Positions 1 to 64,000 of a stretch of DNA of 64,000 bases are shown piece after piece. Position 1 is the stretch's first letter, and every line of letters begins with the position of its first letter. The position numbers and the translations under genes were made by a program. The notes beneath the pieces were generated by a model. It did no database searches. It saw nothing but the letters and a program-made list of their open reading frames with translations, and had not been told where the DNA came from. The stretch covers positions 729,297-793,296 of the forward strand of contig NW_024881521.1 in assembly GCF_019059575.1 (NCBI RefSeq). Reading direction: 5' to 3'. The stretch comes from Amphibalanus amphitrite (Eukaryota).

Positions 1-3000
1 GTCAGTTCTGACAGTCCGAGCGGCCGCGGGGTTTCATCTTGCTGTGCTGGCACGCCGGGCGGCCGTGGGGCCATTGGGTCGCCTAAGCCGGTGCTGGCAG
101 GCCGGGGAGCCTTGGGGTCCCTCCTGTCGGTGCTGGCAGGTCGGGCGGCCTTGGGGTCGCCCCTGTTGGTGCTGGGAGGTCGGGCATGCCTAGCGGCCTT
201 TGGGTCGCCTCTTCTGGTGCTGGCAGGTCGGGCAAGCCGGGCGGTCGTGGGGGTCACCTCTGCCGGTGCTGGCGGGTCGGGTGGCCGTGGGGTCGCTTTG
301 TTTCGTGCTGGCAGGCCGGGCGGCCATGTTTTCGTCCCTGTCAGTTCTGACAGTCCGCGCAGTCGCGGGGTTTCATCTGTCTGTGCTGGCAGGCCGAACA
401 GGCCGGACGGCCTTGGGGTAGCCTCTGCCGTAGCTGGCAGGCCGGGCAGCCGTGGGGTCGCCTCTGCCGGTGCTGGCAGGTCGGGCAGGCCGGGCGGCCA
501 CGTTGTCGCCTCTGCCGGTGCTGGCAGGCCGGACGGCCTTGGGGTAGCCTCTGCCGTAGCTGGCAGGCCGGGCAATTCGGGCGGCCGTGGGGTCGCCTCC
601 GCCGGTGCTGCAAGACCAAGTGGCCGTGGGGTCGCCTCCTTGGGTGCTGGCAGGTCAGGCTTCCTTGGGGTTGCCCCTGTCGGTGCTGGGAGGTCGGGCA
701 GGCCGGGCGGCCACGTTGTCGGCTGTCGCCCATGTTGGTGCTGGGAGGTCGGGAAGCCTGGCGGCCTTTGGGTCGCCTCTTCTGGTGCTGGCAGGTCGGG
801 CAAGCCGGGCGGCCGTGGGGTCACCTCTGCCGATGCTGGCGGGTCAGGCGGCCGTGGGGTCGTCGTTGCCGGTGCTGGCAGGCCGGGAGGGCGTGGGCTC
901 AACTCTGCCGGTGCTGGCAGGTCGGGCGGCCGTGGGGTCGCCTCATTTCGTGCTGGCAGGCCGGGTGGCCACGTTTTCGCCTCTGTCAGTTCTGACAGTC
1001 CGAGCGGCCGCGGGGTTTCATCTTGCTGTGCTGGCACGCCGGGCGGCCGTGGGGCCATTGGGTCGCCTAAGCCGGTGCTGGCAGGCCGGGGAGCCTTGGG
1101 GTCCCTCCTGTCGGTGCTGGCAGGTCGGGCGGCCTTGGGGTCGCCCCTGTTGGTGCTGGGAGGTCGGGCATGCCTAGCGGCCTTTGGGTCGCCTCTTCTG
1201 GTGCTGGCAGGTCGGGCAAGCCGGGCGGTCGTGGGGGTCACCTCTGCCGGTGCTGGCGGGTCGGGTGGCCGTGGGGTCGCTTTGTTTCGTGCTGGCAGGC
1301 CGGGCGGCCATGTTTTCGTCCCTGTCAGTTCTGACAGTCCGCGCAGTCGCGGGGTTTCATCTGTCTGTGCTGGCAGGCCGAACAGGCCGGACGGCCTTGG
1401 GGTAGCCTCTGCCGTAGCTGGCAGGCCGGGCAGCCGTGGGGTCGCCTCTGCCGGTGCTGGCAGGTCGGGCAGGCCGGGCGGCCACGTTGTCGCCTCTGCC
1501 GGTGCTGGCAGGCCGGACGGCCTTGGGGTAGCCTCTGCCGTAGCTGGCAGGCCGGGCAATTCGGGCGGCCGTGGGGTCGCCTCCGCCGGTGCTGCAAGAC
1601 CAAGTGGCCGTGGGGTCGCCTCCTTGGGTGCTGGCAGGTCAGGCTTCCTTGGGGTTGCCCCTGTCGGTGCTGGGAGGTCGGGCAGGCCGGGCGGCCACGT
1701 TGTCGGCTGTCGCCCATGTTGGTGCTGGGAGGTCGGGAAGCCTGGCGGCCTTTGGGTCGCCTCTTCTGGTGCTGGCAGGTCGGGCAAGCCGGGCGGCCGT
1801 GGGGTCACCTCTGCCGATGCTGGCGGGTCAGGCGGCCGTGGGGTCGTCGTTGCCGGTGCTGGCAGGCCGGGAGGGCGTGGGCTCAACTCTGCCGGTGCTG
1901 GCAGGTCGGGCGGCCGTGGGGTCGCCTCATTTCGTGCTGGCAGGCCGGGTGGCCACGTTTTCGCCTCTGTCAGTTCTGACAGTCCGAGCGGCCGCGGGGT
2001 TTCATCTTGCTGTGCTGGCAGGCCGGGCGGCCGTGGGGCCGTTGGGTCGCCTATGCCGGTGCTGTCAGGTCGGGTAGCCTTGGGGTCACTCCTGTCGGTG
2101 CTGGCAGGTCGGGCGGTCTTGGGGTCGCCCCTGTTGGTGCTCGGAGGTCGGGCAAGCCTAGCGGCCTTTGGGTCGCCTCTTCTGGTGCTGGCAGGTCGGG
2201 CAAGCCGGGCGGTCGTGGGGGTCACCTCTGCCGGTGCTGGCGGGTCGGGTGGCCGTGGGGTCGCTTTGTTTCGTGCTGGCAGGCCGGGCGGCCATGTTTT
2301 CGTCCCTGTCAGTTCTGACAGTCCGCGCAGTCGCGGGGTTTCATCTGTCTGTGCTGGCAGGCCGAACAGGCCGGACGGCCTTGGGGTAGCCTCTGCCGTA
2401 GCTGGCAGGCCGGGCAGCCGTGGGGTCGCCTCTGCCGGTGCTGGCAGGTCGGGCAGGCCGGGCGGCCACGTCGCCTCTGCCGGTGCTGGCAGGCCGGGCA
2501 GCCGTGGGGTCACCTCTGCCGGTGCCGCAAGGCCAAGTGGCCGTGGGGTCGCCTCCTTCGGTGCTGGCAGGTCGGGCGGCCTTGGGGTCGCCCCTGTCAG
2601 TTCTGGCAGTCCTGGTGGCCGCGGGATTTCATCTGTCGGTGCTGGCAGGCCGGACAGGCCGTGCGGCCGTGGGGTCGCCTCCTTCGGTGCTGGCAGGTCA
2701 GGCTCCCTTGGGGTCGCCCCTGTCGGTGCTGGGAGGTCGGGCAGGCCGGGCGGCCACGTTGTCGGCTGTCGCCCCCGTTGGTGCTGGGAGGTCGGGAAGC
2801 CTGGCGGCCTTTGTATCGCCTCTTCTGGTGCTGGCAGGTCGGGCAAGCCGGGCGGCCGTGGGGTCACCTCTGCCGATGCTGGCGGGTCAGGCGGCCGTGG
2901 GGTCGTCTTTGCCGGTGCTGGCAGGCCGGGCGGGCGTGGGGCCGTTGGGTCGCCTATGCCGGTGCTGGCAGGTCGGGCGGCCTTGGGGTCGCTCTTGTCG

Positions 3001-3170
3001 GTGCTGGCAGGTCGGGCGGCCTTGGGGTCGCCCCTGTCGGTGCTGGCAGGTCAGGAGGCCTTGGGGTCTCGCCCCTGTCGGTGCTGGCAGGTCGGGCAAG
3101 CCGGGCGGCCGTGGGGTCACCTCTGCCGGTGCTGGCTGGCCGGGCGGCCATGTGGGGTTGGGTCGCCTCT
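1..3170. repeat. Higher-order tandem repeat: 984-bp unit x ~3.2 copies, built from 39/45/48-bp GC-rich subunits (consensus ggtgctggcaggYcgggcRgccgtggggtcgcctctgcc)
   Basis: Positions 1-60 recur at 985-1044 and ~1969-2028. ORF-track peptides from copy 1 and copy 2 are identical (200..421 = 1184..1405). Copy 3 carries small in-frame indels. Long ORFs occur in several frames on both strands, so the ORFs are not treated as coding evidence. Confidence 0.9.
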
Positions 3171-4047
3171 CTTAATGCTGGGATGTCGAAAGGTAGGTGG
3201 GAAGATCCCGCCCCTGATCGTCCTACTTCACCAGAACTCGCTCGACTCTACTCCTGATTTCACATTTTTCTTTAGCTGCACGTGGACCTTTGGTCCGTAT
3301 TTTTTTTTTTTATCGTTTCAGTCCTAAACCTCTTCAGAGACCAAGTCTGCTCCTAAAGCGCAATTTGCACACGCTTCTGATAGAGTTCACAGCGAGCATG
3401 CATCACAACAAATAAAGTAAACTATTTGATATCGCTCGTGTGGCCTTGGTCCAGGGTATGGCATGCCACCCCATACTTATCCCTACTATTTCAAGTTGGT
3501 GGTCTTGAACTTTGGTTGCTTTTATCTTACAGTTTTCCTCCATTCAAACGCCCGGATACCTACTAGAAGATATTGGTAAAACATAGAAAGGCGGCAAACG
3601 CAAGCAAGAAGGGCTTAATATATTTTTAATGCAAATTTTCCTGGCAAAATTAAACTTCTACCAAGTGTTATGCACTCACCTGAAAGGCAAAAAAGCGCAA
3701 GTGCGTAAAAGTCAGCGCGGTGATAAGCAAGAAAAGCGCAACTACTTAGTTGCGCTTTTCTTGCCTATCACATCGTCCTGACCGCTGCAGATACGCTTTT
3801 TTAATAGCTGTGTTTACGCTTTTTTTGCTTGCGGTCAGGGAGGATGAAAAACATTTACGCTTTTCTCGAAAAAGAAAATTTGATATAACTCGAAAATTAT
3901 ACGAATTTCGAAAAACGGTTTTGCAGAAAGATGGAGATTGCTATTCTCTACCTAATGGTATCAAAATCTCAAAATCGAAAAAATGCGAGTTACGCTTTTC
4001 TTGGTTGTCACGGCAGTCTTGAATAATGCAGTATCTGTTCTTTTCAG

Positions 4048-4136
4048 AATGATTTGCGCGAGTTCTGGTGTCTTCTGGACTGGGCTAACCCCGGGTGTCT
4101 CGGCACCTGTGAACAGTTCGTCAACGACTTTGTGAG
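4048..4136 (+). CDS. ERCC6L2: ERCC6L2-like SNF2 ATPase, exon a (NDLREFWCLLDWANPGCLGTCEQFVNDFV; SNF2 motif III region)
   Basis: Acceptor ttttcag|AAT at 4046-4047, donor AG|gtgagg at 4137. The peptide matches the LQNNxxELW...DWAxPGxLG region of ERCC6L2 orthologues. Confidence 0.75.
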
Positions 4137-4374
4137 GTGAGGCATCACCGTGATAATTTCCTAATAATTTCGTGGGCTTCTACCACCGGCGCCCCTCTTA
4201 GTTTTTTATCATCAATGGCTGTTTTTTTCGTGTCCTGTTATTTTGATTAGTGTTGTAGCTTGAAAAGACCGTACCACAGACAATCACAGCAAAGTGGACT
4301 TTTTCTTATCCACGTAGTGTCTGTCTGCCCCTATAGTAAATTGTACTAACGCGTCCTTCCTTCCCTGTCCCCAG

Positions 4375-4528
4375 GCCGATAGAGCGTGGTCGCCGGCGCG
4401 GTGCCGTGAAGCGGGACGTGGCCGAGTCCTGGCGGCGCCGGGAGCTGCTGGCCACAATGCGGCAGCGCTGGATGCTGCGGCGAACCAAGGCGCTCATTGC
4501 CGACCAACTGCCGAACAAGACCGACCAG
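4375..4528 (+). CDS. ERCC6L2: ERCC6L2-like exon b (RPIERGRRRGAVKRDVAESWRRRELLATMRQRWMLRRTKALIADQLPNKTDQ)
   Basis: TACTAAC branch motif at 4344-4350, acceptor ccccag|G, donor CAG|gtacgt. FLRRTK..I.DQLP.K is the SNF2 motif IV signature. Phase is continuous with exon a (AG+G=Arg). Confidence 0.85.
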
Positions 4529-4789
4529 GTACGTCAGTGTGGGGTGGAGCGGCACGGACCTGGCTAGGAGAGGGAGGAACGGAGAGGAGAGAGGACTGGG
4601 ATTTTGTTTGTTCCCAGAAATGCACTATGACCCCAAAGAGTGTTTTCTGTCCCCAGATAGTTCGTGTCTTGCTCCATCCCAAAATTAGGCACCGTACCTA
4701 CGCCCCCAGGCCCTGCTAATAGCATAGTGTGCTTCCAATTTGTAAAAGTTTACCGGTGCCCTCAAATACGGCAGCCTGTTCTGTGGTGT

Positions 4790-5023
4790 GCCATGTATTA
4801 TGTCTTTAGATGCTGTCCTGTGTTCCCTCAGATACTGTACTGTCCGCCGTCGCCGCTGTAGCGACAAGTCTACAGCGCCGTCCCCCTGTCTGCAGCTGTA
4901 TTCTGTTGTGTCTGAACATTGTGTCCTCTGTCCTCAGATAGTGTACTGTTGTGTCTGGATGCTGTGTCCTCTATCCTCAGATAGTGTACTGTTGTGTCTG
5001 AATGTAGTGTCCTCTGTCCTCAG
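4790..5023 (+). repeat. Tandem array of ~41-bp units duplicating the 3' splice site and first bases of ERCC6L2-like exon c (tgtgtcctctgtcctcagatagtgtactgttgtgtctgaa x3). A longer copy (~4823-4900) carries 60 nt of exon with an in-frame TAG.
   Basis: Direct reading shows repeated cctcagatagtgtactgt motifs upstream of the real acceptor at 5022-5023. Confidence 0.85.
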
Positions 5024-5164
5024 ATAGTGTACTGTCCGCCGTCGCCGCTGCAGCGTCAGGTCTACAGCGCCGTCCTGGACCGGCCCGATGTCCGTCTGCT
5101 GGTCCGCCGCTCCCGGCCCTGTGACTGCGGCAGCGGAAGGAGGGCGGCGCGCTGCTGCCTGAAG
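5024..5164 (+). CDS. ERCC6L2: ERCC6L2-like exon c (IVYCPPSPLQRQVYSAVLDRPDVRLLVRRSRPCDCGSGRRAARCCLK)
   Basis: Acceptor cctcag|ATA, donor AAG|gtaagg. The C.C.SG....CC motif is characteristic of ERCC6L2 (human ...EPCTCRSGQKRRNCCYK...). Confidence 0.85.
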
Positions 5165-5419
5165 GTAAGGTGCTTGTGGGGTGGTAGCGTGCTTATCACC
5201 ACTCTTTCACACCTACTGAAACTGTACTGTTTGACGTCGATTTAGAAGAGTGCTCACCTTTTGGCCCGCTCTGAAGATCTTTTTGTGCCATATTCTTCGT
5301 TAGTGAGAGATTTACCGATTTCATTTTACCATTGCCATGCTGGAAGTGTGTGTTTAATGTGGGTGCTACTGAAACCCGATGTAGTTTTTCTGAAAACGTA
5401 GTTTTCCGTGCCATTTCAG

Positions 5420-5548
5420 CACGAGTCCGGTCCGGCGGCTGGAGTAGCGCTGTCTTACATGAGCCTGCTGATGAAAGTCAGCAACCACCCGTGTCTGCTG
5501 CTGCCCAGCGGGAGCGCCTCCGCTCAGCAGAACAGGATGGCCCGTCAG
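5420..5548 (+). CDS. ERCC6L2: ERCC6L2-like exon d (HESGPAAGVALSYMSLLMKVSNHPCLLLPSGSASAQQNRMARQ)
   Basis: Acceptor tttcag|CAC, donor CAG|gtaaga. Matches LSYLTVLQKVANHVALL of ERCC6L2. Confidence 0.85.
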
Positions 5549-5934
5549 GTAAGACGGGGAACGGGACAGTAGTAGTCAACCACTAACCACCCGTGTCTGC
5601 TGCTGCCCAGCGGGAGCGCCTCCGCCCAGCAGATTAGGATGGCTCGTCAGGTGAGGATATTCAGAGACATATTTGTGTGTCTATTGGGGCGCCTCCGTAA
5701 AACAGAACAAGATGGCATGACAGGTGGGAAAAGTTAGGGACGATTTTTGAGTTAGTTGCATATGTCTGCATCAAATTAGTTGGACGGCTCGGAAGAGGGA
5801 TGCCGGGGCACGCTAGATGAGGAGCAGGAACTATGTGTACTCTGAATTGTAGTCTCTAATGTCTATACATATCTGTTGTTTATGCGTGTAATGTGCCTGG
5901 CTGTTCACGTCACCTGGCCATCGCTCTGTTGCAG

Positions 5935-6036
5935 GTCTGTCAGTCGGTGTTTGACCAGTTTCCAGAGCTGGCCCGCCTCAGCCGCTCACAGGCGTATCGT
6001 GCCCTCTCCGACCCGAAATACTGCGGCAAAATGAAG
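5935..6036 (+). CDS. ERCC6L2: ERCC6L2-like exon e (VCQSVFDQFPELARLSRSQAYRALSDPKYCGKMK)
   Basis: Acceptor ttgcag|GTC, donor AAG|gtaatg. SDPKYSGKMK is conserved in ERCC6L2. Confidence 0.85.
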
Positions 6037-6118
6037 GTAATGGAATGGTACATTAGGGTCGTCGGATATTTGTGAGGAACTGATTGATGACGAGGGTATC
6101 TTCTATCCTCCTGGGTAC

Positions 6119-6337
6119 GGTACACTCGGGGGCAGATTGATGTTCCACCACTCCCTACCCATCGGGCTCCCATGGCTCCCGCACTGGCTGCTGTCAGTGG
6201 CAGGACTGGCAGCACTGGCATTGACAGGCAGTGCTGAGCAGTGCTGAGGGCAGGCAACACCGGCAGCAGCCACTGCTGATCCATGGGAGCCCGATGGGTA
6301 GGGAGTGGTGGAACATCAATCTGCCCCCGAGTGTACC
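6119..6337. repeat. Hairpin/foldback: perfect ~57-bp inverted arms (ggtacactcgggggcagattgatgttccaccactccctacccatcgggctcccatgg) separated by ~105 bp, inside an ERCC6L2-like intron
   Basis: Left arm 6119-6175 is the reverse complement of 6281-6337. The internal segment has further dyad symmetry. No clear TSD. Confidence 0.85.
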
Positions 6338-6471
6338 TATCAACAAACTGTACTAGTTTGCTCACATATTTATGAATTAAGTGTTTGCCGAATGCTCATT
6401 CATTTTGCGATATTTTATATTGGCAATATGATAATGAAGACTGTGTGATCACACCCTGCCTTCATTTGCAG

Positions 6472-6581
6472 GTGCTGACCACCTTAATTGAGCACTTCCG
6501 TCAGAAATCTCAGAAGGTGCTGATATTCTCGTATTCCACTAGAATGCTCAAGATAATTCGGGCCTACGTATTAAATCAACA
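6472..6581 (+). CDS. ERCC6L2: ERCC6L2-like exon f (VLTTLIEHFRQKSQKVLIFSYSTRMLKIIRAYVLNQ(Q); start of helicase C domain)
   Basis: Acceptor tttgcag|GTG, donor CA|gtgagt (phase 2). KVLLFS.ST..LD is SNF2 motif IV/V context. Confidence 0.8.
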
Positions 6582-6907
6582 GTGAGTATTTCCTGGCTCT
6601 TCTTTCAACTGATTGGTTCTTCGTCGCACTACGGAACGTTTCATTGGTTCCTTCACTTGTGCGCCTTGTTTGGTTTTAGGATACAATGCAGGCATGTTTC
6701 AAAAATGAAAGATTACCTGGCTGTGTAAGGCAAGAGCACATGTCAAGCAGTTAGCTACAATATCAAATGACCAGAGCTGCTGTTGGGTGATTGATGATTC
6801 TCTTCAGAGGTTGATCGTGAACTACCACCATTTTCGGTCTCATCAGGTCACCATCACATTCTCCTGACTAATACTGTGCCCGTTTGACCTGACCCGCACC
6901 TCTCCAG

Positions 6908-7111
6908 GTTTGACCTGACCTACATTGACGGCGAGACGCCTGCCTCGGAGCGGCCGGCGCTGTGCGAGCAGTTCTGCCGCCGGCCGCAGTGGGCGGTGGC
7001 GCTAGTGTCGACCCGGGCCGGCGGCCAGGGGCTGAACATTGTGGGCGCCACGGCAGTGGTGGTGGTGGACCCCAGCTGGAACCCGGCGCACGACCTGCAG
7101 GCGCAGGACAG
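6908..7111 (+). CDS. ERCC6L2: ERCC6L2-like exon g (FDLTYIDGETPASERPALCEQFCRRPQWAVALVSTRAGGQGLNIVGATAVVVVDPSWNPAHDLQAQD(R); helicase-C motifs V-VI)
   Basis: Acceptor ctccag|G, donor AG|gtgaga. STRAGGQGLN...DPSWNPAHDLQAQDR matches the canonical SNF2 STKAGGLGLN...DPDWNP..D.QA.DR. Confidence 0.9.
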
Positions 7112-7277
7112 GTGAGAGACGGGGCTAGTACGTAACCATGGAACTTCCTCACATTTTGGCGCCGAAACCCGGCTTGTATTCGTCCAGCGTTTACTCATCC
7201 CGTCACTCAGCTCTGGTCCAGTATTTGCCCCCCGGCCATGTGATTGTGTAAGTCCGACACGGGTTGCTTGCTTACAG

Positions 7278-7365
7278 GGCGTACCGGCTGGGTCAGACCA
7301 AGGATGTGAGTGTGTTTCGACTTGTCACAGCCGGTACGATCGAGGAGAACATCTACCTCAGGCAG
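7278..7365 (+). CDS. ERCC6L2: ERCC6L2-like exon h ((R)[29 protein letters not shown])
   Basis: Acceptor cttacag|G, donor CAG|gtcagt. AYRIGQ...V.RL...GT.EE.IY.RQ is the SNF2 motif VI tail. Confidence 0.9.
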
Positions 7366-7637
7366 GTCAGTGCCAAGGGTCCTAGAACGATCATTTTAAC
7401 AATGTAGAACCAGGCTCATTTTCTGATTACTTCCTCTAGCTATTGGCTAGGGTATTTTTACCTTTAATTTTGAAAGACGTCGCATTGGAGCCCCATATTT
7501 TTGGGGAACAACGCGAAATATGCGAGTCGTTCGTTGCATTTGAGGCCTTTGTCTGCGATCGTTGGCTGCAGTGTTACTGAAATTTCTAGCCACCCACGCC
7601 TCCTGACTCTCCATCTCTTCACCTCCCCGTCCAACAG

Positions 7638-7836
7638 GTGTACAAGCAGCAGCTCTCCACCCTCGCCGTGGAGGGCGGTACCGGCCCGCGACTGTTCTCC
7701 GCCTCCGCCGGCCGACCGGGCCTGCAGGGGGAGCTGTTTGGGCTGCACAACTTGCTGCAGCTGCGGGCGGACGGCAGGCTGACAGAGGGGCTACTGGACT
7801 CACATAGGAGGGTGGAGAGGCTCCTTACTGCCGCCG
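7638..7836 (+). CDS. ERCC6L2: ERCC6L2-like exon i (VYKQQLSTLAVEGGTGPRLFSASAGRPGLQGELFGLHNLLQLRADGRLTEGLLDSHRRVERLLTAA). An alternative donor at 7908 lies in a tandem duplicate.
   Basis: Acceptor caacag|GTG. The peptide matches ERCC6L2 IYKQQL...QGELFGIHNLF. Donor CCG|gtgagg at 7837. A duplicated donor copy (GCTG|gtgagg) at 7909 has the same phase. Confidence 0.75.
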
Positions 7837-8234
7837 GTGAGGGGCCGACTGAGGGAGTGAGGGGCTGCTGGACCCACAGGAGGATCGAGAGGCTACTGAC
7901 GGCCGCTGGTGAGGGGCTGAGGGACGGCCTGATGGATCAGGGACAGATTGAGGCTCCAAAGAACTGCTGGACTTGGACGTAATTTCTGAGACTGGATAAT
8001 TTTTTACTGCTGGCGGTGAGACACTGGGACTGAGAACTGGACTGGCCTGGACTGGCCTGAAAGGCAGTTGACGGACTGGTCGATAGAGTAATAGTTGACT
8101 GAGAGACCGATGGACAGCTGCTTGATGGACTGGCCGTGAGTTTCGTTGCTATTGTTTCGGAAAATCACCATCTGGTTATGCGCCCCTCCCCCGTATCACC
8201 ACACTAGCCAGAACATCCCCCCATTCCCCACCAG

Positions 8235-8462
8235 CCGGTCACGAGGTGAGCGGAGCTCTCCCCGAAGTCCGGGAGGGTGTGGCCGGTCTCACCGTGAGCG
8301 ACTACACGGCCGTGGCGCCCGCTGGCGGCGGGGAGGCGCCATCACCGGAGGGCGCGGAGCTGCTGCCATCTGACGACGAGGTGGATCAAACTCCGCCCGG
8401 CGGCCATCGAGAGGCTGCCGTGGGCGGGGCGGAGGTGACGGCCTCCATCGACGTGGCGCTCA
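8235..8462 (+). CDS. ERCC6L2: ERCC6L2-like exon j (acidic/Ala-rich low-complexity: ...GHEVSGALPEVREGVAGLTVSDYTAVAPAGGGEAPSPEGAELLPSDDEVDQTPPGG...)
   Basis: Acceptor ccaccag|CC is phase-compatible with exon i (G+CC). Donor CTCA|gtaagt. The reading frame is open and matches ORF 8246..8476. No homology anchor. Confidence 0.5.
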
Positions 8463-8955
8463 GTAAGTCAATTTAACATTTTCTCATATTTTGATTCCAG
8501 CTGATGTTTGTATATTGCCGTTTATTGCCTAAGTTTGTATTTAGGAAAGAGATGTATTGCCTTCATTATAAGAATGGCGCACTAAACAGTCCACTTTAGA
8601 ATGTCAGTTCACCACAACAGATTGACTTCAAGAATGAGATCAGGGTCCAATCTGATAAAATGTCGTGCTATTCTATTCACGGCATTTGGTAACATTTACG
8701 GTGATACCAGTGCTGACAAAGGGTTATCCGAGTCAACGAAATGATTCTTAGGATCGTCAACTTATAATGTACTGAAATGCGTGAAAAATTTTGCATTTGA
8801 TAGCCGTTTTCTGCAGCTGAATTTCAGTCAGTGCTGCTATATCCATTCCACGGCGTTCATAAGATTGATCCCAGATCATTTCAGATCACGTAAGCTTAGT
8901 TCATAAGTGACACCTGACGTCTCTGGGCTCTGACCGCCTTCTCCCGCTGCTCCAG

Positions 8956-9110
8956 GGGACTGCGGCGTGCGCCACGTGCACGGTAACGCCCCACTCGTGG
9001 CCGCCAGCCGGCTGGAGGAGCACGTGGCGCGCCAGGCGACCCGTGCCGTGTATCAGCTGCACGCGGGCACCCAGGAGCCGGCCGAGAGGTGCGCCCCGCT
9101 GCCGCCCCAG
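8956..9110 (+). CDS. ERCC6L2: ERCC6L2-like exon k ((R)DCGVRHVHGNAPLVAASRLEEHVARQATRAVYQLHAGTQEPAERCAPLPPQ)
   Basis: Acceptor gctccag|GG gives A+GG=Arg, phase-compatible with exon j. Donor CAG|gtgagt. Supported by ORF 8967..9161. Confidence 0.5.
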
Positions 9111-9378
9111 GTGAGTCGAGAACTAATTGTACGGAGGGAACGGACTAACGGCGAACCCTGAGGAAGAGGGACGGACTTCAGAGGAATCGAAATGGGCTAA
9201 GGGTTGTTATGCTGTGTGGAGGTTAGTCAAGTGTTCACCAAAAGGATAACTAATCTCTTGAGTTATTGCTGGTTGTGGATGTTGCAATGGCGGATGACCG
9301 TGGATACCGAGTCCGACTAATGGCCAAATCATTCTTGCTGAACTCCATTAACACGCTTTTGTCTCCGTTTCTCTCCAG

Positions 9379-9589
9379 CGGAGCGGGAGCGGCCGCGGGG
9401 CCCAGCGGACGCCCCGCCAGCCTCCGCCGGTACCTCCCGGCGGCCTGCCCCGTCCGTCCGACCCGACCCCGCAGCACAGCGCGGCGATCCGGCCGTCTGG
9501 GAGCCGCAGCGGCCGCCGGCTACCCTCCGTCCTTACTGGAGAGGCCAGTCCGGCGCCGCGGGGGAGCGACGAGTCACCGGCCGGATCAG
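9379..9589 (+). CDS. ERCC6L2: ERCC6L2-like exon l (Pro/Ser/Arg-rich low-complexity)
   Basis: Acceptor ctctccag|CGG, donor TCAG|gtagga. Frame is open. Supported only by splice-phase continuity. Confidence 0.4.
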
Positions 9590-9739
9590 GTAGGACAAGG
9601 GGTGGTAGGAGGAGACAGGATTCGGGGAGAAGGAGAGAGGAGTCGGGGAGGAGGAGAGAAGAGTCGGGAGGGAGGCAGGGCTCAAGCCGGAGGAGGCAGG
9701 GCTCCGGCCAGCGGAGAACTCGTCGGCATCGACCCACAG

Positions 9740-10272
9740 TGGTGGATCAGGCTACTAGTACGGACTGGGAGGAGGCAGGGGGACTGACAGGGGCGGTAGC
9801 TGGTGACCAGAGTGGCGAGGATGCTGCTGCGCCGGCGGCGGAAGGGGCTGTGTCTGATCATGGTGCTCGAACACCTCCGACCATGGCGGCTGCCGACAGC
9901 GATGACTCGGTTGTTCTGGCCACACCGCCGCGATTAGCCACTCCGCCCCCGGTGGTGGAGATAGAAGAGGATGTCGAACACCCTGTACCCCCTCCGATCT
10001 CGGAGATCGGCCCGCGCTCACCAGAGACCGTGGTCGCCTCCAGCGGCCCCAGTACCCCCAAACGGCCGCGGACCACAGCTGCCTCAGGCGGCGGCACGGC
10101 CATGGACGCGTTCTTAGACCGGCTGCTGGAGTCTCCCGTGCGCCGCCCGCCGCCCAGCCGCCGCCCCCGCCCCCGCCCCCGCCCTATAGCCTCCGTCGTC
10201 ACTGAAGACAGGCAGGAGGGTGACGTCATCAGCCGCTGGGTCCGTGATGGGAAGGTGTCCATTGTGAAATGA
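9740..10272 (+). CDS. ERCC6L2: ERCC6L2-like terminal exon (...VVDQATSTDWEE...PRPRPRPIASVVTEDRQEGDVISRWVRDGKVSIVK*); TGA at 10270-10272
   Basis: Acceptor cccacag|TG gives G+TG=Val, phase 1 from exon l. Matches ORF 9739..10272 (177 aa). An AT-rich 3' UTR follows. Confidence 0.5.
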
Positions 10273-10517
10273 TTGGTCAAGGCGAGACCCTGGTGAGACT
10301 GCAACTACACTTACAAATACGCCAAGTACAACACTTCTGTGTGATGTTTGGGATGGATGTGGGGTGCGGTGATGTTGTTCTGTTTGAAGGGGTGTCAGTA
10401 TGTGACACGGGGTTCATGAACGGTACAATGTGGGGGATTACATGCTATCTGTGATATATTATAGATGCATGCTTTTTCTAAATTGTACAGTAGCTGTTTT
10501 CGCGTGGTGTCAGTTAA

Positions 10518-11376
10518 AGGTAGTGTGCCACCTTTGAAAGATTTCCCATTTTATTTTTCCTAGGATAAGAAGCTTCTGTTTTTACCTAATATCGCAAAAA
10601 AATCAAAAATGGGCCTGGAATAGTGCCTTTTTCGCCTAAAAGTTTTTCGGTTTTTAGATATGTATAACAACTGTAGTGGGCTCACCTGCAAACAGGCGTC
10701 GGGCAACAATCGCGAATGCGGCGCACTTGTGACAATAAGCAAAGGTCATTATAGTGTTACGACCATACGACGTACGGGAATGAGTTATCAGCTGTCTAAT
10801 CGTAGACAACACAATGTCGAGCCTTAAACTGTAAGCCCGTATTGGTATTGTTTCTTTTATTTGGCTGTCGAACATTATTTATGGTTTGAAATATGATTTT
10901 ATGTAAAATAATTGATATGAAAAAGCCGTCTTATAAGTTATGACCCCATTCCACCACACGCAAGTGGCAGAAATGACAATGATCAGCTGACGCATTTTTC
11001 TTGGCCGAAGTCAGAGCGCGCGGCCCGACGCACCACGCGTATTTGGAAATTCCGACCTCGACGAGCATCAGAAGCCACCTAACAGGCGTGTTCGAAACCG
11101 CAGGAGATGATGATGAACGGGTTTATCGAAACTTGATTGGATGAACATATCGGTAATAGCGATTTCAGTGTGTGCATTTATTGTTCATTGTGGTGTGAAA
11201 TGTGGTTGGGGTACGACCGACAACCCGTCGGGGCGAATTTCGCACTGGGGTACTCAAAATTTGAAGAATTTAAGACGTTTCCATGAGTTTTGAAGGTATG
11301 GATAAGTTCTAAAAATCCGGTTCTCCTTATCTGGGCCATTAACTCCATACGGTCCAAGAAAGCTGGCACACTACCT
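10518..11376. mobile_element. Putative non-autonomous DNA transposon (~859 bp) with 17-19-bp terminal inverted repeats (AGGTAGTGTGCCACCTTT / AAAGCTGGCACACTACCT), flanked by TTAA on both sides
   Basis: 10518-10535 is the reverse complement of 11359-11376 with one mismatch. TTAA sits at 10514-10517 and 11377-11380. The interior is AT-rich with no long ORF. Confidence 0.45.
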
Positions 11377-12955
11377 TTAATAGTTTAGCATTTGTGCTCC
11401 GTCGACTAGAGCGTAAGTGCGCTTTTTAGCATATTCGTGCTATAGCACAATCCGTGTATGGATGTGCTGTGCTTGCTTGGTTTTGAATTCGTTATTCACT
11501 ATTTGAATTCATCATTTGTGCGTAAAAGGTAGCATTTTTGGGCGTAATTGTTTCAAACAATCCAATGACGCAAAGTATGTAGCGGCTGAATTCGTATGGC
11601 AATCTGTGACTTGATGCAGGCCGTATATATTCTGTGATATGCTAAGCAGCTTTATTAACCAAATTTTGATGACATTGTCTCACGTGCGCGCTTTATTTCT
11701 GTTGTGCTTTTGTGACCTGCATGTGCCGAAATGTGATCTTCCTTGTGATGAATGTGATCGTCCTCTTATGATGCCCCTCCTCACCGAGGCGGGCACTTAA
11801 ATCCTACAAAATCCGAGACATGTGACCATTGCTTTGTCTCTCGACGGAAGAAACGTGCCTTCCGCTTCATTTCAAAGTTCTCGCACAAATGTGGTAGCTG
11901 ACCTGCTATTTGTAATATACCACATGCTCCACCGGCATATAACCTGTTTCGCGATGGAATCCTAGACAGAAAGGAGTATTCGGTTGACCTGAAACACTGT
12001 TTTCCATGACACATATTTATTAGGTACAATTACAGGCTAGATATAAAAGATATTGTAATCGTGGGAGAATCGTTCGACACATGCGTACAGCTGGCTTACG
12101 CAGTCCAAACAAACCGTAACAAATGAGCACAGATTGCCGGCAGAACGGAGATGGAAAGTCCAATACAGGCCCCAATGACACGCAAAACAGTCGACCTGAA
12201 AGAATGCGGAACACAACGAAAACAGTGTTCATATGGCACGCGACTTTTGATGACACCCAAGTTCGTGTTGGCGCGGCTGCGCCAAGTAAGGTCGGTTCGT
12301 TCGGCACACAGTCACTGAGCAAATGGGTCAGTCAGGAACGTCCAGTGGAGACACAGGCGGAGACAGAGACAGAGGCAGAGCGAGAGACAGAACAGCTCAC
12401 ATAACACGCCACTGAACAACCAAACGGCCAACACGAACACAACGAGATACAGCGACCGATCACGCGGCTCCCTCCTCCGTGCTCACTCACTCCTAGACGG
12501 GTGGCTCGGCACTGGAGGCACTTGCGCTAACGGGTGTCTGTCGACAGCGGCGGCCCGCGGCTCGACGGGCGACCGAAGGCCCTCCGCCACCGGCCAATGC
12601 TACCGATCGCCGCACATACTATGACTTATTCACATCGTGTGTACACCCACACATACACACGCACACGCACAAGCACACGGTTGGCCCACAGAAGGAAGGC
12701 GTCAGTCATCATCCATGTAACACTCACAGATAGTCAATACAAGTAAAACGTATCACAATGGCCATCTGGCCGGTAAAATATCTTCAATCACAAAGTAAAG
12801 CTTGACGCGGCGCTCGCCGAGTCGACAGCAGCGCCGCGGCGGCGCGCAGCGCAACCACACTGTCGTCCTGACGTCCATAGGTGGCAGCACCGCGGCGGCC
12901 CCACTCGCTGTACAGTCCGCGGGTATTCACAGCTCGGCTAGGGCGCGGCGGCCGA

Positions 12956-13122
12956 TCAGCCGGGCCCCGGCCGCAGCAGCAGCAGCCCAGCTATGCTCAC
13001 GGCCACAGAGACACACATTAAGTCTGCGCGGCGCACCACGCCCGTCGCTGGCGTCGACGCCGACGACGTCAGACCCTCGTTCTTGGCCACGTCGTTCGGG
13101 TGCTTCTTTTTGCCGTACTCGT
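12956..13122 (-). CDS. Ephrin terminal exon: (D)EYGKKKHPNDVAKNEGLTSSASTPATGVVRRADLMCVSVAVSIAGLLLLRPGPG*. The hydrophobic C-terminus resembles a GPI-anchor signal.
   Basis: Minus-strand acceptor cgcctgttccag|AC at 13123-13124, phase-compatible with the 13591 donor (G+AC=Asp). The stop follows the ORF track 12956..13207. There may be a 1-nt ambiguity in my reading near 12900-12960. Confidence 0.5.
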
Positions 13123-13590
13123 CTGGAACAGGCGCAGTGCGTGTGTCAGTCACAAATTTAGAGCTCCCAAGAGCATGAGTTCCAAATTCTGGCAAATCAA
13201 GCTGCACACATCGCCTCGAAACATTGTCACACTAACACATGGGCCGTTGATTCAGTGGGTGCAGCCACTGTCATCCTACGTAACAATAATTATGGACAAG
13301 AATGAGCTCATGTACGAGGCGATTACACATACAAATGCAGATTTATCGCTCTATCATAGGTCTGAACTCTGCAGAGCCCAGATATCCAGGCTTGTCTCGG
13401 GTAATACCCATTCTGAAAATCGGCCCTAAGCCGACCCTGACATCTCTCTGAATACACCAGAGGAGGTGACATCAGCCGCCGTATAGCTCCTTCATCGCTC
13501 ACTCTTTCCAGGGTCACACACATTCGCAGGGACCCAGGGCGTGGTGCCCTCTCCCTCCGTCCCTCCCTCTCTTTTCTTCTCTCCACATAC

Positions 13591-13806
13591 CTTGTTTCTC
13601 TGTGGTGGCCTTGACGTTGATGGTCGGCACATTGTAGCCTCCCTTGTACGAGTGCCGTGGCGTGGGCCGGGCCGTGCTGCGCGGTGAGGACGCGCGCGGC
13701 GGCAGCCACGCCGGCGGCGGCAGCGTCGTCTCCGACACAGCCTCGTCAGCGGGTAACGGCGGCGGCGCCGGCGCCGGTGTCTGGAGACCCGGGCCCGGCA
13801 GCAGCG
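13591..13806 (-). CDS. Ephrin stalk exon: (S)LLPGPGLQTPAPAPPPLPADEAVSETTLPPPAWLPPRASSPRSTARPTPRHSYKGGYNVPTINVKATTEKQ
   Basis: Minus-strand acceptor ttctccctcccccag|CG at 13807-13808, phase-compatible with the 15184 donor (T+CG=Ser). Donor AAG|gtatgt at 13590. The Pro/Ser-rich linker is typical of an ephrin stalk. Matches frame of ORF 13514..13738. Confidence 0.55.
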
Positions 13807-15183
13807 CTGGGGGAGGGAGAACGGACCGTCAGACACGCTGCTGAGACGTGCGAGGAATACGGTCGAGATGCCAAGAATAAGGAAGCAACTGGACTGTGAT
13901 AACGTTATCCAAACTAACAAGATTCCTGCTCTTTATCGGAAGCAAGGCACAAAACAAGCCAAAAAGCGTAAGTTTTTAGAGTCCGATGGGTAATGAATGA
14001 ACACTTGGAACCCCTCAGCTCAAACAAAGAAGCCAGCTACGGAATATCATCCTACACACCATCTTATTCAAGTCACGTCTCGTCATCCCAACAGGGTGTG
14101 ATCACCGCTCTTCACTCAGCCATCCCTCCCCATTGATTCACAGAAGTCCCGATCACACGACAAACAGACACACACACAGACAGCCGACAGCCCTCTGTCT
14201 CATGAGTGAGCAGTCCACGCCAAAATCTGCATCATCCAGCCGACTCCGTAAGTACCATGCACGCGTGGCCAGCCAAATCCGATACGCGACAAACCGTATC
14301 CAGATGTTTGCATCTCCGCAAACCGCGCCGCCGTATATTGAATATCATGAATATCAACATGTGCAAATGTTGGTGTGTCTGGCCGGCCGCATCCTGCTGC
14401 TAACAATGCGCGCCGTGTTTGATGTATAGCTGAGGCGGACCGTGAGGGGTGATGATACCAGCAGTGTGTCATCAATAACATGCCACCGGGGTGCCAGCCA
14501 TGTCACCGGGTGGAGGAGGCGCGCCGACCGGCGGTCATGGGACGACAACCTCGGCGGTGGCTGTGTTTGGTCACACATCTACCGTCTGTCGACTCTACGC
14601 GGTATTCCTGCAGGTTATAGAATAAAAGATTTGGTTTTTATGCACTATTTTGCTACAAACTGTTACCTAAAGCCGTGTCGTACCCTAACCTGGGATCACC
14701 AGACGCCATATTACATATAGTGCAAGTCAGCAGCTAAAACTGTGGTCTGCGAGCCAGTGCGAGATGGTGTGGAGTGGAAGCCCGGTGGGACATTCTGGCC
14801 CGCCCAAACACGCCCCAAGTCGGGAATACCGCGCGGCGCCAACTGCAGGCGAGCGGCGCCGATCGTGCCGTCAGCGGTCACCGTTTACACCAGTCGTGTC
14901 GGTTCGACACATCACCGGCCGGCCTCCGTCCCTGAGGACACCCCTTACGGGTGTTTGCACCGACGAGATTAAACTGAGATGCCATCAATCACCTGGGACC
15001 AAGGCTGAAGCTGCAGGACCATCTACCGTTACGGTTACTCTCCTACGTCAATCCCAATACCCTAGCTAGCTTTAAATCCCACCTAAGGCGAGTGCCTCTA
15101 TATCCAAGCATGGGTCGCTGGTCGTCGCTCAAGCTCACCTGGGCCGCCGTGGTCGGGGATGCGGTTCTGGCTTGTCTCGTTAC

Positions 15184-15267
15184 AGCACACCTTGAAGACC
15201 ACCTTCATGTTGTGCGTCGAACACCGGCCGCCGATCCGACGCAGCATGTCGCCCCGGGCAGAGGTGG
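15184..15267 (-). CDS. Ephrin RBD exon 4: (S)TSARGDMLRRIGGRCSTHNMKVVFKVC
   Basis: Minus-strand acceptor ctcgccag|CC and donor GCT|gtaacg. Matches the ephrin ...ISTS.G......GG.C.T..MK..MKV segment, including the fourth conserved Cys. In frame with ORF 15098..15349. Confidence 0.8.
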
Positions 15268-16877
15268 CTGGCGAGAGAACGGTTATGTCAGAAAAATGTG
15301 CGTCATACACAGTCAGAGGGGAGGAGTGAACGGGGTAGGGTAATGACATGAGTGAGTTGGTTTGGAATCTGGATACACATATACCCTGGATACACCCGGA
15401 GAATCTATCTGACGAAAGCTCAGGAGCTCGGGATAGAGTGTCAGGAAACGGTCAATCGAGCTGGACCGACGGGAGATAGACGAGACATTAAAATTAGCAA
15501 TGAGACGATGACCGGGGTCTAAATGGCAAGAGCGGGTCATTAGCTGAATAAGGTAACGGTACGCGCCAGGCAGTCTGCAGGAATACTCGCGGAATCTTTC
15601 CAAAATCTCGACAACCAGCCCGGTCCGCGGTGCCAACAGCTATCACCAGGCACACGATTCCGATCAGAATGGGGTCATGCGGGTATCAACTCCCGGGCGC
15701 CCAATTCAGCCCACATGCACGCTCACATTCACTCAAAATGCATGTGGCACGCAAAAGCCGCGCTAGCATACACCAAAGTACACTCTGGGGCTCTTTGTCA
15801 GTGCCCTGCTGAGCTCAGCGGGGCTGATGGTCAGCGCTGCGAGAGCCGCCGCTGCCGCTCTCAGTCATGGCCATACCACGCCGACTAATGCGAGCCAGGC
15901 TAATACACCCGGTCCGGACCGGCTGACCGCGGTCCGGTAAGATGCACGGTGTCCACGCCAGATCAGATCACGGCCGAGAGGCAACAGGCGACATAAGTCC
16001 CCAGATGGCGGAGACCAGCCGACCGCGGACAGGGACACATGGGACAGGATGGAATGAGCGGATCCCATGGGACAGGGAAGAGCGGTATACAAAGTTGGAC
16101 GGAACGGGACGGGATGGGACGGGGAGCAGACCGGATAGAATAAGAATAATAGAATAGGGCGGCGCGAGTGGAACCTGAACCGAAAATAAGACACAGGAAC
16201 AAGGGGAAACTAAATAAAGTACAACAAATAAAGTAGAACGAAACAGGCACAGATGAAACACGGAGAAAGGACGATGGAGATATGGACCGATTAGGACGGG
16301 ATATGAGTGATAAGACGGTACGAGATGCGATGGCGCCCGGTCAGTCCCAACTTATAGCACCACTCCGGCTGCAGGATCAGGCCGAGCGAGGCCGGTTCAG
16401 GATTTCCAGGATGTACGGACATCATATGTGAGGGTATGTCCCAGAGGATTATACCGGATTTGGATTGCAGGCATCGCAGGAATGCTCATTTAGAAACAGG
16501 AACATAGCCGCGACGGACTTGTTCAAGAGTTAGAGCTGGGCCGTGGGCGCTAATGCGGCAACATGCCAAAGCTACAGGGCCCGGCTCGGTTCAGTCCATA
16601 GTTACCATTCTTCCCGATGAAGCGAGCTTGAAAAGAGAATAGTAGTGCTTTTAGTTGGATCGCTTTTGATATAATCAGATACCTATCATCAATTAGCATA
16701 AGCCCCATGATGATTGTAATCCGACAGCCACGACTTGCCGAAATATCGGGTGTGTCCTGTCAAGGCCTAATCTCATCGAGCCGTCGTATTTGAATCAAAC
16801 AGGTTTCGTTAAAAACAACAAAACAGCTGCCTGTCTGCGCGGTGGAAGATATTGCTCAGTTTATGAGGCCCACTTAC

Positions 16878-17046
16878 AGATGAAGAAGTAGTCCTGGCCG
16901 GGCCGGAACTCTAGCCCTCCCGGCTGAGGTGTGAATGACCGGAAGGTGATGGTGAAGAACATCAGCTTGTACGGCTTGTCGCAGACAGCGATGATGCGCG
17001 GGTTCGGGTTGGTGATCCGACATGTGTCGTACTCCTCCTTCGACAC
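16878..17046 (-). CDS. Ephrin RBD exon 3: VSKEEYDTCRITNPNPRIIAVCDKPYKLMFFTITFRSFTPQPGGLEFRPGQDYFFI
   Basis: Minus-strand acceptor ttttcag|GTG and donor ATCT|gtaagt. FTI.F..F.P...GLEFRPG.DYFFIS is the ephrin core signature (compare EFNA5 ...[20 protein letters not shown]). Matches ORF 16861..17046. Confidence 0.9.
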
Positions 17047-20000
17047 CTGAAAACAGACGCGACGGTTAGGTCACAGGTCAGAGGTCACAGGCAAAATGTC
17101 ACAGGTCATGGTTGGGAAAAATGCCCTCGAGGCAGACTACTAGATCAGCATTTTGGGCCTACAAATGCGTAAATGATGTAAATGTGCATGTGATGCAAAC
17201 GGCCAGTGGGACGACACATAGGCAGGGGTCACAGGGAACATTCGAACAAGTCACCTGACCCAGACCAACGGCATTTAGAGCGCCGCAGAGGGTCACCTGA
17301 CCTAGGTGATGGTCGGTTGGGACCACAGGCACCGCAGCCATCACTACGCAACCGCCGAAGGAAGGGTTATCGACGGGTGACCGCACCGTGGACAGTAAAC
17401 GGTGGGATGAGCTCAGAGGTCAACAGCGCAGAGGCTCCTTCAACACCAAGTCCAATCTTAAACCCACCGACAAAGGAGTTGCGATAGCTCTGTTGAATTA
17501 ATTAATAACGACCGTCTCCATCAAAGAGACATATATTTAGTAACATCCTTTGTCACCACCGCCCAGACGTTTTCAAACCAGTCTACCAGCTCCGCCCGAG
17601 TCGCAGCGTTCCGGCGCCATCGAGTTTGATCGGCTTATCCCGCCGGTCCTGAGTCCTGACAGCTCCCCAGTCCCATGACAGGAGCGTCTGAGCTGCGTCC
17701 TCTGAGCCACCGGGGCCGCGATTTCGCCGTGAGCTGACGACGGACCCTGAATGGGGAGCCGGCGGACCGTCACTGGCAGTTTGGGCACCACAGAGAGGAG
17801 CAGACTCGGCCGCCGACGACAGGGTCGCGGGACGACAAAGCGCGGCACACCCTCCACCTGAATGGGCGGCGTCCCTGGCGGCGACAGTCAGCCGTCTGAA
17901 CGGATTAACCTGGGGAGGCTGCTGCTCTCTCTCCGGGACGGTCGCAGCTGCGGCGGCTCCGCTCTGCCCTGCTGCCGACTGTCCTCATAGGCCAGAGGGG
18001 AGGATGGCACTGTCACCGGCGGTGCCGACGAGCGGCTCTGAGCAGCGCGATCCGCCGCGACTGATGCCAACTGATGGCGGATCATGGTGGCGGCGCTGAC
18101 GGCAGCACCGAGCCACGACAGTCTGGACGAGGGTCTCCATCAAACGAGCAGCCGCCGGTGACCGGTAACACGAGTGGCAACACGGGCCAGACCTGTCGTA
18201 CGCTGTGGGCGATCCGATGCTGGCATTAGTGTGTGCAGTCACTGCTGGGACCGAGGCTAGGAACAAAACCAAAACCGACCCCAGGTTTGGGATAAGTGTT
18301 TGAAACGTCCACCGTCGCCGCTCAAGCGTCGTGCACTGTCTGTCGGCTGTCCGTCCATCTATCCTGCATCATATGCCCTTCGTCTGTCCGACCGTCCGTC
18401 CATCCGGCTGTCTGTGGCGAAGGATTCATCCGTTTGTCTATTCGTGTGTGGTGGTGAGGGTGCCGTCCGCCCGTCCGTCGTCCGCCACTCATCGTCTGTC
18501 CGTCTGTCTGCCCGTCGGTCGGCGGTCGGCGGTCGGCGCCGCGGCCGCAGCCGCAGCCCGTCCGGAGCCCCAGGCGGTGCCGGCCGCCGCACCAGACCAA
18601 TCACTCCACCGCTCATGACGAGACGGCATGCAACGCGCGCCCACCGCCGACCGGCCCGGCCCGTCCGCTCAGCTTCGGTCCGCGAGCAAAGCTGATGGAC
18701 GGTCCAAGGCACGTTAGCAAAGTGAAGATAGGAGTCGGCATCGGCAGTGCAGACAACTTCTCCGGGAGGATGCCGGTAGGCCAGAGAAACCTTGCATGCT
18801 ATCCACGGGTTTGACACGGACCCATGATTCTGACCACCCTGTCTAGCTAGCCTGTCGCTTAGACAAAGCTCGACTCCAAGGGCCGTGGTTTCAGACAACC
18901 ACCCTGCATGTCTCTCCACCGCCGCGTTGACCACCCATCGCCCCTGCACAGCCGTCCCGCCGCCACAATCGGCCCCCCAGCGCCCGGAGCCGTCAGGTGG
19001 TGGACGCTGTTTTCCGTTCGAGATCAATTATTGCGCCGGCGGCCTTGGCGTTAAATGCGCACGCCGGACAGCGATTGTGCTACCTCCGAAGGGCCCGCGA
19101 CTGCTGAGGGTCACCGAGGCGCCGGCTGGGCCCATTGAAAAGACCTGCGAGCAGTGTGTAGCCTGAAATACCAAGCGGAAGTCCGCGGAGCTGCGTTCTA
19201 GGGTCGGGCACACTGGGTGACCAGGCATGGCGTCCAGGTGCAATGGCGAGGCACGTGATGACGCCACCGGGATCACCTATGTTGACAGCCGAAATCCCCA
19301 TCACGCCGCGCCCCGACCCGACACGCCATCAGCGTGGCGTCATCGCCGGCAATAAAGGACGCGTCCCGTCGGCCGGCCATAAAGGCCGGTTCCTATCGGT
19401 GCGATATGGCAGCGCCGCTGAGCCGGGTGCAGCTCGGCCGCTCAGATAACCAGCAATAATCGCCGCGTCCGCGTCCACTGTCACGACTAATTTATGGCCC
19501 GGAACGGTGACGCAACGCGCTCTGAGGACGGTCGCAGACGGGCGTGATGCAATGGCCGTATACTGCAGTCGTGATTAGCGGATATGTATTGGCGTGTGGA
19601 TGAAATGCAGACAATGCGACCTGCCGTTTCAACAACAAAATTGTGCGCGACTTTTTTCGGCATTAATAACTCAACGAATGTTCAGTTGAAAAGAGAGGCT
19701 CGTGTATCATTTAAATTTGATCATCTCCAACTCAGTCGGTTAATCGGTAGGAATTCATTAAAAACGACAGGCCGTTTGAGTGACGAACGATCAAAGCAAA
19801 CCGAGCCACCGAGCTGGCTGGTGCACCATAGCTCATTTGTCAAGTAAACTACACCTGGGCATGGCCTGCACAGTGCAGAGACCAAGCCCAACACATCATC
19901 TGTACACAGCACAACAGTCGGTGGCCGGCGGACAATGCAGTTCTGCAGCTCGGTGCTGCACGCCGGACAGTGCTACATGTCCGGCCGAATTTCGCCCGGT

Positions 20001-20078
20001 GTGTGTCCCGTGGAATGCGGCCGTCTATTGCGCCGTTCGCCATTGACAAATGTGCACAGCCCGTTCAGCGGTACTCAC

Positions 20079-20220
20079 GTTATATATGATGTATTTCTCC
20101 GTATCCTCTTCCTTGGTCCATTCACTGTAGCTCGGACAGATAATGGTCACCTGGTCGTACTCGAACAGGTTGTTGCCCTTGTTGACGTCGATGATGTGGT
20201 CTGTGTTGCTGATCTGGAAT
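20079..20220 (-). CDS. Ephrin RBD exon 2: (I)FQISNTDHIIDVNKGNNLFEYDQVTIICPSYSEWTKEEDTEKYIIYN
   Basis: Minus-strand acceptor cctttttcag|A and donor AAC|gtgagt. The D.LDIICP...YYKLY(L)V-like block of the ephrin receptor-binding domain. Phase-continuous with exon 3 and with the exon 1 donor. Matches ORF 20025..20246. Confidence 0.85.
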
Positions 20221-23200
20221 CTGAAAAAGGAGAGAGACAGGCCCAAGTCAGATGATGTTTGACGCCACAGAATGGCATTTCAGACAGAAAGGGTTCACTG
20301 CATGGCGAGCTTTAGTGCGGCTCTACAGGGCATTATTACAGCCAGTCTGGGCGAGTCCAACAGGGCTAGCAGCACCAGTGAACAGACGGGACTGGGACTA
20401 GAGCAGGGCCAAAGAGCACCAGACACGACCGGCCGTCAGCGCACCGGGCCGGGGCGGGGCTCGACTTCTCCGGTCACGCCGTTCCGGCCGTGGCCACGGG
20501 CACTGTCTGGCGAGGGTGGAGCGCCACACTCGCCGCCGGAGCGCCACTTTCGCCGCCGGCAGCCGCGCACGGCCCACAGGAGGAGGAAGGAGTGGAAGAG
20601 GAGGTCAGAGTGGGCCGGGCCGCCCCACAGAGAGCCGCAGGGCATGGCGAAAAACGGCGCTCTCATGATCGGAGAATACGACCGATAACGGTATCCGACC
20701 CGACCCGACGGATGCTTGCCACTTGATCACAAGTCAGCGTTACACATAGCCGTGGATAGGCTCTACGGGCACCTTCTCCCGATTACTCCCTGACAAAACC
20801 ACAAATCCGCACCTCACTAAAATTCCGCTCCCACGCAGAAAAACGCGTTTTCTTGGCAAATACACGCGCACAGTCATCCCTCGCACGCAAAGGCGGCGCG
20901 GTGAATTAGACCCGCCGTGTGGCGAATTAGTCCCGAAGTGGTCCGAATTAGGTCTGCTATCAGCCGGGCGCGGGGCGCCACGTTTGCCCCGGCCCCATAT
21001 TGACACAGCGCGCGGAGCGGGATAAGGGTTTCCTGCGCCGGCCGTTTGCTCGGCGCGGCGCGGTGTCGAATGGCACCGGCCGCTGGGGGCGCGCTGTTTG
21101 ACAAATCGGAAGTGGATGGAAGCGGTCAAACAGGAGTGGCGCCGCCGGTCAATACGGGGTCAAACAGCCGGTCGGTCGGACGGACGGCCAGCTGGTCCCA
21201 CCGGACGTCCGCCGCGCGGCGCGGGACTCGGCGGGTCGGCTCGGCCGTGCAACTATCGGCGTACTGCTGACACTGCCGGCGAGTTGATACAAAGTACCGT
21301 TCCCAAAGACCGACACAAACATGCCAAACGTCCAGTCGGCAAAGAGTAATCGGACACACGACCGCCGGTGATAGGAATTTAGGGGCCGGTAACTCTACCG
21401 ACCACGGACCTCGCGCGGCGGTATATCTGCAGCGTGCCCTCTGCCAACAGTACCATGTTCCGCGCCACACGGGCCTTTGTTCGGGGCGGAGGGCGCGTCT
21501 CCGACCGGCGCCAGGTCGACGGGAACACTCTGACGATGCCAGACCGATCAGAGGTGGTCCGTGGTGAGGTACACATCGTGCTCGTCAGGTTGATCTGAGT
21601 CGGGCGCCGTGCCAGCCAACTGTCGGCGCGTCGGCACTGACCACGGCCCGCAAAACTGCTGAGACGACGGCTCGATTCAGCGCTACATACAGGCAGTGGT
21701 GCAGCGGCGAGGCAGCGCAACGCAGGGGTACACACGCACACAAACCACCGTCACGCATTCTGCGCACGGACGGAGGGGAGAACGGCGCAGGGGAGAGGAG
21801 GGGAGCCGAGTCGGCGGCGGCGGTCCCCTGTACCGGCGCGGTGAGACGGATACCCTACACCTGGCGTGTCGAGCGGCAGGCGCGTCGCACAGTCGGCAAA
21901 CACGGTCCGAAATCCCACAGACCGGCGGCGGTTCAGCAGCCCAGGGGATCACTGGGGACTCGAAGATGGAACGGACGGGGTCGACCCGCACCCTGCCCTC
22001 CTTTACCACTCGCTCATCCAGTCACCCTCTCTGCCCGCGCCTCCCTCCTCCACTCTCTCCTCTCTGCGCGGCGCGCCGTTCTCGCAGATCCGTATCGTCG
22101 CCGCCGGCGGCGCCCGGCCGGCCGACCGACCCAGATGTGAGCGGCGCCATCATCTCCGTCGAACGGGAACGGACGGACCGCCGCATCGGCCGGCCGCCTG
22201 CCTCCCAGCGCACGGACGGAGGGGAGCACCGCGTCTCCCCGGCCCGACAGATCAACACATGACTGACCGACCGGTCCACTGTCAGGGTTGATGGACGAAT
22301 GGGTAAAGGGACAATCCACAGGGACACAGCCCGAGGGTCGCACAATAGCAGCGTGTAAAGGCGCACGTGCCGCGTGTGTTTCAGTCCACGTGTAATCACC
22401 ACTGCCTGGCGTGTTACACGTGTTGCCGCGGTTACGGCAGCAGCGGACTCGCAATTATCGCCTAGGGGAGAAGGCGACTGCAGAGGACGTGGTTACTGCT
22501 TCGCGGTCGTAGATCACAGCTGGTCTACCGCAACACTGCCAGTGCAAAATTTGCCCCCGGCTTATCCTACCTGTACCAGCACTGTCCCGGATCTACGGCA
22601 TTGTCCCCTCTGACCGTTGTTGCGCTTTACTCTCTGGCTGCTGCTGACACCATAGCTCCCAAAGCGGGCTACACCAGCGCACTACAACTCACTCTTGGAA
22701 AGTGTGGCGGCACACGCGGCGCGGCGGAGCCCATTAGTGCACTGAATGGGCGGCGGCAGAGGTGGGCAGGGCGGCTGCCAATCGCGCGGCGCACGACCTC
22801 CGCAGCTGCCGCGCCGGGGCCCGGAGCCGGAGACGGCCGCCGCCGGAGCCGGGCCGGGCCGGACCCCGGGTCCTTGAGTCGGCGTGGGAAACGCGCACCG
22901 ACCGGTAGATCATAAGAACTGGTTGTCGGCATGTCAACCAGACAACTCAGCAGTCAATAGATTTGATTCATTGCATTCCGCAGGATAAAGACAAAACAAC
23001 TTGCAAGCTGTCCATTTTTGGCAACAAAGGTGGCCTCCCATAAAGCTCCTTTCAACATGCGCAATGAATTATGAATTACGACAAAATAATGCTCCCGCAA
23101 AAACAGCGAACAACACAAATACTGTGTAAAAACAATGCTTGACCTCCAGTCGCCAATCAGGAACCCTACCACAAAGCGCCTGCAACATCCGCCACCGCCG

Positions 23201-26200
23201 CCGCCGTCCACGTATCGTCGCAAACGACGAGTCGCCGTCCGCGCGTCGACCACCCGTAAACCGACACATTCCGGCTTCACAGCCGCACGCGGCGGGGCTT
23301 CTAAGCCATGGAAAATAAAAACTGCGCCGGCTCCGATGTGGAGTTGGGATTAGCGATCACGCAGTCGATACAGCGGCGGAGCAAGGCGATGGAAGGGAAA
23401 AACGGCAGCACATAACAGACGAAATAATGGCATAACTTGCACAGAATGATCAAAAGTGGCCACGCCACTGAACAGAAGATAAGGAGGATAGAGTGAGCCA
23501 TTGTGCTGAGAGGTAAATACACCTAAACGGGCTGAAGAGCATGTCGGGCTTCGAAAAGCGCACTGTGAGAGTAGCTGAATAGGTAGAGGTGAGAGACAGA
23601 AGAAAAAGAAAAAGAAAGAAGAGAGAGGGAGAGAGAAGAGAAATATGTGGAGTAATAGGAAAAGGGAAAGGATATAAATTGAAACCTATCTCTCAATGAA
23701 CAAAGAATGGAGAGATAACAAGAAAAAAGGAGAAACATCATTGTGTTACGTAAAGCCCTTATTCATATCCCACGCATCGGTTGGGCTGAATCGATACCTT
23801 GTTAGAAACCGGCGCCACCCGTGCGCGCGCTCACTCTCCCACCATCTGCCGGCGGCGCGGCGGTAAGACAAGATCTGCCTGCCGGGAGAGTCGGCTCGGC
23901 TCGCCCCCGGCGGCTGGCCGATCGGAGCGCGCGCGCCGGCAGCCTCCACCCTGGCCAGAGCGGCCGGCCCTCGCGCCATGCAGATCGGTCGGTGTGGGAA
24001 CAATGGCCACTCTGTAATTTGGACGGACGCTCGCCGCATTGAGCGCCGCTTAGTTAATCGTTCCAGCGCCCGACGCTTGTGTAGGAGCCACGGGGCGAGC
24101 CAGAGGGTGAGCTAGAGGGAGAGCTAGAGGGAGAGTCGGCGGGAGCCGAGGCGGTCTGAGACTGTGTCGCGGAATGTCAGAACGGCCGGCCGAGCCGTTC
24201 GAGATGAGTTAGGAATGCATTACAGAGACAGCGGAGAGGTCAGCCAGACATTAGCGGGTAATGTGAGAACGGCCACATCAGTCGGAGCTGCAGACTCGCC
24301 GAGTTGAGCAGCTGCAGGCGTCGCCATTCCGTCCAAGGCCACTCAGGTGGGCTGGTCGGCTCTCCAGTTACGAAAAATGGTAACGGGACTTCGCCCTAAG
24401 CAAGAAACGTCCAGCCGAGCCCGCTAAATCGGCTTGGCGGTGACGCGAGGCCAAAACGGGGCGACACTCGGCGCTGATCCGACTAGACTATAGCCGACTC
24501 GCCGACATGAGCCGCGGCAGAAATTAGGAAATACCTTGAATAATGTACTTGTTGTTGGCCAGTCTGTTGTTCTCGTGTAACTCTCTGAATATTAACCACC
24601 ACCGAAAATAAATGATCCATCTGCCCGCTGACCGGCCGAACTCAGTGAGAGTAAGGGCCTTCAAGTATCGCCGGAACCGAGTATACGACGGCGCCAGCGT
24701 GTAATCTCTGCAAAACCTCGCCGGTGGAGCCAGCCTGCATGCCTGCACATCGGTCAAATATCCGCAGCGGATGCCGATTACTCTCATGCAACAAAGCTAA
24801 TGTGATGACATTTGAAGCATGCAATCGCTGCAGCGCTGTTGGCCGCTTGATGACACGAAGATGCAGCGAAAAAAGAGCCTCCCACACATTGATGGGAGAG
24901 CTAGAGTTCAATGAAAGTGAATGACCGCGGCGACTTCAGTTGGCCACAGCTCGGCAGCGGCAAATGAGACGACGGCGGACGACGTTCAGGTCCAAGGCTG
25001 GCTACAAACCGCCCGCGGCGCAGGCATCGCTCATCAGGGAACACACCATTTGGAGATGAACGATCGGCACGGCGAGCACCGAGTTATTATGGGATGGGAA
25101 GGGATGGGATGGGATGAGGCACGTGGGTTGAGAGGAACTTTGATGGGATGAGATGTGTGGGAATGACATAGAATGTAAGGTGAGATGGGGAACAGCATTG
25201 GGCAGTGTGGGTGGGAAACAGAGGCAGGTATGACAGTCCTATATTGTCTACACATTTTCTTGAAGCAACGGGATGAACAGTAACACGTTCTCTGGCACAC
25301 GAGGCTGCGTAGGAGAGATTAACTGCGTCTGAGCTCCGGCGGCGCCGCCCTCCGACAGAGCAACTGCTGTTGGGAGAGTGGCCCGTATCTCTGAATTCCT
25401 GGCCTCCCACCCAGTCGGTCGGCGCTGCGCTCTGAAGTCACCTCTCTGTCTCGGCTCCGTGCCGTGGGCCGCGGCCCGTGTGGGTAGCTGCAGGAGGCGG
25501 CCACTCCGAACAGCTCCCGGCGCCACCTAGCGGTGTATCATCGGCGCAGATTGGCAGATAAGCACGTGACCCAGGCATTTCGTGAGTCAGCGGAATCGGG
25601 TCGGCGCCCGGCGCTCGGCGGTCGACGCTCCGTGTCGGTGCCATGTGTCGGCAGCTACAGGACTGAGCGCACCTGTAGATAAGCCGCGCCGAGCGCCGGT
25701 CGGGAGACTGGCCGCGGTGGTGGAACTATTCCGGGATGGTGGGCACTGGGCTCAGATTGACCTATTTACACGGCCCGTAATGCGCCGTGATATGATGATC
25801 AATAACACGCTGAGCTGTGATCGGCCGATCGGCATTCCCCAGAGGAGCTCACGTCACCGTGAGCACGGTCGGCGCGCGGCGCCGGCGACCGGTAGCGGCC
25901 GAGGTGTCTCGGCGCCACATGCAACGCCGTTATCAGTCACGGAAGGCGGCCGGGCGCCGTGAGCCGGGCACGGACTCACAGCGGAGCCCCCGGGGGTCGG
26001 CCAACCGACCGGTCGCCGCTGTAGGGAGTCCCTCGTGAGCTGCGACGGTGCACGGACAGCACCGGTCTTTATCCGTCGGGGCAGGAGTGTTCTGGCGCAG
26101 CACGCAGCGTTCCACGAGGTGCATACTGCATAATGCACCACCGGCGGCCACAGCACAGCGGCGATCGTAGCGGGTCGGCGCCCACAGGTCATAAACAGTC

Positions 26201-27635
26201 GATAAGGGCCACCGACCCGCCGCCCGGCGCACTATTCTCGTCCCTACGGCCGATCGACGGAGATGGATCGGTGCGGCCTATCGGAGGGCCCGATCGGTAG
26301 ATAGCCAGCTAGTTCCCCCGGAGAAATATCTCCAAAACGCGCGTCGTGCGGCGGCGACTGTCACCTGTGCGCCATTAACTGCCGCCAAAGGCTGACAGCT
26401 CATTAGGGGGACCTGACGACCACGGGGGGACAACAAACTAGTTCCAGTACAGCCGACCGCGGGAATATCGGAAAGAAACTGGAGCGGAGCGGGAACGGGA
26501 ACTGAGAGAAGAACGAGAGACGGAGCGGGGCAGCCGTGCAGCCTGAGAGCGATGACGATCGCCCGCCTTGCCGCAGTCTCCACCGGCTTGATGCTGCTAT
26601 TCCAGGCGGGCAAATGTGCCGGGCTGTGTTTTTAGAGTATGTTTAATTGCCGGTTGAATGCTTGTCGACATGAACATGTGCTTAGCGCTGGCCTCGGGGA
26701 TGTTGTTGATGCATCCGAGCGGGCCGGCACTGGCAATGAGTTGGCGGCTTTCAGGGTTGACATTCAGCCCCGCCGGAAAATATGAAAGTAATCCCGACAC
26801 AATAATTGAATAGACCGACAAAAGCGCACACATGCAAAACCAAACACGGCTCGTTCCGCGCGTAAAAAGCCCGCGTAAACAAGACGGCTGGCATTCCGGC
26901 GGGTCGACACTGAGAGGCGGTAAACGGCGCCCCGACCTTGGCCGGACACACCGCGGACACAGAAACAACAACCCGGGATCGGCGCCAGCGACAGAGGACT
27001 GCTTCCGGGAGGGACACTGTCCGCCGGGTCCTACGGGAACAGGAGACCATTGGAAGGGGGCTGCAGGACTCACAGCTCCGGATCGGGACTGTCAGAGCTA
27101 CATAACTTCAGCAGCAGCCCCAGCTCTCCAAGCTACAAGCCATGAGCCGTGCCAGCTTCCGAGCTGCAGCTGCTCGGAGCGCGGCGTGACGCCTCCTCTC
27201 CAGCAGCCGGTCACGTACATGAGCGGCCATCTTCGGCGCGCGGCACGGCGCGGCGCGGCACACCCCACTGGGAGGAGGAGCCCCGCAACACCTTCGATCC
27301 TCTCCACACTGCAACTAATAGACCCAATCTACATATGAATAACACTACCGAACCTGCACCGATGTATGAATATAAAAAGCCGACATCTTGATTAGGATCT
27401 TGAGAAGTCGTGAAGGAGCGTGGGCTCGAGCCATAAATTCGACATCGGCGACTGCCACTGACCGCATGATCCACCTGCCACGGCTCGATTGCTGTCATCA
27501 ATTAGACTCGCCGGGCGGAGGCGGCGCACCACAATGCTCACGAGTTTGACATGTCGCCGCATCAGTGTCAGCGGTGTCCGAACTCGCCACAGACGGCCTC
27601 CGCGGCCGGTCGTCCTTCCCCATGGTCCGGTCCGG

Positions 27636-27920
27636 CCTCGCAGTGGCACCACCGGCCTCGCAGGGGCACCACCGGCCTCGCAGGCATCACGGCATCACGC
27701 AGGCCGCAGGGGCACCTTGGGCCTGTCGGGGGCATCACGGGCCTGTTGGGGGCACTTAAGGCTTGTCAGGGGCACCACAGTCCTGTCAGGTCCCAGGGGC
27801 ATCAGCAGCCTAGCAGGGGCACCCTAGGCCCGCCAGAGGCTCCACAGGCCTGCCAGGGTCCAGGGGCACCACAGGCCTAGCAAGGGCACCACGGGCCTGT
27901 CAGGGGCACCTCAGGCTCCC
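27636..27920. repeat. Minisatellite, ~21-bp unit (ggggcaccacgggcctgtcag-like) x ~13
   Basis: Direct reading of 27640-27910. Confidence 0.8.
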
Positions 27921-27926
27921 GTGCTA

Positions 27927-28246
27927 CCCCCCCCCCCCGGATCCGCCAGTGATGCCACACCACGCGAAACACCGCCAACTACCAGCTGCCGCGCCATAAA
28001 CACGTGCCAACAACAGTCTTTTTGAAGGTCGACTCCGCTCGCGCAACTTTTGACTGACCCTCACTGCTACCATATTGCTTCCATATTATGCTGTGGAAAC
28101 TTTACTTCACCAAGTGGCTAAAAACCTCCATCAAGGTATATTTTCTTAGAAATTTTCTGACGTTTTGGGGGGGGCCAAACAGGCCACTTTAGGCCTTTGG
28201 GGGGGGCCATGGCCCCCGTGGCCCCCCCCTGGATCCGCCAGTGATG
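27927..28246. repeat. ~290-bp segment bounded by ~26-bp direct repeats (cccccccc[t]ggatccgccagtgatg) and containing G8/C8 dyad-symmetric tracts
   Basis: ggatccgccagtgatg at 27939-27954 and 28231-28246, each preceded by a poly-C run. Confidence 0.6.
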
Positions 28247-31200
28247 GTCCCCGGACCGCGGCGCGGGCCTCAGTGATACCAATCCGATAACGGATATCAT
28301 ATACGGCCCGCGCCGTGAGACCGCGCCGCCTCTGGTGCTAGCGCCGCTGCCGTGTCGCAGTCTCCAGTGTTAGCGCCCTGCCGGCCGCGCTGCGTTGCAG
28401 TCTCCCGCCCTCCGGCCGGTCCCGCCCACCAATCACGCTCTCTCGCGCCGCAGCGCCTGGGAAAAATGCACCGGCGTGCCGACCGGCGCACGCCAGCACG
28501 TGCAGAGGTCAGGTCAGGTCAGTGGCCGCGCCTGTGTAGCAGATACGGCAACCCACTCATATTGAGATATCCTCCAACGCCCCAGTGTCGGCCTAAAAAT
28601 GCATTCACTCGAACCACGTTAGTACCCCGCCCCTAACACGTTAACATCTTACCTCGAACACGTTACCGCCTGACCTGCGCATGAGCACCTGACCCGGAAC
28701 GCGTTAGCGCCGGTTCCAGCAAGTTGCGTCGGTGCGGTGAGCGCCGCAAATTGGCCGGCTCCCACGCCAGCAAGTTCCCGTTCCGACGCGGCGGCGCCGG
28801 CTGACCTCTGGCGGCCGCAGAGTCGAGTCTGCTGACGACATCGGTCGACATGTCCGGACCGGATTGAGCCGCAGCACGACCGGAGCCGCAGCGGGCCGGC
28901 GGACTGGACAGGCGGACCGGACAGTGAGCTCCCGCGGCCGGCCGGCCGGTGCTGGGGTCCACCTCACGGCTACCCAGCGGCTCAGCCGAGGATCAGAGGA
29001 TTCCGTGACGGCAGCACGGTCAGAAAATGGCCGACTGGGAGGGACTAAATGACGCTGGTAGGGAGTCGAGGCACAGGAAGCTGCAGAACCGCGTGTGCTG
29101 CTCACACACACCGGCCTGGATCGATGGGTTCTCATTGAGGGACCGACGGCGACACGGCACACCTGAATAGAATCACAGCACGGCGTCGGCGTCCGAGCAG
29201 CGCTCAGCCCCACACCGGCTTCACCTGTGCAGCGAGGCGGCAGAGGGGAGGCCAGATGAGCGCTGGATGAGGTGTAACACACGCGCCGACAGGGTTTGGA
29301 CGGGACGGGGGTGCGGCGCGGCGGCCCTTTGGAGTCCGGCCGGCGCGCCGGGGAGCCAATAATCCCCATCGGCTGGCAGCAGATGATGTGCGGCTCAGCT
29401 GGCTACAAAACATATTGCCGGCTCTGGGGCCGGACGAGCGCGGCTCCGACCTATCACACACCTGCTTATTATCTCGGGTGAGCGTGTGTCGCGTAGGGTC
29501 GTCATGACGACCGGAATCAATACTCTGCAGGTAGGCAGAGCGCCGAGGTTAGCTTCACGTGCGGGCGTCGCCGCCGGCTGCGACAGTGTGTGGGGCCGAC
29601 ACGGCGATCAGCGACGCTCGGCCGCCGGCTAGAGTTCACTGACGGCTCCAAATGCGTGTCGGCCATTTTCACCTGGCCGGTATTCAGCGAGCGGCGGGCT
29701 GCGGAGGGCAACCCGATATTTGTCGCGATGGGAGGAGCGCTCCCAGGCCGCGACGGGCGGGCACGGATGACATTCCTCAAAGGGTCCTTTGTGCGCCGTC
29801 AAGTGGGCCCGGCTGCTCACCCCTTGCCCGTCCCACGGGTCGGCAGGCACAATGGCCGCCTTTAAAAGCGCAGTACGGGGGAGAGTCCGCCCGGAATTCT
29901 GGCGGTCGGCGCGGCTGGGCGCCCCGCCGCGATCCGGCCATAGCCGACCCAAGAAGGGCTAGAGGAACGTGAGAGAGCCACAAGGAGAAACGCACTCGTC
30001 GTTCCGGCTCATTTAAACCAGCTCATTACCGTGCCGAGGGACCGAAGTTAATTACCGATTCATAAGGCCACTGTTTGGTATTGATAAGCTGTTTTGGGGC
30101 CGGCCGGACAGGCCTTTCTGGACGTGACAGGAAAATGAGCAGGATTTGGAGCGGTGCGGCCGCGCGTGCCATGACCTACTCCGCCCGCCGGACCACCTCT
30201 CCGGCTCTGAGCCCAGCTCGGCGGCGCGCGCGCCTGAAACGAAGCCCGGCGCATGACTTCATTGAGAGTGCGCCGCGAGCGCGCCACAAAGGCCGCCGCC
30301 GCGGCAAGACTGACGCCGACAATGTTTCGCTTCTGTTTGGCATCGATCACGGCGAGCTGAAACCCGAGCCGGTGCTGGCGGTGGCAAAAATGTGGGTCTC
30401 TGTGCGCTCGGGCGCCTCTGGCCGCGGCGCCGGGAGGGGACGGGGGCCGGCCGACGCCTGGGAGGCGGCTCCCCTCTCTGGGGAAACATGAGACCCCATG
30501 GGCGGGTGCGGCCGCCGCCCGGCACCCGGCACCGGGCCACGCTCGGAAACCAAAGCCAGCCTCTCAGTCACGATCTGCGCCGCCGGGGTGCCCACGCAAT
30601 TAGTGCACGCCGGAAACGCCGACTGACGCCCGTGGCACTCGATCAGACTCGCGTTTCAACTGGGACGTGTTTGTCAAAAACGCCGCATACGTTTATTCCA
30701 TTTTCCCACGCTTTTGTCGGCCACACATACCACTGAACAACAGCGGTTTTCCATTGCGAGAAAACACCGTACCGTCTCAATTCATCGCCGCTAACACGAC
30801 GACGACAAACGTAACTCAATGCGACATATTCGCCGGCGCCACGTCAGCCCACAAAACAAATTACAAACGAGTGAACCGAGCACAGAGGGACAGCTGCCCA
30901 GAGGAACAATGGCACGCGCGACGTGTCCCGTCGGCGACCCCCTCACTGACAGACCCGCTTTGTGAGCCCACCAGCCAAACCCAACAAACCCGGTGACGGC
31001 GGGTCCGCGTCAGGATTACCATTACGGCGTCCCGATTGGATTTGTCTGGCTGCGGCCGCTGTTTGTTGATGATGAGGCGGCTGTAGGACCGAGTGTGTGT
31101 TTTTCTAGCGGCAGCGGCGGGCTGGACGGCAGATGTGTCCGAGACGCGTGCACGCACTACGTAAACTAAGTCGCCGAGTAACACAGCTCAGCCCCGCCGC

Positions 31201-33325
31201 TGAGACGCACACAACCGCCGGATTACACGGAAACAAACCATTTGTTTATAGAACAAAGTCAACAGAGCTGCAATTAGGAAGTTATTGGAGCACTGATAGC
31301 ACACGAAGTCGATCTAAATCGACAACAGATGACACGGGGAACTATTACCCGTTTGTCTGAGATGCGGCAATTGCTTATCTAGCCAGAGATAATCTAGTCA
31401 AGCACACTGTCTGGCTGACGGGCGAACCGTTGCGTATAAAGGCAATCCAGGAAGCCGAGACTACGACAGGAAGACGTCACAACTCGGACCATCAGCCGTG
31501 CCTCACCGATACACCGGCTGTTTGACACACTGTGGGCCGACACAGACACCTCTGCCGCCAGGCTTACCACCGCCGCTGTGGAATAGCTCCGATCCTCGGT
31601 CTAAGGACGCCAGACGTCTCGGCCCGGCCCAGCACACCCGCGTCGGCCCGAGCGGCGTGCCAGGGGGCGGAGTCGAGCGACGTCCAAGGAAAGGACGTCG
31701 GCAGAGGAGCGACATCTGGCCCGGCGCACGCCACTGCTGCGTCAGGTCCGCCGCGCAGCGCAGGCAAATTGCAGAGCACTGGAGGGAATTTCCAGAGCGC
31801 GCCGGTGCGGCCGGCGGCGCTGGACCGGCGGCGGCGGCTGGCGGTTCAGTGTCCGCGGGCCGCCTGTGATTCATCCCGATCTGCCACGCCTCTGTAATGG
31901 GCCTCCACCGACCCTGAATTAATGCCGACACACCGCGCACGAATTAATCATATCGGAAAAATCGGTTCAGAGCTACGAGTTAATCGCCGGGGACGCCGGT
32001 GCCCCGGGCGGTCGAGGAGACGGTTGCGTGCTGTACCGAGCGGGACGGTCGGACCCCGCTCACCGATTTTCGACGCTCCATACATCACGGATGACCAAAC
32101 GGCCAATCGGGGCACCGCCTCCCTCCACCAGTCGGCCCTCCACTTAACCCGCATGTGCCAACAGCGCCGAACCGAGCCAACATACGCCCAACTCCGCTCT
32201 GCAGATGAGTTTCGCAGAGCACTGAGAGCGAAGCTGTGACTGCTGCCAGTGCGGTGCCCATGACCAGCCGCCCCGTCCTGCCCGGCCCCGGCCGTTGATA
32301 TTTACGATCCGGAACACGAGGGCGGCTGGTCCGCTCGTAAGGTGGCTCAGAATGCGGCGCGGCCGGCGGGGCTGGCAAACACCGCCCTGCGTCGCAGCCT
32401 CCTACCCCGGCGGCAATGGCGCGTGGCCGGCGCTGGCAGGGCCGCCGCGGCGGACCCGGCCACATGTGGTCAGAGAGGGCCGCTCTCTGCCGCCGCGGAC
32501 CCTCCCCCTCCCCCTTCCCCGGGGTGGCGCCCCAGTCGGTCCAACCGGCGGCAGGTACCGGTCGGTATTGAAAACCAGCAAACGGTAATGGGACGACCTC
32601 CGTCGTCGTCAGGGCCGGGTTAGGCGCAGCGTCCTCGAGCTGGGATTGGTCGAACGGCCTCCCCGTGTGCGATTAATGACACGACAATTATCTGCAGTCG
32701 CTTTGGAGACGCCGCCGCCGCCGCCGCCGCCGTCCCACCGCGCAGTGCACCGCGGGGGATGAGAGGGGAGGGGCGGGGCTACGGCGACGGGACTAACAAC
32801 CACCACGCACCCTTCGGGCGTGCCTTGTACCGCGTCCTGTACTCATTCAGTGCGCTATGTAGTCAGATGTTTCGAAAGAATCCGACAAAGGATTATCGCA
32901 AGGAGCGATATATCAATGAGCTATTTCGGGACAAGAGTCGCGCTAATTTTATCGCATTCTCCAAATGGTCGCAAGACAAAGCCCCATCTTTTCCCGATGA
33001 TAATGCTATGCTGATCGGGAATGGGATGATAGCTATCAGCACCGCACTGCAATCACATGCAAATGCCAGTCAGCGGGCCGGTGCTGAGCAGCTGGACACG
33101 TTTGACGCCCTCGCAGGGTCTCTGCAGGCCACCCCGTGAGGTCCAGCACCCCTGAGCTTGCTGGAGTATCGCCACGATACATAAGGTCGATGAACATTGA
33201 ACGGCATACCGGGGAGAGCGGCTAGGCACAGTACGCCCTCAGTCCTAATGACACGTGCTTATACCGTGCCGACATGAGAGGACATGACACGTCTCTACCG
33301 ACATCTAGCTGTCGCATGACAGACG

Positions 33326-34596
33326 CACAGTGGCCCTTTTTCAGAATTAGCACGCATAAATTCAAAATATTTTTTCTCTTCTTTTGAGTAAAAAGCAGTC
33401 TAATCGTGTGCAAAACATTCCAAACTATCCGATGGTGCCATTTTTACCTCCTAAAAACTAATTGTCTTTGGTAAAACTGACCGCAAAATCGAAGTTTGTC
33501 GAGAGGCGCGCGGACACCACCGGCGGACCCTAAAAAGTAGGGTGAGATGAACATCAATTTGTAAGGCTTTCGGTGAGAAAATGTTAAAAATTAGTGGCAT
33601 GGCTGTGAAGCTGAGTTTACGTAGAAGCCCTAGAAACCACAATTTTCATTGTATAAACTTCAATAGACCACTTTTGCCGAATATTGTGGACACAATAACA
33701 GGACAATTATTAACTGGAGATGGCGGCATACATATGAAGCTTTATGTTAAGCAGCACACTCTGGAACATGTCGTATTATACATCGTTCGAATCGCCGATC
33801 TCTTCTGACCATGTCCACCAAAGGGCATCGCGCCATTTTGCGCCATTTTGCTTCTACGGTGGATAATGTGAGCCAGTTCAGTCCGCGAGCGGCTGTGGCT
33901 CCTGTTCGATACGACTAAGCTCATTGACCTGGCTCGAAGCTGGTGTCACCAGGTGCGGTAAACCAGGTGTCACCAGGTGCGGTAATCTCACCAAGTGCGG
34001 TAAACTCAATTTGGGGTAAAATACCAAACTACCCCACTCCGTAACTACAAAAATACTACCCCGAAATTAGTTAAACTAGCTTGGTTAGGTTGGACACTTG
34101 GCCCAATCTCACCAAGCTAGTTTAACTAATTTCGGGGTAGTATTTTTGTAGTTACGGAGTGGGGTAGTTTGGTATTTTACCCCAAATTGAGTTTACCGCA
34201 CTTGGTGAGATTGGGCCCTGGTGTGCGCCTAAATGTGGCTTGACTTTTGCCATAAGATGTGCTAATTGAAATTATACTAACGGTGGCTGGCAACAGCTGT
34301 AGATGCGGTCACGTGACGCCCTGGGGCGTCCTGGCGGTCAGTGCAGCGCGGTCGGCTGGCGGGCTCGCCACACTTGCGTTCGGAGCGGCCTGGCCGGCGG
34401 GCGAGCCGTGCGAACGTGCGCCAAATCTTGGCCCGAGCGGCCTGTCGCTGTTGGGCCGAATCTCCTTGGGCAGTTCGTTTCTTTTCTTCTCTTTGCATTG
34501 GCAGGGAATACGTCCTTGATCACGTGGTGATGTCTTGCACCACTTTCAGGTATTGTGGGAATTAATGCGTGCTAATTCTGAAAAAGGGCCACTGTG
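33326..34596. mobile_element. Transib-like non-autonomous DNA transposon (1271 bp): 38-bp TIRs beginning CACAGTG (RSS-heptamer-like), 5-bp TSD AGACG
   Basis: Left TIR 33326-33363 (cacagtggccctttttcagaattagcacgcataaattc) is the reverse complement of 34559-34596 with one mismatch. AGACG sits at 33321-33325 and 34597-34601. No transposase ORF inside. Confidence 0.65.
33987..34208. repeat. Near-perfect foldback palindrome, ~99-bp arms and ~25-bp loop, embedded in the Transib-like element
   Basis: ctcaccaagtgcggtaaactcaatttggggtaaaataccaaactaccccactccgtaactacaaaaatactaccccgaaattagttaaactagcttggt ... loop ... exact reverse complement. Preceded by 3 tandem caccaggtgcggtaa units. Confidence 0.9.
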
Positions 34597-36295
34597 AGAC
34601 GGTCAAACCATGTCGACAGTGAGTGTCGGCGTCGGTACGACGGGCGCCGTGAGGTGTTCGGGGCGGGCCGGCTCGCGTCAGGTAACGGGTCACTCGGGAA
34701 CCTGACCGTGCCGGGGCGGGCCGAGCTCGACGGGAGATGCCATCTGGCCCGGCGCCGCGTGCCCGACCAGGAATGTAAGAGGCGAGAACGGCGCAGTGGT
34801 GACCGGTGGCGGCGGGACGGTGGGAGGCAGAGCCACATGGGGTATGGTGGGGTACATCACCGTTGCAGAATGCACTCGAGTCACAGCATCACCAGCCGGT
34901 AGAGTACTCACCTGAAACAGACAGAAAAACACCCATTAGTGGCACAGTCGGACACAGCACGGCGCGCGGCGAACAGAGGGACGCAGTGAGAGGGCACGTG
35001 CGCTTCAGCGCGGCGGGAGGCGGTCCGCTGCAGAGCGGAGAGAGGGGTACAGAGGAGAGGGACAGAGGCAGAGCGGAGGGCCGCCGGCTCCCCGCTGAGT
35101 CAGCAATACGTCACAATAGCCGCGCGGCCGACACGGCGCTGCAACTCCTCCCAGCTACAAAGCAGCCGACGGCCGGCGCCGCTCAAAAATAAAATTCATT
35201 ACACGAAACAGTTGGGCGCACAGCTGTATGGGCGGCTCGGGCGGCGGCGGGGCGGCGGCGGCTCGGGCGGCGGGGCGGGGCGGCACCTCCGGGACACATT
35301 GTCCCTGCCGAGCGGCAGCCGCAGCTGCGGCTTTGGCTCGTCTCCGGAGCCGCGCTCGCCGACGGCTGCGACGCGTCGCTCCCGTCTCGCGCGTCGCCGC
35401 GGCCGTCGCGTCGATATCGATTTGGCAGACGTCTCGCGCGTCGCGGACCAGCTCGCGCGCGCCTCGCCAGCTCTCAGGCTCGCTCCGCCGCCCTCGTTAG
35501 TCCGCAGGACGGCCGACAGCAGGTGCTTTGATGTGGCGCAGCGCTACGTCTGTGACGCTCAGCGACCGCGCGTGACGCTATGTGACTCCATGTGACGCTG
35601 CCGGCACCGTGACGCCAACGCCGGGAGGAGGACACGGTCGTTTTTCACATCGGTGTCACTTAGGACGACTGTCCTGGGACATTGTCCACCGGGCGAGCAC
35701 ACGAACCGCAGAGAAATTACTGGGATTGCGCGCGTTGTCGAGATAAACCGAGACGCAACCCTTGGCAGCCGGCAAACGAGTCACGTCGTGCACACCGATA
35801 ACATTCTGACCTCTGACGGTTCGGAACTTCTCTGGCGAGCAGCTCTCTGTACATCGCGCGCTACTCCCGTGCAATGTCACCCGCGCTCTTTGCCTGTCAC
35901 ACGTCGCCTATTCTGTCCACCGTCAAATGTCGGTCCCTGCCACCGCTATCCGCACAAACCATTTGCGCTACGTGAGGCCCCGATCTCCTGTATCCTTCCC
36001 CAGCACACCGCGGCCGCTGACAGTCCTGCACCTGCATTGCCATTCCATTGTGAGCCGTCAGCGACCGGTCAGAGAACGTGCACCTGCGCCAGAGCCGCCG
36101 CCACCGCGCCAGGATCGCCGCCGCAGCGTACAGCTACCGCAGGCCCTTCACCGGAGCGGGCCGGCCCCGCGGAGAGGCGGAACAGGTTGGGCAGGTATCG
36201 GTGATACATTGATTTTTGTGGTGGCCCGGTCTGCAGCCTGACCGGTGCGTGGCACGCCGGTCGAACCGGCTACCGACGACTCGGGGGTCGGCAGG

Positions 36296-36432
<137 letters not shown>

Positions 36433-39400
36433 TAGCCAGTCAGCCAGCCAGTCAGCCAGCCAGACACACAGACAGACAGATGAACGAGACCGGGAGGTGA
36501 GTCTGCTCCCACTCTGCACCGCGACGACCGCCGGAACGGAAGATCGCGGGTTGCAACAATCAGTGCGAAAGTTCAGCCCTCTACCTATAATCCTTTTCTC
36601 CTGGCGGACAGGTCCTGAGAGCTGAGAGTCCAACACATCCAAACCGCAGGCCGCACCCGCGAGGTCATGGTGTCGACAGCAATGAGAGGGGATGGGACTG
36701 GAGGGGAGGGGAGGGAGTCGCCTCGACCTTCAGTCATCACGATTAATACCGCAGCCAAACGTGGCCGGCCGGCTGACTGCAGCAGCGTAGACAACGAGCG
36801 GCAGGGAATCGGCCTGCACAGACTAATTGGTCCGCGACCAGATGACCATCCGCGGGTGGCGTCACGGGCTCATGATGACGTCAGGAGATCTCATGACGCC
36901 AGGGGATCTGATGACGTTCGAGATAGGTGAATATACCGGGCTGGTGAGGAGTCCGTCTCCAGAAGTCCCTAGTGTGTCTCGGTGCTGATACCAGCTCGTC
37001 CGCCAGGGCATGCCGTGTGTATTTGGCCAGGAAGCACTCACCCAACGAGAGCACCGGTGACGCCCCCTGAGACCTGGCATCACCCCAGTGCGTCTCGGCC
37101 GGTCGGCACGCCTCTGGCCTTACTCCAGGCCTGGGTCATGTCGGAAGGGTCGTGCCTCAGGCCACTGGCACTAACCGGTCCACCACGCCGACCCGAAACG
37201 ACGCCCACTGAGCCGCCGCCGGCAGTGATCCTGATTCATGGTCGCCGAAAAGGAAATCTCGCCTCCGAGTTTTGGTCAGTCAAGGCAATTTCAGTGAGCC
37301 ATGTGTGAAATCCAGAACCGCAAGAGCCTGGGGAAATGCTTGCACTCAGCACGATGCATATCCTCCGAAGGAGTTGTTTTCCGATTCAGGACCCGAATTC
37401 GTGGCAGTATCGTTCCCGTCTTAATGCACTAACGTCGTCGCTTCATGACTGTAGTTTGATATGCACTTCGAGTCTGACATGTAGATGGCTACTGTCTGTC
37501 TGTCGGCGCATGTAATGGAACCGCCGCACAGATACCGCCGGCCGCCTCCAGCCGCGTCTCGGCCATCTCAGCCGTCTCCGCCGCTGTCCCCTGCAGAGCA
37601 CGCCATTCCCAGCAATTACGGCACGATCATAAATACGGCGGCGTGTCCCGTCTGAGGCCGACTGAGAGCCGCGCCCGCCGCCAGCACCGGACCGAGCACC
37701 TTTACGGTCTCACCGGGCGACACTCTATCGGCCGGCGCGGTAAAACCTCGGCCCGCCGTGATAAAAGAAAATCTAATTAAGTGGAAGGCCGGAGATTCGT
37801 CCAAACAGCGCTCGTACCGGGCCCGGCAGACGTGTCGGCCGGCCGGGTCAAAATTAGCCTTCAGTTGCCGCAATAAAACGGGATGAGACCAGAGTCGGGC
37901 AGAGGGTAAGGTTAATATCCTGGGAATGCTGTCGACGCCGGCCGTACAGGAACCGCAGCTATGCGCCGCCGCCGCCGCCGCCGGTCGGTCGGAGCGCCGG
38001 CGGGCTGCGGGCCGCGCCCAGACAGCCGCCGCCGCGGCCCGGGGACACTTCAAACGCTGCTGAGTGAGTGTGACAGCGCCGCGACAGCGGAGAATCTGCC
38101 GTCGGCTCACATCACACAGCCGTCCGGATGGACGTCACCGGCGTCGGCCAAACAAAGCATAATGTGGTCTGCAGAGCGGACGACAAATCAGACGGGGACA
38201 GCTCCGGTGATGAGGCGACTGTCGGCCGGGAGAGTCGAGCCGGCCAGCGGGCGGCGCCGTGCCCTCCGTCGCATAATGGGCCCAGCGGGAGGCCGCCGGT
38301 CGGGCCGACGGCCCAGGACGCCTCCTCTGTCGCCGGAGCGGAGGAGCACACCAAACACAACAGCCGCCCGGCGCACCCCGGCGCACTCCGGCGCAGAGCG
38401 CGCTACTCGGCGCAGGTCATCCAAACAGCGCCGCGTTTCTGGCAGCGCCTCCCCGGCCCGGCTCGGCGTGGATCGCCGTCGAACGCCGGCCGTCGACAGG
38501 CAGTGTCGTCTGGCCGTGTCCAGGTGTCAGCTCGAAGGTCGCGCTCGTTCCTGAGCGCTCAGCTGTGTCGCCGTCTCGCCGCTCGGAGACACAGCGCCCG
38601 GTGTCACCTCGCTCGCCAGCTCGGCGCCGGCTCGTGTGTCGGAACAGACGAGGGGCGGCCGCGCGTGGCGGCGGTGTCGTCGAAAATTGCCAGCAATGCC
38701 ACAATTCACGCGCCCGGGAGTCTTACTAAGCTTCCGTCATCCACGCGTCCACCCCGACTCCGTCAGCCGTGATTCTACCGGCGCCGCGCGCAGCCCCAGA
38801 CGCGCACTGATTGGCTCTAATTCCTCTGCGGTCCCTGACCAAACAAAGCGGCCCGAGTGGGTTCTGAAGTCGACGGCGGCGCGGCGGCGACCGTCCGGTA
38901 AAAACAGCCATTGTGGTGTCGGCGCCGGCCCCGCCCCGTCGAGTGCTCGTTACCGGCGTGCCACTGCCGACCGGTAGAGGAGGGAGGTGTGCGCGGACGA
39001 GCGGCGAACGCTCAGAGTCAACAGGTGTGAGACGCGCGGTCGGCTGCCGGGTCAGACAGACGGGTCGATCGACATGGCGTCACCGGGGCAACACTGGAGT
39101 ACAACAGTCTGCGAGAGGGAACTAAAAACGGTCGACTGAGCTCGCCGGCTCGCTCGCCGGATTGCACAACTCGTCTGTGTGCTCTGACAGGGGAGTGAGT
39201 AAGGGGAGGGGAGTGACCGGGTGGATCGGAGCCCCGGGAGCGCTCTCGGTCAACTGCAGAGACCCTTCTGAGCTCTGACGGCTCCCGCAGCGGTGCCGAT
39301 CTCGGCGACAGCTCGCCACGGGCGGCCGAGGCTGCGCACCGCCCCGCCCGGCCGGGGTCCGCCGGCGACGGCAGAAATAAAACAGTGCATTACTCGCTTC

Positions 39401-40494
39401 CGGTGCCGGCGGCGACGTTTTGTTTTTGCACGGCGGCGGCGGACGATCATGAAAGGCGGCGCCGGGGCACCCCGCGGCCCCGGCTCAGCCGGATCTCCGC
39501 GACGGGCGCGGACGGCCGACCGGCAGTCACAGGCAGAGGATCACGGTCGAGGGAACTTCCGTCGCCCGTGAGCCCTCGGCTGCCGGCGATCCGCTCCGCC
39601 CGCTCCTCAGCGCTGGCCTAATTCCATGTTGTCAAATCCGAAAATTGGCGACTGGACGACAAGATGAATGATGAGCTGGCCCGCACGCCACTATCGCCCC
39701 TATCGGCTATCGGCAGCCGAAGGGCCACGGGCTAGGTTCGTGTGCGTCAGCTGAACGGTAATGAAGTGGGATGCTCCCGGTGTGGGATACGACTTTCGAC
39801 CTTCCTGCCGTGCTCCTCGGCACACCTGAGGGCGATTTTCTCATGCGCTGCCCGCTCTGCCTTCGGGTGCGTTGGCGGCGACTCGCGTGGAAGATGGCCG
39901 ACCAGCGATTAGACGCTTATTTTATTAACAGAACTAGCCGCTTTCCGTATAAGCGCCGTAAATAAATGAGCCAGGAGACGAAAACAAACACAGTGATCGT
40001 CCATGGCTCCGCAGTGATAACGGCCGATTGCCGCCGAAACAAAGGCCCGGGGCCGGGCGGCGGCGGCGGGCGCTTGGTGATGACTCGCAGCCCACGAGCC
40101 GGGCTATCAGTTCTCCCAGGGACGGCGCACCGCTCCGGGCTGGACGCGTGCCTCGTCCGGCCACAGACTGCCCGTCTATCTGCTGCCCTATCTGCGTGTG
40201 TGTCACCACACTTGCCAGGAACAGATAGCACGGGAGAGTGATGACAGACTGCGTCTAAACTGGGGTCGCCGAACCGACCGGGCCGCCACAGGTCGCCGCC
40301 TCTGATGGACTGGCATGTCAGACAGTACCGCTGTGTTTGTATATCTATCTTGTCTGTCAATATCCACCTTACTGTCCCAGGAGCTTCTCAGTCTTTACAA
40401 CGTCGATAGTCCTTCACGCATGATTCACAGCAGTCGCTCTACGCCCTCCTAGTTCCTACCAACCCTCAGTGCCTTCCAAGTCATACCACCCCTG

Positions 40495-40735
40495 CCGCCT
40501 CTCAGTGCCTCCCTCCGCCCCCAGTGCCTCCCTCCGCCTCCCTCCGCCCCCAGTGACTCCCGCCGCCTCTCAGTGCCTCCCTCCGCCTCCCTCCGCCCCC
40601 AGTGACTCCCGCCGCTTCCCTCCACCCCATCCAGCGCCTCCCGCTGCCTCTCAGTGCCTCCCTCCGCCTCCCTCCGCCCCCAGTGACTCCCGCCGCTTCC
40701 CTCCACCCCTTCCACCGCCTCCCGCTGCCTTCTGC
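40495..40735. repeat. C/T-rich minisatellite (~70-80-bp units: cagtgcctccctccgcctccctccgcccccagtgactcccgccgc...)
   Basis: Direct reading. Accounts for the long ORFs on both strands at 40449-41129. Confidence 0.8.
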
Positions 40736-41614
40736 CGGGTCTGCGGCCGCCCGCTGGCCTGCCGACGCCACCCGCCGCTCTCCAGCCAGGTACAAAAACA
40801 GGGAGACCAACAGGCTGCCCGGCCGCCGGCCGAGCGGCCAGGGCAGCGCACCGGAGAGTGCAACGGCGGCGGTACAGCCGCTGTGCTGCACGCCAGCGAC
40901 CGGTCAGCAAGACAAACTGCCCTGGGTCTCTCCGGATGTGTCTCCCGGCGGGGGACAGAGATGGCGCTGCGGGCGGCGCTGTCACACCATTTATGACCGG
41001 AATGACCGCCGTCCGTCGGCCGATCTCCATCTGAGGTTCACTGAGCGGCAGTGGTGCGGTGGTGGGGCCCTGAGTCACACCTGACGTGCCGCCGACAGCA
41101 GCTGAACACACAGGCGACCGATTCGTCAACGCTCTGTCAGCACAATAATCGGGCTATCATGACACCGCTGACAGCCGCTCGGTGCGCGCAGTGCTGACGC
41201 CCCGTGCCGGAGCGCTGTACAGAGCCCCGCACGGTGTCCGCTGTCCGCCGCGCCGTGTCCGCCGGCCTCGTGACCGTGTTGTCCGGCACCCGTGTCCGTC
41301 GGACGCGTGACCGCCGCCTTATCTGCAGCGCCGGTCGTCGCGCCGCGGTCCCGTGCCAAACGGCAATAGAGCTGTCAAACCGGCCCCGTTTTCTGAGCAG
41401 AGTGTCAGCGGCGTCATGCGCGTTAGCTCCGGCAGCGGCACCACCGGCCGGCCGGCCGGCGCGGGTCACGCCGTTTCCGCAGGATGGCACCGGCTCACGG
41501 CCGCGGCAGGACAATAGCTGGCTGGACGTGTGCAACAGGTGATGTGTGGCGTCCGCCGACCGGCCCGACAAGGCGGCACAAAGGGCGGCCATGAACGATG
41601 GCCCTCAGCAGGAG

Positions 41615-41702
41615 GCAGGCGGTGGTGGGCGGTGGAAGGACGGTGGACAGCCAGTGGAGGGCGGTGGACGGTGGACAGCCAGTGGAGGGCGGTGGACGGT
41701 AG
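41615..41702. repeat. 27-bp minisatellite (ggtggacagccagtggagggcggtggac) x ~3
   Basis: Direct reading. Confidence 0.8.
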
Positions 41703-44224
41703 AAAGGACAGCAGACGGCGAATAGAGCGGTTCCTAGGCACTTGAAGGTGTTTATAGGGGAAATGAGCTCCATTTTGACTCCCAGAGCGAACGATAAAAG
41801 TAGATGAATAAAGCCACGGGGTGGATGGACCCAAGAATGGACACAGGATATGTCTATAAAAAGCATGAATGAAGTCCCATGAATGAAACCACGAGTGGAA
41901 ACGATGAACACCTTTAGATAAAGGAAGTGAAACAGGATAACGAAAATACAAGCTACGAATGAGATTATCTGGTACGAATCAAGCTGATTAAACCACCCAC
42001 CGCGCCGTAGAGACAACAGCCAAAGGAGAGAGTGGGAAGATAAGAGCCTGAGTATGGAGTGATAAGAGTGGTGACTGAGAGGAGAAAGTGCAAAGCGGCG
42101 ACAAAAACCGTGCACTCGGGAATAAGTGAGGGGTCGGCTGCCGTCCGGCGGCGCCGCGCCGACCCTCGGCCATCCCGACCATCACACGACGGTACGTGAC
42201 CGAGGCCGGCGCGCCTCCACAGGATAGACCGATCAAATGGCGCTGCCGCACGGCCACCGGCGCCAAAAACGGCCACCTCGCGGCTGCAGACAGCCGGCTC
42301 GCCAAAGCCCCGCGGTAAAAACCCCCGGTAAAAAGCCCCGCCGGCCCACCAAGAAACGGCCCTCCAAAGGCTGAATGGATTCCGCGCGCCCGGGCAGCGC
42401 GTGCGAACTTTGGCGCGCCGGCCGCCACTGAGCCGAGGAAGGCTCTGGTGGGTGTGCACTGTGCGACGTCCAGTGAGTAGCCTGCACTGTGAGAGGCAGA
42501 ACTAGAGAAGGAATGAGACATAACCGGGTCATCAATCGAGACGGAAGACAATTGCGAAATAGCGAAGCTGAAGGTATTCGCAATAAAGAAACAATGCTCG
42601 AGAAGTATTCAAACAACTGCATACCTACCTTCAGGTCACTGTACTTCGTTATTGCAAAGCTAGATGGTCAAACATCCGACAAATTGCACCGAAACTTCTC
42701 CATCCGACCCACTACTCCAAACAATGTTCTTCGCTTCCATGAACCCGCCTCCCTGCCCATGTTCCCTCCCCCTCCCCCCCCCGGCGGATGTGGTCGATCC
42801 CGCACAGTCCGCTCCTCTCCCGCAGGCCGATCTGTATACGCCGCGGTGTATACAAACACGCCGCGCTGCTGCCGCTGTATACAATCCCGGCGCGGCGCTG
42901 ACCCGTCGGTATACAATCCCGGCGCACTGACGGCGCGCGCTCAGACTCCTGCTGAGAGCCGCCGATCGACGGACGTCGACACCGACAGGGGGAGGGGGGG
43001 GGGGCGGACTCTGCCCGTCGACGGGAGGCGCTCCACCTGAGTAGCGTGGGCCGCAACAGACAGGAGCTCGTCATCGATTCCTACTCGACTGATCAGTGAC
43101 GTGCACCTCACCGCGGTGGGTATTAGGGGGTCGCCGGTTATCAAAGGTCAGGAGAAGGCCGTCGATAGGTAGAAGCCAATGGTCAATGGTCAGTGGCCAA
43201 TAGCGATGATCGGTCAGTGGTCAGTGGTTGGTCCATGGCCATTGTCATCCAGCAGTTCCGCCGACCAATGACCCTCGACGTCAATCACTGTCAAGTTCAG
43301 CCGGCGTGCCGCGGTCGCCGGGTCACTATGAGCCCGCCTACCCGACGACCGGCGCCGAATCGTAATTTAATCGAGCGTCCAACACAGAGTGGTCACTGTG
43401 GCCGCTGCACAGGCTGGCCGCGCCGGAGCAAACACTAATTGGACACGAGCCCTGCAGAGCTAGCGTTGTCCGGGCGGCGGCGACGGTCGCCAGGGATCAC
43501 TGGTATGACACAACTCGCGGCGCCGTGCCGGGCCGATATGAGGGACGCAGGGGACGGTGTGACTACCTGCCGTTATTCCGGCCGGGGTCGCCGGCGCCGG
43601 TAGGAGCCGGGGACACGGAGGGCGGTCGCCGCGGCCCGCCTCCACCGCCGGCCGCCAGGAGTAGATGACATGAGCCGCGGCCGCTCGGCGTCGGCCATTT
43701 GTCTTGCTTTAATAGCGTGACGCTGCCATTTATCAGCGGCCGCGCTGGCGTGGTGTAAGCCGTGTTGAACAAACCCAGGATGGGCTCGAGTTTCGCACGG
43801 CGGACGGCGCCAGCACGCGGCACCGCTGGCGGCATTGCACACGGACTGCTTATGGACTGCTAACAGACTGCTGACTGACTGCTTACGGTCTGCTCAGAGA
43901 CTGGACTGCGGTCAAACGTCGTGAGGTAGTCTGCACGAGCTGGGTCCACCACGGCGGTAGTGTCCGCCTCACGAGGGACAGGTCACAAGACACGGCGGTC
44001 AGGTGCCATCACTCAGGTGGCCAACGAGTCAATAACGCGGAACGGAGCGGCCAGTGCGGCACGGTCATTTCCCAGACGTGCCGCATAGGTAAGCAGGGTC
44101 GGCTGTAGCCAGCATGTAAGCACCGCTGATGAACACCCAGCCAGGATGAAAGACCGCGGATTCACCAGTCAAGAAGATGGAGTAACCGGAGACAGTCTGA
44201 TAGCATCTCTGACAAAGCCTGCAT

Positions 44225-44290
44225 GGCTGTCAGCGGCCGAAACCACTCGCGTCGGCTCGTTTGTAGGGTAGGACGGCCCCTAAAAAACGC
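44225..44290 (+). repeat. 65-bp direct repeat A, copy 1 (ggctgtcagcggccgaaaccactcgcgtcggctcgtttgtagggtaggacggcccctaaaaaacgc). Copy 2 is at 44696-44762; together they flank repeat B copy 1.
   Basis: Exact repeat by direct reading. Confidence 0.9.
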
Positions 44291-44395
44291 ACCGACGGAG
44301 TGATAACGACGAGGTATATGGTCGGGATTAAGGATATGCAGGTTTGACGAATCTCGAAGTCGCATCTATTAAATAGGTGAGGGTGGGTGGGAAAC

Positions 44396-44651
44396 TTCTC
44401 GCCCACTCTCTGCTCCACTCGCCGTCCGTCGCAGTCGACGACTGCCGTTCGCGCCTCTCGGCTCTGCTGCCAGCGGCGCGCCCGTTCCTACACTCCCCTT
44501 CGCACCACCCCTAGTCAGGGTCTGCTCCGCGTCTGTCGGCGGGGTGATTTATCTGTCTCCGACCCCCGTCTCCCTTTGCTCCGGTCACGTTCAGTGGCGC
44601 CCGGGCAGGGTCCTAACCTTCCATAGCCGCGTCGCCGCTATGAGTTGATTA
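44396..44651 (+). repeat. Dispersed repeat B, copy 1 (256 bp), essentially identical to 50369-50624
   Basis: Identical ORF-track peptides (44387..44626 and 50339..50599) and an identical read-through of the sequence. Confidence 0.9.
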
Positions 44652-46769
44652 GGCCCCCGTTGCCCGCGCCACTATCACCAAGCGTTCGCCTCAGTTGGCT
44701 GTCAGCGGCCGAAACCACTCGCGTCGGCTCGTTTGTAGGGTAGGACGGCCCCTAAAAAACGCCAAATACACCCAATGGAATGAAAAAGTCTTAGGCTAAG
44801 CGTCCGCTGCCCAAACCTTTCTCGATCTCTGCTGAGCAGTTAATGGTTTGACCACGAATCCGGGCACATGCCGCATGCGGAAAGGTTCCCAGTGTGTTCC
44901 GCTGGCGATGCCCGGTCTGTTATTGCGGCATGGCTCTTGGTGGTGAGTTTGGGTCGAACCCTTAGTTAGTGTGAACCGGGGCGGCGAGGGACTCCCTCCA
45001 CCCCAAGGTCGGCTCCCTTCCTGAGTCAGCTGTGACTGGACCCCATACTCCCCGCACAGTGCCGCCAGTGACTCACTGTCGACCCGCGTGGGGGCGCCGC
45101 GACCCACTAATGGAACGTGACCGTGTTCGGGGTGTTCGTTGGTCGTCTGCCTCTCGTGGCCGCCGGGGGACCAGCGGGGGAGCCGGGTCGTGCGGCGTCG
45201 GCTGGTATCAGGTTGCGGCGGGCGGCCCGTCCCGCCGCTGTCGCCTGGTTTGAGGACCGTGGCGGCCCCACTGTGGGCCTCTGTGGCCCCGCGGACGGTA
45301 CCGGCAGGCGGGCCCGCGGCTGCCCCGGCGTTGACTGTCTCATCAGCCGGTCCGGTGTCGTGGCGGTGCCGGGGCTGTGCCAGCGGCCGGCGGCCGGCTC
45401 TGGCTCCGCCGATGGCTGTCTTTTCTGACTGGCGGTCGGCGCGGGCGGCCTTGGGGGGGGGGGGGGAGGGGCGACTGTGGTTCCCGGCGGCCCAGCCTAT
45501 TTCGTTCGTTGCTATTCCGGTGTGTGTGAAGCCATGCCTGGACGCACTGCGGTCAGGGGGGGGGGGGGGTCCGATCCGATGGTTTTGTCCCCGTGTCGGT
45601 CTTGGACCCCCGTGTTCACGGCCTCGGGGTTGCGAAGTTTAGCCCGGCACGCTTCCCGGCGCCTAAACCGACGTCATCGGTGCTGGCTAAAATGGAATGC
45701 CGCGAATCTGGGATCAGTGGCCTGGTTTCGCCTTTGATATCGTGCTGCAGATTATCTAGTCGTCGGCAGCGGTCCCGTAGACCTATGTTGCGCGCAACTT
45801 AGCCGCGGCGTCGGCGGCGGACCCGGTTTACGTGCTCATACGACCGCACATACATAAATGAGGTTTGTATGGCCATGTGGCCGTGAATGACTGGTAGAAA
45901 AGGTTGTGCATGGATTCCGGTGCTGTGATGGCACCGCACGCAAAGCACAGTGCCTCACGGAAAATAGGAACGGTGCATTGTTAGCGTACTTTAAACGCAC
46001 CTACCCAGGTACCTAAGAATCACGTGCTGTTCATGAGGCCTGTGAGCACGGGCGCCGATGACTTTTCTGCCGCTCCGTTCTGGCCTGCGGGATGACGACT
46101 TGCATGCCAGCGCATGTGGGGACTCCCATTTGGCAGCTGCTCGCACGGGTTACCGTGGGTGGGCAGGGTTCGCGAAAGTGTCGGCTGCCAGCTTGCCGCA
46201 GATTGCAGTGTCGCGACGCTTACTCGGAGTCTCGAGATTGGGGAGCCGGCAGGCAGCGGCGTAGTCGGTGTAGTTGTGTCCGGGCATGATCTTGCATGCA
46301 TTTTGTCTGTGCTTGCTCGATTCCTGCACTCAGAATGCACTTTGAGAGCAGTTTGAATAAAGACTCAATTGAGCGCTGAGACCAGCCTCAAATGTGTCTG
46401 ATTTTAAACGGTTTCAGTAAGGCTTCCTAAGGGCTCATGTACCCGAATACTGGATTCAAGCGATACCGAAACTGGGGTTCGGACTAGAAACTGGTTTCAT
46501 AGTGAGACTAATTTTTTAAAAGCTTGACACCGAAAATAGGTACCGACTGAGCTCTGTTTCTGCGATCAATGGCGTTGCTCAGAAAATATTCTCAAAATGT
46601 GTGATCTGTTTTGAATCGGGGACATTAGCCCGAAACTGATCTCTGAGACCAAAAATGGAGAAACTGTTTTCTCAGTGTGTGCGGATTGTTCGTTCGGTCT
46701 CGTCTGCCACCGCTGAGCCCAGTGTTTCAGACATTGGACGAACGAAGTTCATAGTCTGTCGATAGCTAG

Positions 46770-49700
46770 ATGCCTGTCGAGTTGCAGAGCAGCCGATGCA
46801 TGACGCAGACCGGGTGTGTATGTGTGTGTGTGTGTGGGGGGGGGGTGCGTGTGTGTGTGTGTGTGCGTGTGTGTTAAGCGCAAAGTGGCCGAGGCGTCGG
46901 CAGCGGACCAGGTGTGTAGTGAAGACAGAGTGGCCGAGGCGTCGGCAGCGGACCAGGTGTGTAGTGAAGACAGAGTAGCCGAGGCGTCGGCAGCGGACCA
47001 GGTGTGTAGTGTAAACAGAGTAGCCGAGGCGTCGGCGCCGGACCGGATGTATGCGTATGTCGATGCAGAAATACGGAGGCGGCCACTTAGAAAATACTTG
47101 AGACCTTTTTACAAAGAGACTCCTTGAGTGCTAAACCGAGCCTCCAAGGTGACTGGCTGAGATGTGTTTCTGCGGCAGCGTATGTCCATCAAGTTGCGTT
47201 CGGAAGCGCTTCTCGAAATGCGTGGTCTGTTTTGACAAGGGGCATTATCCTAAAGCTGGTCTCTGAGGCAAAAAAAAAGAGATGCTGTTTTCCAGTCCCG
47301 GCGAAGAAAAAAAAAAGAATGTCGAGTTGCAGAGCAGCCGAGGCGTCGGCGGCGAACCTGTTGTATATGTATCTACGTATGTATGTATGTATGTATGTAT
47401 GTATGTATGTATGTATGTATGTATGTATGTATGTATTCACGTCATAGGGCACATCCCCGTAATTGAGGCTTTCCTGTACCCTGGAGTCGTTAATATAAAA
47501 CAGACGATCAGTTGGGTCAGCATACACATACATACACATGCACACACGTGCACCCACATGCACACATCTAACCAACCCCCCACGTTGCCTCGTCAACAAG
47601 TGCTGCTTTATCTCGCTATTGAAGCGGCTCCCAGGCAGGTTTCGTGTCACGCTTAGCAAGATGTTATATGCGATGACAATAGCGTGTCTGAACTACGCCT
47701 GCCAGACTCCAATCGAATCGCCGGCGTGACTAAATGGTCTGCGTTCCGTGTTGTACGGTACGGCGGTGAACATCTCCACGAGTGACCAGGTCGCCGGCGA
47801 TCGACTCAGGCTCTGATGTCACTAAAAGGCGCTTTAGTAAGCTAAGTGCCTACCGTGTTGCAGAGGGCCGAGGTGACGGCGGCGCACCTGGCCCTGTAAA
47901 TTGCAGAGTAGCCGAGGCGTCGGCGGCGGGCCTGATGCGTGTGCATGGGTTGCAGATTAGCCGAGGCGCCGGTGGCGGACCCGATGTGTGCAGGGGTTAC
48001 AGTGCAGCCCAGGCGTCGGCGGCGGGCCCGATGTATGTGCATGAGTTGCAGAGTAGCTGAGGCGTCGGCGGCGGTCCTGATGTACTTACGTGCAAGGGTT
48101 GCAGCGTAGCCGAGGCGTCAGTGGCGGACCTGATGCGTGTGCGTGAGTTGCAGAGTAGCCGAGGCGTCGGCGGCGGGCCTGATGTATGTGCCGTTGCAGA
48201 GTAGCCGAGGCGTCGGCGGCGGACCTGATGCATGTGCAGTTGCAGAGAAGCCGAGGCGTCGGCGGCGGACCTGATGTATGTGCCGTTGCGGAGTAACCGA
48301 GGCGTCGGGGGCGGACCTCATGCATGTGTGTGAGTTGCAGAGTAGCCGAGGCGTCGGCGGCGGACCTCATGTACGTGCGAACATGGGTGGAGAATTGTTT
48401 TCAAAGTTGGTATGGCGCCAGTTGCTTGAAACAATACTATCGTGTTTTATTCTTATCAAACTGAAAACCTTAAATTTCGTAGCTTTTACCCTGAAAAAGT
48501 TGGTATGGCATTGCCATACCATCTTTTAAGTTGGTGTGGCGCGTGCCATGCCTGCCATACCATATTCTCGACCCATGCCGGTGCAGAGTTTATGGGGTGG
48601 CTGAGGCTATACGACGGCGAGCCTGATGTGTGTGCATGAGTAGCAGAGGAGCCGAGGCGTCGGCGGCGGACCTGATGCAAGTGCATGAGTTGCAGAGTAG
48701 CCGAGGCGTCGGCGGCGGACCTGATGTGTGTGCGTGATTTGCAGAGTAGCCGAGGCGTCGGCGGCGGACCTGATGTATGTGCGTGATTTGCAGAGTGGCC
48801 GGGGCGTGTCGGCGAACCTGATGTGTGTGCGTGGGTTGCAGAGTAGCCGAGGCGTCGGTGGCGGACCTGGTGTATGTGCAGTGCAGAGTAGTGATGTCAA
48901 CTACGGAAAATCGGAATACCGATACCAAACCAAGTACCAACCTAGGGTGCATTATACCAACAAATTACCGAACACATTAGGAATCAAATACCAAGTACCG
49001 AGTTGGTATCAGTATGGTATCGGTATACCGAAAAGTTGTATCCGAGGACATCTCTACTGCAGAGTAGCCGAGGCGTCGGCGGCGGACCTGATGCATGTGG
49101 GTGCCGAGGCGTCGGCGGCGGACCTGATGTATGTGCGGTGCAGAGTAGGACGTCGACTACGGAAAAATCGGAATACCGATACCAAACCAAGTACCAACCT
49201 AGGGTGCATTATACCAACAAAATACCGAACACATTAGGAATCAAATAGCAAGTACCGAGTTGGTATCAGTATGGTATCGGTATACCGAAAAGTTGTATCC
49301 GAGGACATCTCTACTGCAGAGTAGCCGAGGCGTCGGCGGCGGACCTGATGCATGTGGGTGCCGAGGCGTCGGCGGCGGACCTGATGTATGTGCGGTGCAG
49401 AGTAGGACGTCGACTACGGAAAATCGGAATACCGATACAAAACCAAGTACCAACCTAGGGTGCATTATACCAACAAAATACCGAACACATTAGGAATCAA
49501 ATAGCAAGTACCGAGTTGGTATCAGTATGGTATCGGTATACCGAAAAGTTGTATCCGAGGACATCTCTACTGCAGAGTAGCCGAGGCGTCGGCGGCGGAC
49601 CTGATGCATGTGCGTGCCGAGGCGTCGGCGGCGGACCTGATGCATGTGCGTGCCGAGGCGTCGGCGGCGGACCTGATGCATGTGCGTGCCGAGGCGTCGG

Positions 49701-49910
49701 CGGCGGACCTGATGTATGTGCGTGCCGAGGCGTCGGCGGCGGACCTGATGCATGTGCATGAGTATTTATGTGCGTGAGTTGCAGAGTAGCCGAGGCGTCG
49801 GCAGCGGGCTTGATGTATGTGCAGTGCGGAGTAGCCGGGGCGTCGGACGCATTGCAGTTGCAGAGTAGCCGAGGGGTCGGCGGCGGACCTGATGTGTGTG
49901 CATGAGTTGT
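46770..49910. repeat. Composite satellite block. It contains a 45-bp unit x3.5 (46885-47045). A ~49-bp monomer (gagttgcagagtagccgaggcgtcggcggcggacctgatgtatgtgcgt) forms arrays at 47880-48370 and 48620-48890. A ~245-bp higher-order unit x3 lies at 48895-49630, and a 31-bp sub-array at 49560-49905. (GT)n sits at 46814-46874 and (ATGT)n at 47376-47436.
   Basis: Direct reading. Identical ORF-track peptides at 49003..49248, 49260..49493 and 49516..49761 confirm the ~245-bp period. Confidence 0.85.
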
Positions 49911-50368
49911 AGGGTGGCCGGAACCAGGTGTTTTGTGTGTGTCGCGTCGCAGGTTGGGGTGCCGCGTTGCACGACCCTTCAAAGCGTGCCTACCAGGCTC
50001 CCCGGTTTCCTTTACGATTGTGTGTGCGCTTAGTATGCCTCTGAATAGATGCGCGTCAGTCGCCTGGGAACCATCCTCATGGTGGCGCCGCGTCAGTCGC
50101 CGGGCAACCATCCTCGTGGTGTCGCCGCCAAGGAACCGCACTCCGCTGTACGTACCCCCGAGCCGTGCTCGATACGCCTCACCTGCCGTGCCGGCGTTAG
50201 TGTGCCTGACCATAGAATCCTTGTAGCCGTTGGTACTCCCCACAGCTTCCCTGGCTCCCTTCTCGCTCGCTCTCCGCTCCACTCGCCGGCGGCCATGTCG
50301 GCGTTAAGGAGTGCGTGATCGGATAATCCTCGTAGCCGTTGGCACTCCACACGGATTCCTTAGCTCAC

Positions 50369-50624
50369 TTCTCGCCCACTCTCTGCTCCACTCGCCGTCC
50401 GTCGCAGTCGACGACTGCCGTTCGCGCCTCTCGGCTCTGCTGCCAGCGGCGCGCCCGTTCCTACACTCCCCTTCGCACCACCCCTAGTCAGGGTCTGCTC
50501 CGCGTCTGTCGGCGGGGTGATTTATCTGTCTCCGACCCCCGTCTCCCTTTGCTCCGGTCACGTTCAGTGGCGCCCGGGCAGGGTCCTAACCTTCCATAGC
50601 CGCGTCGCCGCTATGAGTTGATTA
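50369..50624 (+). repeat. Dispersed repeat B, copy 2 (256 bp), same orientation as copy 1; a partial extra copy of its 5' end lies at ~50215-50290
   Basis: See copy 1. Confidence 0.9.
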
Positions 50625-53600
50625 CGGGTGAGCATTCAAGGACGAGATTACAGGCGCATTTCCAGCATATCAAGATAAACGGAACGGAGATAAACAGACC
50701 TGCAAAATCTCCGCTTCGGTATCCGGTATTCACAATATTTTGGTGAAAAACAGCAGAGACAGAGCGGTCGGTCGATAAGCTAGTACAACATGCGTGCACC
50801 GCTGCTCGGTCCGCTTCTATTGTGGGTTATCCTCAGAAACCTCCACAAAGCGTCCCCACAACCCACCGTGACTGCCGCCGAAGCCTCGGTCGCGCCGGGA
50901 GTGTGACAGCCGCGCCTCCTCTGTCACAGTCGCGCCGCCGGCGCCGCTCTGCGTCACGTTCGCCGCTCGTCAATCCTCGCTGATGTATCGTCGTCGCCGC
51001 GCTTCGTCGCGGGCGACGCGCCGACGACGGCGACGGATCGTCACCGCCGGCGGGGGCGGGGGCGGGGGCGGTGCCGTCTCGCGGCCGGCGCGGGCCCCTC
51101 GGACAATTTGGCGGCCTAACCGGCGCGGCGGCGCCATTACCGTCATTACGATCGCAGGTTAATTCTGGGCCGATTGCTGCGGCCCAGCGGTGACCCCGCT
51201 CACCCCGCCGTGTTCGGTCGGTCGAGATGAGCCGCTGCGGAGCCTCACCTGAGTCATAACCACCGGTGGACGGAGTGGTCAGCGCGCGGCGCCGGCCACC
51301 CTCTCCCTCTCGTTACTGCGCGGGCCAAGGCCAGGTCAGCTGCAGCGCGGCCCGTCCCTCCGCCCAGAGCGGGCCGCCGCCGAGAGGCGCCGACAGACTG
51401 CTCTCTCACGGGCTCATAGCACCGCCGACTCACTATGTTTGCATGAGTGGGCGGATAGGTGCACCCGCGCGATCAAGTTCGTGTGCGATGACTGTTCGCC
51501 TGTTTAACTACGATATGTGGGGGCGGAGGGCGTATGCGCACTCTACGCATATCCGAGCATGCGGGCGCGGGTGTGTATTTTCGGAATCTGAGACAATAGT
51601 GTGGTGTGCTGGCGGCGGCGGCGGCCGGCCGATGCGCTCCGCCCCCGCAGCCGTCTCCGACACGACCGTGGAATGATAACGAGCGGCCGACACCGGCCAG
51701 CCTTGTAGCGCCGCTGACAAATGCGCCGCTTTGTGCCAGAATAGCGACAATTACGGCGCGATGACTGCCGTTCCTAGCTGCGCCACCGCCACCGCCACCG
51801 CCCGGCTTCTGGCGAGGAGTTATAGCGGCAGGAGAAGATCAGGAGCTGACATCGGTTTGACTTCTACCGTCGCCGCTGAAACACAGGATTACCTGTTCGA
51901 GTAACCGCGGCTGGGTGGTTAACCCAAACGGTGCCTACCCGACGCGTGCCAGCGGCGGCGCCGGCGGCGAGGATGGCGCGGTATGCCGGACGCGGCAAAC
52001 ACTGCGCGGCCGGCGCGCCGGCTCGGCCGCCGCCGGCCGCTCGCGCGCCGAATTAGGCGGCATTGTGCGGCGGCGGCACAAAAAGCGGCGCTAATTGTCT
52101 GCGGCCGAGCCCGGTCACCACCCACGGTCCGTGCCGCGACCGGCCGGTCGGCGCCGCTCTCCGAACGGACGGGGAGAGCGGGACCCGCGGACGGCGCCGT
52201 GACCAAATAAATCCAGCGGCGACACGGGAGGTGAATTCCAGGAATGCAAAACAGCGGAGACTGCAGCCACGGTCACTGAAGTACCCAAAAAGGATGACGG
52301 AGAACGACGTCATGCACGATAAAGGTGACGAGGAATCGAGATGACGAATGGTCGAGCCCTGTGCCTATCATGAGAACGGACGATTAATTCCAACCCCCAC
52401 TGATTCAGGCAGGCCCGATATTGCACCGCCCAGAGACGGCCCCCACCGTCCGTGACCTGGCGTTCCTTTCTCCTCTGTACCGCATTCTCCCTGCTCTGGG
52501 CTGGGCGGGTTGGCCGGCCGGGCGGTCCCGACGGCTGTTCAGAGCGCACCGCACGCTGACTGGCCGCCGGAGCGCCACTCAGACCGAGCTCATTACACTC
52601 CATTCAGACGGCCGGCGAGCCCACAATAACACCAGCTTAAAACACAGTAACCACAACCGGAATTCGGTCGATTAACTCCGCCATGATTAATCGCGATCCA
52701 GCGGCAGTCGTGAGCTCATCGCGAAGCCGATGTCTCCGCCCTTCGCGCAATCGGCACTCCGGCCCCGGATGTTGGGTGGGTCCCGGTCGTCCAAGATCGG
52801 CAGTGGTTGCACGGCGCGTCTCACAGCGGGGCGAGCTTCACTCTCTGGAGCTCTGACATCGCTGCTCACTAACTCAGCTGACCGGTGATCCGACCGAGAT
52901 ACTGTCAATGCGCCGAGCTGGACCGTGTGTGACTGAGAGAGACTGAGGTCACAGAGCGGGTGCTCTCCGCGGCCCGTCTGCAGCGTCCGCCGCTGGCAGC
53001 GAGCGGTGCCAGGGCTGCAGACGGAGTCTTGTACTCCAACCCGCCGTCAGTCACCGGCTGTCAACGCTGCCCTCTCCGACACGGACCGTCGACAGGCGAG
53101 CAGCGAGGGCATAGTCGGGTAGAACAGGGCAGAACGGAACGGTGCAGGTCAGGATAGATCACGCCTCACGGCCGGGCGGAGCAGGGCGAAAGTGGGCTCG
53201 CTGGACACGTGTGGATGCGCAAACTGCGGCTCTGAAAGACGTTACCGGCAGCCAGTAGGTAGCGCTGTTCGATCTAGACCTTTATCGGAGTGCCAAGTGA
53301 TGGACCGACGTGACACGACAGCTCGGCGGTGATGGAAAGGGAAGATCGACGCAGTGGCCAGCTCCGAGACAATATCGCTGCTCGGTGCACCCTGGAGTAC
53401 CTACGCTAGATATCTGCACACTGACCCAGAATAGAGCCAACACGCTCTGGAATAGCGTGCTGGAATAACGAACTGGATATAGGAGCGAGACTTGTGACAG
53501 CTTCCGCAATCACACTAACGGCCAATAAATCTCAATAGACAGAAACCGGCAACGGTTCTCGGCAGCGATCTTTAGGAAAGCCGCCAACTATCTGCAACCA

Positions 53601-56423
53601 AAGACTTATGGACGAGCTCCACCATATCCGACACATCTCCACGCACACTACCCCACCTCACCTGACCCAGTAATCAGTAATCAATGCGGTAGCGGCCCAC
53701 ACACCACCGGAGACAATTTCCGTCCAGAAGTAAATCGTCTCCTCTGTCGGGTCGCTGGCCGCTCGGCCCCCTCTGGAGGCCCGCCCGGGCCGGCCGTCCG
53801 TCACCTGGCGTCACGGTCAGACAGCGCGACCGTCTGGCCGTCACTGGTTGACAGACGTCTCCGGCCGGGGGTCGGCCATTAGCGAGCCGGTGCGCCGCCA
53901 GACGCCCTTCTAATGCACATCCCCTGTCGCCAAACGTCGCCCCGACAGCTCCGCAGAGCTCGCAGTCATTAGCCATTGTAATTTTATTAATTAATGCGTG
54001 TAGTCTGAGCGAAGTCTGGTGAAGAGGCGGTTACCTGGTGAGAGGGAGGCAGACGGGGACGGACTGGGCGGGGGCGGGGGCGGGGGCGGTATGGGCAGTC
54101 TGCAGTCAGCCGCTCTGATCACCATGGCTCCCTCTGCCCCCTCCCCCCCCCCCCCACGGAGCCGGGAGTGGCCCAGAGTGGGGAGAGACGAAGAGAAAGG
54201 ATCGCACAGCGGGCGGCGCCGCTATGGCAGCCAGGAATGCAATGGTGATCAGGCACACGAACGGTGAATAGTGATGTAAATTGATTCGGAGAAGGGCCGC
54301 GCCGCTCAGACTTCTCATGGACGCTTCATACAGGGCTACATGACCGCAGCTGCTTTGTCTCTGACTGGGAGAGCCGGCGTACCCCGCAGTGACGGCCGAC
54401 TGTATTGGCGCTGTGATCATCCCATTCAGCCGGCTGTGAAGGATGCTCGAGCGCCGGGTAACAATCGGCGGTCCGATCAGCGGCCTGACCCTGACCGGCC
54501 GCCCCCGCCCCCGCCCTCGGCACAGCCGCCGGAGCCGCCGCCGATCGTTCCCCGGACCGGGCGCTCGGCCGGCGCCGGCATCCGTTCCCACTAACCACTC
54601 CGGTCATGGAGTATGCAGTGCGCCGAACGGACGTAGGCCGTGCAACCACGTGACCGCAGGTGCTGAGGCTGGGATCGGTCACGTGACCGTGCTCGGTGCG
54701 GAGGCCCGTTATTCGGTACGCAGTGGCTGCAGGCGGGAGCAGACGGCTGCTGACCGGCCGACTGGGCTGCTGACGGCTGTAGAATACCTATAGCTCATCA
54801 CACAGGCACGCAGAGATGGCGAGTCAATCGGGCAGATCCACCAACTCAGCGAGTCTGCACAGAGGTTATCTCAATCAGCGCACCAGCTCATAGCATGTCA
54901 GCTTCTCAAGCGAGCCCTAATCATGGCCGCAACCAAGCCACACCGCGTCAGGAGAAGATGGACGAGTTGACTCAGACCCGCGCCCGCACCCGTTTCGTTC
55001 GGAGAGGCCCGGTTCGATCAGAGCTTTTCTCGGCCGGTGCTCACTCTCCGCCCACGGACTCTGACGGGAGAGCGGGCTCCGTGAGAGCCAGCGAGCCGGC
55101 AGCCGGCGTCAATGGCGGCTAACGAGCCCCAAAAACCGCCCGCCGCCGCCCGCCAGGCCCGGAAATAAATCACACCCGGCGCCGGTCCCAGCTCGGCCGA
55201 CGCGGGGTTTCTGGGCGGACTGTGACAATGGCCAGTCAGGTAAGGAGACGGTGGTAGAGGAGATGGGGACGCCGAGCGGGAATGTCGGTCCGCCGGGACA
55301 CAGAACGAGAGAGAACTCTTCAGGACCGGTGGAGCTGAATGGAGCGGGCGGAGCGCGCAGGTGCAGACGGGGAGCGACTATCGCCCGGCCGGCCCGCCCC
55401 GTTTGAATCACTATTATCGTCCTGTCCGCTGCTCGTGTCGCCAGCCGGCCAGCCGTACCATCCCAGCAAGGATTGTCCGTCCCCCCCGCGGCTCCGCGCG
55501 GACCAACACAACGCCCCGCACGGTAGCGGGCAGTCCCTCCTGTGCACACCGGCCGAGGGCCCTTGAACTCCACCCGGTAGCGGTGAGCCGTCTGACTCTG
55601 ACTCTCGGGCGCCGTGTCATTGACTCAGCTGTCATGGAGTGGCGGGAGGAGGGCCGGCAGATCCGCCCGCCGCGGCCGCTCCGGCCCCGGCTCCGGCTCG
55701 GCCCGCACATTCCCCGCCCGGAACGCAAACAAGCGCGAGCGCCGCCGAGCCGCCGCGCCGGAGAGCTGCTGCCGAGAGCCGGGCCGTGCCAATGTGTTTG
55801 TATAAATTTTAGCGTGTGGCGGATAAAAGCCGGTCGATTTCGCCTTTAGTAGCAGCGGGGAGGCACTGGCCCACCCAGGGTCAATTGTCCTCGGTTCACC
55901 CCGGATGGGAAATTCAGAGGCAATTTAGGAGATTGTGACTGTCTAACCTATTCGTGGAATGTGTAGTGGTGATAAAACCACATTACAGTGTGGTGTATAA
56001 AGGATAGTGCTAATCAAGATACATGACATCGAACTGACATCAACAAATAAAAAATTAGACAATCTTGATCGAACATCTGCTCAGTCAGGCCTTTCCGACA
56101 CCGATCTTGGCACGAGGAAGCGACGTAAAACACGAGCCAGGGACTATTTTCATTGTGTTCACACTGAAGTACCGCCTGTCCTGTTCTGTAAACCACGGCC
56201 CGACACTGCCCAGAAGAGCACATTTTCGGCAATCATGGCCCGTGTCTGCACCGACCAATCGGTGCTGGCCGCTGGGTGTTTACTGCCTCTGACCGAGCGG
56301 CACTGTTACCCTTCTCCGACCTACCAGCCGACCCGTCCCACTGACACGTCAGGTAATGGCTGATAAGGACCACAGCCGCGGGCCGCAGCCCATAACAACA
56401 TACAGCACCACACACATATGTAC

Positions 56424-56531
<108 letters not shown>

Positions 56532-57477
56532 CATCTTTTTCTCTTACACTCTTTCTCTCTAACCTCATTTTGATACGATGCCTGAACAGAGGAACGTTTT
56601 AGGAACAGCTCGGTGATCGTCTAAGACGGACATCGACTTTAGTCCTGAATCACCCTGACGACGATAAATGATGGGTGACGAGTTACACATGTCCATCTTA
56701 TGACCCGATGAACGACGGAGGCAAAGTCTCCTGTTCAATGGGATCCGCTCGAGTTCTCTCGTCTGGGAGGCGAGTATAATCAACGGCGCTTCAGCGTGTA
56801 GAGCTTCGCGGTCCGTCGATTGTGCTTATTTGCCGGCACGGAATTTTGTATAACCGAAATTGGCGAGGCGCTTTGACGAATTTTTGGTCATTTGATACAA
56901 AAACTGTTTTGAGTAGTCCCATCTCTATTATACGATGACGGTGACCACACGACGGTTTCAGCGCCGCGCAAGGAATTCTTTTCGGTTCGTCGGGCTGCCG
57001 GCGTCAGTCAGCATCGGCGTCAGTCAGCGACTGACTGAAGTGGCTGGCCGCCGCGCTGCCCCAAACGTCTACCGCGCGTGGGAGGCGCCAACACGAAGCT
57101 CGTGAGAGAGAGGAGGCCGGCGCGATCGTGTCAGTTTCTGCAGACGCTCCTCGGCGTGAGAAAACACATGTAATCTCGTCAGCGTTCCGGACATATATCA
57201 TCGCTGTCAGATCAGACGCAGGCATTCCCTCGTCGTTAGGTGTCCGTCGATCGGAGAAAGTTATAGCCAATCGCAGCCGCAGAGTAATTGAGTCGTAAAG
57301 AATAAAATATAAATATATTTCCGCCTGGCTGACAGGCTGCTCAGACAACAATGGGAGGAGCGTTTTGCATGCTTGGTCGCCCCGGACATCGTCGAAACAT
57401 AAATCAGAGAGAAATACAATCGCACCCCGCCTTGCTGTCCGATCGTCCGCTTCATCGCATCCCGAGCAGGTACTCAC

Positions 57478-57590
57478 ATGGGGTTGGTTGTGTTCCAGTG
57501 GATGTAGAAGATCTTTGTGGCGGAGGCGCTGCCGCAGAACAGCAGCACTGCCAGCAGCGTCAGCAGCCACTCGGTGGGACCGCGGGCCAT
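57478..57590 (-). CDS. Ephrin exon 1: MARGPTEWLLTLLAVLLFCGSASATKIFYIHWNTTNP (signal peptide plus start of RBD)
   Basis: ATG at 57590-57588 (minus). A hydrophobic signal peptide is followed by IHWNTTNP, the ephrin VYWNSSNP motif. Donor AT|gtgagt (phase 2) pairs exactly with the phase-2 start of the exon at 20220. An in-frame stop follows immediately if unspliced. Confidence 0.65.
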
Positions 57591-57833
57591 ATCTGCCACT
57601 CGTGTGCGCGTCACCGGCCGACTCGGCACTGTCACTGGCGGACTGCAGCTCGACAGACTCCGCTGCCCATGCCAGGCGTCACACCACAGCGGCGGCCGAC
57701 TGACCGCTCCTCCTCAGACCTATCGCGAGACAGCACAGCACACACGTGCACCCCCACCGACCTCAGAGCACGGACTGCGGCCGGCGGCGGCCGGCGGCCG
57801 GTGGGCGGCAGCAGCCGCCGCCAGGGGGACGGC

Positions 57834-57864
<31 letters not shown>

Positions 57865-58100
57865 GAGGAGACGGACAGCCACTCGCCAGTCGGGAAGAGT
57901 CTCGCCAGTCGCCAGATCATCACTGACGGCTGCCGAGTCTCCCGTCCCCGACAGAGTCTGCGCTGGGCTGAATGATCGAGAGTCCAGTCATAGCCCAGAG
58001 AAGCGTTGCGCCCTCGAGCAGACTTTGGTGACCTAACCTCCTTCCCATGTAGCTCACCGCCGCCCTGACCCATCCGCCGCGTCCTGCCAGTCCGGGCGGG
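57591..58100 (-). promoter_or_regulatory. CpG-island-like 5' UTR/promoter of the ephrin gene, containing a (CGG)n tract at ~57834-57865
   Basis: Very GC/CpG-rich sequence directly upstream (minus sense) of the ephrin ATG, with an uninterrupted ggcggcggcggc... repeat. No TATA box seen. Confidence 0.45.
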
Positions 58101-61100
58101 GCGGGACGGGTCGACTCTCAGGGCGCGGTGTGAGGTCGGTCCGCCCCTGACCTGGCTCGGAGCGTGGCAGATCGGCCCAGCAGGGGCACGGATCAGCCCC
58201 AATGAGCTGCGACGGGCCGCGGCCGGTGAAACGCCACCACTCGCAGCCGTCACACGGCGCGTTATGCGGGACCAGGTTGTGCGGCTGTCTCCGGTCGGGC
58301 ACATCATCGCGCCGTGATGGACAGGAGGTCCGATTGAGCGGCCATTTCGAGACGCATCACTGCATTGACGGTCTGTCCGTCTCTAACCGAGGCGAGAGGG
58401 TTTCCATATTCAGATTAGTGCGAACTGACGGAATAATGCGACTTTCAAAGCTATTGGTAGTACTATTATCAAAAGCTCTCACCATATCTTTGCTACTTTG
58501 TAGAAGCATGCAACCGTTTTAATAGGTCCCAATGTTAGCCCATTGGGCGTCATTATGATAAGATACGTCGTCGCCAATCGCATTCGAAGACAGTCACAAC
58601 CGGTGTTACAGTTTTACATCTGATAATTTAGCCCGATCGATCAAGGCGACACCAACAAGAGCACCGGTTAGGATTCTTAATTCACCAGAGCAGCAAAAAA
58701 TGCTAAGCAACAAAAAAGACCAATGGCCTCGATCGATATAAAGATCCACGGGTCTCAGCCGGAAGTTCATTAGTGCTCCTTAGCGCACCTCTAATGTCCC
58801 TGGCAGAGTGGATAGAGCCCCCCCCCCCCCCTGTCACCTGCACGGAGTAGCCTCTGCCGCTGCTGAGCCGTCTCGGTGTGGGCCTCAGGCAGGTGTCAGC
58901 AGTGGGGTGGGGGCCGGGGTGGCTCGGAGCGGGTTTACCCCCACCGCCGCGCTCCGGAGTCGTGTTCCGCGGGACGCCGGCTGACACCTCAGTCCGGCTC
59001 TGTGGCTCAGCCGGAGGATCAGTCCCCGGTCCGGACGGTCCCCGGTCTGGGGCGACCTCGGACCAGAGCCCCCAGTATGGACACCATCGGTGCCATGAGC
59101 CGGGGCTCTGCGTCTGCACCGCCCCGACCGGCCGGCGCCCACCGTCTACATTCCACCCGGCTATTAACAACAACACCGGCTCAGCGCCGCCGACTTTCAT
59201 TCTGTAGTTGTGCAGCGAACATGGATTGTGATAGTCTCGGCAGCTGCGCACGTCACCTCTGGCTGCCACCGGAGAATGCTGTTCCATTTCCAGAACCCGT
59301 GTGAATAAACATGTCGCTGGTAAATGTGTCGAACTGTGAGTCTGCCGGCTCAGAGGGCGTCTGTTGAGGTTCGGCTTGTTTTGATGACACGACACAAAAC
59401 CGATGGTTAATGGTCCTATGTATAAAGAGACGCCTTCCAGCATCGTTTGTCATAAACATCCAGAAAAAGTGGCCAGCGTCGCATGCGACTGCGGACAGCT
59501 GGAAGACATCCACCGGGCGCGGCCGGCGGCCAGTTTTTCCGTGGCGCTTGCTGCCACAACCAATCGTCGCCTATGCGACCTATGCTTATTGTGTGCCGCC
59601 TGCCAAGGTCCGGAAATTGTTCGGCACGAACAAAGGGTAACATGAGCCGGCTGAAAATGTTTGCGACATAGATTTAAATTACGACCGATGTCAGCCATGC
59701 CACGGACCAAACCTTCTCCGACTGCCGCCGTGCGGACAAAATTAATCGCATTAAAATTATGCAGAGAAACAGGTTGCCTAGCGGGAACGGGTACTTAGGA
59801 GAGTCGGTGTTATGCGACACGATGTCATGTCCGTTCGTCATCATCGGCATCAGATTCTCCGTCAGCGTGACAACTGCTCACGGACCGTGTTCTATCCAAG
59901 TCGGTCGGCCAAACCAGCTCGTCGATCTGCTTGTCTCGGATTTGGCAGAGGGATACCAAAGGTAACGAATGTGTCATCTATTGCGACAAATAATATGCAT
60001 CCTGAGCGGCCATTCACGGCCCAACATCTCTGAAAAGATCACATTCTAATGGCATGCCGGATGTCGGGCACGGAATAAACACCCGATCAAGTCACGTGAT
60101 GGCCGTATCCGCGAGCCCAGAGTGCACGCGAGAGGCCCTCTCAACAATGCCGGTATAAAAGTGGACAACACTTATGTCAAACATGCTTGGTAGTTCGTGC
60201 ACTAAACCGTTCATGTCCGCTATTCGCGCGGTGATTTTTATGACGACAATTTGCACTGTGCAACTCAACGGGCAGGTATAAAATCCCAACCGGTTCGGGG
60301 CTCACGATTGATTCGTTCGACTGCCGGGGCCATAGAAATAAATCACTGCAGCATCACGCCCATAAAACGACTGCATTTAAGGGCCCGAAGATTACAGACA
60401 TTGCCACTGTCAATCACCCACTACAGAAATGGATGCAATTGTAGCGCGGGGTGGGGCCCGGCACGTCAAACCGTTTCAATATCCGAATCTCTCAGCCGAC
60501 AAATCCTCTCCAATTATCACTCAATATAACTAGCAAGTACTAAGCAACATGCACAGAAACAACTTCCACGGACGAATCCAATGCATCCCTCAGTTCTGAT
60601 GCACTTTGACACAGCGCAGAGCACACAGCCGTCCAAAAACACATAAACAGCCTATCTGAACGAGCCCGCTGTGATTCCTTACAGCAACCAGCGTCTACAC
60701 GAGACGGACTGCGGAGAGGACGCGATCCGGCCGCGGGATGCCTCCGTTTCTGCGCTGTCACTCGTCACTGCTCCTGGCCGTCAGTGAGACATGTTTGTTA
60801 TTGATGTCCACTGAGTCTGCCGACCTCAGTCGGGCTCACGTCTCGCGATGCCAGGCGGTCGGCCCTCCCGTGATGTGAAGGCAGTCGGCTGGATCGACTC
60901 TGTGCAGTGATGGTAGCCAGTCTATAGCCTTGACAGTGACATGACGGCAGTGAGACGACTTGAGCTAGTCCTTCCGCTACGGTATGTCTAGAGAAACGCA
61001 GAGTGGTCGTAAAAGACCACAACTGTGCGGCATGAACGGATCATCTCTGCGCTACCTCCATGTATGGTCACCAGCCGGGTCAATGGCTGAGTAACTGCCA

Positions 61101-61955
61101 GCCATACAATGACAGTTACTGACAGATCTGCTGCCAGTAACTGTCATCGTACCGTGGTAACCGTAGTGCTGCCAGTCAATGTCTGGAGTGAAATCCGACC
61201 TGCAAGTCCCGTCCTTCCGTCCATCCGTCCCGTCCCGTACCGTTTCGACACGCCCATCGGCCAGCGCCTACGGCATAGCAACGCAGAGTTAGCATACGCA
61301 CCGGTATATTGATATATATGCAACAGCGAGACGCGCAATTACGGCGATTTGAATTCCAGTGGCCGATCATATCTGGCCGTATCTCGGCGCAGGAGAAATC
61401 TGCGCGGACAGTGAGCCGGGGAGGGGCGGGTGGGTGGACCGAGGGAGGGGCATGTGCGTGCCGGGCGGGATCGACCGCATAGACGGCTTATCGGTCGGGA
61501 ATTTCGCCGTCATGACAGTCGCTGAAGAGAGTTCTGAGAGCCGGAGAAGGCAGCTCTGAGAGCCGGGGAAGGCAGCTCTGAGAGCCGCAGAAGAGGCGGC
61601 CGCGTTTCTCGCGGCAGACAACACACACATTAGTGGCACAATGTCGTGTATGTCGGCGGATAGGAGCGGCACGGAAGCCGGTCAAACCCACCACCTAATT
61701 ACTCGCACCGTTTTGTTATGCAAATCGCCGGCAGAATGCTCTAAATGCATCGCTCAGCCTGTAACTAAATCCCGTGGTCATGGGCCGGGCGGCGGCCGGT
61801 CGACGCCGGATTATTATAAATCACGCCGATCAAAGCGGTCCCGGCTGGCAGCCAGCGGTGATGCATTGCTCTGTGCCGCTCGGCGCCACTGCAGCCGCCG
61901 CCGCCGGCCCTATCGGCGTCTTCATTATCGGCAGTGCCGACGGCCGGCCGGCCGG

Positions 61956-62035
61956 CTGACCGCGCGCCGGCCATTGACCTGGTCATGACCTGACTCTGAC
62001 CGCGCGCCGGCCATTGACCTGGTCATGACCTGACT
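61956..62035. promoter_or_regulatory. Tandem duplication (2 x 40 bp). Each copy carries TGACCTGGTCATGACCTGA, a TREpal-like nuclear-receptor palindrome (GGTCATGACC core).
   Basis: Copy 1 is 61956-61995 and copy 2 is 61996-62035. Palindromes at 61975-61993 and 62015-62033. Confidence 0.3.
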
Positions 62036-64000
62036 CCGACCGGGCACCGGGCTCACTGCGCAACAGCAGCGTCAACAGCAACGGTCAGAGCACCTAAAAA
62101 TAACTGGCATATAGCTTGACGAAATCTTGATGGGTAAAGCAACAGTGCTGAACGAATTATTCCAGTTTTATTTGACAGTGTCAAAGAATACAAATGCTTC
62201 CTTTTATACATTTTGGGAAAAGGCAAAGCGATGAAGTTCAAACGTCTTATTATCAACCCAATCTGTCTGGGCTGACTGAGGTTCCTGACCCTTCCCATCT
62301 CCTCACCCCAGCCTGTAAGACCACGCCCGGTACGGTCCGGGACGGGATGATTTGCCGTATTTCCTTATTGATCACTATGATCGCGATCAGAGTGACTGGC
62401 AGTGGGGGTGTATTAGCGGCGTGCGGGAAGTCACACCTCGCCCTGGGAGGGTGCCGAATCCGATCACGGCTCCTAGCCGGTACTCGGTATCATGAAGGAC
62501 GGTAGCCACTCCACAGCCAACTGCTGTGCTTGATATCCTGTATCACCACAGCACCAAGTGTCACGACGGAGCGGGCAGCATCCACTGTCCGCACAGCCAA
62601 AGCAAGGGCTGCCATTGCAGAGGAAATGCTGACCCATGAAGATATTTCGGAGGGACGAGTCCGTGACCAATTCAAGACGGTTTTGTGGAATATTCTGTCA
62701 ATTATAAATTGAATTACGGCGAGCCATGAGCGGCGCGGCGTTCTTTGAAACATAGCTGGTTGCTTAGTTTGTACAATGATCAGCATAAAGTGGCATTATG
62801 GTGTACCTTCTGCAGGTTTGCTCAAACGAAACATCGTAACTATGGTAAACATCTCCGTTTTAGGGTAATTGTTACGGACAGCAGCTACATGTTGACATGG
62901 TGTAACCATTCATTAAATTCTGTAGTTGCAGGAAACTCGCATACATTTCGAGTCTAATTAGCGAATTCCAGCTTTCTATCACAAGATTAGCAGTATAAGG
63001 AAACGCCAAGAATGCTGCACCGTTAAATGCTAATCTGGCGCGGCATCCAGCGTCTAATTATTCTGTAAATCATCATCCGAGCCTGTCCGCTGTCCGGCAG
63101 TTTGCTTCCTGTGCATCTGCTCCCGTCCAGTGACCGAGGAGATTAGGAGAATTGCGGTGAGCTTAGACCAATGCAAAAATAAAGAAATATGGACAACCCC
63201 GGACAAAGAAAATAATCCTATGTGTTCGACTGAATATTTTATAGGTAAGCTTGTAATAACGCACTAAAAATAGTCAAAGTTTGCGAAGCATGCATATACC
63301 AGGCTCAGATAATGAAGCATTATGATCTGACATCCCAGCGAAAACCTCCGTATTGGTTTACGGTGAAATTAATGATGTAAGAGAAAACTGTTGATTGAAA
63401 AACAAGTGCATCCATGTTTGGGATCCGTTCAAATTAATCAACGAATGAAATTTGGAAGCGTTTCTCTTTAACAACAATGCAGCAATTGTGTGCTCAACAA
63501 AGACAGATATCGAAAGAGAATATGAGAGAGAAGCTCCAAAAATCAATTTCAAAGTTAAGTGAGCCTTAATCGCCAGGTAAAGCCAGCTAAAGGAGCCAAG
63601 TTTCCAACTTGACTTCACAGTCTACACTCTATTCAATATTCATATGGATCCCTGACTGCATCAGTTATTAACAAAGCCACTAGCCAGCGGTCAGAAATAC
63701 CTAAAGCTGTGAAAAAATGTCTACCGCTAAACGATGAAGCTGCAGGAAGAAGGATGCCACTTTTGATGCCATGGTTTGACGTACAGTAGAAGGAAGAGGT
63801 CGTATGCATTGCAATGCATATTTGACATACCACTTAGCAGCATTAAATTGAGCGCGTTCTATGCATGGCGGATGTTGTTCCTCATTGCTGCTATCAGAGA
63901 ATCAGCTGGGAAGGTCATCGGGCTTTCTCTTATAACTGCAAATCACTTTTGCTCGTGAGCGGGGCCTCCACGTTGGACAATGCGTTGAAAGATGATGCTA

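Follow-up and report, generated by a model that had tools for sequence, protein, structure and literature searches.

Among described systems, the array analysed here comes closest to the intronic GC-rich minisatellites (VNTRs) of animal genes, such as the human hypervariable CEB1 and HRAS1, whose units likewise measure tens of bp. The unit of CEB1 is also about 39 bp. CEB1 has been characterised as a G-rich human minisatellite (PMC2673046). The likeness to this type extends to high G+C, a strong strand asymmetry in which one strand bears the G-rich runs, internal variation, presumed growth by slippage and unequal exchange, and an apparently non-coding nature, but the array differs in its clear 984-bp higher-order unit, and sequence similarity to these loci is absent. 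A second point of comparison is the higher-order repeat (HOR) of alpha-satellite type, which the array resembles in having monomers about 80% alike, blocks 98-100% alike, and sub-blocks of 87 and 126 bp. However, its monomer is 39 bp rather than ~171 bp, no more than about three copies of the block can be seen, its location is probably a euchromatic intron instead of a centromere, and the remaining 60 kb hold no other copy. The third comparison is with coding repeats, that is, the VNTR exons of mucin and proline-rich-protein genes, arachnid silk genes, and the protein P0121 with its unit DLPAPREAIPRPG. Their unit is also a multiple of 3, and they share with the array a long open frame and a low-complexity Gly/Ala or Pro/Ala/Thr translation, whereas the array is open on both strands, lacks a start and well-defined exon borders, and yielded no related proteins.

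Here we describe the anatomy and frame statistics of this array, its lack of coding signatures and the helicase exons next to it; the array occupies the left edge of a window of 64,000 nucleotides from Amphibalanus amphitrite (contig NW_024881521.1, positions 729,297 to 793,296). Its parts are as follows.

Positions 1 to 3190, plus strand: tandem array of ~75 monomers, recognised by TRF, anchor matches and composition.
Positions 5 to 988, plus strand: HOR copy 1, with unit lengths of 39, 47, 39, 39, 48, 49, 39, 39, 39, 48, 39, 48, 39, 48, 39, 39, 55, 47, 48, 39, 39, 39 and 39 bp.
Positions 989 to 1972, plus strand: HOR copy 2, 984 bp, identical to copy 1.
Positions 1973 to 2938, plus strand: HOR copy 3, with 20 substitutions, loss of one GTT and monomer-scale rearrangements.
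Positions 2939 to 3190, plus strand: degenerating array tail, with units of 47, 39, 39, 41, 48 and 46 bp that bring two further registers.

The GC-rich monomers fill the stretch from base 1, where the window cuts the array, to a right end that decays at about 3170-3190, as the original prediction had it. TRF reports 74 copies of a 39-bp unit, 58 anchor matches fall in the array against 0.07 expected by chance, and the tandem repeat itself is above chance. The monomer consensus is GTGCTGGCAGGYCGGGCGGCCGTGGGGTCGCCTCTGCCG. Its 9-bp internal sub-repeat, GYCGGGCRR, is doubled in about one-third of units, which brings these to 48 bp. On the plus strand, G is abundant and A scarce (A 7.4%, C 29%, G 42%, T 21%). 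Only one canonical G-quadruplex motif (four G3 runs with loops of at most 7 or 12 nt) occurs in the ~3.2 kb, a density equal to that of the rest of the window, although G2-type motifs are enriched in the array (67 on the plus strand and 4 on the minus strand). A G-quadruplex-forming minisatellite of CEB1 type, with one canonical motif per unit, was considered, and the idea was dropped because canonical motifs are not enriched.

Within each HOR, anchor-to-anchor spacings are 39 bp (fourteen times) and 48 bp (five times), plus 47, 49, 55 and 47 bp, and copy 3 and the tail contribute further units of 47, 41 and 46 bp whose lengths are not multiples of 3. Thus, of the periods of 39, 45 and 48 bp first read from the sequence, 39 and 48 are confirmed and 45 belongs to a single unit of copy 3, where it results from the loss of GTT, but the claim that all subunits are multiples of 3 does not hold. 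At least five small indels have lengths that are not multiples of 3 (+8, +1, +7, -1 and +2), and those inside the HOR offset each other pairwise. The excess of in-frame over out-of-frame indels that a coding repeat was expected to show between copies is not seen, as out-of-frame indels are at least equally common. Individual monomers are about 80% alike, with departures from the consensus at 148 of some 900 core positions.

At the higher level the repeat has a period of precisely 984 bp, equal to 328 codons, as first proposed, and made up of 23 monomers; such blocks are more alike (100% and ~98% identity) than adjacent monomers, so that a genuine higher-order periodicity is present. Copies 1 and 2 show no difference over 984 bp. 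Copy 3 is ~98% identical and rearranged: it carries 20 substitutions relative to copy 2 in the colinear parts, the 3-bp GTT loss noticed earlier, and monomer-scale rearrangements with a net gain of 78 bp, equal to two monomers. The perfect duplication could be an artefact of assembly, with a different true copy number in the array, and the total absence of differences between copies 1 and 2, when copy 3 differs at ~2% of sites, speaks for this. However, a recent unequal exchange would look no different, and the copy junctions are seamless and in register; an artefact is unlikely.

The array lies upstream of, and on the sense strand of, a gene whose exons lie on the plus strand from 4048 on.

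Positions 4048 to 4131, plus strand: first helicase exon seen, NDLREFWCLLDWANPGCLGTCEQFVNDF, with acceptor tctgttcttttcag before it, encoding SNF2 motif III onward.
Positions 3190 to 3198, plus strand: donor-like site AAG|GTAGGT, strong as read from the sequence, just past the array.

The acceptor of exon 4048-4131 is strong. Best PDB matches of the helicase exons are Rhp26/RAD26/ERCC6 (E ~1e-35), and in Pfam they match SNF2-rel_dom from profile position 165 as well as Helicase_C; by these similarities, the gene encodes an ERCC6/RAD26-family SNF2 DNA-repair helicase. Since exon 4048 starts at profile position 165 and sequence of helicase motifs I-III, including TGTPxQ, is absent from every plus-strand frame of 1 to 4047, the earlier exons presumably lie to the left of the window. 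Hence, with the array upstream of exon 4048-4131 on the sense strand, an intronic and non-coding position is most likely, and the designation of the array as an intronic HOR satellite is borne out as far as the window allows, an internal helicase exon lying directly downstream. The phase of the donor-like site fits both the plus frame and the exon at 4048, and the site is probably cryptic or coincidental. An AATAAA placed earlier at 3408-3413 is actually at 3411-3416; whether it could serve the plus-strand frame as poly(A) signal was considered, but it is a lone hexamer in AT-richer flank and lends that frame no support. As for the orthologous intron in close relatives, the contigs of the ephrin-exon proteins P0071, P0099, P0001 and P0013 stop short of the helicase intron.

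Two long open frames run through the array.

Positions 1 to 3327, plus strand: open frame (frame 0), rich in Gly, Ala, Ser, Arg and Val, taken as a compositional by-product and not as a gene.
Positions 3 to 3050, minus strand: open frame, rich in Pro, Ala and Thr (..DLPAPAEATPRPPGLP..), with no start codon, judged a by-product.

The plus frame is open from base 1 for 1108 codons to a stop at 3325-3327, and is listed as an ORF of 1078 aa at 91 to 3327. The original prediction of a 1078-codon frame is correct as to this ORF, but not as to 1078 independent codons, because its effective sequence is one 328-codon unit read about three times, twice identically. That other frames are also long was rightly noted, but the equally long minus frame had been overlooked: it is open for 1016 codons from 3050 to 3, where it leaves the left edge, and its bounding stop is the TCA at 3051-3053 in the array tail. 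Third codon positions of the minus frame are the same sites as third positions of the plus frame. Likewise overlooked, the consensus monomer lacks stops in all six frames because A makes up only 7% of the plus strand (as does T of the minus strand). In the HOR, stop trinucleotides number 8 on the plus strand (0/5/3 by phase, from about five independent events) and 12 on the minus strand (0/6/6 by phase); 10 of the latter 12 are TCA, and six arise at three consensus TCG sites, none in the open register. Given units of 47, 49, 55 and 47 bp, the plus frame reads the monomers in three registers, so that the same monomer is translated as GAGRSGGRGVASA, VLAGRAALGSPLS or CRCWQVGRPWG.

How often such frames arise without selection was estimated with two null models. 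Dinucleotide shuffles leave the plus frame open with P 0.20 and the minus frame with P 0.023; when shuffling preserves the monomer structure, these values rise to 0.48 and 0.08, respectively. Hence, the open plus frame is not above chance (P ~0.2 to 0.48). As a separate observation, finding both frames open at once is somewhat unusual even in the shuffles that preserve structure (P ~0.045).

A constraint at the protein level was sought in the codon-position spectrum, in the ratio of synonymous to nonsynonymous changes and in the register of the units, and no signature of it was found in the array. In real coding repeats the register stays constant and most variation falls at third positions, as in the genuine coding 39-bp repeat of P0121, our positive control, with 31/14/59 differences at first, second and third positions (p=3e-7). 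In contrast, the array is read in three registers, and its monomers diverge evenly at 53/43/52 (p=0.54). Likewise, the 20 substitutions between copies 3 and 2 fall 6/6/8 by codon position, with neutral synonymous:nonsynonymous counts of 6:14 in the plus frame and 5:15 in the minus frame. The substitution patterns between copies, which had been proposed as a check, thus do not favour coding.

Searches for relatives of the array were equally unrewarding. Pfam gave no credible match for either translation and none at all for the minus frame; the one plus-frame candidate, DD_K/Dermaseptin (E 3e-05), was rejected as a short low-complexity match with no significant stretches. A word-indexed protein search of both frames against 5.8 billion clusters found no match at E<=1e-3, and an exhaustive HMMER search found no match for the plus frame and two marginal low-complexity matches for the minus frame, P0121 (library-wide E 1.2e-5) and P0122 (E 6.4e-4). 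The minus-frame peptide unit DLPAPAEATPRPP agrees at 10 of 13 residues with the P0121 unit DLPAPREAIPRPG, and the two also have the 39-bp unit length in common. P0121 is a bacterial TPR protein encoded in a bacterial operon, however, and the ~73% similarity of the array to its DNA over 60 nt is as expected from the common motif and G+C; homology to P0121 was rejected on these grounds. Scanning the window against Rfam and for tRNAs gave no match. In metagenome contigs, three anchors spaced 39-48 bp apart located 27 loci, all of them unrelated repeats by blastn and by eye, and a blastn comparison of the HOR with positions 4300-64000 of the window gave no match. A 67-bp repeat at 27759-27916 has CTGGCAGGCC in common with the array and was considered as a relative, but its alignment is no better than that of shuffles.

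Taken together, the array is very probably a non-coding, GC-rich, strand-asymmetric minisatellite in a helicase intron, and its long open frames are by-products. It would have begun with the basic 39-bp unit, some units being extended to 48 bp by duplication of the 9-bp sub-repeat. Replication slippage and unequal exchange may then have produced the nested sub-blocks of 87 and 126 bp and, from these, the 984-bp block of 23 monomers, which appears to have been duplicated very recently, given two identical copies and a third at ~98%. Because of its sense-strand position inside the helicase intron, the array would presumably be transcribed as part of the pre-mRNA and then spliced out. Three causes could account for the open frames. 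First, with 7% A on the plus strand and 7% T on the minus strand, a consensus free of stops in six frames would be expected. Second, most units are of equal length modulo 3, and a given type of stop-creating mutation would therefore always fall in the same register. Third, a single stop-free 984-bp block may have been copied, its divisibility by 3 being a 1-in-3 event. Selection is needless for explaining long frames on both strands.

A related possibility is that the array is non-coding now, with a 39-bp unit descended from a 13-codon coding repeat or from a triplet-based simple sequence. In keeping with this, 39 and 9 bp are both multiples of 3, and in the register of the plus-strand ORF the consensus unit has RNY triplets at 8 of 13 positions (p~0.02) and G at 9 of 13 first codon positions. 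This periodicity is weak and comes from a single 39-mer, however, and divisibility of a length by 3 is a 1-in-3 event. Moreover, the window holds no similar sequence elsewhere, metagenome contigs hold no related array, and the protein searches found no donor protein family. Such a descent is therefore improbable, and for the earlier proposal of a codon-periodic satellite with a coding exon as its source, little speaks besides the weak triplet bias.

It is still less probable that the minus frame is an exon of a nested antisense gene, encoding a Pro/Ala/Thr-rich protein with a 13-residue repeat of mucin-like or proline-rich kind. The minus frame is the less expected of the two open frames (P 0.023 to 0.08), its translation resembles a plausible proline-rich repeat, P0121 and P0122 are the sole library matches, and an acceptor-like CCTGCCAG occurs on the minus strand of every monomer. 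However, this frame has no start codon and its bounding stop lies inside the array, its register alternates between PAPAEATPRPP and ARPASTDRGDPKA, and its substitutions (5:15) show no positional bias. In addition, its lack of stops is partly explained, as six of the 12 minus-strand stops arise at the three consensus TCG sites and thus in the other two registers. Because P0121 is bacterial, as is the operon that encodes it, its likeness to the minus frame is taken as a convergent low-complexity match inflated by repetition, and the word-indexed search gave no match. That the minus frame is translated, as a nested antisense gene for a Pro/Ala/Thr-rich protein of 13-residue DLPAPxEAxPRPx units, is extremely unlikely. 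If true, it would mean a tandem array serving as, or becoming, coding sequence, with a motif also found in a bacterial 39-bp coding repeat.

Equally hard to credit is a real repetitive coding exon on the plus strand, encoding a Gly/Ala/Ser/Arg-rich protein of the helicase transcript or of another plus-strand gene: the frame is open for 1108 codons and 150 nt past the repeat, its unit has an RNY-like triplet bias in the ORF register, and the phase of the donor-like site at 3192/3193 suits the exon at 4048, but chance opens this frame 20-48% of the time, units of 47, 49, 55, 47, 41 and 46 bp put it in three registers, a third-position excess is absent (synonymous:nonsynonymous 6:14), neither large protein search gave a homologue, and in the helicase such an exon would separate ATPase motifs II and III by >1000 residues and take the place of the TGTPxQ of motif III. 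The suggestion of a Gly/Ala/Arg-rich repetitive coding exon is not supported, given its three registers, its many out-of-frame indels, its lack of a third-position excess, its neutral substitution ratios, an equally open antisense strand and the want of a plus-frame homologue in two very large protein searches.

In conclusion, the biological weight of the intronic minisatellite is small, as it is one more intronic GC-rich minisatellite, although its length is probably polymorphic and it may form a local hotspot of unequal exchange in the helicase gene. Kilobase-long ORFs in A-poor or T-poor tandem arrays, even on both strands, are almost no evidence of coding, and only independent sequence should count towards the length of such an ORF, which here makes 328 codons and not 1078. 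The matter is quickly settled by asking in which register the units are read, how the differences between units and between copies are spread over codon positions, and how a coding repeat behaves as positive control.

One tandem array occupies the first ~3190 bp of the window; Tandem Repeats Finder counts 74 copies of its 39-bp unit and gives secondary periods of 48, 87 and 126 bp. The array has a G+C content of 71–72% and a G-rich, A-poor forward strand (A 7.4%, C 29%, G 42%, T 21%), its CpG observed/expected ratio is 0.76 versus ~1.05 elsewhere (3171–64000), and a conserved 18-mer, found 58 times versus 0.07 expected, is confined to the array region. When every unit was measured from the anchor GTGCTGGCAGG, one higher-order block was seen to consist of 23 units (in order 39, 47, 39, 39, 48, 49, 39, 39, 39, 48, 39, 48, 39, 48, 39, 39, 55, 47, 48, 39, 39, 39 and 39 bp) that sum to 984 bp, bearing out the period of 328 codons in the original prediction. 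The left end of the array is truncated by the window edge, and the blocks are arranged as follows:

5–988, block 1, 0 differences from block 2
989–1972, block 2, 0 differences from block 1
from 1973, block 3, ~800 bp colinear with 20 substitutions, one GTT missing (a loss already predicted and confirmed by the block alignment) and a two-monomer rearrangement

After block 3 comes a tail in which the array decays, ending near 3190. In the alignment of the 23 monomers, eight units reach 48 bp through an internal duplication of 9 bp. The claim that every subunit length is divisible by 3 fails: individual monomers carry +8 (unit at 44), +1 (at 217), +7 (at 683) and −1 (at 738), and the tail contributes another unit of the +8 type, one of 41 bp (+2) and one of 46 bp. 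There is no enrichment of canonical G-quadruplex motifs in the array, and thus no structure-based role is proposed for it.

The forward frame is indeed open from base 1 to a stop at 3325–3327, and it survives because the indels that are not multiples of 3 cancel pairwise within the block; the AATAAA predicted beyond it is present, at 3411–3416 and not where it was first placed. This frame reads one and the same DNA unit in three registers (as GAGRSGGRGVASA, as VLAGRAALGSPLS and as CRCWQVGRPWG), which is not how a protein repeat under selection would be read. The minus strand is also open, for 1016 codons from 3050 to the window edge, where the frame runs off and so is missed by an ORF listing; its translation is Pro/Ala/Thr-rich (including PGLPDLPAPAEATPRPP) and likewise shifts register (ARPASTDRGDPKA). 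The two open frames have their third codon positions in common, and the consensus 39-mer is stop-free in all six frames.

How far such openness exceeds chance can be judged from the unique 984 bp. Its forward strand has eight stop trinucleotides, 0/5/3 by phase, which represent only ~5 independent events because they are common to homologous monomers. The 12 stops of its minus strand split 0/6/6 between the phases; TCA accounts for ten, six of them at the three consensus TCG sites, and none of these sites is in the open register. Dinucleotide shuffles of the block leave at least one forward frame open in 20% of trials and a minus frame open in 2.3%, and shuffles keeping each alignment column, and with it the monomer structure, give 48% and 8%, and both together 4.5%, although these still exaggerate independence. 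Furthermore, because 984 bp is divisible by 3, itself a 1-in-3 event, openness of a frame in one block carries over to all copies. The “1078-codon ORF” is ~328 independent codons and unremarkable, and having a frame open on each strand is at most mildly unusual.

The array translations have no credible match in Pfam, and a word-indexed search found none at E≤1e-3 for either frame among 5.8 billion protein clusters. HMMER, run exhaustively against 1.84 billion representatives with both one-block translations joined as the query, gave no match for the forward half and two marginal ones for the minus half. The better (E 1.2e-5) is P0121, a 1198-residue TPR protein whose neighbouring genes (radical-SAM enzyme, NADH dehydrogenase subunit) are clearly bacterial. 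Its N-terminal part is built from repeats of 13 residues, DLPAPREAIPRPG, each encoded by 39 bp (L034, 2541–3065). Its unit and the array antisense unit DLPAPAEATPRPP share 10 of 13 consensus residues. Striking as this is, homology was rejected: the likeness is treated as convergence, because alignments of one repeat on another score too high and DNA identity reaches only ~73% over 60 nt, the level to be expected from the common motif and G+C.

P0121 served instead as a positive control of equal unit length and G+C for the codon-position test. Its units differ 31/14/59 by codon position (p=3e-7), and the 23 monomers differ from their own consensus 53/43/52 at positions 1/2/3 (chi-square p=0.54). 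Substitutions between copies, suggested as a check on coding, give no sign of it: the 20 between blocks 2 and 3 fall 6/6/8 by codon position, and their synonymous:non-synonymous ratios, 6:14 in the forward and 5:15 in the minus frame, are about the neutral expectation.

From 4048 on, the forward strand holds the exons of an ERCC6/RAD26-group SNF2 helicase, with PDB matches to E ~1e-35; its Pfam domains are Helicase_C and, starting at profile position 165, SNF2-rel_dom:

4048–4131, ~4400–4600, ~5500, 6376–6582, ~6800–7000 and ~7300, forward strand, helicase exons from motif III through Helicase_C

Exon 4048–4131 follows a strong acceptor (tctgttcttttcag) and starts at the N of motif III, TGTPxQN. 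No helicase motif I, II or III sequence occurs in any forward frame of 1–4047, and therefore the preceding exons must lie left of the window, from which we infer that the array is intronic to the helicase gene, on its sense strand. Read as an exon, it would interrupt the ATPase core with over 1000 residues and cost the protein motif III. A strong donor-like AAG|GTAGGT just after the array (3190–3198) is in phase with the forward ORF and phase-compatible with exon 4048, but is regarded as cryptic or coincidental. The same presumed intron holds a palindromic, foldback-like, AT-rich element at 3684–4014 (25-nt arms, 96% complementary, at 3720–3771; another inverted copy at 3988–4014), which may be a small MITE-type insertion. 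A long Arg/Ser/Pro-rich ORF at 9352–10269 may be a C-terminal helicase exon.

The window outside the array is eukaryotic and intron-containing, with many simple and tandem repeats, and includes an ephrin gene (Pfam PF00812):

20220–20079, 17046–16878, ~15286–15164 and ~13123–12959, minus strand, ephrin exons, the last closing with a hydrophobic tail and stop

Its best named relatives are arachnid (the pseudoscorpion Cordylochernes, 78%, and the mites Oppiella and Leptotrombidium). The first two exons, one continuous ORF in the relatives L001 and L002, are split here by a 3.0-kb intron between ..YIIYN and VSKEEY... The array lies ~9.8 kb past the ephrin stop codon and is thus outside this gene. 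Other repeats are:

4903–5035, 43-bp repeat
36299–36480, (ACAG)45
40490–40730, C-rich 81-bp repeat
46884–49757, second, unrelated tandem-repeat complex, with 45-, 49- and 36-bp units having GCCGAGGCGTCGGCGGCGGACCTGATG in common and a 257-bp higher-order unit (48846–49657, 97% matches); also yields long artefactual ORFs
56429–56560, CT-rich run

Across 3171–64000 there is no CpG depletion, and G+C per kb is ~0.42–0.69, mostly 0.55–0.65, unusually high for an arthropod.

Taken together, the array is very probably a minisatellite of an ordinary kind, intronic, non-coding and organised in a higher-order repeat, its open frames being side effects. Most of the modest remaining probability is shared by an exon-derived origin and the translation readings, real translation of either strand having small chances. 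The sole hint of codon periodicity is an RNY pattern in 8 of 13 triplets of the consensus unit in the forward ORF register (p ~0.02, 39-mer shuffled), which fits descent either from a simple sequence built on triplets or from an old coding repeat and is uninformative on present function. In the minisatellite, the 9-bp duplication, a copy of the internal sub-repeat GYCGGGCRR, and the +7, a local tandem duplication, are typical slippage products, and the nested periods of 87, 126 and 984 bp with identical blocks suggest repeated unequal exchange, the last event probably very recent. Composition, shared register and recent block duplication together very probably account for the open frames of both strands.

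Follow-up and report, generated by a model that had tools for sequence, protein, structure and literature searches.

Results

The window, by which we mean the whole 64,000-nt stretch of DNA analyzed, has a GC content of 58%, and between 4048 and 9590 its + strand carries a run of GC-rich exons (~70% GC) separated by lower-GC GT-AG introns. Nine exons were modelled with GT-AG borders, all on the + strand, and when joined they give a single open frame: exon a (4048-4136), b (4375-4528), c (5024-5164), d (5420-5548), e (5935-6036), f (6472-6581), g (6908-7111), h (7278-7365) and i (7638-7836). Exon b ends in ...LPNKTDQ and is followed by a donor GT at 4529-4530. Intron b/c (4529-5023) is 495 nt long, and exon c, which is 141 nt, in phase 0 and 71% GC, encodes IVYCPPSPLQRQVYSAVLDRPDVRLLVRRSRPCDCGSGRRAARCCLK, including the conserved CDCGSG motif. 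The predicted product contains Pfam SNF2-rel_dom (PF00176, E 2.6e-16) and Helicase_C (PF00271, E 1.6e-19) domains, and the best named matches in a protein search were ERCC-6-like 2 (ERCC6L2) or RAD26-like proteins at 44-47% identity, with named animal relatives in Branchiostoma, Lottia, birds, Trichoplax and Amphimedon. We annotate the host gene as a predicted SNF2 DNA-repair helicase of the ERCC6L2/RAD26-like type. In protein searches of sequence collections nothing from the species of the window was recovered, whether a spliced product or any other protein, and an Rfam scan of the window gave no match.

Two related loci were found by searching with exons b-d alone. The closer, L001, is a 13.5-kb ENA contig encoding a partial protein 90% identical to that of the window, and it represents the orthologous locus in a related species. 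Seven of the exons can be aligned to it without gaps, at 79-89% nucleotide identity, among them exon b (86% identical to L001 8533-8691) and exon c (84% identical to L001 8868-9008, and of equal length). Over 295 codons the comparison gave a dN of 0.07, a dS of 0.58 and a dN/dS of 0.12, values which indicate that the gene is under purifying selection and hence that productive splicing has been maintained. The second relative, L002, is a Logan contig whose partial protein is 67% identical and which is more distant. Exons a and b are contiguous in L002 (positions 20-290), which has no a/b intron and keeps the b/c intron, so that intron presence varies within the clade; in Trichoplax the b/c intron is absent, and three other intron positions are common to it and the window gene. 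These shared positions, and the closest similarity of the ERCC6L2 product being to animal sequences, make the host probably an animal or a close relative. Also seen in L001 were two LINE-type reverse-transcriptase ORFs adjoining the orthologous gene (L001 521-5042). The reverse transcriptase has thousands of relatives in ENA and Logan environmental assemblies, and the host clade is abundant in environmental data. Eighty related loci recovered from metagenomes belong to distant lineages, with 37% identity over exons b-c and several of them without the intron, and are uninformative on the structure described below; a metagenome scan with the exact or degenerate exon c pattern gave 0 matches.

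Five acceptor junctions, the authentic one included, were found in intron b/c, with exon-like sequence starting at 4657, 4832, 4938, 4981 and 5024, a count that agrees with the preliminary description, in which the acceptor and the start of exon c were said to be copied four to five times. The four extra copies upstream of exon c comprise two 43-nt units, one ~106-nt duplication and one 23-nt core, and the copies lie head-to-tail and in register at spacings of 43, 43 and 106 nt. Tandem Repeats Finder reported 4903-5035 as a repeat of period 43 with 3.1 copies, 90% matches and a score of 224, so the tandem array described earlier holds, with a period of 43 nt in place of the ~41 bp first given.

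The intronic part of each 43-nt unit is 31 nt long and ends in tcctcag; the remaining 12 nt, ATAGTGTACTGT, are those with which exon c begins. Unit 1 (decoy 2; 4907-4949, + strand) has its AG at 4936-4937 and a JC distance of 0.07 to the authentic unit, unit 2 (decoy 3; 4950-4992, + strand) has its AG at 4979-4980, and unit 3 (4993-5035, + strand), with its AG at 5022-5023, holds the junction we take to be authentic, with exon c running from 5024. Decoy 1 (4814-4883, + strand; AG 4830-4831) is the upstream copy of the ~106-nt tandem duplication, and this segment matches 5008-5075 at 90% identity (E 5e-21). Its exon-like part carries an in-frame TAG at 4859-4861, as had been noted for the longest copy; that part measures 52 nt (4832-4883), shorter than the 60 nt then reported. 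Farthest upstream is an isolated acceptor core (4639-4661, + strand), which reads tctgtccccag/ATAGT at the junction and matches the authentic junction at 20 of 23 positions. The 19-mer TCCTCAGATAGTGTACTGT is exact at 4931, 4974 and 5017 and recurs at 4825 with 2 mismatches, giving four occurrences in the window against 0 expected (0/100 shuffles), and the 16-nt junction core TCTGTCCYCAGATAGT is exact at 4646-4661, where 0 were expected by chance.

All acceptor copies retain an AG and a pyrimidine tract (Y fraction 0.59-0.76 at -20 to -4), which bears out the intact signals attributed to them from the start, and all acceptors in the array read cag/ATA at the junction. A branch-like CTGAA motif lies 23 nt upstream of the authentic acceptor; in unit 2 the motif is changed to CTGGA and the pyrimidine tract is broken by one purine. 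The nearest AG above the authentic acceptor is 16 nt upstream (5007-5008). Two 9-mers that resemble each other and lie 43 nt apart bound the 43-nt unit: GTATTCTGT, from the ancestral intron, and GTGTACTGT, from the exon.

At least 192 nt (4832-5023) of the 495-nt intron come from junction duplications. We considered whether serial junction duplication could account for the whole 317-nt excess of the intron, and rejected this for the oldest step on account of the segment 4662-4800, in which we detected no homology to exon c, decoy 1, the array or the L001 intron, and which contains no dispersed repeat. The 23-nt island at 4639-4661 is the oldest acceptor copy, and the simplest guess is that it is a partial array unit set apart by later sequence change.

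Comparison with orthologous loci, which the preliminary description had put forward as a check, revealed a single acceptor in both relatives. In L001 intron b/c is 178 nt long and ends in gccctcag followed by ATCGTGTACTGT; in L002 an intron of ~241 nt lies at the same b/c position. Because both relatives have one acceptor, the array arose in the window's lineage after the split. Both long copies of the window map to one L001 segment, and the divergence among copies (JC 0.07-0.13) amounts to about 1/8 to 1/4 of the interspecies dS of 0.58, all of which indicates an array that is lineage-specific and young. The codon that has become TAG in decoy 1 is CAG in the authentic exon, in L001 and in L002, and the stop is therefore derived.

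The five acceptors differ in their predicted consequences for the protein. Acceptor 5024 alone keeps the frame open through all modelled exons. Use of acceptor 4981 would add 43 nt and that of 4938 would add 86 nt, in both cases shifting the frame; acceptor 4832 would add 192 nt in frame and meet the TAG at 4859-4861 after 9 codons, and acceptor 4657 would lead to a stop within ~10 codons. The upstream sites are thus competing acceptors that would truncate the protein, as first supposed, with stops after 6-29 extra codons that fall more than 55 nt upstream of later junctions. Six homologs, one of them from a contig without an intron at the b/c position, align through the join of exons b and c (...ADQLPxKxDx/VVFC...) with no gap. 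Reading frame and conservation together point to the last unit, at 5024, as the productive, authentic junction, and purifying selection on the protein likewise implies that this acceptor is used.

Other ways in which the array might enter an mRNA were considered. The best donor-like site in 4832-5023 scores 0.3, compared with 7.4-12.7 for the gene's real donors, which rules out a poison exon, and none of the array acceptors is directly followed by a GT, which rules out a recursive splice site. With neither a donor nor an AG/GT in the array, a decoy could act only as an alternative 3' splice site extending exon c.

The exon c acceptor is one of several duplicated junctions in this gene. When the gene region was compared with itself, all of its strong local direct repeats fell on splice junctions. 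The 3' end of exon d and its donor are present three times (5483-5725, + strand), with the real GT at 5549, a second copy with its GT at 5651 (93% identity) and a degenerate third with its GT at 5724; use of the copy 2 donor would add 102 nt containing stops, and in L001 this junction is single-copy. The 3' end of exon i and its donor are likewise present three times (7785-8020, + strand), with the real GT at 7837, a second copy with its GT at 7909 (83% identity) and a short third with its GT at 8016; exon i lies outside the comparison with L001, which ends directly after exon h. At exon g an exact 13-mer, GTTTGACCTGACC, occurs twice (6882-6920, + strand), 26 nt apart and on either side of the acceptor, so that the first 13 nt of the exon are copied into the preceding intron. 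The sequence between the copies is unlike that upstream, and it is unclear whether the pair reflects a small junction duplication or an acceptor shift.

L001 has an array of its own at a different junction of the same gene. At the exon g donor (L001 10839-10974) a 47-nt unit, made up of the last 33 nt of exon g and GTGAGATCAGATCA, is repeated 2.9 times with 96% matches and an intact CAG/GTGAGA at each junction. The corresponding junction occurs once in the window (7079-7117), and the L001 array is independent of those in the window. Taken together, the two sequences show related lineages gaining arrays at different junctions of one gene. L001 also has intron-internal arrays.

To judge how often duplications would span junctions, we used a null in which every position is equally likely to receive a unit and only units lying wholly within exons are lost to purging. 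Under this null a unit of 43-109 nt spans a junction with a probability of 0.18-0.45 per event in a short-intron gene such as this one, and the placement of three out of three strong local duplications on junctions has a P of ~0.06. A junction bias of duplication is possible and not established, and at this P value we claim no hot-spot.

Tandem repeats are frequent across the window, for which Tandem Repeats Finder returned 69 rows. The strong repeats at 27.6, 40.5, 44.2, 46.9-49.9 and 50.2 kb are satellites, a proline-rich-looking repeat or a dispersed element, and were left out of the junction statistics. Positions 1-3188, in the intron upstream of exon a, are a 3.2-kb minisatellite of 71% GC with a 39-nt unit, for which Tandem Repeats Finder gave periods of 39, 48, 87 and 126, all multiples of 3. 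Frame +0 of this segment has 0 stops in 1,066 codons, where ~19 would be expected, and one minus-strand frame has only 2; the segment has no match to the upstream exons of L001 and, rather than plain intronic satellite, may represent a repeat with coding function or a nested gene. In intron e/f a 60-nt inverted repeat (6119-6337), with arms 98% complementary and 99 nt between them, resembles a foldback or MITE-like element. The segment 44397-44630 recurs at 50368-50600 and is a dispersed element, its first copy flanked by identical 67-nt direct repeats (44224-44290 and 44696-44762) in an arrangement that looks like a small LTR-type or composite element. Between 46867 and 49904 lies a 3-kb block of satellite in which periods of 36, 45, 49 and 257 nt are nested, with the core GCCGAGGCGTCGGCGGCGGACCTGATG and with (GT)n and (TATG)n microsatellites at its borders.

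Discussion

The closest parallels to the exon c array are the junction-spanning minisatellites of amphioxus termed "mirages," a name that, according to the accounts cited, was first given to those in Adh3 (PMC3087553, PMC3902484). They have also been described in the globins BflGb6 and BflGb9, in PGBD5 and in troponin C, as both donor and acceptor types with units of 10 to ~160 nt and copies 81-100% identical, many of which keep their AG or GT, and several can occur in one gene, as in PGBD5 (PMC3087553, PMC3902484). Their copy number varies between haplotypes, and RT-PCR indicated normal splicing; the mirage of BflGb6 is of the acceptor type, combining the 3' end of an intron with the 5' part of exon 2, and has 3 or 6 units in two haplotypes (PMC3087553, PMC3902484). 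Like mirages, the array at exon c is built of head-to-tail units spanning an exon-intron boundary, and its terminal unit is the authentic junction by frame and homology. It also shows turnover, here seen between lineages only, being absent from L001 and L002 while L001 has its array at the exon g donor. By every structural criterion tested, the sequence at exon c has the form of an acceptor-side mirage. Unlike in the amphioxus cases, the host is not Branchiostoma, the B. floridae ERCC6L2 orthologue being only 47% identical to the product predicted here and the GC content of the window being 58%. What the present comparison adds to those cases is an interspecies view, in which two related lineages have gained arrays at different junctions.

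Donor-side counterparts are known from human genes, in which minisatellites have their first unit over a donor boundary, as in the 37-bp VNTR of F7 IVS7, CBS IVS13, IFI6 (6-16), LMNB2 and PDGF (PMC1557585). Their pseudo-sites copy the real one exactly or almost so, are potentially functional, and are mostly silent; their use would disrupt the frame, and in F7 functional pseudo-donors stay silent through the choice of the most upstream site (PMC1557585). The arrays at exons d and i, and that at exon g in L001, are of this donor type, like F7 IVS7, whereas the exon c array lies on the acceptor side and does not belong to it. Scanning from 5' to 3', as in F7, would if applied naively to acceptors favour a decoy, which suggests that a different selection logic, involving the branch point and the exon-body context, may operate here. 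The experiments with duplicated sites described in the human study gave conflicting results on which copy is chosen (PMC1557585), and a search of the literature on which copy of a duplicated acceptor is used yielded nothing usable.

Tandem segmental duplication is also known to create or extend introns (the Rogers model; Hellsten et al., 2011, PMC3265369; in Drosophila, PMC2891723). As in that model, duplication at exon c has supplied a second splice signal, splicing between the outermost sites would restore the mRNA, and an exon copy becomes intronic; unlike in the model, an existing intron has been lengthened (495 nt compared with 178 nt in L001) and none has been created. The array resembles NAGNAG acceptors and the poison 3' splice sites of AS-NMD in presenting alternative AGs above one exon with predicted premature-stop isoforms. 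It departs from NAGNAG acceptors in its spacing, which is 43-192 nt with complete duplicated tracts and not 3 nt, and from regulatory AS-NMD sites in that its alternative acceptors are not conserved in L001 or L002.

We interpret the array as a mirage-type minisatellite, the near-neutral product of slippage-type duplication with no evolved decoy function, and assign this reading a probability of roughly 0.75. An early event would have left the 23-nt island at 4639-4661; a segment of ~106 nt (~54 nt of intron and 52 nt of exon) would then have been duplicated, and last a 43-nt segment (31 nt of intron and 12 nt of exon) would have been copied twice. Replication slippage or unequal exchange is the likely mechanism, and the short homology that already existed between GTATTCTGT and GTGTACTGT would have primed it. 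At each step the downstream copy would stay joined to the exon body and the upstream copy would be stranded in the intron, leaving the mRNA unchanged provided that splicing goes to the last acceptor (AG 5022-5023), and for this reason junction duplications would be tolerated where exon-internal ones are purged. The stranded copies would lengthen the intron, from a length such as the 178 nt of L001 toward the present 495 nt, and then decay.

Under this near-neutral history acceptor 5024 would be the one predominantly used, and the spliceosome would pass over the decoys or make only slight use of them, any resulting products carrying a premature stop and presumably being cleared by NMD. The authentic site may win because it is contiguous with the 141-nt, 71%-GC exon body and a strong donor, and by virtue of the CTGAA 23 nt upstream, which is altered to CTGGA in the preceding unit.

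Several lines of evidence favour the near-neutral reading. The decoys would truncate the protein and only 5024 leaves an open frame, the array is absent from the relatives, and the copies are young. Duplication has recurred at the exon d and exon i donors and at exon g in L001, there are many arrays in the window, and microhomology bounds the repeated unit. Finally, uniform placement already makes junction-spanning units common (0.18-0.45). The second explanation offered in the preliminary description, that a tendency of this genome toward tandem duplication had struck a splice junction, is accordingly the one favoured, given the absence of the array from two relatives that share the intron, copies that are young relative to the species split, duplications at two donors of the same gene and an L001 array elsewhere. 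The intact AG and tract of all decoys have roughly a one-half chance of surviving ~10% divergence, and speak neither for nor against constraint. Two observations sit less comfortably with a neutral history: the 16-nt core at 4646-4661 is perfect while its flanks have no detectable homology, which is not neatly explained, and the fact that three out of three duplications lie on junctions, with a P of about 0.06, still allows for a process biased toward junctions.

The decoys might instead serve regulated unproductive splicing, diverting a share of the ERCC6L2 pre-mRNA, either constitutively or conditionally, into isoforms degraded by NMD and thereby setting the protein level. Each decoy does bring in a premature stop that precedes later junctions by more than 55 nt, the decoy acceptor signals are as good as those of the authentic site, and the human CBS and IFI6 junction minisatellites show some pseudo-site use (PMC1557585). 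Against this, neither of the relatives with this intron has the array, the young copies of the array are already decaying (the derived TAG in decoy 1; the lost CTGAA and interrupted tract of unit 2), and the presence of arrays at other junctions, with a different one in L001, points to a mutational process and not to a designed switch. Poison sites with a regulatory role are typically strongly conserved, and the genes with conserved AS-NMD switches typically encode splicing factors rather than repair helicases. The NMD-coupled regulation proposed at the outset fails the comparison with relatives that was suggested with it, the copies being absent from L001 and L002; it has gained no positive support, and we regard it as improbable. 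A role as a splicing helper or decoy exon, in which the repeats recruit U2AF/U2 and so aid the authentic acceptor, or stall spliceosomes and cause retention of intron b/c, would fit the three to four close and near-identical U2AF-type sites directly upstream of exon c, and the AG 16 nt above the authentic acceptor implies dependence on a nearby branch point within the repeat. This role seems highly improbable, since the relatives splice intron b/c with a single site and there is no conservation, and since no decoy exon can be defined in an array whose best donor-like site scores 0.3 compared with 7.4-12.7.

Two further explanations concern the origin of the copies. An assembly artefact, in which reads were mis-joined or haplotypes stacked in tandem, deserves consideration given that tandem repeats are error-prone and that one amphioxus mirage was mis-assembled in a draft genome (PMC3087553), but 7-12% of positions differ between copies and the unit lengths are unequal (106 and 43 nt), a pattern that neither stacked haplotypes nor collapsed reads would give, and L001, an independent assembly, has an equivalent structure, which together make an artefact extremely unlikely. 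Decoy 1 might alternatively be what is left of a tandemly duplicated exon, c', once spliced as a mutually exclusive or alternative exon: its acceptor is followed by 52 nt that are colinear with exon c and would translate as ILYCPPSPL*RQVYSAV. The homology, however, ends after 52 of 141 nt, there is no donor, a stop stands at codon 10, the 43-nt units hold only 12 nt of exon, and the relatives have no second exon, so that of all the explanations considered we give this one the least credence.

On its own this is a modest result, one more junction-spanning minisatellite, on the less-documented acceptor side and in a lineage that is apparently not cephalochordate. The array nevertheless matters in practice for annotation of this genome, since gene predictors and splice-aware aligners will be misled by near-identical acceptors lying 43-192 nt above the authentic one. 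The locus also offers a natural test case for how one of several complete and near-identical 3' splice sites is chosen by the spliceosome, an equivalent on the acceptor side of the F7 IVS7 donor model. The comparison also displays exon sequence turning into intron sequence (495 nt compared with 178 nt), and the finding of arrays at different junctions of one gene in two related genomes shows that gain and loss are fast.

A broader idea, which we hold to be unlikely, is that the exon-intron junctions of this lineage are preferred, rather than merely tolerated, as sites of duplication. There is room for such a preference because three out of three duplications lie on junctions, L001 has its array at a fourth junction, and the 16-nt core is intact within decayed sequence; candidate causes are the sharp step in GC content between exons (~70%) and introns (~45-50%) or exon-positioned chromatin. 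If the preference were real, much of the continuing lengthening of introns, and of the birth and death of splice sites, would be driven by junction duplication, and the stranded sites would form a standing pool of cryptic sites continually filtered by selection through NMD.

Follow-up and report, generated by a model that had tools for sequence, protein, structure and literature searches.

The DNA analysed here, referred to throughout as the window, is a stretch of 64 kb that contains a multi-exon gene on the + strand, with GT-AG introns, extending from at least position 4048 to about 10272. Searches of its spliced product against Pfam returned an SNF2-related domain (PF00176, 60 bits) and a Helicase_C domain (PF00271, 70.7 bits). 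The proteins that it matches best, at 45-48% identity, come from amphioxus (uncharacterised), from Trichoplax, and from gecko, sponge and birds, where they carry the name ERCC6L2. On these domains and best matches, the gene is predicted to be an ERCC6L2/RAD26-like SNF2 helicase of the DNA-repair type. Its exons have a GC content of 0.64 (0.78 at third codon positions) vs 0.49 in its introns. The N-terminal half of the helicase is encoded by exons that lie outside the window. A GC-rich (0.72) satellite of about 74 units of 39 nt, with a higher-order period of ~984 nt, occupies positions 69-3168, presumably within a helicase intron 5' of exon a. This satellite was considered as a boundary-spanning array of the preceding exon and rejected; that exon lies outside the window, and the satellite unit is unlike an exon end when positions 1-420 are read through.

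Other repeats were observed along the gene. Two near-palindromes, at 3689-3802 (118 nt, 76% self-complementary) and 6119-6337 (227 nt, 82%), lie in introns and look like small hairpin-forming (MITE-like) insertions, as judged by their sequence. The last coding exon contains in-frame tandem repeats of 21 nt and 6 nt at 9607-9716 and 10143-10184; since the open reading frame at 9352-10269 is open throughout, the GT at ~9591 is probably no donor. Tail-to-tail with the helicase gene, an ephrin gene on the minus strand was recognised by two exons (16864-17070 and 20028-20279) that are 71-79% identical to insect and arachnid ephrins, while vertebrate ephrins match weakly (E ~1e-7). The DNA is accordingly most likely from an arthropod, and a vertebrate (lamprey-like) origin, which the GC-rich exons had suggested, was rejected on the strength of these ephrin matches. 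Contigs L003 and L004 carry ephrin exon reading frames 97-98% identical to those of the window, and the helicase gene is absent from L003. In the Logan contig L003, an ephrin exon-3-like segment lies beside the orthologue. Metagenome scans with helicase exons c-g returned distant homologues only, at most 58% identical in the conserved core, and scans of the window with Rfam and for tRNAs gave zero matches.

The junction of interest is that between exon d and its downstream intron. Exon d (5420-5548, + strand, 129 nt, phase 0 to 0) was delimited by its GT-AG borders and reading frame, encodes HESGPAAGVALSYMSLLMKVSNHPCLLLPSGSASAQQNRMARQ, and is colinear with the orthologues from amphioxus, Trichoplax, gecko, sponge and coral, which bears out its original assignment as an exon. 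In the gene model it is followed by a 386-nt intron (intron d/e, 5549-5934) and by exon e (5935-6036, VCQSVF...YCGKMK), the productive partner of the exon d donor in splicing. The position of intron d/e was compared at 5548|5549 and 5934|5935 in the window, at 3459/3566 in contig L001 and at ~30902 in contig L002. Here the intron lies before VCQ, in Trichoplax 3 codons upstream and in gecko 6 codons upstream, and the 3' boundary of exon e (GKMK|) is identical in all three. Given introns within 3-6 codons in Trichoplax and gecko, intron d/e is ancient, the duplications inside it are later events, and hence they are no trace of intron birth. The alignments suggest that this position may be a hot spot of intron sliding.

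The end of exon d and its donor site are present three times in succession, as had been predicted from the sequence alone. The first and authentic copy (5483-5553), taken as the reference, consists of 66 exon nucleotides and the donor CAG|GTAAG, with its GT at 5549-5550. The original prediction had placed this copy at 5500-5554; the repeat is there, and its start lies 17 nt further upstream, at 5483. A first spacer (5554-5584) follows, in which a codon walk from the exon reveals an in-frame TAG TAG at 5570-5575. The second copy (5585-5655) again contains the exon tail and ends in a pseudo-donor, CAG|GTGAG, whose GT at 5651-5652 lies 102 nt past the real donor. The second spacer (5656-5671) is AT-rich; where it ends is uncertain (5671-5685), owing to decay in the 5' part of the third copy. 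This third copy (5672-5729) has a core at 5686-5725 and a pseudo-donor, CAG|GTGGGA, with its GT at 5724-5725, 175 nt past the real donor. All of these elements are on the + strand, and both extra copies lie in the 5' half of the intron.

Copies 1 and 2 are identical at 66 of 71 positions at an offset of 102 nt (blastn E 1e-20), and copy 2, read in register, gives NHPCLLLPSGSASAQQIRMARQ. The five differing positions comprise two synonymous changes, one dinucleotide change from AAC to ATT (Asn to Ile) and an A to G change at position +3 of the donor, so that the four exon-part substitutions and the CAG|gtgagg donor originally reported were recovered, together with the donor change. Copy 3 retains AAC, which indicates that the Asn to Ile change is derived in copy 2; a derived non-synonymous change, as read from these three sequences, argues against coding constraint on that copy. 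The core of copy 3 is identical to copy 1 at 31 of 40 positions and to copy 2 at 29 of 40, and in a MAFFT alignment, which opens an 11-nt gap against copy 1, the copy can be followed upstream to ~5672. Relative to copy 1, 6 of its 11 changes convert G/C to A/T, and its GC content is 0.51 vs 0.66, as expected for exon-derived sequence drifting in an intron of 49% GC. Both the greater divergence of this third copy, with its gtggga donor, and the growth of divergence with distance from the exon (66/71, then 31/40) agree with the original reading.

Self-similarity was scored in 300 dinucleotide-preserving shuffles of positions 5400-5800, taking the best self-match of each. The shuffles reached at most 27/40 over 40 nt, against 40/40 observed, and at most 39/70 over 70 nt, against 65/70 observed. 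To test copy 3, the rest of the intron was shuffled 2000 times; the highest count was 24, and 31/40 was never attained. The exon d copies are far beyond chance, and the objection that the original prediction had raised against itself, that the similarity might be mere low-complexity GC content, fails. The repetition is confined to the tail of the exon and the initial 5-6 bases of the intron. The spacers, of 20-30 nt, showed no significant mutual similarity (5554-5584, 5656-5685 and 5726-5765; P = 0.46, 0.79 and 0.16), a search for their source elsewhere in the window found nothing above shuffled controls, and TRF reported nothing across the copies. The exon d copies are not a clean head-to-tail array.

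Within the 386-nt intron, the GT sites of the three donors (CAG|GTAAGA, CAG|GTGAGG and CAG|GTGGGA) are the sole ones to match the consensus at 6 or more of 9 positions, donor 1 matching at 8 of 9. Predicted duplexes with U1 have energies of -11.0, -11.6 and -10.3 kcal/mol for donors 1, 2 and 3, towards the strong extreme of a range of -5.6 to -12.2 kcal/mol for the other donors of the gene. By predicted pairing, then, the two distal donors should be U1-competent, and they equal or surpass most real donors of the gene in strength. Donor 1 alone keeps the reading frame open, and read-through beyond it meets the TAG TAG at 5570-5575. Donor 2, at +102 nt, is in frame yet behind these stops, while donor 3, at +175 nt, is out of frame. 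An orthologue alignment at the exon d junction showed no insertion, and protein searches with the exon d read-through, the copy 2 reading frame and the reading frame of the last exon gave zero matches. Reading frame and orthology together suggest that the distal donors are decoys that are probably unused, although leaky use may occur, and with it some cost or function.

Each of the 22 exon boundaries of the gene was compared with its adjacent intron by Smith-Waterman alignment, with the other introns as controls, and by blastn exon by exon. Three boundaries stand out, namely the exon d donor (score 55), the exon c acceptor (54) and the exon i donor (39), against control scores of at most 16; the remaining boundaries do not stand out. 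The acceptor side of exon e contains no echo of the exon d tail (score 10), and a scan of positions 3200-12000 for local duplications found none beyond the cases at exons c, d and i. In each of these three cases, similarity to the exon is highest in the copy closest to it.

At exon c, which the original prediction had rightly named as another instance of the phenomenon, the echo (4801-5035, + strand) is on the acceptor side. It consists of an older, longer copy at 4801-4883, containing the polypyrimidine tract, the AG and ~52 exon nucleotides, and of a younger array of 3.1 units of 43 nt at 4903-5035, the last unit of which spans the real acceptor (AG ending at 5023). Unlike the exon d copies, this array is contiguous and head to tail. 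The motif CCTCAG|ATA occurs four times, with AGs ending at 4831, 4937, 4980 and 5023; the last of these, the most downstream, is the real one, and all three upstream copies lead to stop codons. That the real acceptor is the most downstream is awkward for the rule that the first AG after the branch point is used.

The third case is the exon i donor (7785-7927, + strand), where the exon tail and G|GTGAGGGGC are repeated; the exon ends at 7836, its copy lies 72 nt downstream with a donor at 7908|7909, and a third, weaker copy ends near 8015. Here the second donor keeps both the phase and the open reading frame, and its use would add 24 amino acids, GEGPTEGVRGCWTHRRIERLLTAA. This makes the second donor of exon i a plausible alternative 5' splice site that keeps the frame, and by the same token an ambiguity for annotation.

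These copies lie in a window that is unusually rich in tandem repeats and duplication-prone, with 12 local-repeat loci in 64 kb, including two large satellite blocks of which the first is GC-rich. A 40-nt segment is perfectly duplicated in tandem at 61956-62035, and a direct repeat, perfect over 67 nt (up to 82 nt), lies at 44224-44290 and 44696-44762, 472 nt apart. Both point to local duplication in the very recent past or to a repeated element. A related ORF fragment is present again at 50308-50484. Further satellite, minisatellite and microsatellite blocks were observed at 46867-50890, 27621-27924, 40463-40702, 36286-36544 and 56420-56595, these five having units of 20, 81 and ~257 nt and a repeat based on 4 nt.

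Repeat periods in the coding part of the last exon (21, 21 and 6 nt) are all multiples of three, whereas those at the boundaries are 43, 102, ~73 and 72 nt. The contrast bears the mark of filtering by selection rather than of a targeted mechanism. The clustering of copies at boundaries was modelled by placing duplications of 71-81 nt at random in the gene and purging those that are wholly exonic. The chance that all three of three survivors span a boundary was 0.044 unweighted, and 0.143 if a constrained copy doubles detectability. Chance and the purging of exon-internal duplications could thus suffice to explain the clustering, and a special status of the boundaries is not demonstrable.

Taken together, we consider it probable that the exon d copies are relics of two successive local duplications across the junction between exon d and its intron, tolerated since the upstream-most donor restores the mRNA, and now decaying. 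In each event, a segment of ~60-80 nt, made up of the GC-rich exon tail and the first 5-6 intron bases, would have been copied. An older event would have left copy 3, and a younger one would have put copy 2 between copy 3 and the exon, an order that accounts for the growth of divergence with distance from the exon. As long as the upstream-most donor is kept in use, the extra copies would be removed as intron, the mRNA would be unchanged, and the duplication would be harmless. Duplications wholly within an exon would break or lengthen the protein and would hence be purged. The copies would at present be non-coding and decaying, and use of their donors would add the TAG TAG to the message, making it unproductive and subject to nonsense-mediated decay.

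The unrelated spacers, and the sharp end of the similarity just past the donor, call for an extra step, which we envisage in one of two forms. By one route, the copy would have ended just past the donor and landed ~20-30 nt downstream, as in templated or filler-type insertion. By the other, gene conversion from the exon would later have restored uniformity to the exon-like part of an older tandem array. The exon-like part of copy 2, ~93% identical to the exon between flanks with no detectable similarity, fits both routes. Both extra copies cease ~5-6 nt into the intron, and this shared end might instead be due to selection for keeping a donor.

Arrays of a similar kind have been described in human genes, where the first monomer of a minisatellite lies across an exon-intron boundary: F7 IVS7 (37 bp), LMNB2 (100 bp), PDGF intron 4 (81 bp), CBS IVS13 and IFI6 (6-16) intron 2 (Borensztajn et al. 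2006, PMC1557585). In F7 the pseudo-sites were functional when tested, yet the upstream-most site alone is used, while in IFI6 and CBS splicing also takes place at the two closest pseudo-sites (PMC1557585). As in the F7 IVS7 and LMNB2 type, the unit repeated at exon d takes in the end of the exon together with its 5' splice site, the donor recurs in the intron, and the pseudo-donors appear competent in sequence, with adequate predicted complementarity to U1. The productive exon d site would likewise be the upstream-most, as judged by frame and orthology, and the unit size, ~102 nt and then ~73 nt, resembles that of LMNB2 and PDGF. There are also differences. The human minisatellites have 5-25 near-identical monomers, whereas exon d has three copies that are 7% and 22% diverged; F7 repeats 4 exon nucleotides, whereas the exon d repeat is mostly exon (66 nt); the exon d spacers are unrelated and the copies are not contiguous head to tail, unlike the human arrays; and the host is an arthropod-like genome.

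Duplications across splice junctions have also been discussed in connection with the gain of introns. Internal tandem duplications that span splice sites, and intron gain, are said to have been treated by Gao and Lynch in 2009. Partial-gene tandem duplications that include splice signals are a well-documented source of new introns (Lehmann et al. 2010, PMC2891723; PMC2809761), and the potato RdRp gene is a case of intron gain by tandem duplication (PMC4974935). The exon d copies resemble these duplications in that the copied segment takes in a splice signal along with some exon sequence, in that splicing removes the extra copy, and in that nonsense-mediated decay can be a safety net for mis-spliced products. 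They differ in that no new intron is made; an ancient one is lengthened and decoy donors are added. Tandem alternative 5' splice sites provide a further comparison, since there too one exon is followed by similar donors at short distances. The copy at exon i (+72 nt, frame kept) would fit this class and that of in-frame exon extensions, whereas the exon d extension contains two stop codons and cannot yield a protein isoform.

The strong pairing predicted for the distal donors raises an alternative in which the copies are maintained alternative 5' splice sites, such that splicing at donor 2 or 3 brings the TAG TAG spacer into the message, directs it to nonsense-mediated decay and so tunes the level of the helicase (regulated unproductive splicing). 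The near-equal complementarity of the three donors to U1, and their being the only good GT sites in the intron, would fit such a role. Use of a distal donor always brings in a premature stop, as is characteristic of an AS-NMD element, here the in-frame TAG TAG at 5570-5575. The exon-like part of copy 2 is far better preserved than the spacers, with 5 differences in 71, and the CAG|GTRRG core is kept in both copies, with the similarity ending right after it. Against this, copy 3 is decaying, with 22% mismatches, an 11-nt gap and loss of GC, and retention of a 5-nt core at 22% divergence would be expected by chance in ~29% of cases. RNA structure prediction over 5420-5760 gave no unusual signal (z = -0.92), and the analogous human arrays are silent relics or show at most constitutive use of the nearest pseudo-sites (PMC1557585). 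Regulated unproductive splicing agrees with all that was observed, and its positive support consists of donor strength and the good preservation of copy 2; we regard it as unlikely at exon d.

A broader proposal would be that the junctions of GC-rich exons in this genome are preferred targets of recurrent copying and reinsertion, or that the copies are kept exon-like by gene conversion or selection, with the decoy arrays acting as a brake on helicase expression through unproductive splicing. Hints in this direction come from the echoes at 3 of 22 boundaries, from the gradients of young copies near the exon and old copies far from it, and from the common end of the donor copies. Further hints are the ~93% identity of copy 2 between unrelated flanks and the placement of intron d/e at 0, -3 and -6 codons in three lineages. 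This proposal is a speculative one to which we give little credence. If it were true, the decoy arrays would also be a steady source of intron growth and of shifts in exon boundaries.

The copies could also be read as the footprint of intron creation according to the Rogers model, in which an exon segment containing AG|GT is duplicated in tandem and the new intron runs from the first GT to the second AG. The repeated unit does include CAG|GT, the CAG of copy 2 lies 102 nt (34 codons) past the real junction, and new introns are documented to arise through tandem duplication (PMC2891723, PMC4974935). The intron itself, however, is not new, given the introns within 3 codons in Trichoplax and 6 codons in gecko. 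In addition, the real intron runs for 386 nt to 5934 with the copies in its 5' half, its 3' end is unlike the exon d tail (score 10), and exon e does not follow the CAG|GT of copy 2. These observations make intron creation very improbable.

A reading of copy 2 as a 75-nt mini-exon (5576-5650), alternative or mutually exclusive, that replaces or follows exon d is less credible still. Its length is divisible by three, and no stop interrupts the frame between 5576 and a point past 5650, the translation being STTNHPCLLLPSGSASAQQIRMARQ. At the putative acceptor, gggacagtagtag|TC, however, there is no pyrimidine tract; splicing of donor 1 to 5576 would require an intron of 27 nt; and skipping of exon d would remove the conserved LxxLLKVxNH block. 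The open frame, moreover, runs on through the donor into copy 3, as is expected by chance for ~50 codons. That the similarity is fortuitous, the product of low-complexity GC-rich sequence or an assembly artefact, might be suggested by the GC content of the region (0.66) and by a window full of GC-rich satellites, but can be dismissed with near certainty, as the dinucleotide-preserving shuffles never approach the observed identity, no simple repeat was reported by TRF, and differences of 7% and 22% with an indel are not produced by assembly duplication errors.

Returning to two successive duplications across the exon d junction, tolerated and now decaying, the case is probably an ordinary by-product of local duplication, of a kind already described in human genes, and a near-neutral quirk of this helicase. 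It nevertheless offers a natural test of 5' splice-site choice, with three equally strong donors placed 102 and 73 nt apart. The rule that the first site wins, inferred from human F7, can be checked at exon d in a short-intron gene of an arthropod-like genome. The exon i copy carries a warning for gene prediction, as it provides an in-frame alternative donor and annotation pipelines could pick either site. More generally, duplication across a junction illustrates how introns grow, how pseudo-splice sites originate and how new exon sequence may possibly arise.

Follow-up and report, generated by a model that had tools for sequence, protein, structure and literature searches.

The repeats lie in the 3′ part of a predicted ERCC6L2-like gene

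The repeats described here are located in a gene on the forward strand of a 64-kb stretch of DNA, the whole of which (64,000 nt) was analyzed and is called the window below. Thirteen exons, designated a to m, could be joined via GT-AG introns, and together they form a single open frame with 780 codons (4048-10272, +), which ends with the TGA stop codon at 10270-10272 in exon m (Table 1). The product of this gene matched the Pfam domains SNF2-rel_dom (E = 9e-16) and Helicase_C (E = 5e-19), and its top protein matches were animal ERCC6L2 proteins from Branchiostoma, Lottia, birds, and Trichoplax, with 45-47% identity. Judged by these matches, the predicted product is an animal ERCC6L2-like SNF2 helicase of the DNA-repair type. 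The model comprises the 3′ part of the gene, while the N-terminal half of the protein falls outside the 64-kb window. The exons are rich in GC, which reaches 0.80 at third codon positions versus 0.485 in the introns. This contrast, together with a similar distance of the product from all of the animal orthologues, suggests an animal lineage of unusual base composition. The twelve introns counted in the preliminary description fit the 13-exon model, although the number could also be eleven, as the 150-nt segment at 9590-9739 is in frame and free of stops.

The searched collections contained no protein with more than 48% identity to the conserved half. The C-terminal half used as a protein query gave a single weak match and neither a close relative nor a transcript, and a search of metagenome contigs returned distant homologues only. 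A scan of the entire 64-kb window against Rfam gave no matches.

Table 1. Exons of the ERCC6L2-like gene and units of the repeats at its splice junctions (positions in the window)
Feature	Positions	Strand	Remarks
Exon a	4048-4136	+	open frame, GT-AG
Exon b	4375-4528	+	open frame, GT-AG
Pseudo-copy of exon c acceptor and 52 nt of exon	4814-4883	+	contains a stop (TAG)
Minisatellite with 43-nt unit	4903-5035	+	3.1 copies; repeats the acceptor and first 12 nt of exon c
Exon c	5024-5164	+	open frame, GT-AG
Exon d	5420-5548	+	open frame, GT-AG
Exon d 3′ end and donor, authentic copy	5483-5553	+
Exon d 3′ end and donor, second copy	5585-5655	+	93%
Exon d 3′ end and donor, third copy	5686-5725	+	78%
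Exon e	5935-6036	+	open frame, GT-AG
Exon f	6472-6581	+	open frame, GT-AG
Intronic 13-mer GTTTGACCTGACC	6882-6894	+	putative branch-site zone of intron f/g
Spacer CGCACCTCTCCAG	6895-6907	+	pyrimidine tract and AG of the exon g acceptor
Exonic 13-mer	6908-6920	+	first 13 nt of exon g
Exon g	6908-7111	+	open frame, GT-AG
Exon h	7278-7365	+	open frame, GT-AG
Exon i	7638-7836	+	open frame, GT-AG
Exon i unit 1	7785-7858	+	last 52 nt of exon i, donor 7836/7837 (CCG/gtgagggg), 22 nt of intron
Exon i unit 2	7859-7924	+	head-to-tail with unit 1, 88% identical; donor 7908/7909 (CTG/gtgagggg)
Exon j	8235-8462	+	open frame, GT-AG
Exon k	8956-9110	+	open frame, GT-AG
Exon l	9379-9589	+	open frame, GT-AG
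Exon m (stop)	9740-10272	+	open frame, GT-AG

Extra copies at exons c and d are non-coding

The acceptor of exon c was struck twice, as it is repeated both in a copy spaced by 192 nt and in the array of 43-nt units. An extension of the former into a 192-nt periodic array around exon c was considered and rejected beyond 4814-4883, the further matches at 4639-4661 and 5223-5239 being marginal. The 3′ end of exon d with its donor is present in three copies, and reading through from exon d to the second donor copy encounters two stop codons. The in-frame stops in the extra copies of exons c and d identify them as non-coding passengers.

A perfect 13-nt repeat abuts the acceptor of exon g

The repeat previously noted at the start of exon g is real, as the 13-mer GTTTGACCTGACC is present without mismatch in both the intronic and the exonic position, 26 nt apart from start to start. 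With up to one mismatch allowed, these 2 matches were the only ones in the 64-kb window, while shuffled sequences were expected to yield 0.12 and none of 100 reached 2. The two copies are parted by the 13-nt spacer CGCACCTCTCCAG, which is unrelated to the sequence flanking either of them; no source for it was found elsewhere in the 64-kb window, where the best other matches have 2 mismatches. Because this spacer has no homologue, the repeat is not a clean tandem duplication, and the adjacency of copies expected of such a duplication is seen only in part. The earlier reading of this site as a duplicated junction holds for the exonic 13-mer, which is indeed repeated, but not for the acceptor, since ccc rather than ag precedes the intronic copy; the junction is abutted by the repeat and not spanned by it.

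The exonic copy supplies the G that completes a split Gln codon and then codes for F D L T. Its left edge coincides exactly with the first base of exon g, for which our own rough arithmetic gives a chance of about 0.05 per gene. The intronic copy carries the motifs TTGAC and CTGAC, which precede the AG by 20 and 15 nt, and either may serve as a branch site. Further branch-site candidates are found upstream of the intronic 13-mer in intron f/g. Both copies are located at the 3′ end of this 326-nt intron, which is itself not flanked by them, and no inverted repeats were found at 6880-6920. The arrangement could reflect a 26-nt insertion with fill-in that survived thanks to a new acceptor brought in by the insert.

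The donor of exon i is included in a head-to-tail duplication

The preliminary description had reported that the donor block of exon i, GAGAGGCTCCTTACTGCCGCCG/gtgagggg (7815-7836/7837-7844), recurs 72 nt downstream, and it was found there as GAGAGGCTACTGACGGCCGCTG/gtgagggg (7887-7908/7909-7916). Gapped alignment widened the pair to 7785-7856 versus 7859-7924, in which 58 of the 66 aligned bases are identical (88%) and two indels occur; the alignment score was 74, compared to 17.0 ± 2.7 for shuffles. As the two units are adjacent (7856-7858 / 7859), they constitute a clean head-to-tail duplication with a unit of about 74 nt. Unit 2 begins directly after the donor region of unit 1 and is followed by about 310 more bases of intron i/j. 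It carries a 2-nt deletion in its exon-derived part and a 4-nt deletion past the donor, and it is because of the former that the two donors are spaced by 72 rather than 74 nt. The motif GAGGGGC is found in the exon i units at 7785, 7839, 7859, and 7911, and no inverted repeats were found at 7785-7930. A possible extra copy of the unit at 8004-8020, with 15 of 17 bases matching, was within the range of shuffles and was rejected.

The donors at 7836 and 7908 are alike from position -1 to +8 (G/GTGAGGGG) and differ at position -2 alone, so that CCG/GTGAGGGG and CTG/GTGAGGGG stand 72 nt apart without an intervening stop, and donor 7908 is equal in consensus strength to donor 7836. The identical phase that had been claimed for the two sites was borne out, as the extension of 72 nt, or 24 codons, keeps the frame and has no stops. 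Exon i extended to 7908 would gain 24 residues, GEGPTEGVRGCWTHRRIERLLTAA, which repeat the preceding HRRVERLLTAA motif.

These properties raise the question of whether donor 7908 functions as an alternative 5′ splice site, alone or together with 7836, which would produce an isoform with a 24-residue insertion in which HRR(V/I)ERLLTAA is repeated. We regard this as a tentative possibility, on balance doubtful. The near identity of the donors and the open, in-frame extension agree with it, as does the 2-nt deletion, which turned a frameshifting 74-nt unit into an in-frame unit of 72 nt; however, 24 stop-free codons are not unusual in GC-rich DNA. Of two equally strong donors, the one nearer to the acceptor is often preferred, and this was counted in favor of 7908. 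On the other hand, the upstream donor of exon d must be productive despite the copies downstream of it, which indicates that the choice of splice site in this gene is not determined by proximity. Homologues carry the HRRVERLLTAA-type motif once, and a search of the collections found no transcript or protein of the source organism or a close relative.

The pattern of substitutions between the units was also considered in this respect. The exon-derived parts differ at 8 of 50 aligned sites, yet the donors and the following 8 bases are identical, and within the last 34 nt third codon positions account for six of the seven substitutions; of these six, five are synonymous and one changes a codon from V to I. 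This bias could be taken as a weak hint of constraint, but the exon d copy, which is surely non-coding, shows a like bias (3/4), and coding constraint on unit 2 was rejected on this ground. Since a third-position bias is expected when only one of two copies is constrained, it was not taken as evidence. The use of 7908 as an alternative donor is compatible with a neutral origin of the duplication, and the two can coexist.

The excess of repeats at junctions is modest at most

For all 24 junctions of the gene, the sequence within ±35 nt of each was scanned against ±400 nt. Nearby copies spanning the junction were detected at acceptor c (z = 32), donor d (z = 19), and donor i (z = 16), and at none of the other junctions scanned. 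With the repeat that abuts acceptor g, the four affected junctions counted previously are confirmed. The gene contains seven local clusters of direct repeats, four of which touch a junction. In the gene region 17 ungapped direct repeats (score of at least 13, distance 8-400 nt) were observed, compared to 0.03 per 6.7 kb of sequence shuffled with preservation of dinucleotides.

The four affected junctions had been called a striking concentration, which did not prove robust: four null models expected 1.1-2.8 junction matches versus the 4 observed, with P = 0.026-0.27, and these P values come from a single gene chosen for its pattern, are uncorrected for this post hoc selection, and take no account of the slower decay of exon-anchored than intron-only copies. 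Exon-anchored copies are detectable for longer because the constrained exon slows their divergence. Random shifting of the clusters within the gene led to an expectation of 2.5 clusters and 2.8 junctions (P = 0.18-0.27). When single units were placed at random, with intron-only and one-junction placements kept, 1.8 were expected, and P was 0.044 for at least four and 0.24 for at least three. Sliding the template of 24 junctions over the remaining window gave a mean of 2.1 (P = 0.17 for at least four), and omission of the placements overlapping the satellite at 46.8-49.9 kb lowered the mean to 1.07 (P = 0.026), which makes four junction matches nominally unusual against the non-satellite background alone. 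The excess of junction matches is modest at most and compatible with chance.

The preliminary description had itself allowed that a sufficiently high density of minisatellites would account for four junction hits by chance, and the density observed is largely of this kind, with 44 local-duplication clusters in 64 kb. TRF gave 175 rows for the 64-kb window among the matches listed, and 25 more. Outside of the gene the window contains many two-copy units of 10-110 nt, and its parts without a recognizable gene carry equally dense duplications. Repeats cover 11.8% of boundaries in the gene versus 4.3% in the non-satellite background, which is about 2.7 times more. The window yielded no second gene model for the junction test, as its long ORFs look spurious in GC-rich DNA, and a scan of codon-position composition over the window recovered the ERCC6L2 exons alone. 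With about one junction per 260 nt of the gene, the probability that a duplication of 40-190 nt includes one is 15-65%. The ratio of exonic to intronic nucleotides is 52:22 in the exon i unit, and 12:31 and 52:18 in the exon c units, and because the placement of the junction inside the units is arbitrary, the term junction-centered used for these duplications was too strong.

A mutational process that is targeted to junctions in this genome, and generates duplications preferentially at exon-intron boundaries, appears improbable in the light of these data. Such a process might be driven by slippage or microhomology between recurring splice-consensus or G-rich motifs (GAGGGG is found at the unit starts and at both donors), or possibly by DNA damage coupled to transcription or splicing at sharp boundaries of GC content. 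Two of the nulls gave a nominal excess (P = 0.044 and P = 0.026), which points in this direction, but the other nulls gave P = 0.17-0.27, and the comparison concerns one gene (n = 1) picked post hoc. Although the same junctions were struck repeatedly, acceptor c by two events and donor d three times, repeat events at one spot are expected once a tandem repeat exists. The four GAGGGGC motifs of the exon i units and the orthologues from Trichoplax and Lottia, which are without such events, are also in agreement with a targeted process, while the arbitrary junction positions in the units and the equal density of duplications in parts of the window without a recognizable gene argue against it.

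The affected introns are probably not products of the duplications

The introns of the ERCC6L2 loci of Trichoplax and Lottia were mapped and the same repeat scan was applied to these loci. The positions of introns c/d, e/f, and g/h are shared, exactly or nearly so, with Trichoplax and Lottia, and those of b/c, d/e, and h/i are only a few codons away from introns of these species. Intron f/g has no counterpart in either of them, and intron i/j is past the end of their gene models. The repeat scan found no local duplications in the Trichoplax gene, and in the Lottia gene it found intronic satellites only, with 0 at junctions. The fact that old introns are affected alongside some that may be lineage-specific suggests that the duplications are secondary and not traces of intron birth. 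The lack of junction duplications in Trichoplax and Lottia suggests that the repeat load belongs to the genome or region rather than to the gene family.

That introns can be gained through tandem genomic duplication is accepted (PMC3443670; PMC4974935; PMC3265369), and short direct repeats have been reported as a mark of intron gain during break repair (PMC3443670). [quoted passage not shown] In the Rogers model, the duplicated AGGT sites delimit the intron, the 5′ end of which copies the start of the downstream exon and the 3′ end of which copies the end of the upstream exon. The present cases resemble it in that an exon-derived tandem copy with functional-looking splice signals is contained in an intron. 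They differ in that the introns appear to predate the duplications and the duplicate is located inside an existing intron beside the authentic site. The Rogers layout is not matched, because in no intron do the two copies of one duplicated segment make up the two ends; the cross-intron pattern was found at 0 of the 24 junctions, where only same-side copies were seen (acceptor c, donor d, and donor i). The exon i copy lies just past its donor with about 310 intronic bases beyond it. While the missing counterpart of intron f/g in Trichoplax and Lottia would fit a recent gain, the two 13-mers are 26 nt apart at the 3′ end of this 326-nt intron and not around it, and several affected introns coincide with or lie close to ancient shared positions. 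The perfect 13-nt direct repeat around a short unrelated insert at 6882-6920 is similar to the repeats described for break repair in Daphnia (PMC3443670), but in contrast to the repeats of new Daphnia introns the 13-nt insert is here in the 3′ end of an existing intron that is not flanked by the repeat. Terminal inverted repeats were absent from 6880-6920 and 7785-7930, and the 64-kb window contained no dispersed copies. A transposon or Introner with target-site duplication was also considered for the 13-mers and was rejected, as they flank 13 nt only, have no further copies in the window, and are free of inverted repeats.

Explanations of the repeats by chance matching, by low sequence complexity, or by an artefact of assembly can practically be dismissed, for although the sequence is GC-rich and repeat-rich and the 13-nt repeat is short, shuffles preserving dinucleotides almost never yield such matches, the repeated sequences are not of low complexity, and the larger copies differ by 7-14% and by indels, unlike artefactual duplicates.

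Probable origin of the repeats by internal tandem duplication

From the repeats, their layout and significance, their effects on the reading frame, and the local repeat density, we infer the mutational mechanism, the neutrality of the events, and the splice sites in use as follows. The most probable reading, to which we assign a probability of about 0.7, is that the repeats are small internal tandem duplications of an ordinary sort, located in a region prone to repeats, which include or abut existing splice junctions. They would have been made by replication slippage or unequal exchange, for which the GAGGGGC motifs of the exon i units could have served as misalignment points. At exon i, a segment of about 74 nt, consisting of 52 nt of the exon, the donor, and 22 nt of the intron, would have been duplicated head to tail, with unit 2 staying in the intron as a decoy or a potential alternative donor. 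Later deletions of 2 nt and 4 nt would then by chance have set the two GTs 72 nt apart and in frame. At exon g, a 26-nt event would have left another copy of the initial 13 exon nt in the 3′ end of the intron, ahead of the pyrimidine tract and AG. The divergence of about 7-14% between copies suggests old events that have been drifting apart, and it rules out an assembly artefact. The tolerance of the duplications is explained by the outer, authentic splice site, through which the original mRNA is still produced. Three features of the gene could explain why junction-containing events are common: its exons and introns are of short length, selection eliminates duplications confined to exons, and a copy that is anchored in an exon under constraint remains recognizable longer.

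Internal gene duplications that contain splice sites or whole introns are common in eukaryotes, according to the study of Gao and Lynch (2009, PNAS 106:20818) as it is cited in later work (PMC4974935; PMC3443670). The present cases are internal duplications including existing splice sites, and belong to this known kind. The exon i units have the features of such duplications, as the copies are adjacent, their similarity is far above chance, and they comprise an authentic site with both exon and intron sequence. The exon g repeat departs in one feature, since it begins at the first base of the exon and no acceptor was copied. As in the duplications of the Gao and Lynch type, to the extent that the citing papers describe them, a short head-to-tail copy takes in part of an exon with its splice site and provides an additional site that could be used, with the original mRNA unchanged. 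Unlike in those accounts, several events occurred here within one gene of 6 kb in a minisatellite-rich region, and the repeat at exon g is not cleanly in tandem.

The repeats are also similar to intronic minisatellites, with which they likely have a common mutational origin. The window contains arrays with units of 10-260 nt, and the acceptor of exon c itself is located within the array of 3.1 copies of 43 nt. The exon g and exon i repeats are different from minisatellites in having two copies each, and they are not among the TRF rows listed (minimum score 30). The donors of exon i additionally resemble pairs of alternative 5′ splice sites, in that they are equal in consensus, share the same phase, and are separated by 72 nt of open frame. 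Unlike a cryptic site created by a point mutation, this pair arose from a duplication.

Significance

The features of this gene are real and of a kind already known, while the claim of their concentration at junctions was overstated. For annotation, placing the end of exon i at 7836 or at 7908 makes a difference of 24 residues in the protein, and gene predictors may be led astray by decoy acceptors ahead of exon c and by decoy donors downstream of exon d. If an enrichment at junctions were true genome-wide, it would indicate that splicing signals and tandem duplication are mutationally linked, a result of broader interest for the evolution of introns. A process targeted to junctions, if true, would be a systematic engine of intron growth, of decoy splice sites, and of in-frame donors like 7908. 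Under the preferred reading of ordinary internal duplications, this case shows how such events can make spare splice sites without damage to the gene, and in this way provide raw material for alternative splicing.

Duplicated splice sites and repeats around the helicase gene

Every copy of the exon c acceptor and the exon d donor retained its AG or GT dinucleotide, and the use of any of the additional acceptors or donors would bring in stops or frameshifts. The minisatellite upstream of exon a is GC-rich (GC 0.72) and G-skewed, and it is further organized into a higher-order repeat of ~984 nt, with positions 985–1968 almost the same as 1–984. As the window lacks the gene's 5′ half, this array is presumably intronic. 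Farther downstream, (GT)n and (TATG)n microsatellites flank a block of related satellites, and three other arrays, (ACAG)45, the 81-nt C-rich repeat and the 20-nt repeat, are surrounded by GC-rich, apparently non-coding DNA. These three arrays indicate that the entire region is prone to tandem repeats.

Splice-site copies, inverted repeats and tandem repeats, with positions in the window
Feature	Position	Details
Minisatellite (TRF)	1–3180	very large; ~39-nt unit, 74 copies
Near-perfect palindrome	3717–3771	25 nt, GTGATAAGCAAGAAAAGCGCAACTA/reverse complement, 2-nt loop; AT-rich intron preceding exon a
Exon c acceptor, 4 copies	within 4814–5035	4831, 4942, 4985, authentic 5023
Exon d donor, 3 copies	within 5483–5725	5548, 5650, 5723
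Foldback element	6119–6337	intron e/f; 60-nt inverted arms, 98% complementary, 99 nt between arms
867-nt segment	10514–11380	directly 3′ of stop codon; 22-nt terminal inverted repeats, 95% complementary
20-nt repeat array	27632–27917	
(ACAG)45 array	36299–36480	
81-nt C-rich repeat array	40490–40730	
Block of related satellites	46800–49950	units 45, 49, 36, 257 nt; common core GCCGAGGCGTCGGCGGCGGACCTGATG

Inverted repeats were also found in and next to the gene. The center of the foldback element holds small GCAGTGCTGA-type repeats, and the element may represent an insertion resembling a MITE or a sequence that folds into a hairpin. Both ends of the 867-nt segment read TTAA-AGGTAGTGTGCCA..., and the segment resembles an inserted small DNA transposon or MITE whose TTAA target has been duplicated. 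A third arm related to the palindrome lies 244 nt downstream of it, in the same intron (3988–4014).

No second protein-coding gene was recognized between positions 12000 and 64000 (~52 kb, ~60% GC) by long ORFs and codon-position composition, which are crude scans that genes with short exons could escape. This part is either gene-poor or carries short-exon genes missed by such methods.

Intron positions and intron number

When exon i was compared with the homologous proteins P0005–P0019, many predicted vertebrate ERCC6L2 isoforms were seen to terminate at ...DILEV, which suggests that in vertebrates an intron directly follows DILE. The equivalent point in the barnacle gene, GLLD, is in the interior of exon i, and the intron is located 12 codons further on.

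The reading frame continues in phase and without stops through the putative intron l/m (9590–9739, 150 nt), a segment rich in both GC and purines that consists mostly of 21-nt repeats and has a poor pyrimidine tract. This segment may belong to the coding sequence or be an intron that is retained, and therefore the gene may have 11 rather than 12 introns in the window. If the segment were kept in the mRNA, it would specify an Arg/Ser/Gly-rich stretch.

Follow-up and report, generated by a model that had tools for sequence, protein, structure and literature searches.

The 1,271-bp insert at positions 33326-34596 of the stretch of DNA analyzed here (64 kb in total, referred to as the window) is probably a non-autonomous Transib element without coding capacity, Transib being the superfamily of DDE cut-and-paste DNA transposons from which RAG1 evolved. 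This assignment, which is based on sequence features, is supported by every structural test that was run, and it places a pair of long terminal inverted repeats (TIRs) and a 5-bp target-site duplication (TSD) at the center of the argument.

Structure of the element

The limits of the insert can be read directly from the sequence. A preliminary description of this DNA had reported an element with exactly these limits, with near-perfect TIRs of 38 bp that start with CACAGTG and differ at one position, and with AGACG on both sides, and all of these features were confirmed. The two identical AGACG copies occupy positions 33321-33325 and 34597-34601 and form a direct repeat of exactly 5 bp; the bases next outward differ. 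The left TIR (33326-33363, plus strand) reads CACAGTGGCCCTTTTTCAGAATTAGCACGCATAAATTC and is composed of the heptamer CACAGTG at 33326-33332, a 22-bp spacer and a nonamer-like block, CATAAATTC, at 33355-33363. The right TIR (34559-34596, minus strand) reads CACAGTGGCCCTTTTTCAGAATTAGCACGCATTAATTC as its reverse complement, with the heptamer located at 34590-34596 and the nonamer-like block CATTAATTC on the minus strand of 34559-34567. The two repeats are identical at 37 of 38 positions, and their similarity ends abruptly past position 38. The sole mismatch, at position 33, may be shared by other members of the family.

A chance origin of this combination of TIRs and TSD is excluded. When the 30-nt terminus was searched for in the window with up to three mismatches allowed, matches were obtained at the two ends of the element only, and none appeared in 100 shuffled sequences. 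Likewise, a structural scan of the window for CAC...GTG inverted-repeat pairs matching at 14 or more of 16 positions retrieved the element as the only pair with a flanking repeat of at least 5 bp, with none found in 30 shuffles. The arithmetic chance of a 5-bp match of the flanks at the local base composition amounts to about 0.001. As a side observation, the four bases outside the two TSD copies are mutually reverse-complementary (TGAC-AGACG...AGACG-GTCA, 33317-33325 and 34597-34605); this two-fold symmetry of the target flanks was noted post hoc and has a chance expectation of about 1 in 256.

The base composition shifts at the boundaries of the element, which has a GC content of 47.5% (mostly 38-48% along its length) compared to about 58-70% in the flanks. 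Its longest open reading frame comprises 86 codons, and a six-frame query made from the element retrieved no homologue among 5.8 billion proteins, which confirms the earlier statement that it has no coding capacity. The left half is AT-rich, and a segment of approximately 66% GC is recognized by its base composition near the right end (approximately 34290-34470); no other part of the window matches it.

The most conspicuous internal feature is a near-perfect palindrome of 229 bp at 33984-34212, consisting of 110-nt arms with 98% complementarity and a 9-nt loop. Folded as DNA, it reaches -145.3 kcal/mol (z = -29). Internal tandem copies spaced 24 and 18 bp apart (…CACCAGGTGCGGTAA…; 33937-34002, plus strand) extend into the palindrome, whose outer ends carry the motif of these repeats. 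A nested insertion was considered and rejected, because the palindrome is not flanked by a direct repeat of its own, and for the same reason it is probably a component of the element. It could in principle also be an assembly artefact. If transcribed, the palindrome would give rise to a long double-stranded RNA of the type that serves as source of hairpin-derived small RNAs in arthropods, which is pure speculation.

Superfamily assignment and alternative classifications

The consensus TIR of Transib elements has been described as 38 bp long, with CACAATG as heptamer, a spacer that varies and the nonamer AAAAAAATC (Kapitonov and Jurka, 2005; PMC1131882). Two parts of it are conserved across 21 Transib families, the CAC of positions 1-3 and the A residues of positions 34 and 35, and the elements generate 5-bp TSDs in GC-rich targets (PMC1131882), with TransibN1_AG showing the target context c-NNNNN-g. 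For HzTransib from Helicoverpa zea, the TSDs are invariably 5 bp long and slightly enriched in GC, and activity requires the CAC (PMC4840297). The canonical 5-bp TSD of Transib also differs from the 2-4 bp of the CMC group (bioRxiv 10.64898/2026.08.26.747230). Note, however, that TSD and TIR traits vary even inside Transib and are regarded as support for a transposase-based classification, not as a substitute for it (bioRxiv 10.64898/2026.08.26.747230).

The element agrees closely with this pattern. Its TSD, AGACG, has the 5-bp length of Transib duplications in the single copy available, and its target context is cAGACGg, with c and g as outer flanks. Three of the five TSD bases are G or C amid a neighborhood of about 58-70% GC, which is compatible with a GC-rich target but, for one site in a GC-rich genome, of little weight. 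The heptamer CACAGTG at both ends matches the consensus CACAATG at six of seven positions, and both TIRs begin with CAC and have AA at positions 34-35. Positions 30-38 of the left and right TIR, as represented by the two nonamer-like blocks, agree with the Transib nonamer at six and five of nine positions, respectively. This match counts as moderate evidence for Transib, since the subterminal sequence around the block is rich in A/T and would show AA at positions 34-35 by chance in roughly 10% of cases. In addition, the TIR is exactly 38 bp long and ends with ...TTC, compared to a published Transib consensus of 38 bp ending with ...ATC. The agreement in length, the A residues at positions 34-35 and the nonamer-like block are evidence on which the preliminary description had not drawn. 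The host itself, which harbors an arthropod-type Ephrin gene, likewise counts toward Transib, a superfamily known from flies, mosquitoes, silkworm and beetle. With only one copy at hand, the Transib call depends mainly on the single 5-bp TSD.

One part of the original argument for Transib is weaker. Termini of the form CACNNTG plus a 5-bp TSD had been taken as the hallmark of this superfamily, but CAC...GTG termini are common to CACTA, Mirage, Chapaev and Transib elements (PMC12730594). The element may thus be viewed as a non-autonomous member of the CMC group, whose TSDs measure 4 bp (Chapaev), 3 bp (CACTA/EnSpm) or 2 bp (Mirage), and whose duplication of GACG, ACG or CG would then have been extended by chance. 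This reading is considered unlikely. CMC and Transib elements belong to the same wider DDE transposase clade, share 5'-CA...TG-3' termini and have a joint TSD range of 2-5 bp (PMC12730594), and some elements with Transib-type transposases are flanked by 3-bp or TA duplications, blurring the boundary between the groups (bioRxiv 10.64898/2026.08.26.747230). With a single insertion, a chance extension to 5 bp would be expected in about 1/4 of the cases from the 4 bp of Chapaev and in about 1/16 from the 3 bp of CACTA; the lengthening costs the CMC reading a factor of about 4, 16 or 64, depending on the subgroup. The TIR moreover shows the specific geometry of Transib (38 bp, A at positions 34-35, terminal ...TTC), and the element begins with CACAG, whereas CACTA elements typically begin with CACTA.

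An origin from some other group, or from no transposon at all, appears highly improbable. This would include a hAT-like or unclassified element with an atypical 5-bp TSD, a solo LTR, a local inverted duplication or an assembly artefact. LTR retrotransposons commonly generate TSDs of about 5 bp, the odd 229-bp palindrome might be an artefact, and the repetitive nature of the insert lacks proof from a second copy. In contrast, the sharp limits of the TIRs, the perfect TSD and the break in GC content (47.5% against about 60%) together are a signature of transposition, and nothing comparable occurred in shuffled sequence. A solo LTR was rejected by its terminal dinucleotides, since LTRs end with TG...CA rather than CA...TG and carry no 38-bp TIRs. 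A bacterial or Tn3-like element, for which 38-bp inverted repeats and a 5-bp TSD would be in line, was rejected because the window is eukaryotic, containing no long genuine open reading frames and many minisatellites, and because the termini are not of the GGGG type. An affiliation with hAT was rejected as well, since hAT elements have 8-bp TSDs and a G at the third terminal position (PMC1131882), whereas the element has a 5-bp TSD and a C at this position. An 8-bp duplication, which had been named as a finding that would speak for hAT or another family, was not seen on re-inspection, the flanking 8-mers GACAGACG and AGACGGTC being different.

The least probable alternative is a non-autonomous RAG-like (RAGL, ProtoRAG-type) transposon mobilized by a RAG1L-RAG2L pair rather than by a single-gene Transib transposase: the preliminary description had called the element ProtoRAG-like, and RAGL transposons do have CAC-initiated TIRs, 5-bp TSDs and non-autonomous copies (PMC7204232), while the heptamer of the element is identical to the CACAGTG consensus of recombination signal sequences (RSS), but the RAGL TIR consensus CACTWMCAAACKTYKBB with its conserved AAA at positions 8-10 (PMC7204232) has only the CAC in common with the TIR of the element (CACAGTGGCCCTTTTTC), which shows GCC at positions 8-10 and none of the remaining consensus. 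Furthermore, RAGL elements are known from deuterostomes, molluscs, nemerteans and cnidarians, and none have been described in arthropods, whose elements are listed under Transib (PMC7204232); the host is arthropod-like. The ProtoRAG-like label thus finds no support.

Relatives and presumed mobilization

The closest parallels to the element are the non-autonomous Transib elements of insects, such as TransibN1-N3_AG, TransibN1_DM/DP and Hopper/Kodama of Drosophila melanogaster, which are likewise non-coding. Their TIRs of about 37-38 bp begin with a CAC heptamer and are laid out like an RSS23, and their 5-bp TSDs lie in GC-rich targets. Kodama, with about 1.4 kb, is also close in size to the 1.27 kb of the element, and non-coding derivatives of about 1.4 kb with 37-bp TIRs constitute the dominant mobilized form of a Drosophila Transib lineage (bioRxiv 10.64898/2026.08.26.747230). 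In contrast to these relatives, the element contains the heptamer CACAGTG instead of the commoner CACAATG, as compared at consensus positions only, as well as the 229-bp palindrome and the GC-rich block, and its host is unusually rich in GC.

The characteristic heptamer also invites a comparison with the 23-RSS of vertebrate V(D)J recombination. Both share the identical CACAGTG and a spacer of 22-23 bp, after which comes an A-rich block whose nonamer positions 5 and 6 are occupied by A. However, the nonamer-like block of the element agrees with ACAAAAACC at three to four of nine positions only, both of its ends are of the 23-type without any 12/23 asymmetry, and it represents the end of an invertebrate transposon rather than a signal located beside a gene segment.

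The presumed model for the mechanism is HzTransib, a biochemically and structurally characterized autonomous Transib that undergoes nick-hairpin cleavage at the border of the CAC heptamer (PMC4840297). It differs from the element in encoding its own transposase and in having TIRs with little likeness to the RSS nonamer (PMC4840297), whereas a weak nonamer-like block is present in the non-autonomous element. By analogy to the biochemistry of HzTransib and RAG, we infer that the element was mobilized in trans by a Transib transposase whose gene lies at another place in the genome. This enzyme would bind both 38-bp TIRs with the help of their distal A/T-rich block, and the CAC of the heptamer would determine where cleavage takes place. 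A nick would be introduced at the boundary between flank and heptamer, followed by the formation of hairpins on the flanking donor DNA and the release of a blunt-ended element. The two 3'-OH ends would then be joined to target DNA of moderately high GC content at positions staggered by 5 bp, and repair of the resulting gaps would account for the duplication of AGACG.

The intact TSD, the identity of the TIRs at 37 of 38 positions and the AT-rich composition, which has not been homogenized with that of the surroundings, suggest a relatively young insertion. The preliminary description had deduced an active Transib/RAG-like transposase in this genome from the copy, but one intact copy does not imply a present-day transposase activity. 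It would take a considerable stretch to regard this copy as the trace of a Transib lineage that is active today in an arthropod clade of unusually high GC content, with the most RSS-like ends known and a strong shift toward AT that would indicate a recent horizontal arrival, or, even more boldly, as a non-autonomous RAG-like element; both are very unlikely. If the RAG-like reading were true, it would extend the RAGL transposons to arthropods.

With this element, the known repeats of a GC-rich, arthropod-like genome are extended by a probable Transib family. Because such elements are common in arthropod genomes, the finding is real but ordinary: it marks one insertion in non-coding DNA and is mainly of value for annotation. 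The general interest of Transib elements lies in their kinship with RAG1, and this link is well illustrated by a perfect RSS heptamer in combination with the spacing of a 23-RSS, although the kinship was already established by 2005 and insects commonly harbor non-autonomous Transib copies. The value of the finding would rise only if the family turned out to be active, to have crossed between species recently or to be linked with an unusual transposase.

Further copies and genomic surroundings

No second copy was detected in the window, either with the TIR at up to three mismatches or by BLASTN with the whole element, and BLASTN and the structural scan retrieved no copy from 44 kb of three related contigs. 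Two complementary exact 22-mers of the TIR were absent from viral, prokaryotic-genome and JGI metagenome collections, in which the host is barely sampled, and a chimeric six-frame query directed at spurious open reading frames on other copies gave no match in metagenome and SRA contigs. These negative results carry little weight, since the collections are prokaryotic, viral or metagenomic and hardly cover the host. A Pfam scan of 20 open reading frames of the window yielded no transposase domain; note that one Transib transposase has been reported to give no hits in domain databases (bioRxiv 10.64898/2026.08.26.747230).

The empty site was reconstructed as GTCGCATGAC-AGACG-GTCAAACCATG with a single AGACG (...CATGAC-AGACG-GTCAAACC...), and no paralogue of it was found among the sequences compared. 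The alignment of the window with a syntenic metagenome contig, L002 (ENA ERZ25068762 ctg138304_2x_l), spans positions 11990-30147 and ends about 3 kb before the insertion; a chimeric protein query for the remaining 2.3 kb of this contig or for other orthologous contigs returned nothing. Over the aligned range, L002 is collinear with the window in about 30 blocks of 65-91% identity, which include non-coding DNA and indicate that the contig derives from a close relative. The collinearity of the non-coding DNA around the Ephrin gene suggests conserved regulatory or intronic elements.

Exons in the window were located by a GC3 screen and subsequent Pfam searches. The Ephrin gene lies on the minus strand at 15100-20279 and comprises at least three exons, at 20064-20225, at about 16864-17050 and probably at about 15.1-15.4 kb, the last one being seen in translations. 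The exon at 20064-20225 scores 32.7 bits against the Pfam Ephrin model (cut-off 25 bits). Exon fragments with 70-94% identity to these exons occur on metagenome and SRA contigs, and an identity of about 70% was obtained with a widespread cluster of 35 members, which one source labels ephrin-B and whose sequence we take to be an insect Ephrin. The host is accordingly an animal, very probably an arthropod. The element lies in unique non-coding sequence, upstream of the nearest mapped Ephrin exon at a distance of about 13 kb. On the plus strand, a SNF2-family helicase is represented by exons at about 4340-7112, with an SNF2-rel_dom at 4340-4564 and a Helicase_C domain at 6888-7112 (E = 7e-12); one of the SNF2 exons has a GC3 of 0.91. 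Scans of the window for tRNAs and Rfam families gave no hits.

With an average of about 59% and values of up to 71%, the GC content of the window is high for an animal, and the observed/expected ratio of CpG is 1.03, indicating no depletion. At least three related ENA metagenome contigs are GC-rich as well, among them L001 with 56% and L002 with 59% GC.

Several other repeats were recorded in the window. A foldback or MITE-like structure at 6119-6337, between the SNF2 helicase exons, consists of 60-nt arms with 98% complementarity (GGTACACTCGGGGGCAGATTGATG...) that are 99 nt apart. Its ends read TA|CACTCGG...CCGAGTG|TA, which may mark an element flanked by TA and bounded by CAC...GTG, although its boundaries are ambiguous because of a GTAC palindrome at the ends. 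In a large minisatellite of 71.5% GC at 69-3168, periods of 39, 48, 87 and 126 bp are nested within one another and a higher-order unit of about 984 bp is repeated; this array gives rise to an artefactual open reading frame of 1,078 codons. A cluster of related minisatellites with units of 36-49 bp (GCCGAGGCGTCGGCGGCGGACCTGATG...) extends over 46884-49757 and includes a higher-order unit of 257 bp in 3.2 repeats with 97% identity. Finally, long microsatellites are represented by (ACAG) x 45 at 36299-36480 and by about 130 bp of CT-rich sequence at 56429-56560.

Follow-up and report, generated by a model that had tools for sequence, protein, structure and literature searches.

Passages of the description by Kapitonov and Jurka (PMC1131882) present Transib as the sole eukaryotic DNA-transposon superfamily with 5-bp target-site duplications. 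The termini described there are 38 bp long and contain a heptamer that starts with CAC, a spacer of 22–23 nt, and an A-rich nonamer. Positions 1–3 and 34–35 are conserved, and according to the same passages these conserved positions (CAC at 1–3 and AA at 34–35) are common to Transib ends and recombination signal sequences. Parts of a second report (bioRxiv 10.64898/2026.08.26.747230) add that some Transib lineages deviate from the 5-bp target duplication, and that internally deleted or rearranged Transib derivatives of ~1.3–1.4 kb exist in Drosophila and result from microhomology repair. More generally, gap filling after excision, with template switches at microhomologies, gives rise to internally deleted or rearranged non-autonomous derivatives (PMC8277862). 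Hairpin-forming repeats trigger template switching at replication forks, and the risk of instability of a palindrome goes up with longer arms, higher identity, and a shorter spacer (PMC7999016).

The DNA analysed here is a 64-kb stretch, hereinafter designated the window. Positions 33984–34212 of the window form a near-perfect foldback DNA palindrome of 229 nt, located in the non-coding interior of a transposase-less element with ends of Transib type. The features of the locus are listed below in window positions, with the strand given where one applies.

33321–33325: left target-site duplication AGACG, 5 bp, identical to 34597–34601 and directly outside the inverted ends.
33326–34596: putative non-autonomous Transib-type DNA transposon, 1,271 bp, defined by its inverted ends and target duplication.
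33326–33363, plus strand: left terminal inverted repeat, 38 bp; CACAGTG, a 22-nt spacer (GCCCTTTTTCAGAATTAGCACG), then CATAAATTC.
33937–33984, plus strand: two tandem 24-nt units, each with CACCAGGTGCGGTAA, abutting the left arm; 92% identity, also detected as a TRF array, with exact 15-mers at 33947 and 33971.
33984–34093, plus strand: left palindrome arm, 110 nt; variant motif CACCAAGTGCGGTAA at 33989; ends AATCTCACCAAG and CTTGGTTAGGTT.
34094–34102: central spacer ACACTTGGC, 9 nt, the loop of the predicted hairpin.
34100–34217: right-arm unit at its maximum extent, 118 nt; quasi-palindromic, with inverted ends that are perfect over 17 nt, GGCCCAATCTCACCAAG / CTTGGTGAGATTGGGCC.
34103–34212, minus strand: right palindrome arm, 110 nt, reverse complement of the left arm.
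34290–34480: GC-rich block in the right-hand portion of the element, with a maximum of ~73% GC in the composition profile.
34559–34596, minus strand: right terminal inverted repeat, 38 bp; ends CACTGTG, with the A-rich block CATTAATTC.
34597–34601: right target-site duplication AGACG, 5 bp, by direct reading.

The 5-bp target duplication AGACG abuts both inverted ends, and both ends are recombination-signal-like over ~38 bp. Specifically, the terminal repeats are complementary at 37 of 38 positions, the similarity stops exactly at position 38, and both ends carry CAC at 1–3 and AA at 34–35. Judged by its ends and target duplication alone, the host element is of Transib type, a superfamily that is classified primarily by transposase. 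On the same evidence, the 38-bp ends complementary at 37 of 38 positions and AGACG on both sides, the preliminary description of this DNA was right to place the palindrome within a "Transib-like element". One insertion cannot reveal a target preference; here AGACG has 60% GC and the window ~59%.

The element contains no transposase gene and no open reading frame longer than 87 aa. The longest stop-to-stop reading frame is 87 aa, and reading frames across the palindrome reach at most 62 aa. A chimeric query comprising all 16 reading frames of at least 40 aa found no protein homologues among 5.8 billion proteins. Because of the lack of any reading frame above 87 aa and of protein homologues, the element is regarded as non-autonomous. 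A coding function of the palindrome itself was rejected on the size of the reading frames that cross it and their lack of homologues.

Over most of its length the element has a GC content of ~37–55%, compared with ~59% for the whole window. The GC-rich block at 34290–34480 is unlike the remaining element in composition, possibly because a piece of host DNA was captured. Neither significant matches in the rest of the window nor protein homologues were found for this block.

MITEs are usually smaller than ~800 bp. The element had also been termed a MITE, and its inverted ends, target duplication, and non-coding content agree with that term, but its length of 1,271 bp exceeds the canonical MITE length. 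A long MITE-like non-autonomous derivative is the better label, as has been argued for Transib derivatives of ~1.4 kb (bioRxiv 10.64898/2026.08.26.747230), which the element resembles in size.

A repeat search defines two palindrome arms, 33984–34093 and 34103–34212, each 110 nt long, 98% complementary, and separated by 9 nt. Base-by-base comparison identifies only two mismatches between the arms, at left-arm positions 34086 and 34089, both no more than 8 nt from the centre. The exact part of the palindrome comprises the outer 102 nt, 33984–34085 against 34111–34212. A perfect foldback with ~100-bp arms had been reported at 33987–34208; it is present and, with its 110-nt arms, slightly larger than stated. 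The exact arms of ~99 bp around a 25-bp loop given in that report describe the same object, but stop 3 nt short on either outer side and take the imperfect 8+9+8-nt centre as the loop.

Both mismatches fall in the innermost 8 of the 110 arm positions, an outcome with a chance of C(8,2)/C(110,2) = 0.005 if their positions were random. This clustering at the centre is compatible with junction errors or centre-directed stabilisation. Since the 12-mer end is the same in three of its four copies, the inner-end changes are assigned to the left arm. The outer borders of the palindrome are sharp. Beyond the arms the two flanks share a 7-mer at most, a match equalled in 166 of 500 shuffles, and a continuation of the symmetry past the arms was rejected on this result. 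No other inverted repeat of the window comes near the palindrome in length, and an inverted-repeat scan of the 64 kb found no second palindrome of such kind.

The arms have an internal structure of their own. The 15-mer CACCAGGTGCGGTAA is present in two exact copies upstream of the palindrome and in one copy with a single change in each arm, the variant motif CACCAAGTGCGGTAA of the left arm (33989) being mirrored at 34193–34207 in the right arm. Three caccaggtgcggtaa units had been described as preceding the palindrome; two of them are indeed exact and upstream (33947 and 33971), but the third, CACCAAGTGCGGTAA at 33989, carries one change and is located within the left arm. The left arm directly continues the short tandem array upstream, whose repeated motif is also the terminal motif of the arm.

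Taken singly, each arm forms a quasi-palindrome of ~110–118 nt. In the right-arm unit the inverted ends are perfect over 17 nt and extend to 40 nt at 80% complementarity, and folded alone this unit has a predicted energy of −50.6 kcal/mol (z = −4.4 against shuffles). Three copies of the 12-mer AATCTCACCAAG are present in the window, whereas 0.24 would be expected by chance. The overall architecture is that of a palindrome built from a quasi-palindrome.

The locus is predicted to fold very stably both as DNA and as RNA. The DNA fold of 33930–34230 has an energy of −146.7 kcal/mol, compared with −37.3 ± 3.7 kcal/mol for shuffles (z = −29.7), and the RNA fold of 33975–34222 has an energy of −205.2 kcal/mol (z = −26.5) and consists of a 110-bp stem with a single small internal loop. 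The earlier proposal of a cruciform-forming site agrees with these z scores. Extrusion of the palindrome in hairpin or cruciform form could make the locus fragile or prone to rearrangement, and any transcript crossing the palindrome would contain ~110 bp of perfect double-stranded RNA. Such palindromes had been called unstable unless young; this is fair in general, but it does not hold strictly here, where the centre is imperfect (a 9-nt spacer with two mismatches in the adjacent 8 bp). The tendency to extrude is probably lowered because of this spacer and the two nearby mismatches.

Further copies were sought in the window and in searchable sequence collections that do not include the source genome, which limits the reach of every negative result of these searches. 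The window contains neither a second copy of the element nor its terminal repeats elsewhere. The right-arm unit and the 12-mer end have no further copy in the 64 kb or in the metagenome, prokaryote-genome, and viral collections. A metagenome scan with the 19-nt element end returned three loci, in all of which the similarity ends at the 19-mer, indicating chance matches; the prokaryote-genome and viral collections contained no match to a 23-mer from an arm or to a 24-mer from an element end.

As for the surroundings, the window also contains a MITE-like inverted repeat at 6119–6337. Spliced exons of an ERCC6L2-like SNF2 helicase, chosen by third-position GC, are located at 4.0–7.8 kb. The best near-full-length protein matches of this helicase are ~41% identical, coral among them, while the closest partial matches of its helicase C domain (70–73% identity) are on metagenome contigs and do not represent close relatives; one such contig carries arthropod-like receptor genes. 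An ephrin-domain protein is encoded on the minus strand by two exons, 16864–17070 and 20028–20279 (PF00812, E = 4.6e-23). Because the window encodes an ephrin-domain protein, the host is probably an animal, or else closely related to animals, and its genome is unusually rich in GC. Pfam searches of the ten longest reading frames of the window returned low-complexity noise only and found no family in the reading frames neighbouring the element (33–35 kb), and exact look-ups of two window reading frames in protein records gave no match.

With somewhat better than an even chance, in our estimate, the palindrome is a passenger sequence, namely an inverted duplication of an already hairpin-prone non-coding segment of the Transib-type element. 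The starting segment would be a ~110-bp unit with its own 40-nt imperfect inverted ends, located beside a short tandem array. The inverted duplication would occur by strand or template switching in replication, or alternatively by error-prone gap repair after cut-and-paste excision, and would leave two inverted copies of the unit 9 nt apart inside the element. The nested quasi-palindrome, the adjoining tandem array, the sharp borders, and the changes clustered at the centre all fit template switching, and we infer such an origin. No unambiguous microhomology is present at the duplication junctions, no unique template-switch path can be reconstructed from them, and the original arm cannot be told from its copy.

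Transposition of the element would proceed with transposase supplied in trans, for which the 38-bp ends would be sufficient, and the palindrome would be no part of the machinery. Because the element would need only its 38-bp ends to be mobilised in this way, the palindrome is best seen as a passenger, probably with no dedicated function. The earlier suggestion that it is internal cargo of a non-autonomous element agrees with this, the element having ends of Transib type and the palindrome lying in its interior.

A different origin, by insertion, would make the palindrome a nested mobile element, either a foldback element or MITE inside the Transib-type element or two mini-MITEs of ~110–118 bp with GGCCCAATCTCACCAAG ends, placed head to head. 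The perfect 17-nt inverted ends of the right unit, which continue to 40 nt at 80%, are as this would have them, and the MITE-like inverted repeat at 6119–6337 indicates that small elements of such kind exist in the genome. In addition, GGCC borders 34104–34213 left and right, as a 4-bp target duplication could. However, GGCC is self-complementary and may equally well belong to the inverted ends, and at the left copy both GGCC and a flanking direct repeat are missing. A systematic scan of the whole-palindrome borders found no direct repeat of at least 3 bp together with matching termini, so that the palindrome does not resemble a recent nested insertion; there is no target duplication beside the inverted termini, as a foldback transposon or nested MITE would have, and its absence would not be expected of an insertion so recent that 102 bp are still exact. 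Solo copies of the unit are lacking in the 64 kb and in the metagenome, prokaryote-genome, and viral collections, and the tandem array that leads directly into the left arm, being made of the terminal motif of that arm, argues for a local origin. We consider a nested insertion improbable. That the right unit can be read as a mini-element of 110 bp, with the palindromic GGCC as its 4-bp target duplication, nevertheless counts against an inverted duplication in place, as a hint of mobile origin. A nested Transib-like insertion consisting of the palindrome, or of its right unit lengthened to ends starting in CAC (34095–34223), was also considered and rejected, the flanks TTGGA and TGCGC forming no duplication.

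Excision chemistry offers another route to a palindrome. Transib, hAT, Mutator-like, and RAG enzymes form hairpins in flanking DNA, which are opened by host nucleases and joined, leaving footprints, according to passages of PMC5499845 and bioRxiv 10.64898/2026.08.26.747230. The palindrome could in principle be an oversized footprint of this process: a hAT- or Transib-type element at the centre was excised, and one flank hairpin was cut open at a distance of ~110 nt from the tip, after which fill-in and rejoining produced a giant P-nucleotide inverted duplication. Such a model predicts sharp outer arm borders, as observed, but also symmetry through the centre, where a 9-nt asymmetric spacer and two mismatches are found. 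Known footprints measure only a few nucleotides, the centre holds no recognisable remnant of a target duplication, and the quasi-palindromic nature of the arm is left unexplained, all of which makes a footprint very improbable. Quite improbable, too, is a foldback present throughout the family that the Transib life cycle generates or exploits, arising from hairpin excision chemistry or kept as a self-silencing siRNA module. Palindromes are difficult to sequence and clone, and the structure could have been introduced by assembly or sequencing, for example as a foldback chimera of a long-read library carried into the consensus. Yet the palindrome is short and internal, its flanks are unique and differ from each other, and the element ends and duplication are intact. 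Moreover, the spacer is not adapter sequence, mismatches near the centre and nested structure are unlike a read-level foldback, and no similar palindrome exists elsewhere in the 64 kb. An artefact is likewise very improbable.

The palindrome could also serve as a source of hairpin RNA, its duplex of ~110 bp being cut by Dicer into siRNAs directed against copies of the family or a host target; we regard this as possible, though unlikely. The transcript would come from read-through or from within the element, and parallels would be the long hairpin-RNA and endo-siRNA loci known in insects and the small-RNA hairpins that derive from MITEs in plants. The capacity to form a long near-perfect RNA duplex, as endo-siRNA loci have, is present in the predicted fold with its 110-bp stem (−205.2 kcal/mol, z = −26.5). 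The host is probably an animal, and many invertebrates turn long hairpins into siRNAs. The only Rfam likeness, seen under a relaxed threshold, is to miRNA families modelled as long hairpins with full pairing (MIR2863 at 75 bits, and MIR6440, MIR1862, and MIR1435), but every score is below the gathering score of the respective family, so that at gathering scores the palindrome reaches no Rfam family. Specifically, the scores in bits against the gathering scores are 75/94 for MIR2863, 58.6/95 for MIR6440, 56.8/84 for MIR1862, 52.9/94 for MIR1435, 38.8/100 for mir-8536, and 34.2/99 for MIR6135. Five of these six are MIR families, which we take to be plant families derived from MITEs. Of the six top families, four (MIR6440, MIR1862, MIR1435, and mir-8536) match both strands nearly equally, and MIR2863 and MIR6135 match the plus strand only; the alignments are driven by pairing, with little sequence identity. 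The likeness to these families is one of shape, and any perfect palindrome would score likewise. A perfect stem of 110 bp is moreover unlike a canonical animal pre-miRNA. The "miRNA-like precursor" of the preliminary description is therefore not supported, its Rfam matches being sub-threshold and structure-driven and its stem having the wrong shape for an animal pre-miRNA; a source of long hairpin RNA or siRNAs would be a closer parallel.

Non-autonomous DNA transposons with internal inverted duplications are already well known, as are hairpins derived from transposons. The locus adds a clean, apparently young Transib-type insertion (perfect target duplication, heptamer CACAGTG) in a GC-rich, animal-like genome to which the protein collection searched offers no near relative, and this bears on the distribution of RAG-like transposons. 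Given small-RNA data for the organism, a perfect 110-bp hairpin within a mobile element would also be a test case for the seeding of siRNA or miRNA loci by transposons, and the palindrome site may trouble assemblies, PCR, and cloning. If true, the life-cycle reading would tie RAG-like transposition to the birth of palindromes or to small-RNA control in a poorly sampled animal lineage.

Among known systems, TransibN of insects and Kodama/Hopper of Drosophila melanogaster share with the element the 5-bp duplication and the 37–38-bp ends with a CAC-heptamer, spacer, and A-rich block. Likewise, they are without a transposase gene and have lengths near 1.3–1.4 kb. The heptamer of the element, CACAGTG, is that of the vertebrate recombination signal consensus, whereas the Transib consensus, in the passages on these elements, is CACAATG. 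The interior of the element differs by its 229-bp foldback and GC-rich block; such a foldback is unmentioned in the Transib passages of PMC1131882 and bioRxiv 10.64898/2026.08.26.747230.

Endo-siRNA loci and miRNA genes derived from MITEs (MIR2863, MIR1435, and MIR1862) have in common with the palindrome a long near-perfect hairpin of transposon origin. The covariance models of these three families align end to end with it, under their gathering thresholds. The families are mostly from plants, whereas the host here is animal-like, and there is little primary-sequence identity.

Drosophila foldback (FB) transposons and "double Ds" share with the palindrome a long inverted repeat and a potential for rearrangement, and here too short tandem sub-repeats are present, at one outer edge. 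Repeats of FB4 and frequent rearrangement in FB elements have been described (PMC8277862). In contrast to FB elements and double Ds, the inverted repeat here is internal and does not form the termini, the two extra sub-repeats are on one side, and the borders have no duplication. Fragile palindromes such as inverted Alu pairs in yeast and human PATRRs likewise have arms of at least ~100 bp, ~100% identity, and a short spacer (PMC7999016), but the palindrome described here does not reach the size of the classical fragile palindromes, and its centre is already imperfect. Nothing here points to a novel type of element: the palindrome appears to belong to the usual anatomy of transposons, and its host, as judged from sequence, is a new non-autonomous element of Transib type.

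Several tandemly repeated regions are present in the window, and ORFs coincide with some of the repeats.

69-3168: GC-rich tandem array, ~71% GC
40490-40730: 2.8 tandem copies of an 81-bp unit, 91% identical, with a + strand rich in C
46884-49757: complex satellite region with 36-, 45- and 49-bp units (GCCGAGGCGTCGGCGGCGGACCTGATG...)
36299-36480: long ACAG microsatellite, ~45 copies
47366-47436: long TATG microsatellite, ~18 copies
56429-56560: long microsatellite, a CT-rich run of 132 bp

The array at 69-3168 is composed of degenerate tandem units of 39, 48, 87 and 126 bp, which are arranged in a higher-order repeat of ~984 bp. The 1,078-aa ORF at 91-3327 is a product of this array and is spurious. 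In the satellite region at 46884-49757, the higher-order repeat that holds the units is 257 bp long and is present in 3.2 copies that are 97% identical; repetitive pseudo-ORFs arise from this region on both strands. The 81-bp repeat at 40490-40730 also gives rise to long overlapping ORFs on both strands, which are probably not genes.

Two further features lie in the interior of the Transib-type element, the non-autonomous DNA transposon that holds the near-perfect palindrome. Specifically, a 10-bp tandem pair is found at 33831-33850 (GCGCCATTTT x2), and the block from 34290 to 34480 peaks at 73% GC, compared with 37-50% GC in most of the remaining interior. One possible origin of this GC-rich block is the capture of a piece of host DNA.

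The coding features, and the inverted repeats near or within the SNF2-family helicase gene, are as follows.

3717-3771: palindrome with 25-nt arms, 96% complementary, and a 2-nt spacer
4027-7979, + strand: SNF2-family helicase resembling ERCC6L2, encoded in spliced exons
6119-6337: MITE-like inverted repeat with 60-nt arms, 98% complementary, 99 nt apart
16864-17070 and 20028-20279, - strand: ephrin domain encoded in two exons (PF00812 in Pfam, E = 4.6e-23)

The intron between the two ephrin-domain exons is ~3 kb long, and these exons are the chief ground for regarding the source as an animal or something closely related to animals. A stretch richer in AT, shortly upstream of the helicase exons, holds the palindrome at 3717-3771 and, 244 nt further downstream (3988-4014), an inverted copy related to it. 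The MITE-like inverted repeat, the arm sequence of which is GGTACACTCGGGGGCAGATTG..., is located between exons of the helicase gene and is a second such structure in the window.

The third-position GC of the helicase exons is very high, reaching up to 0.91. In the protein collection, the best near-full-length identity of the helicase is only ~41%, indicating that the source lineage is poorly sampled; a coral protein is among these near-full-length matches.
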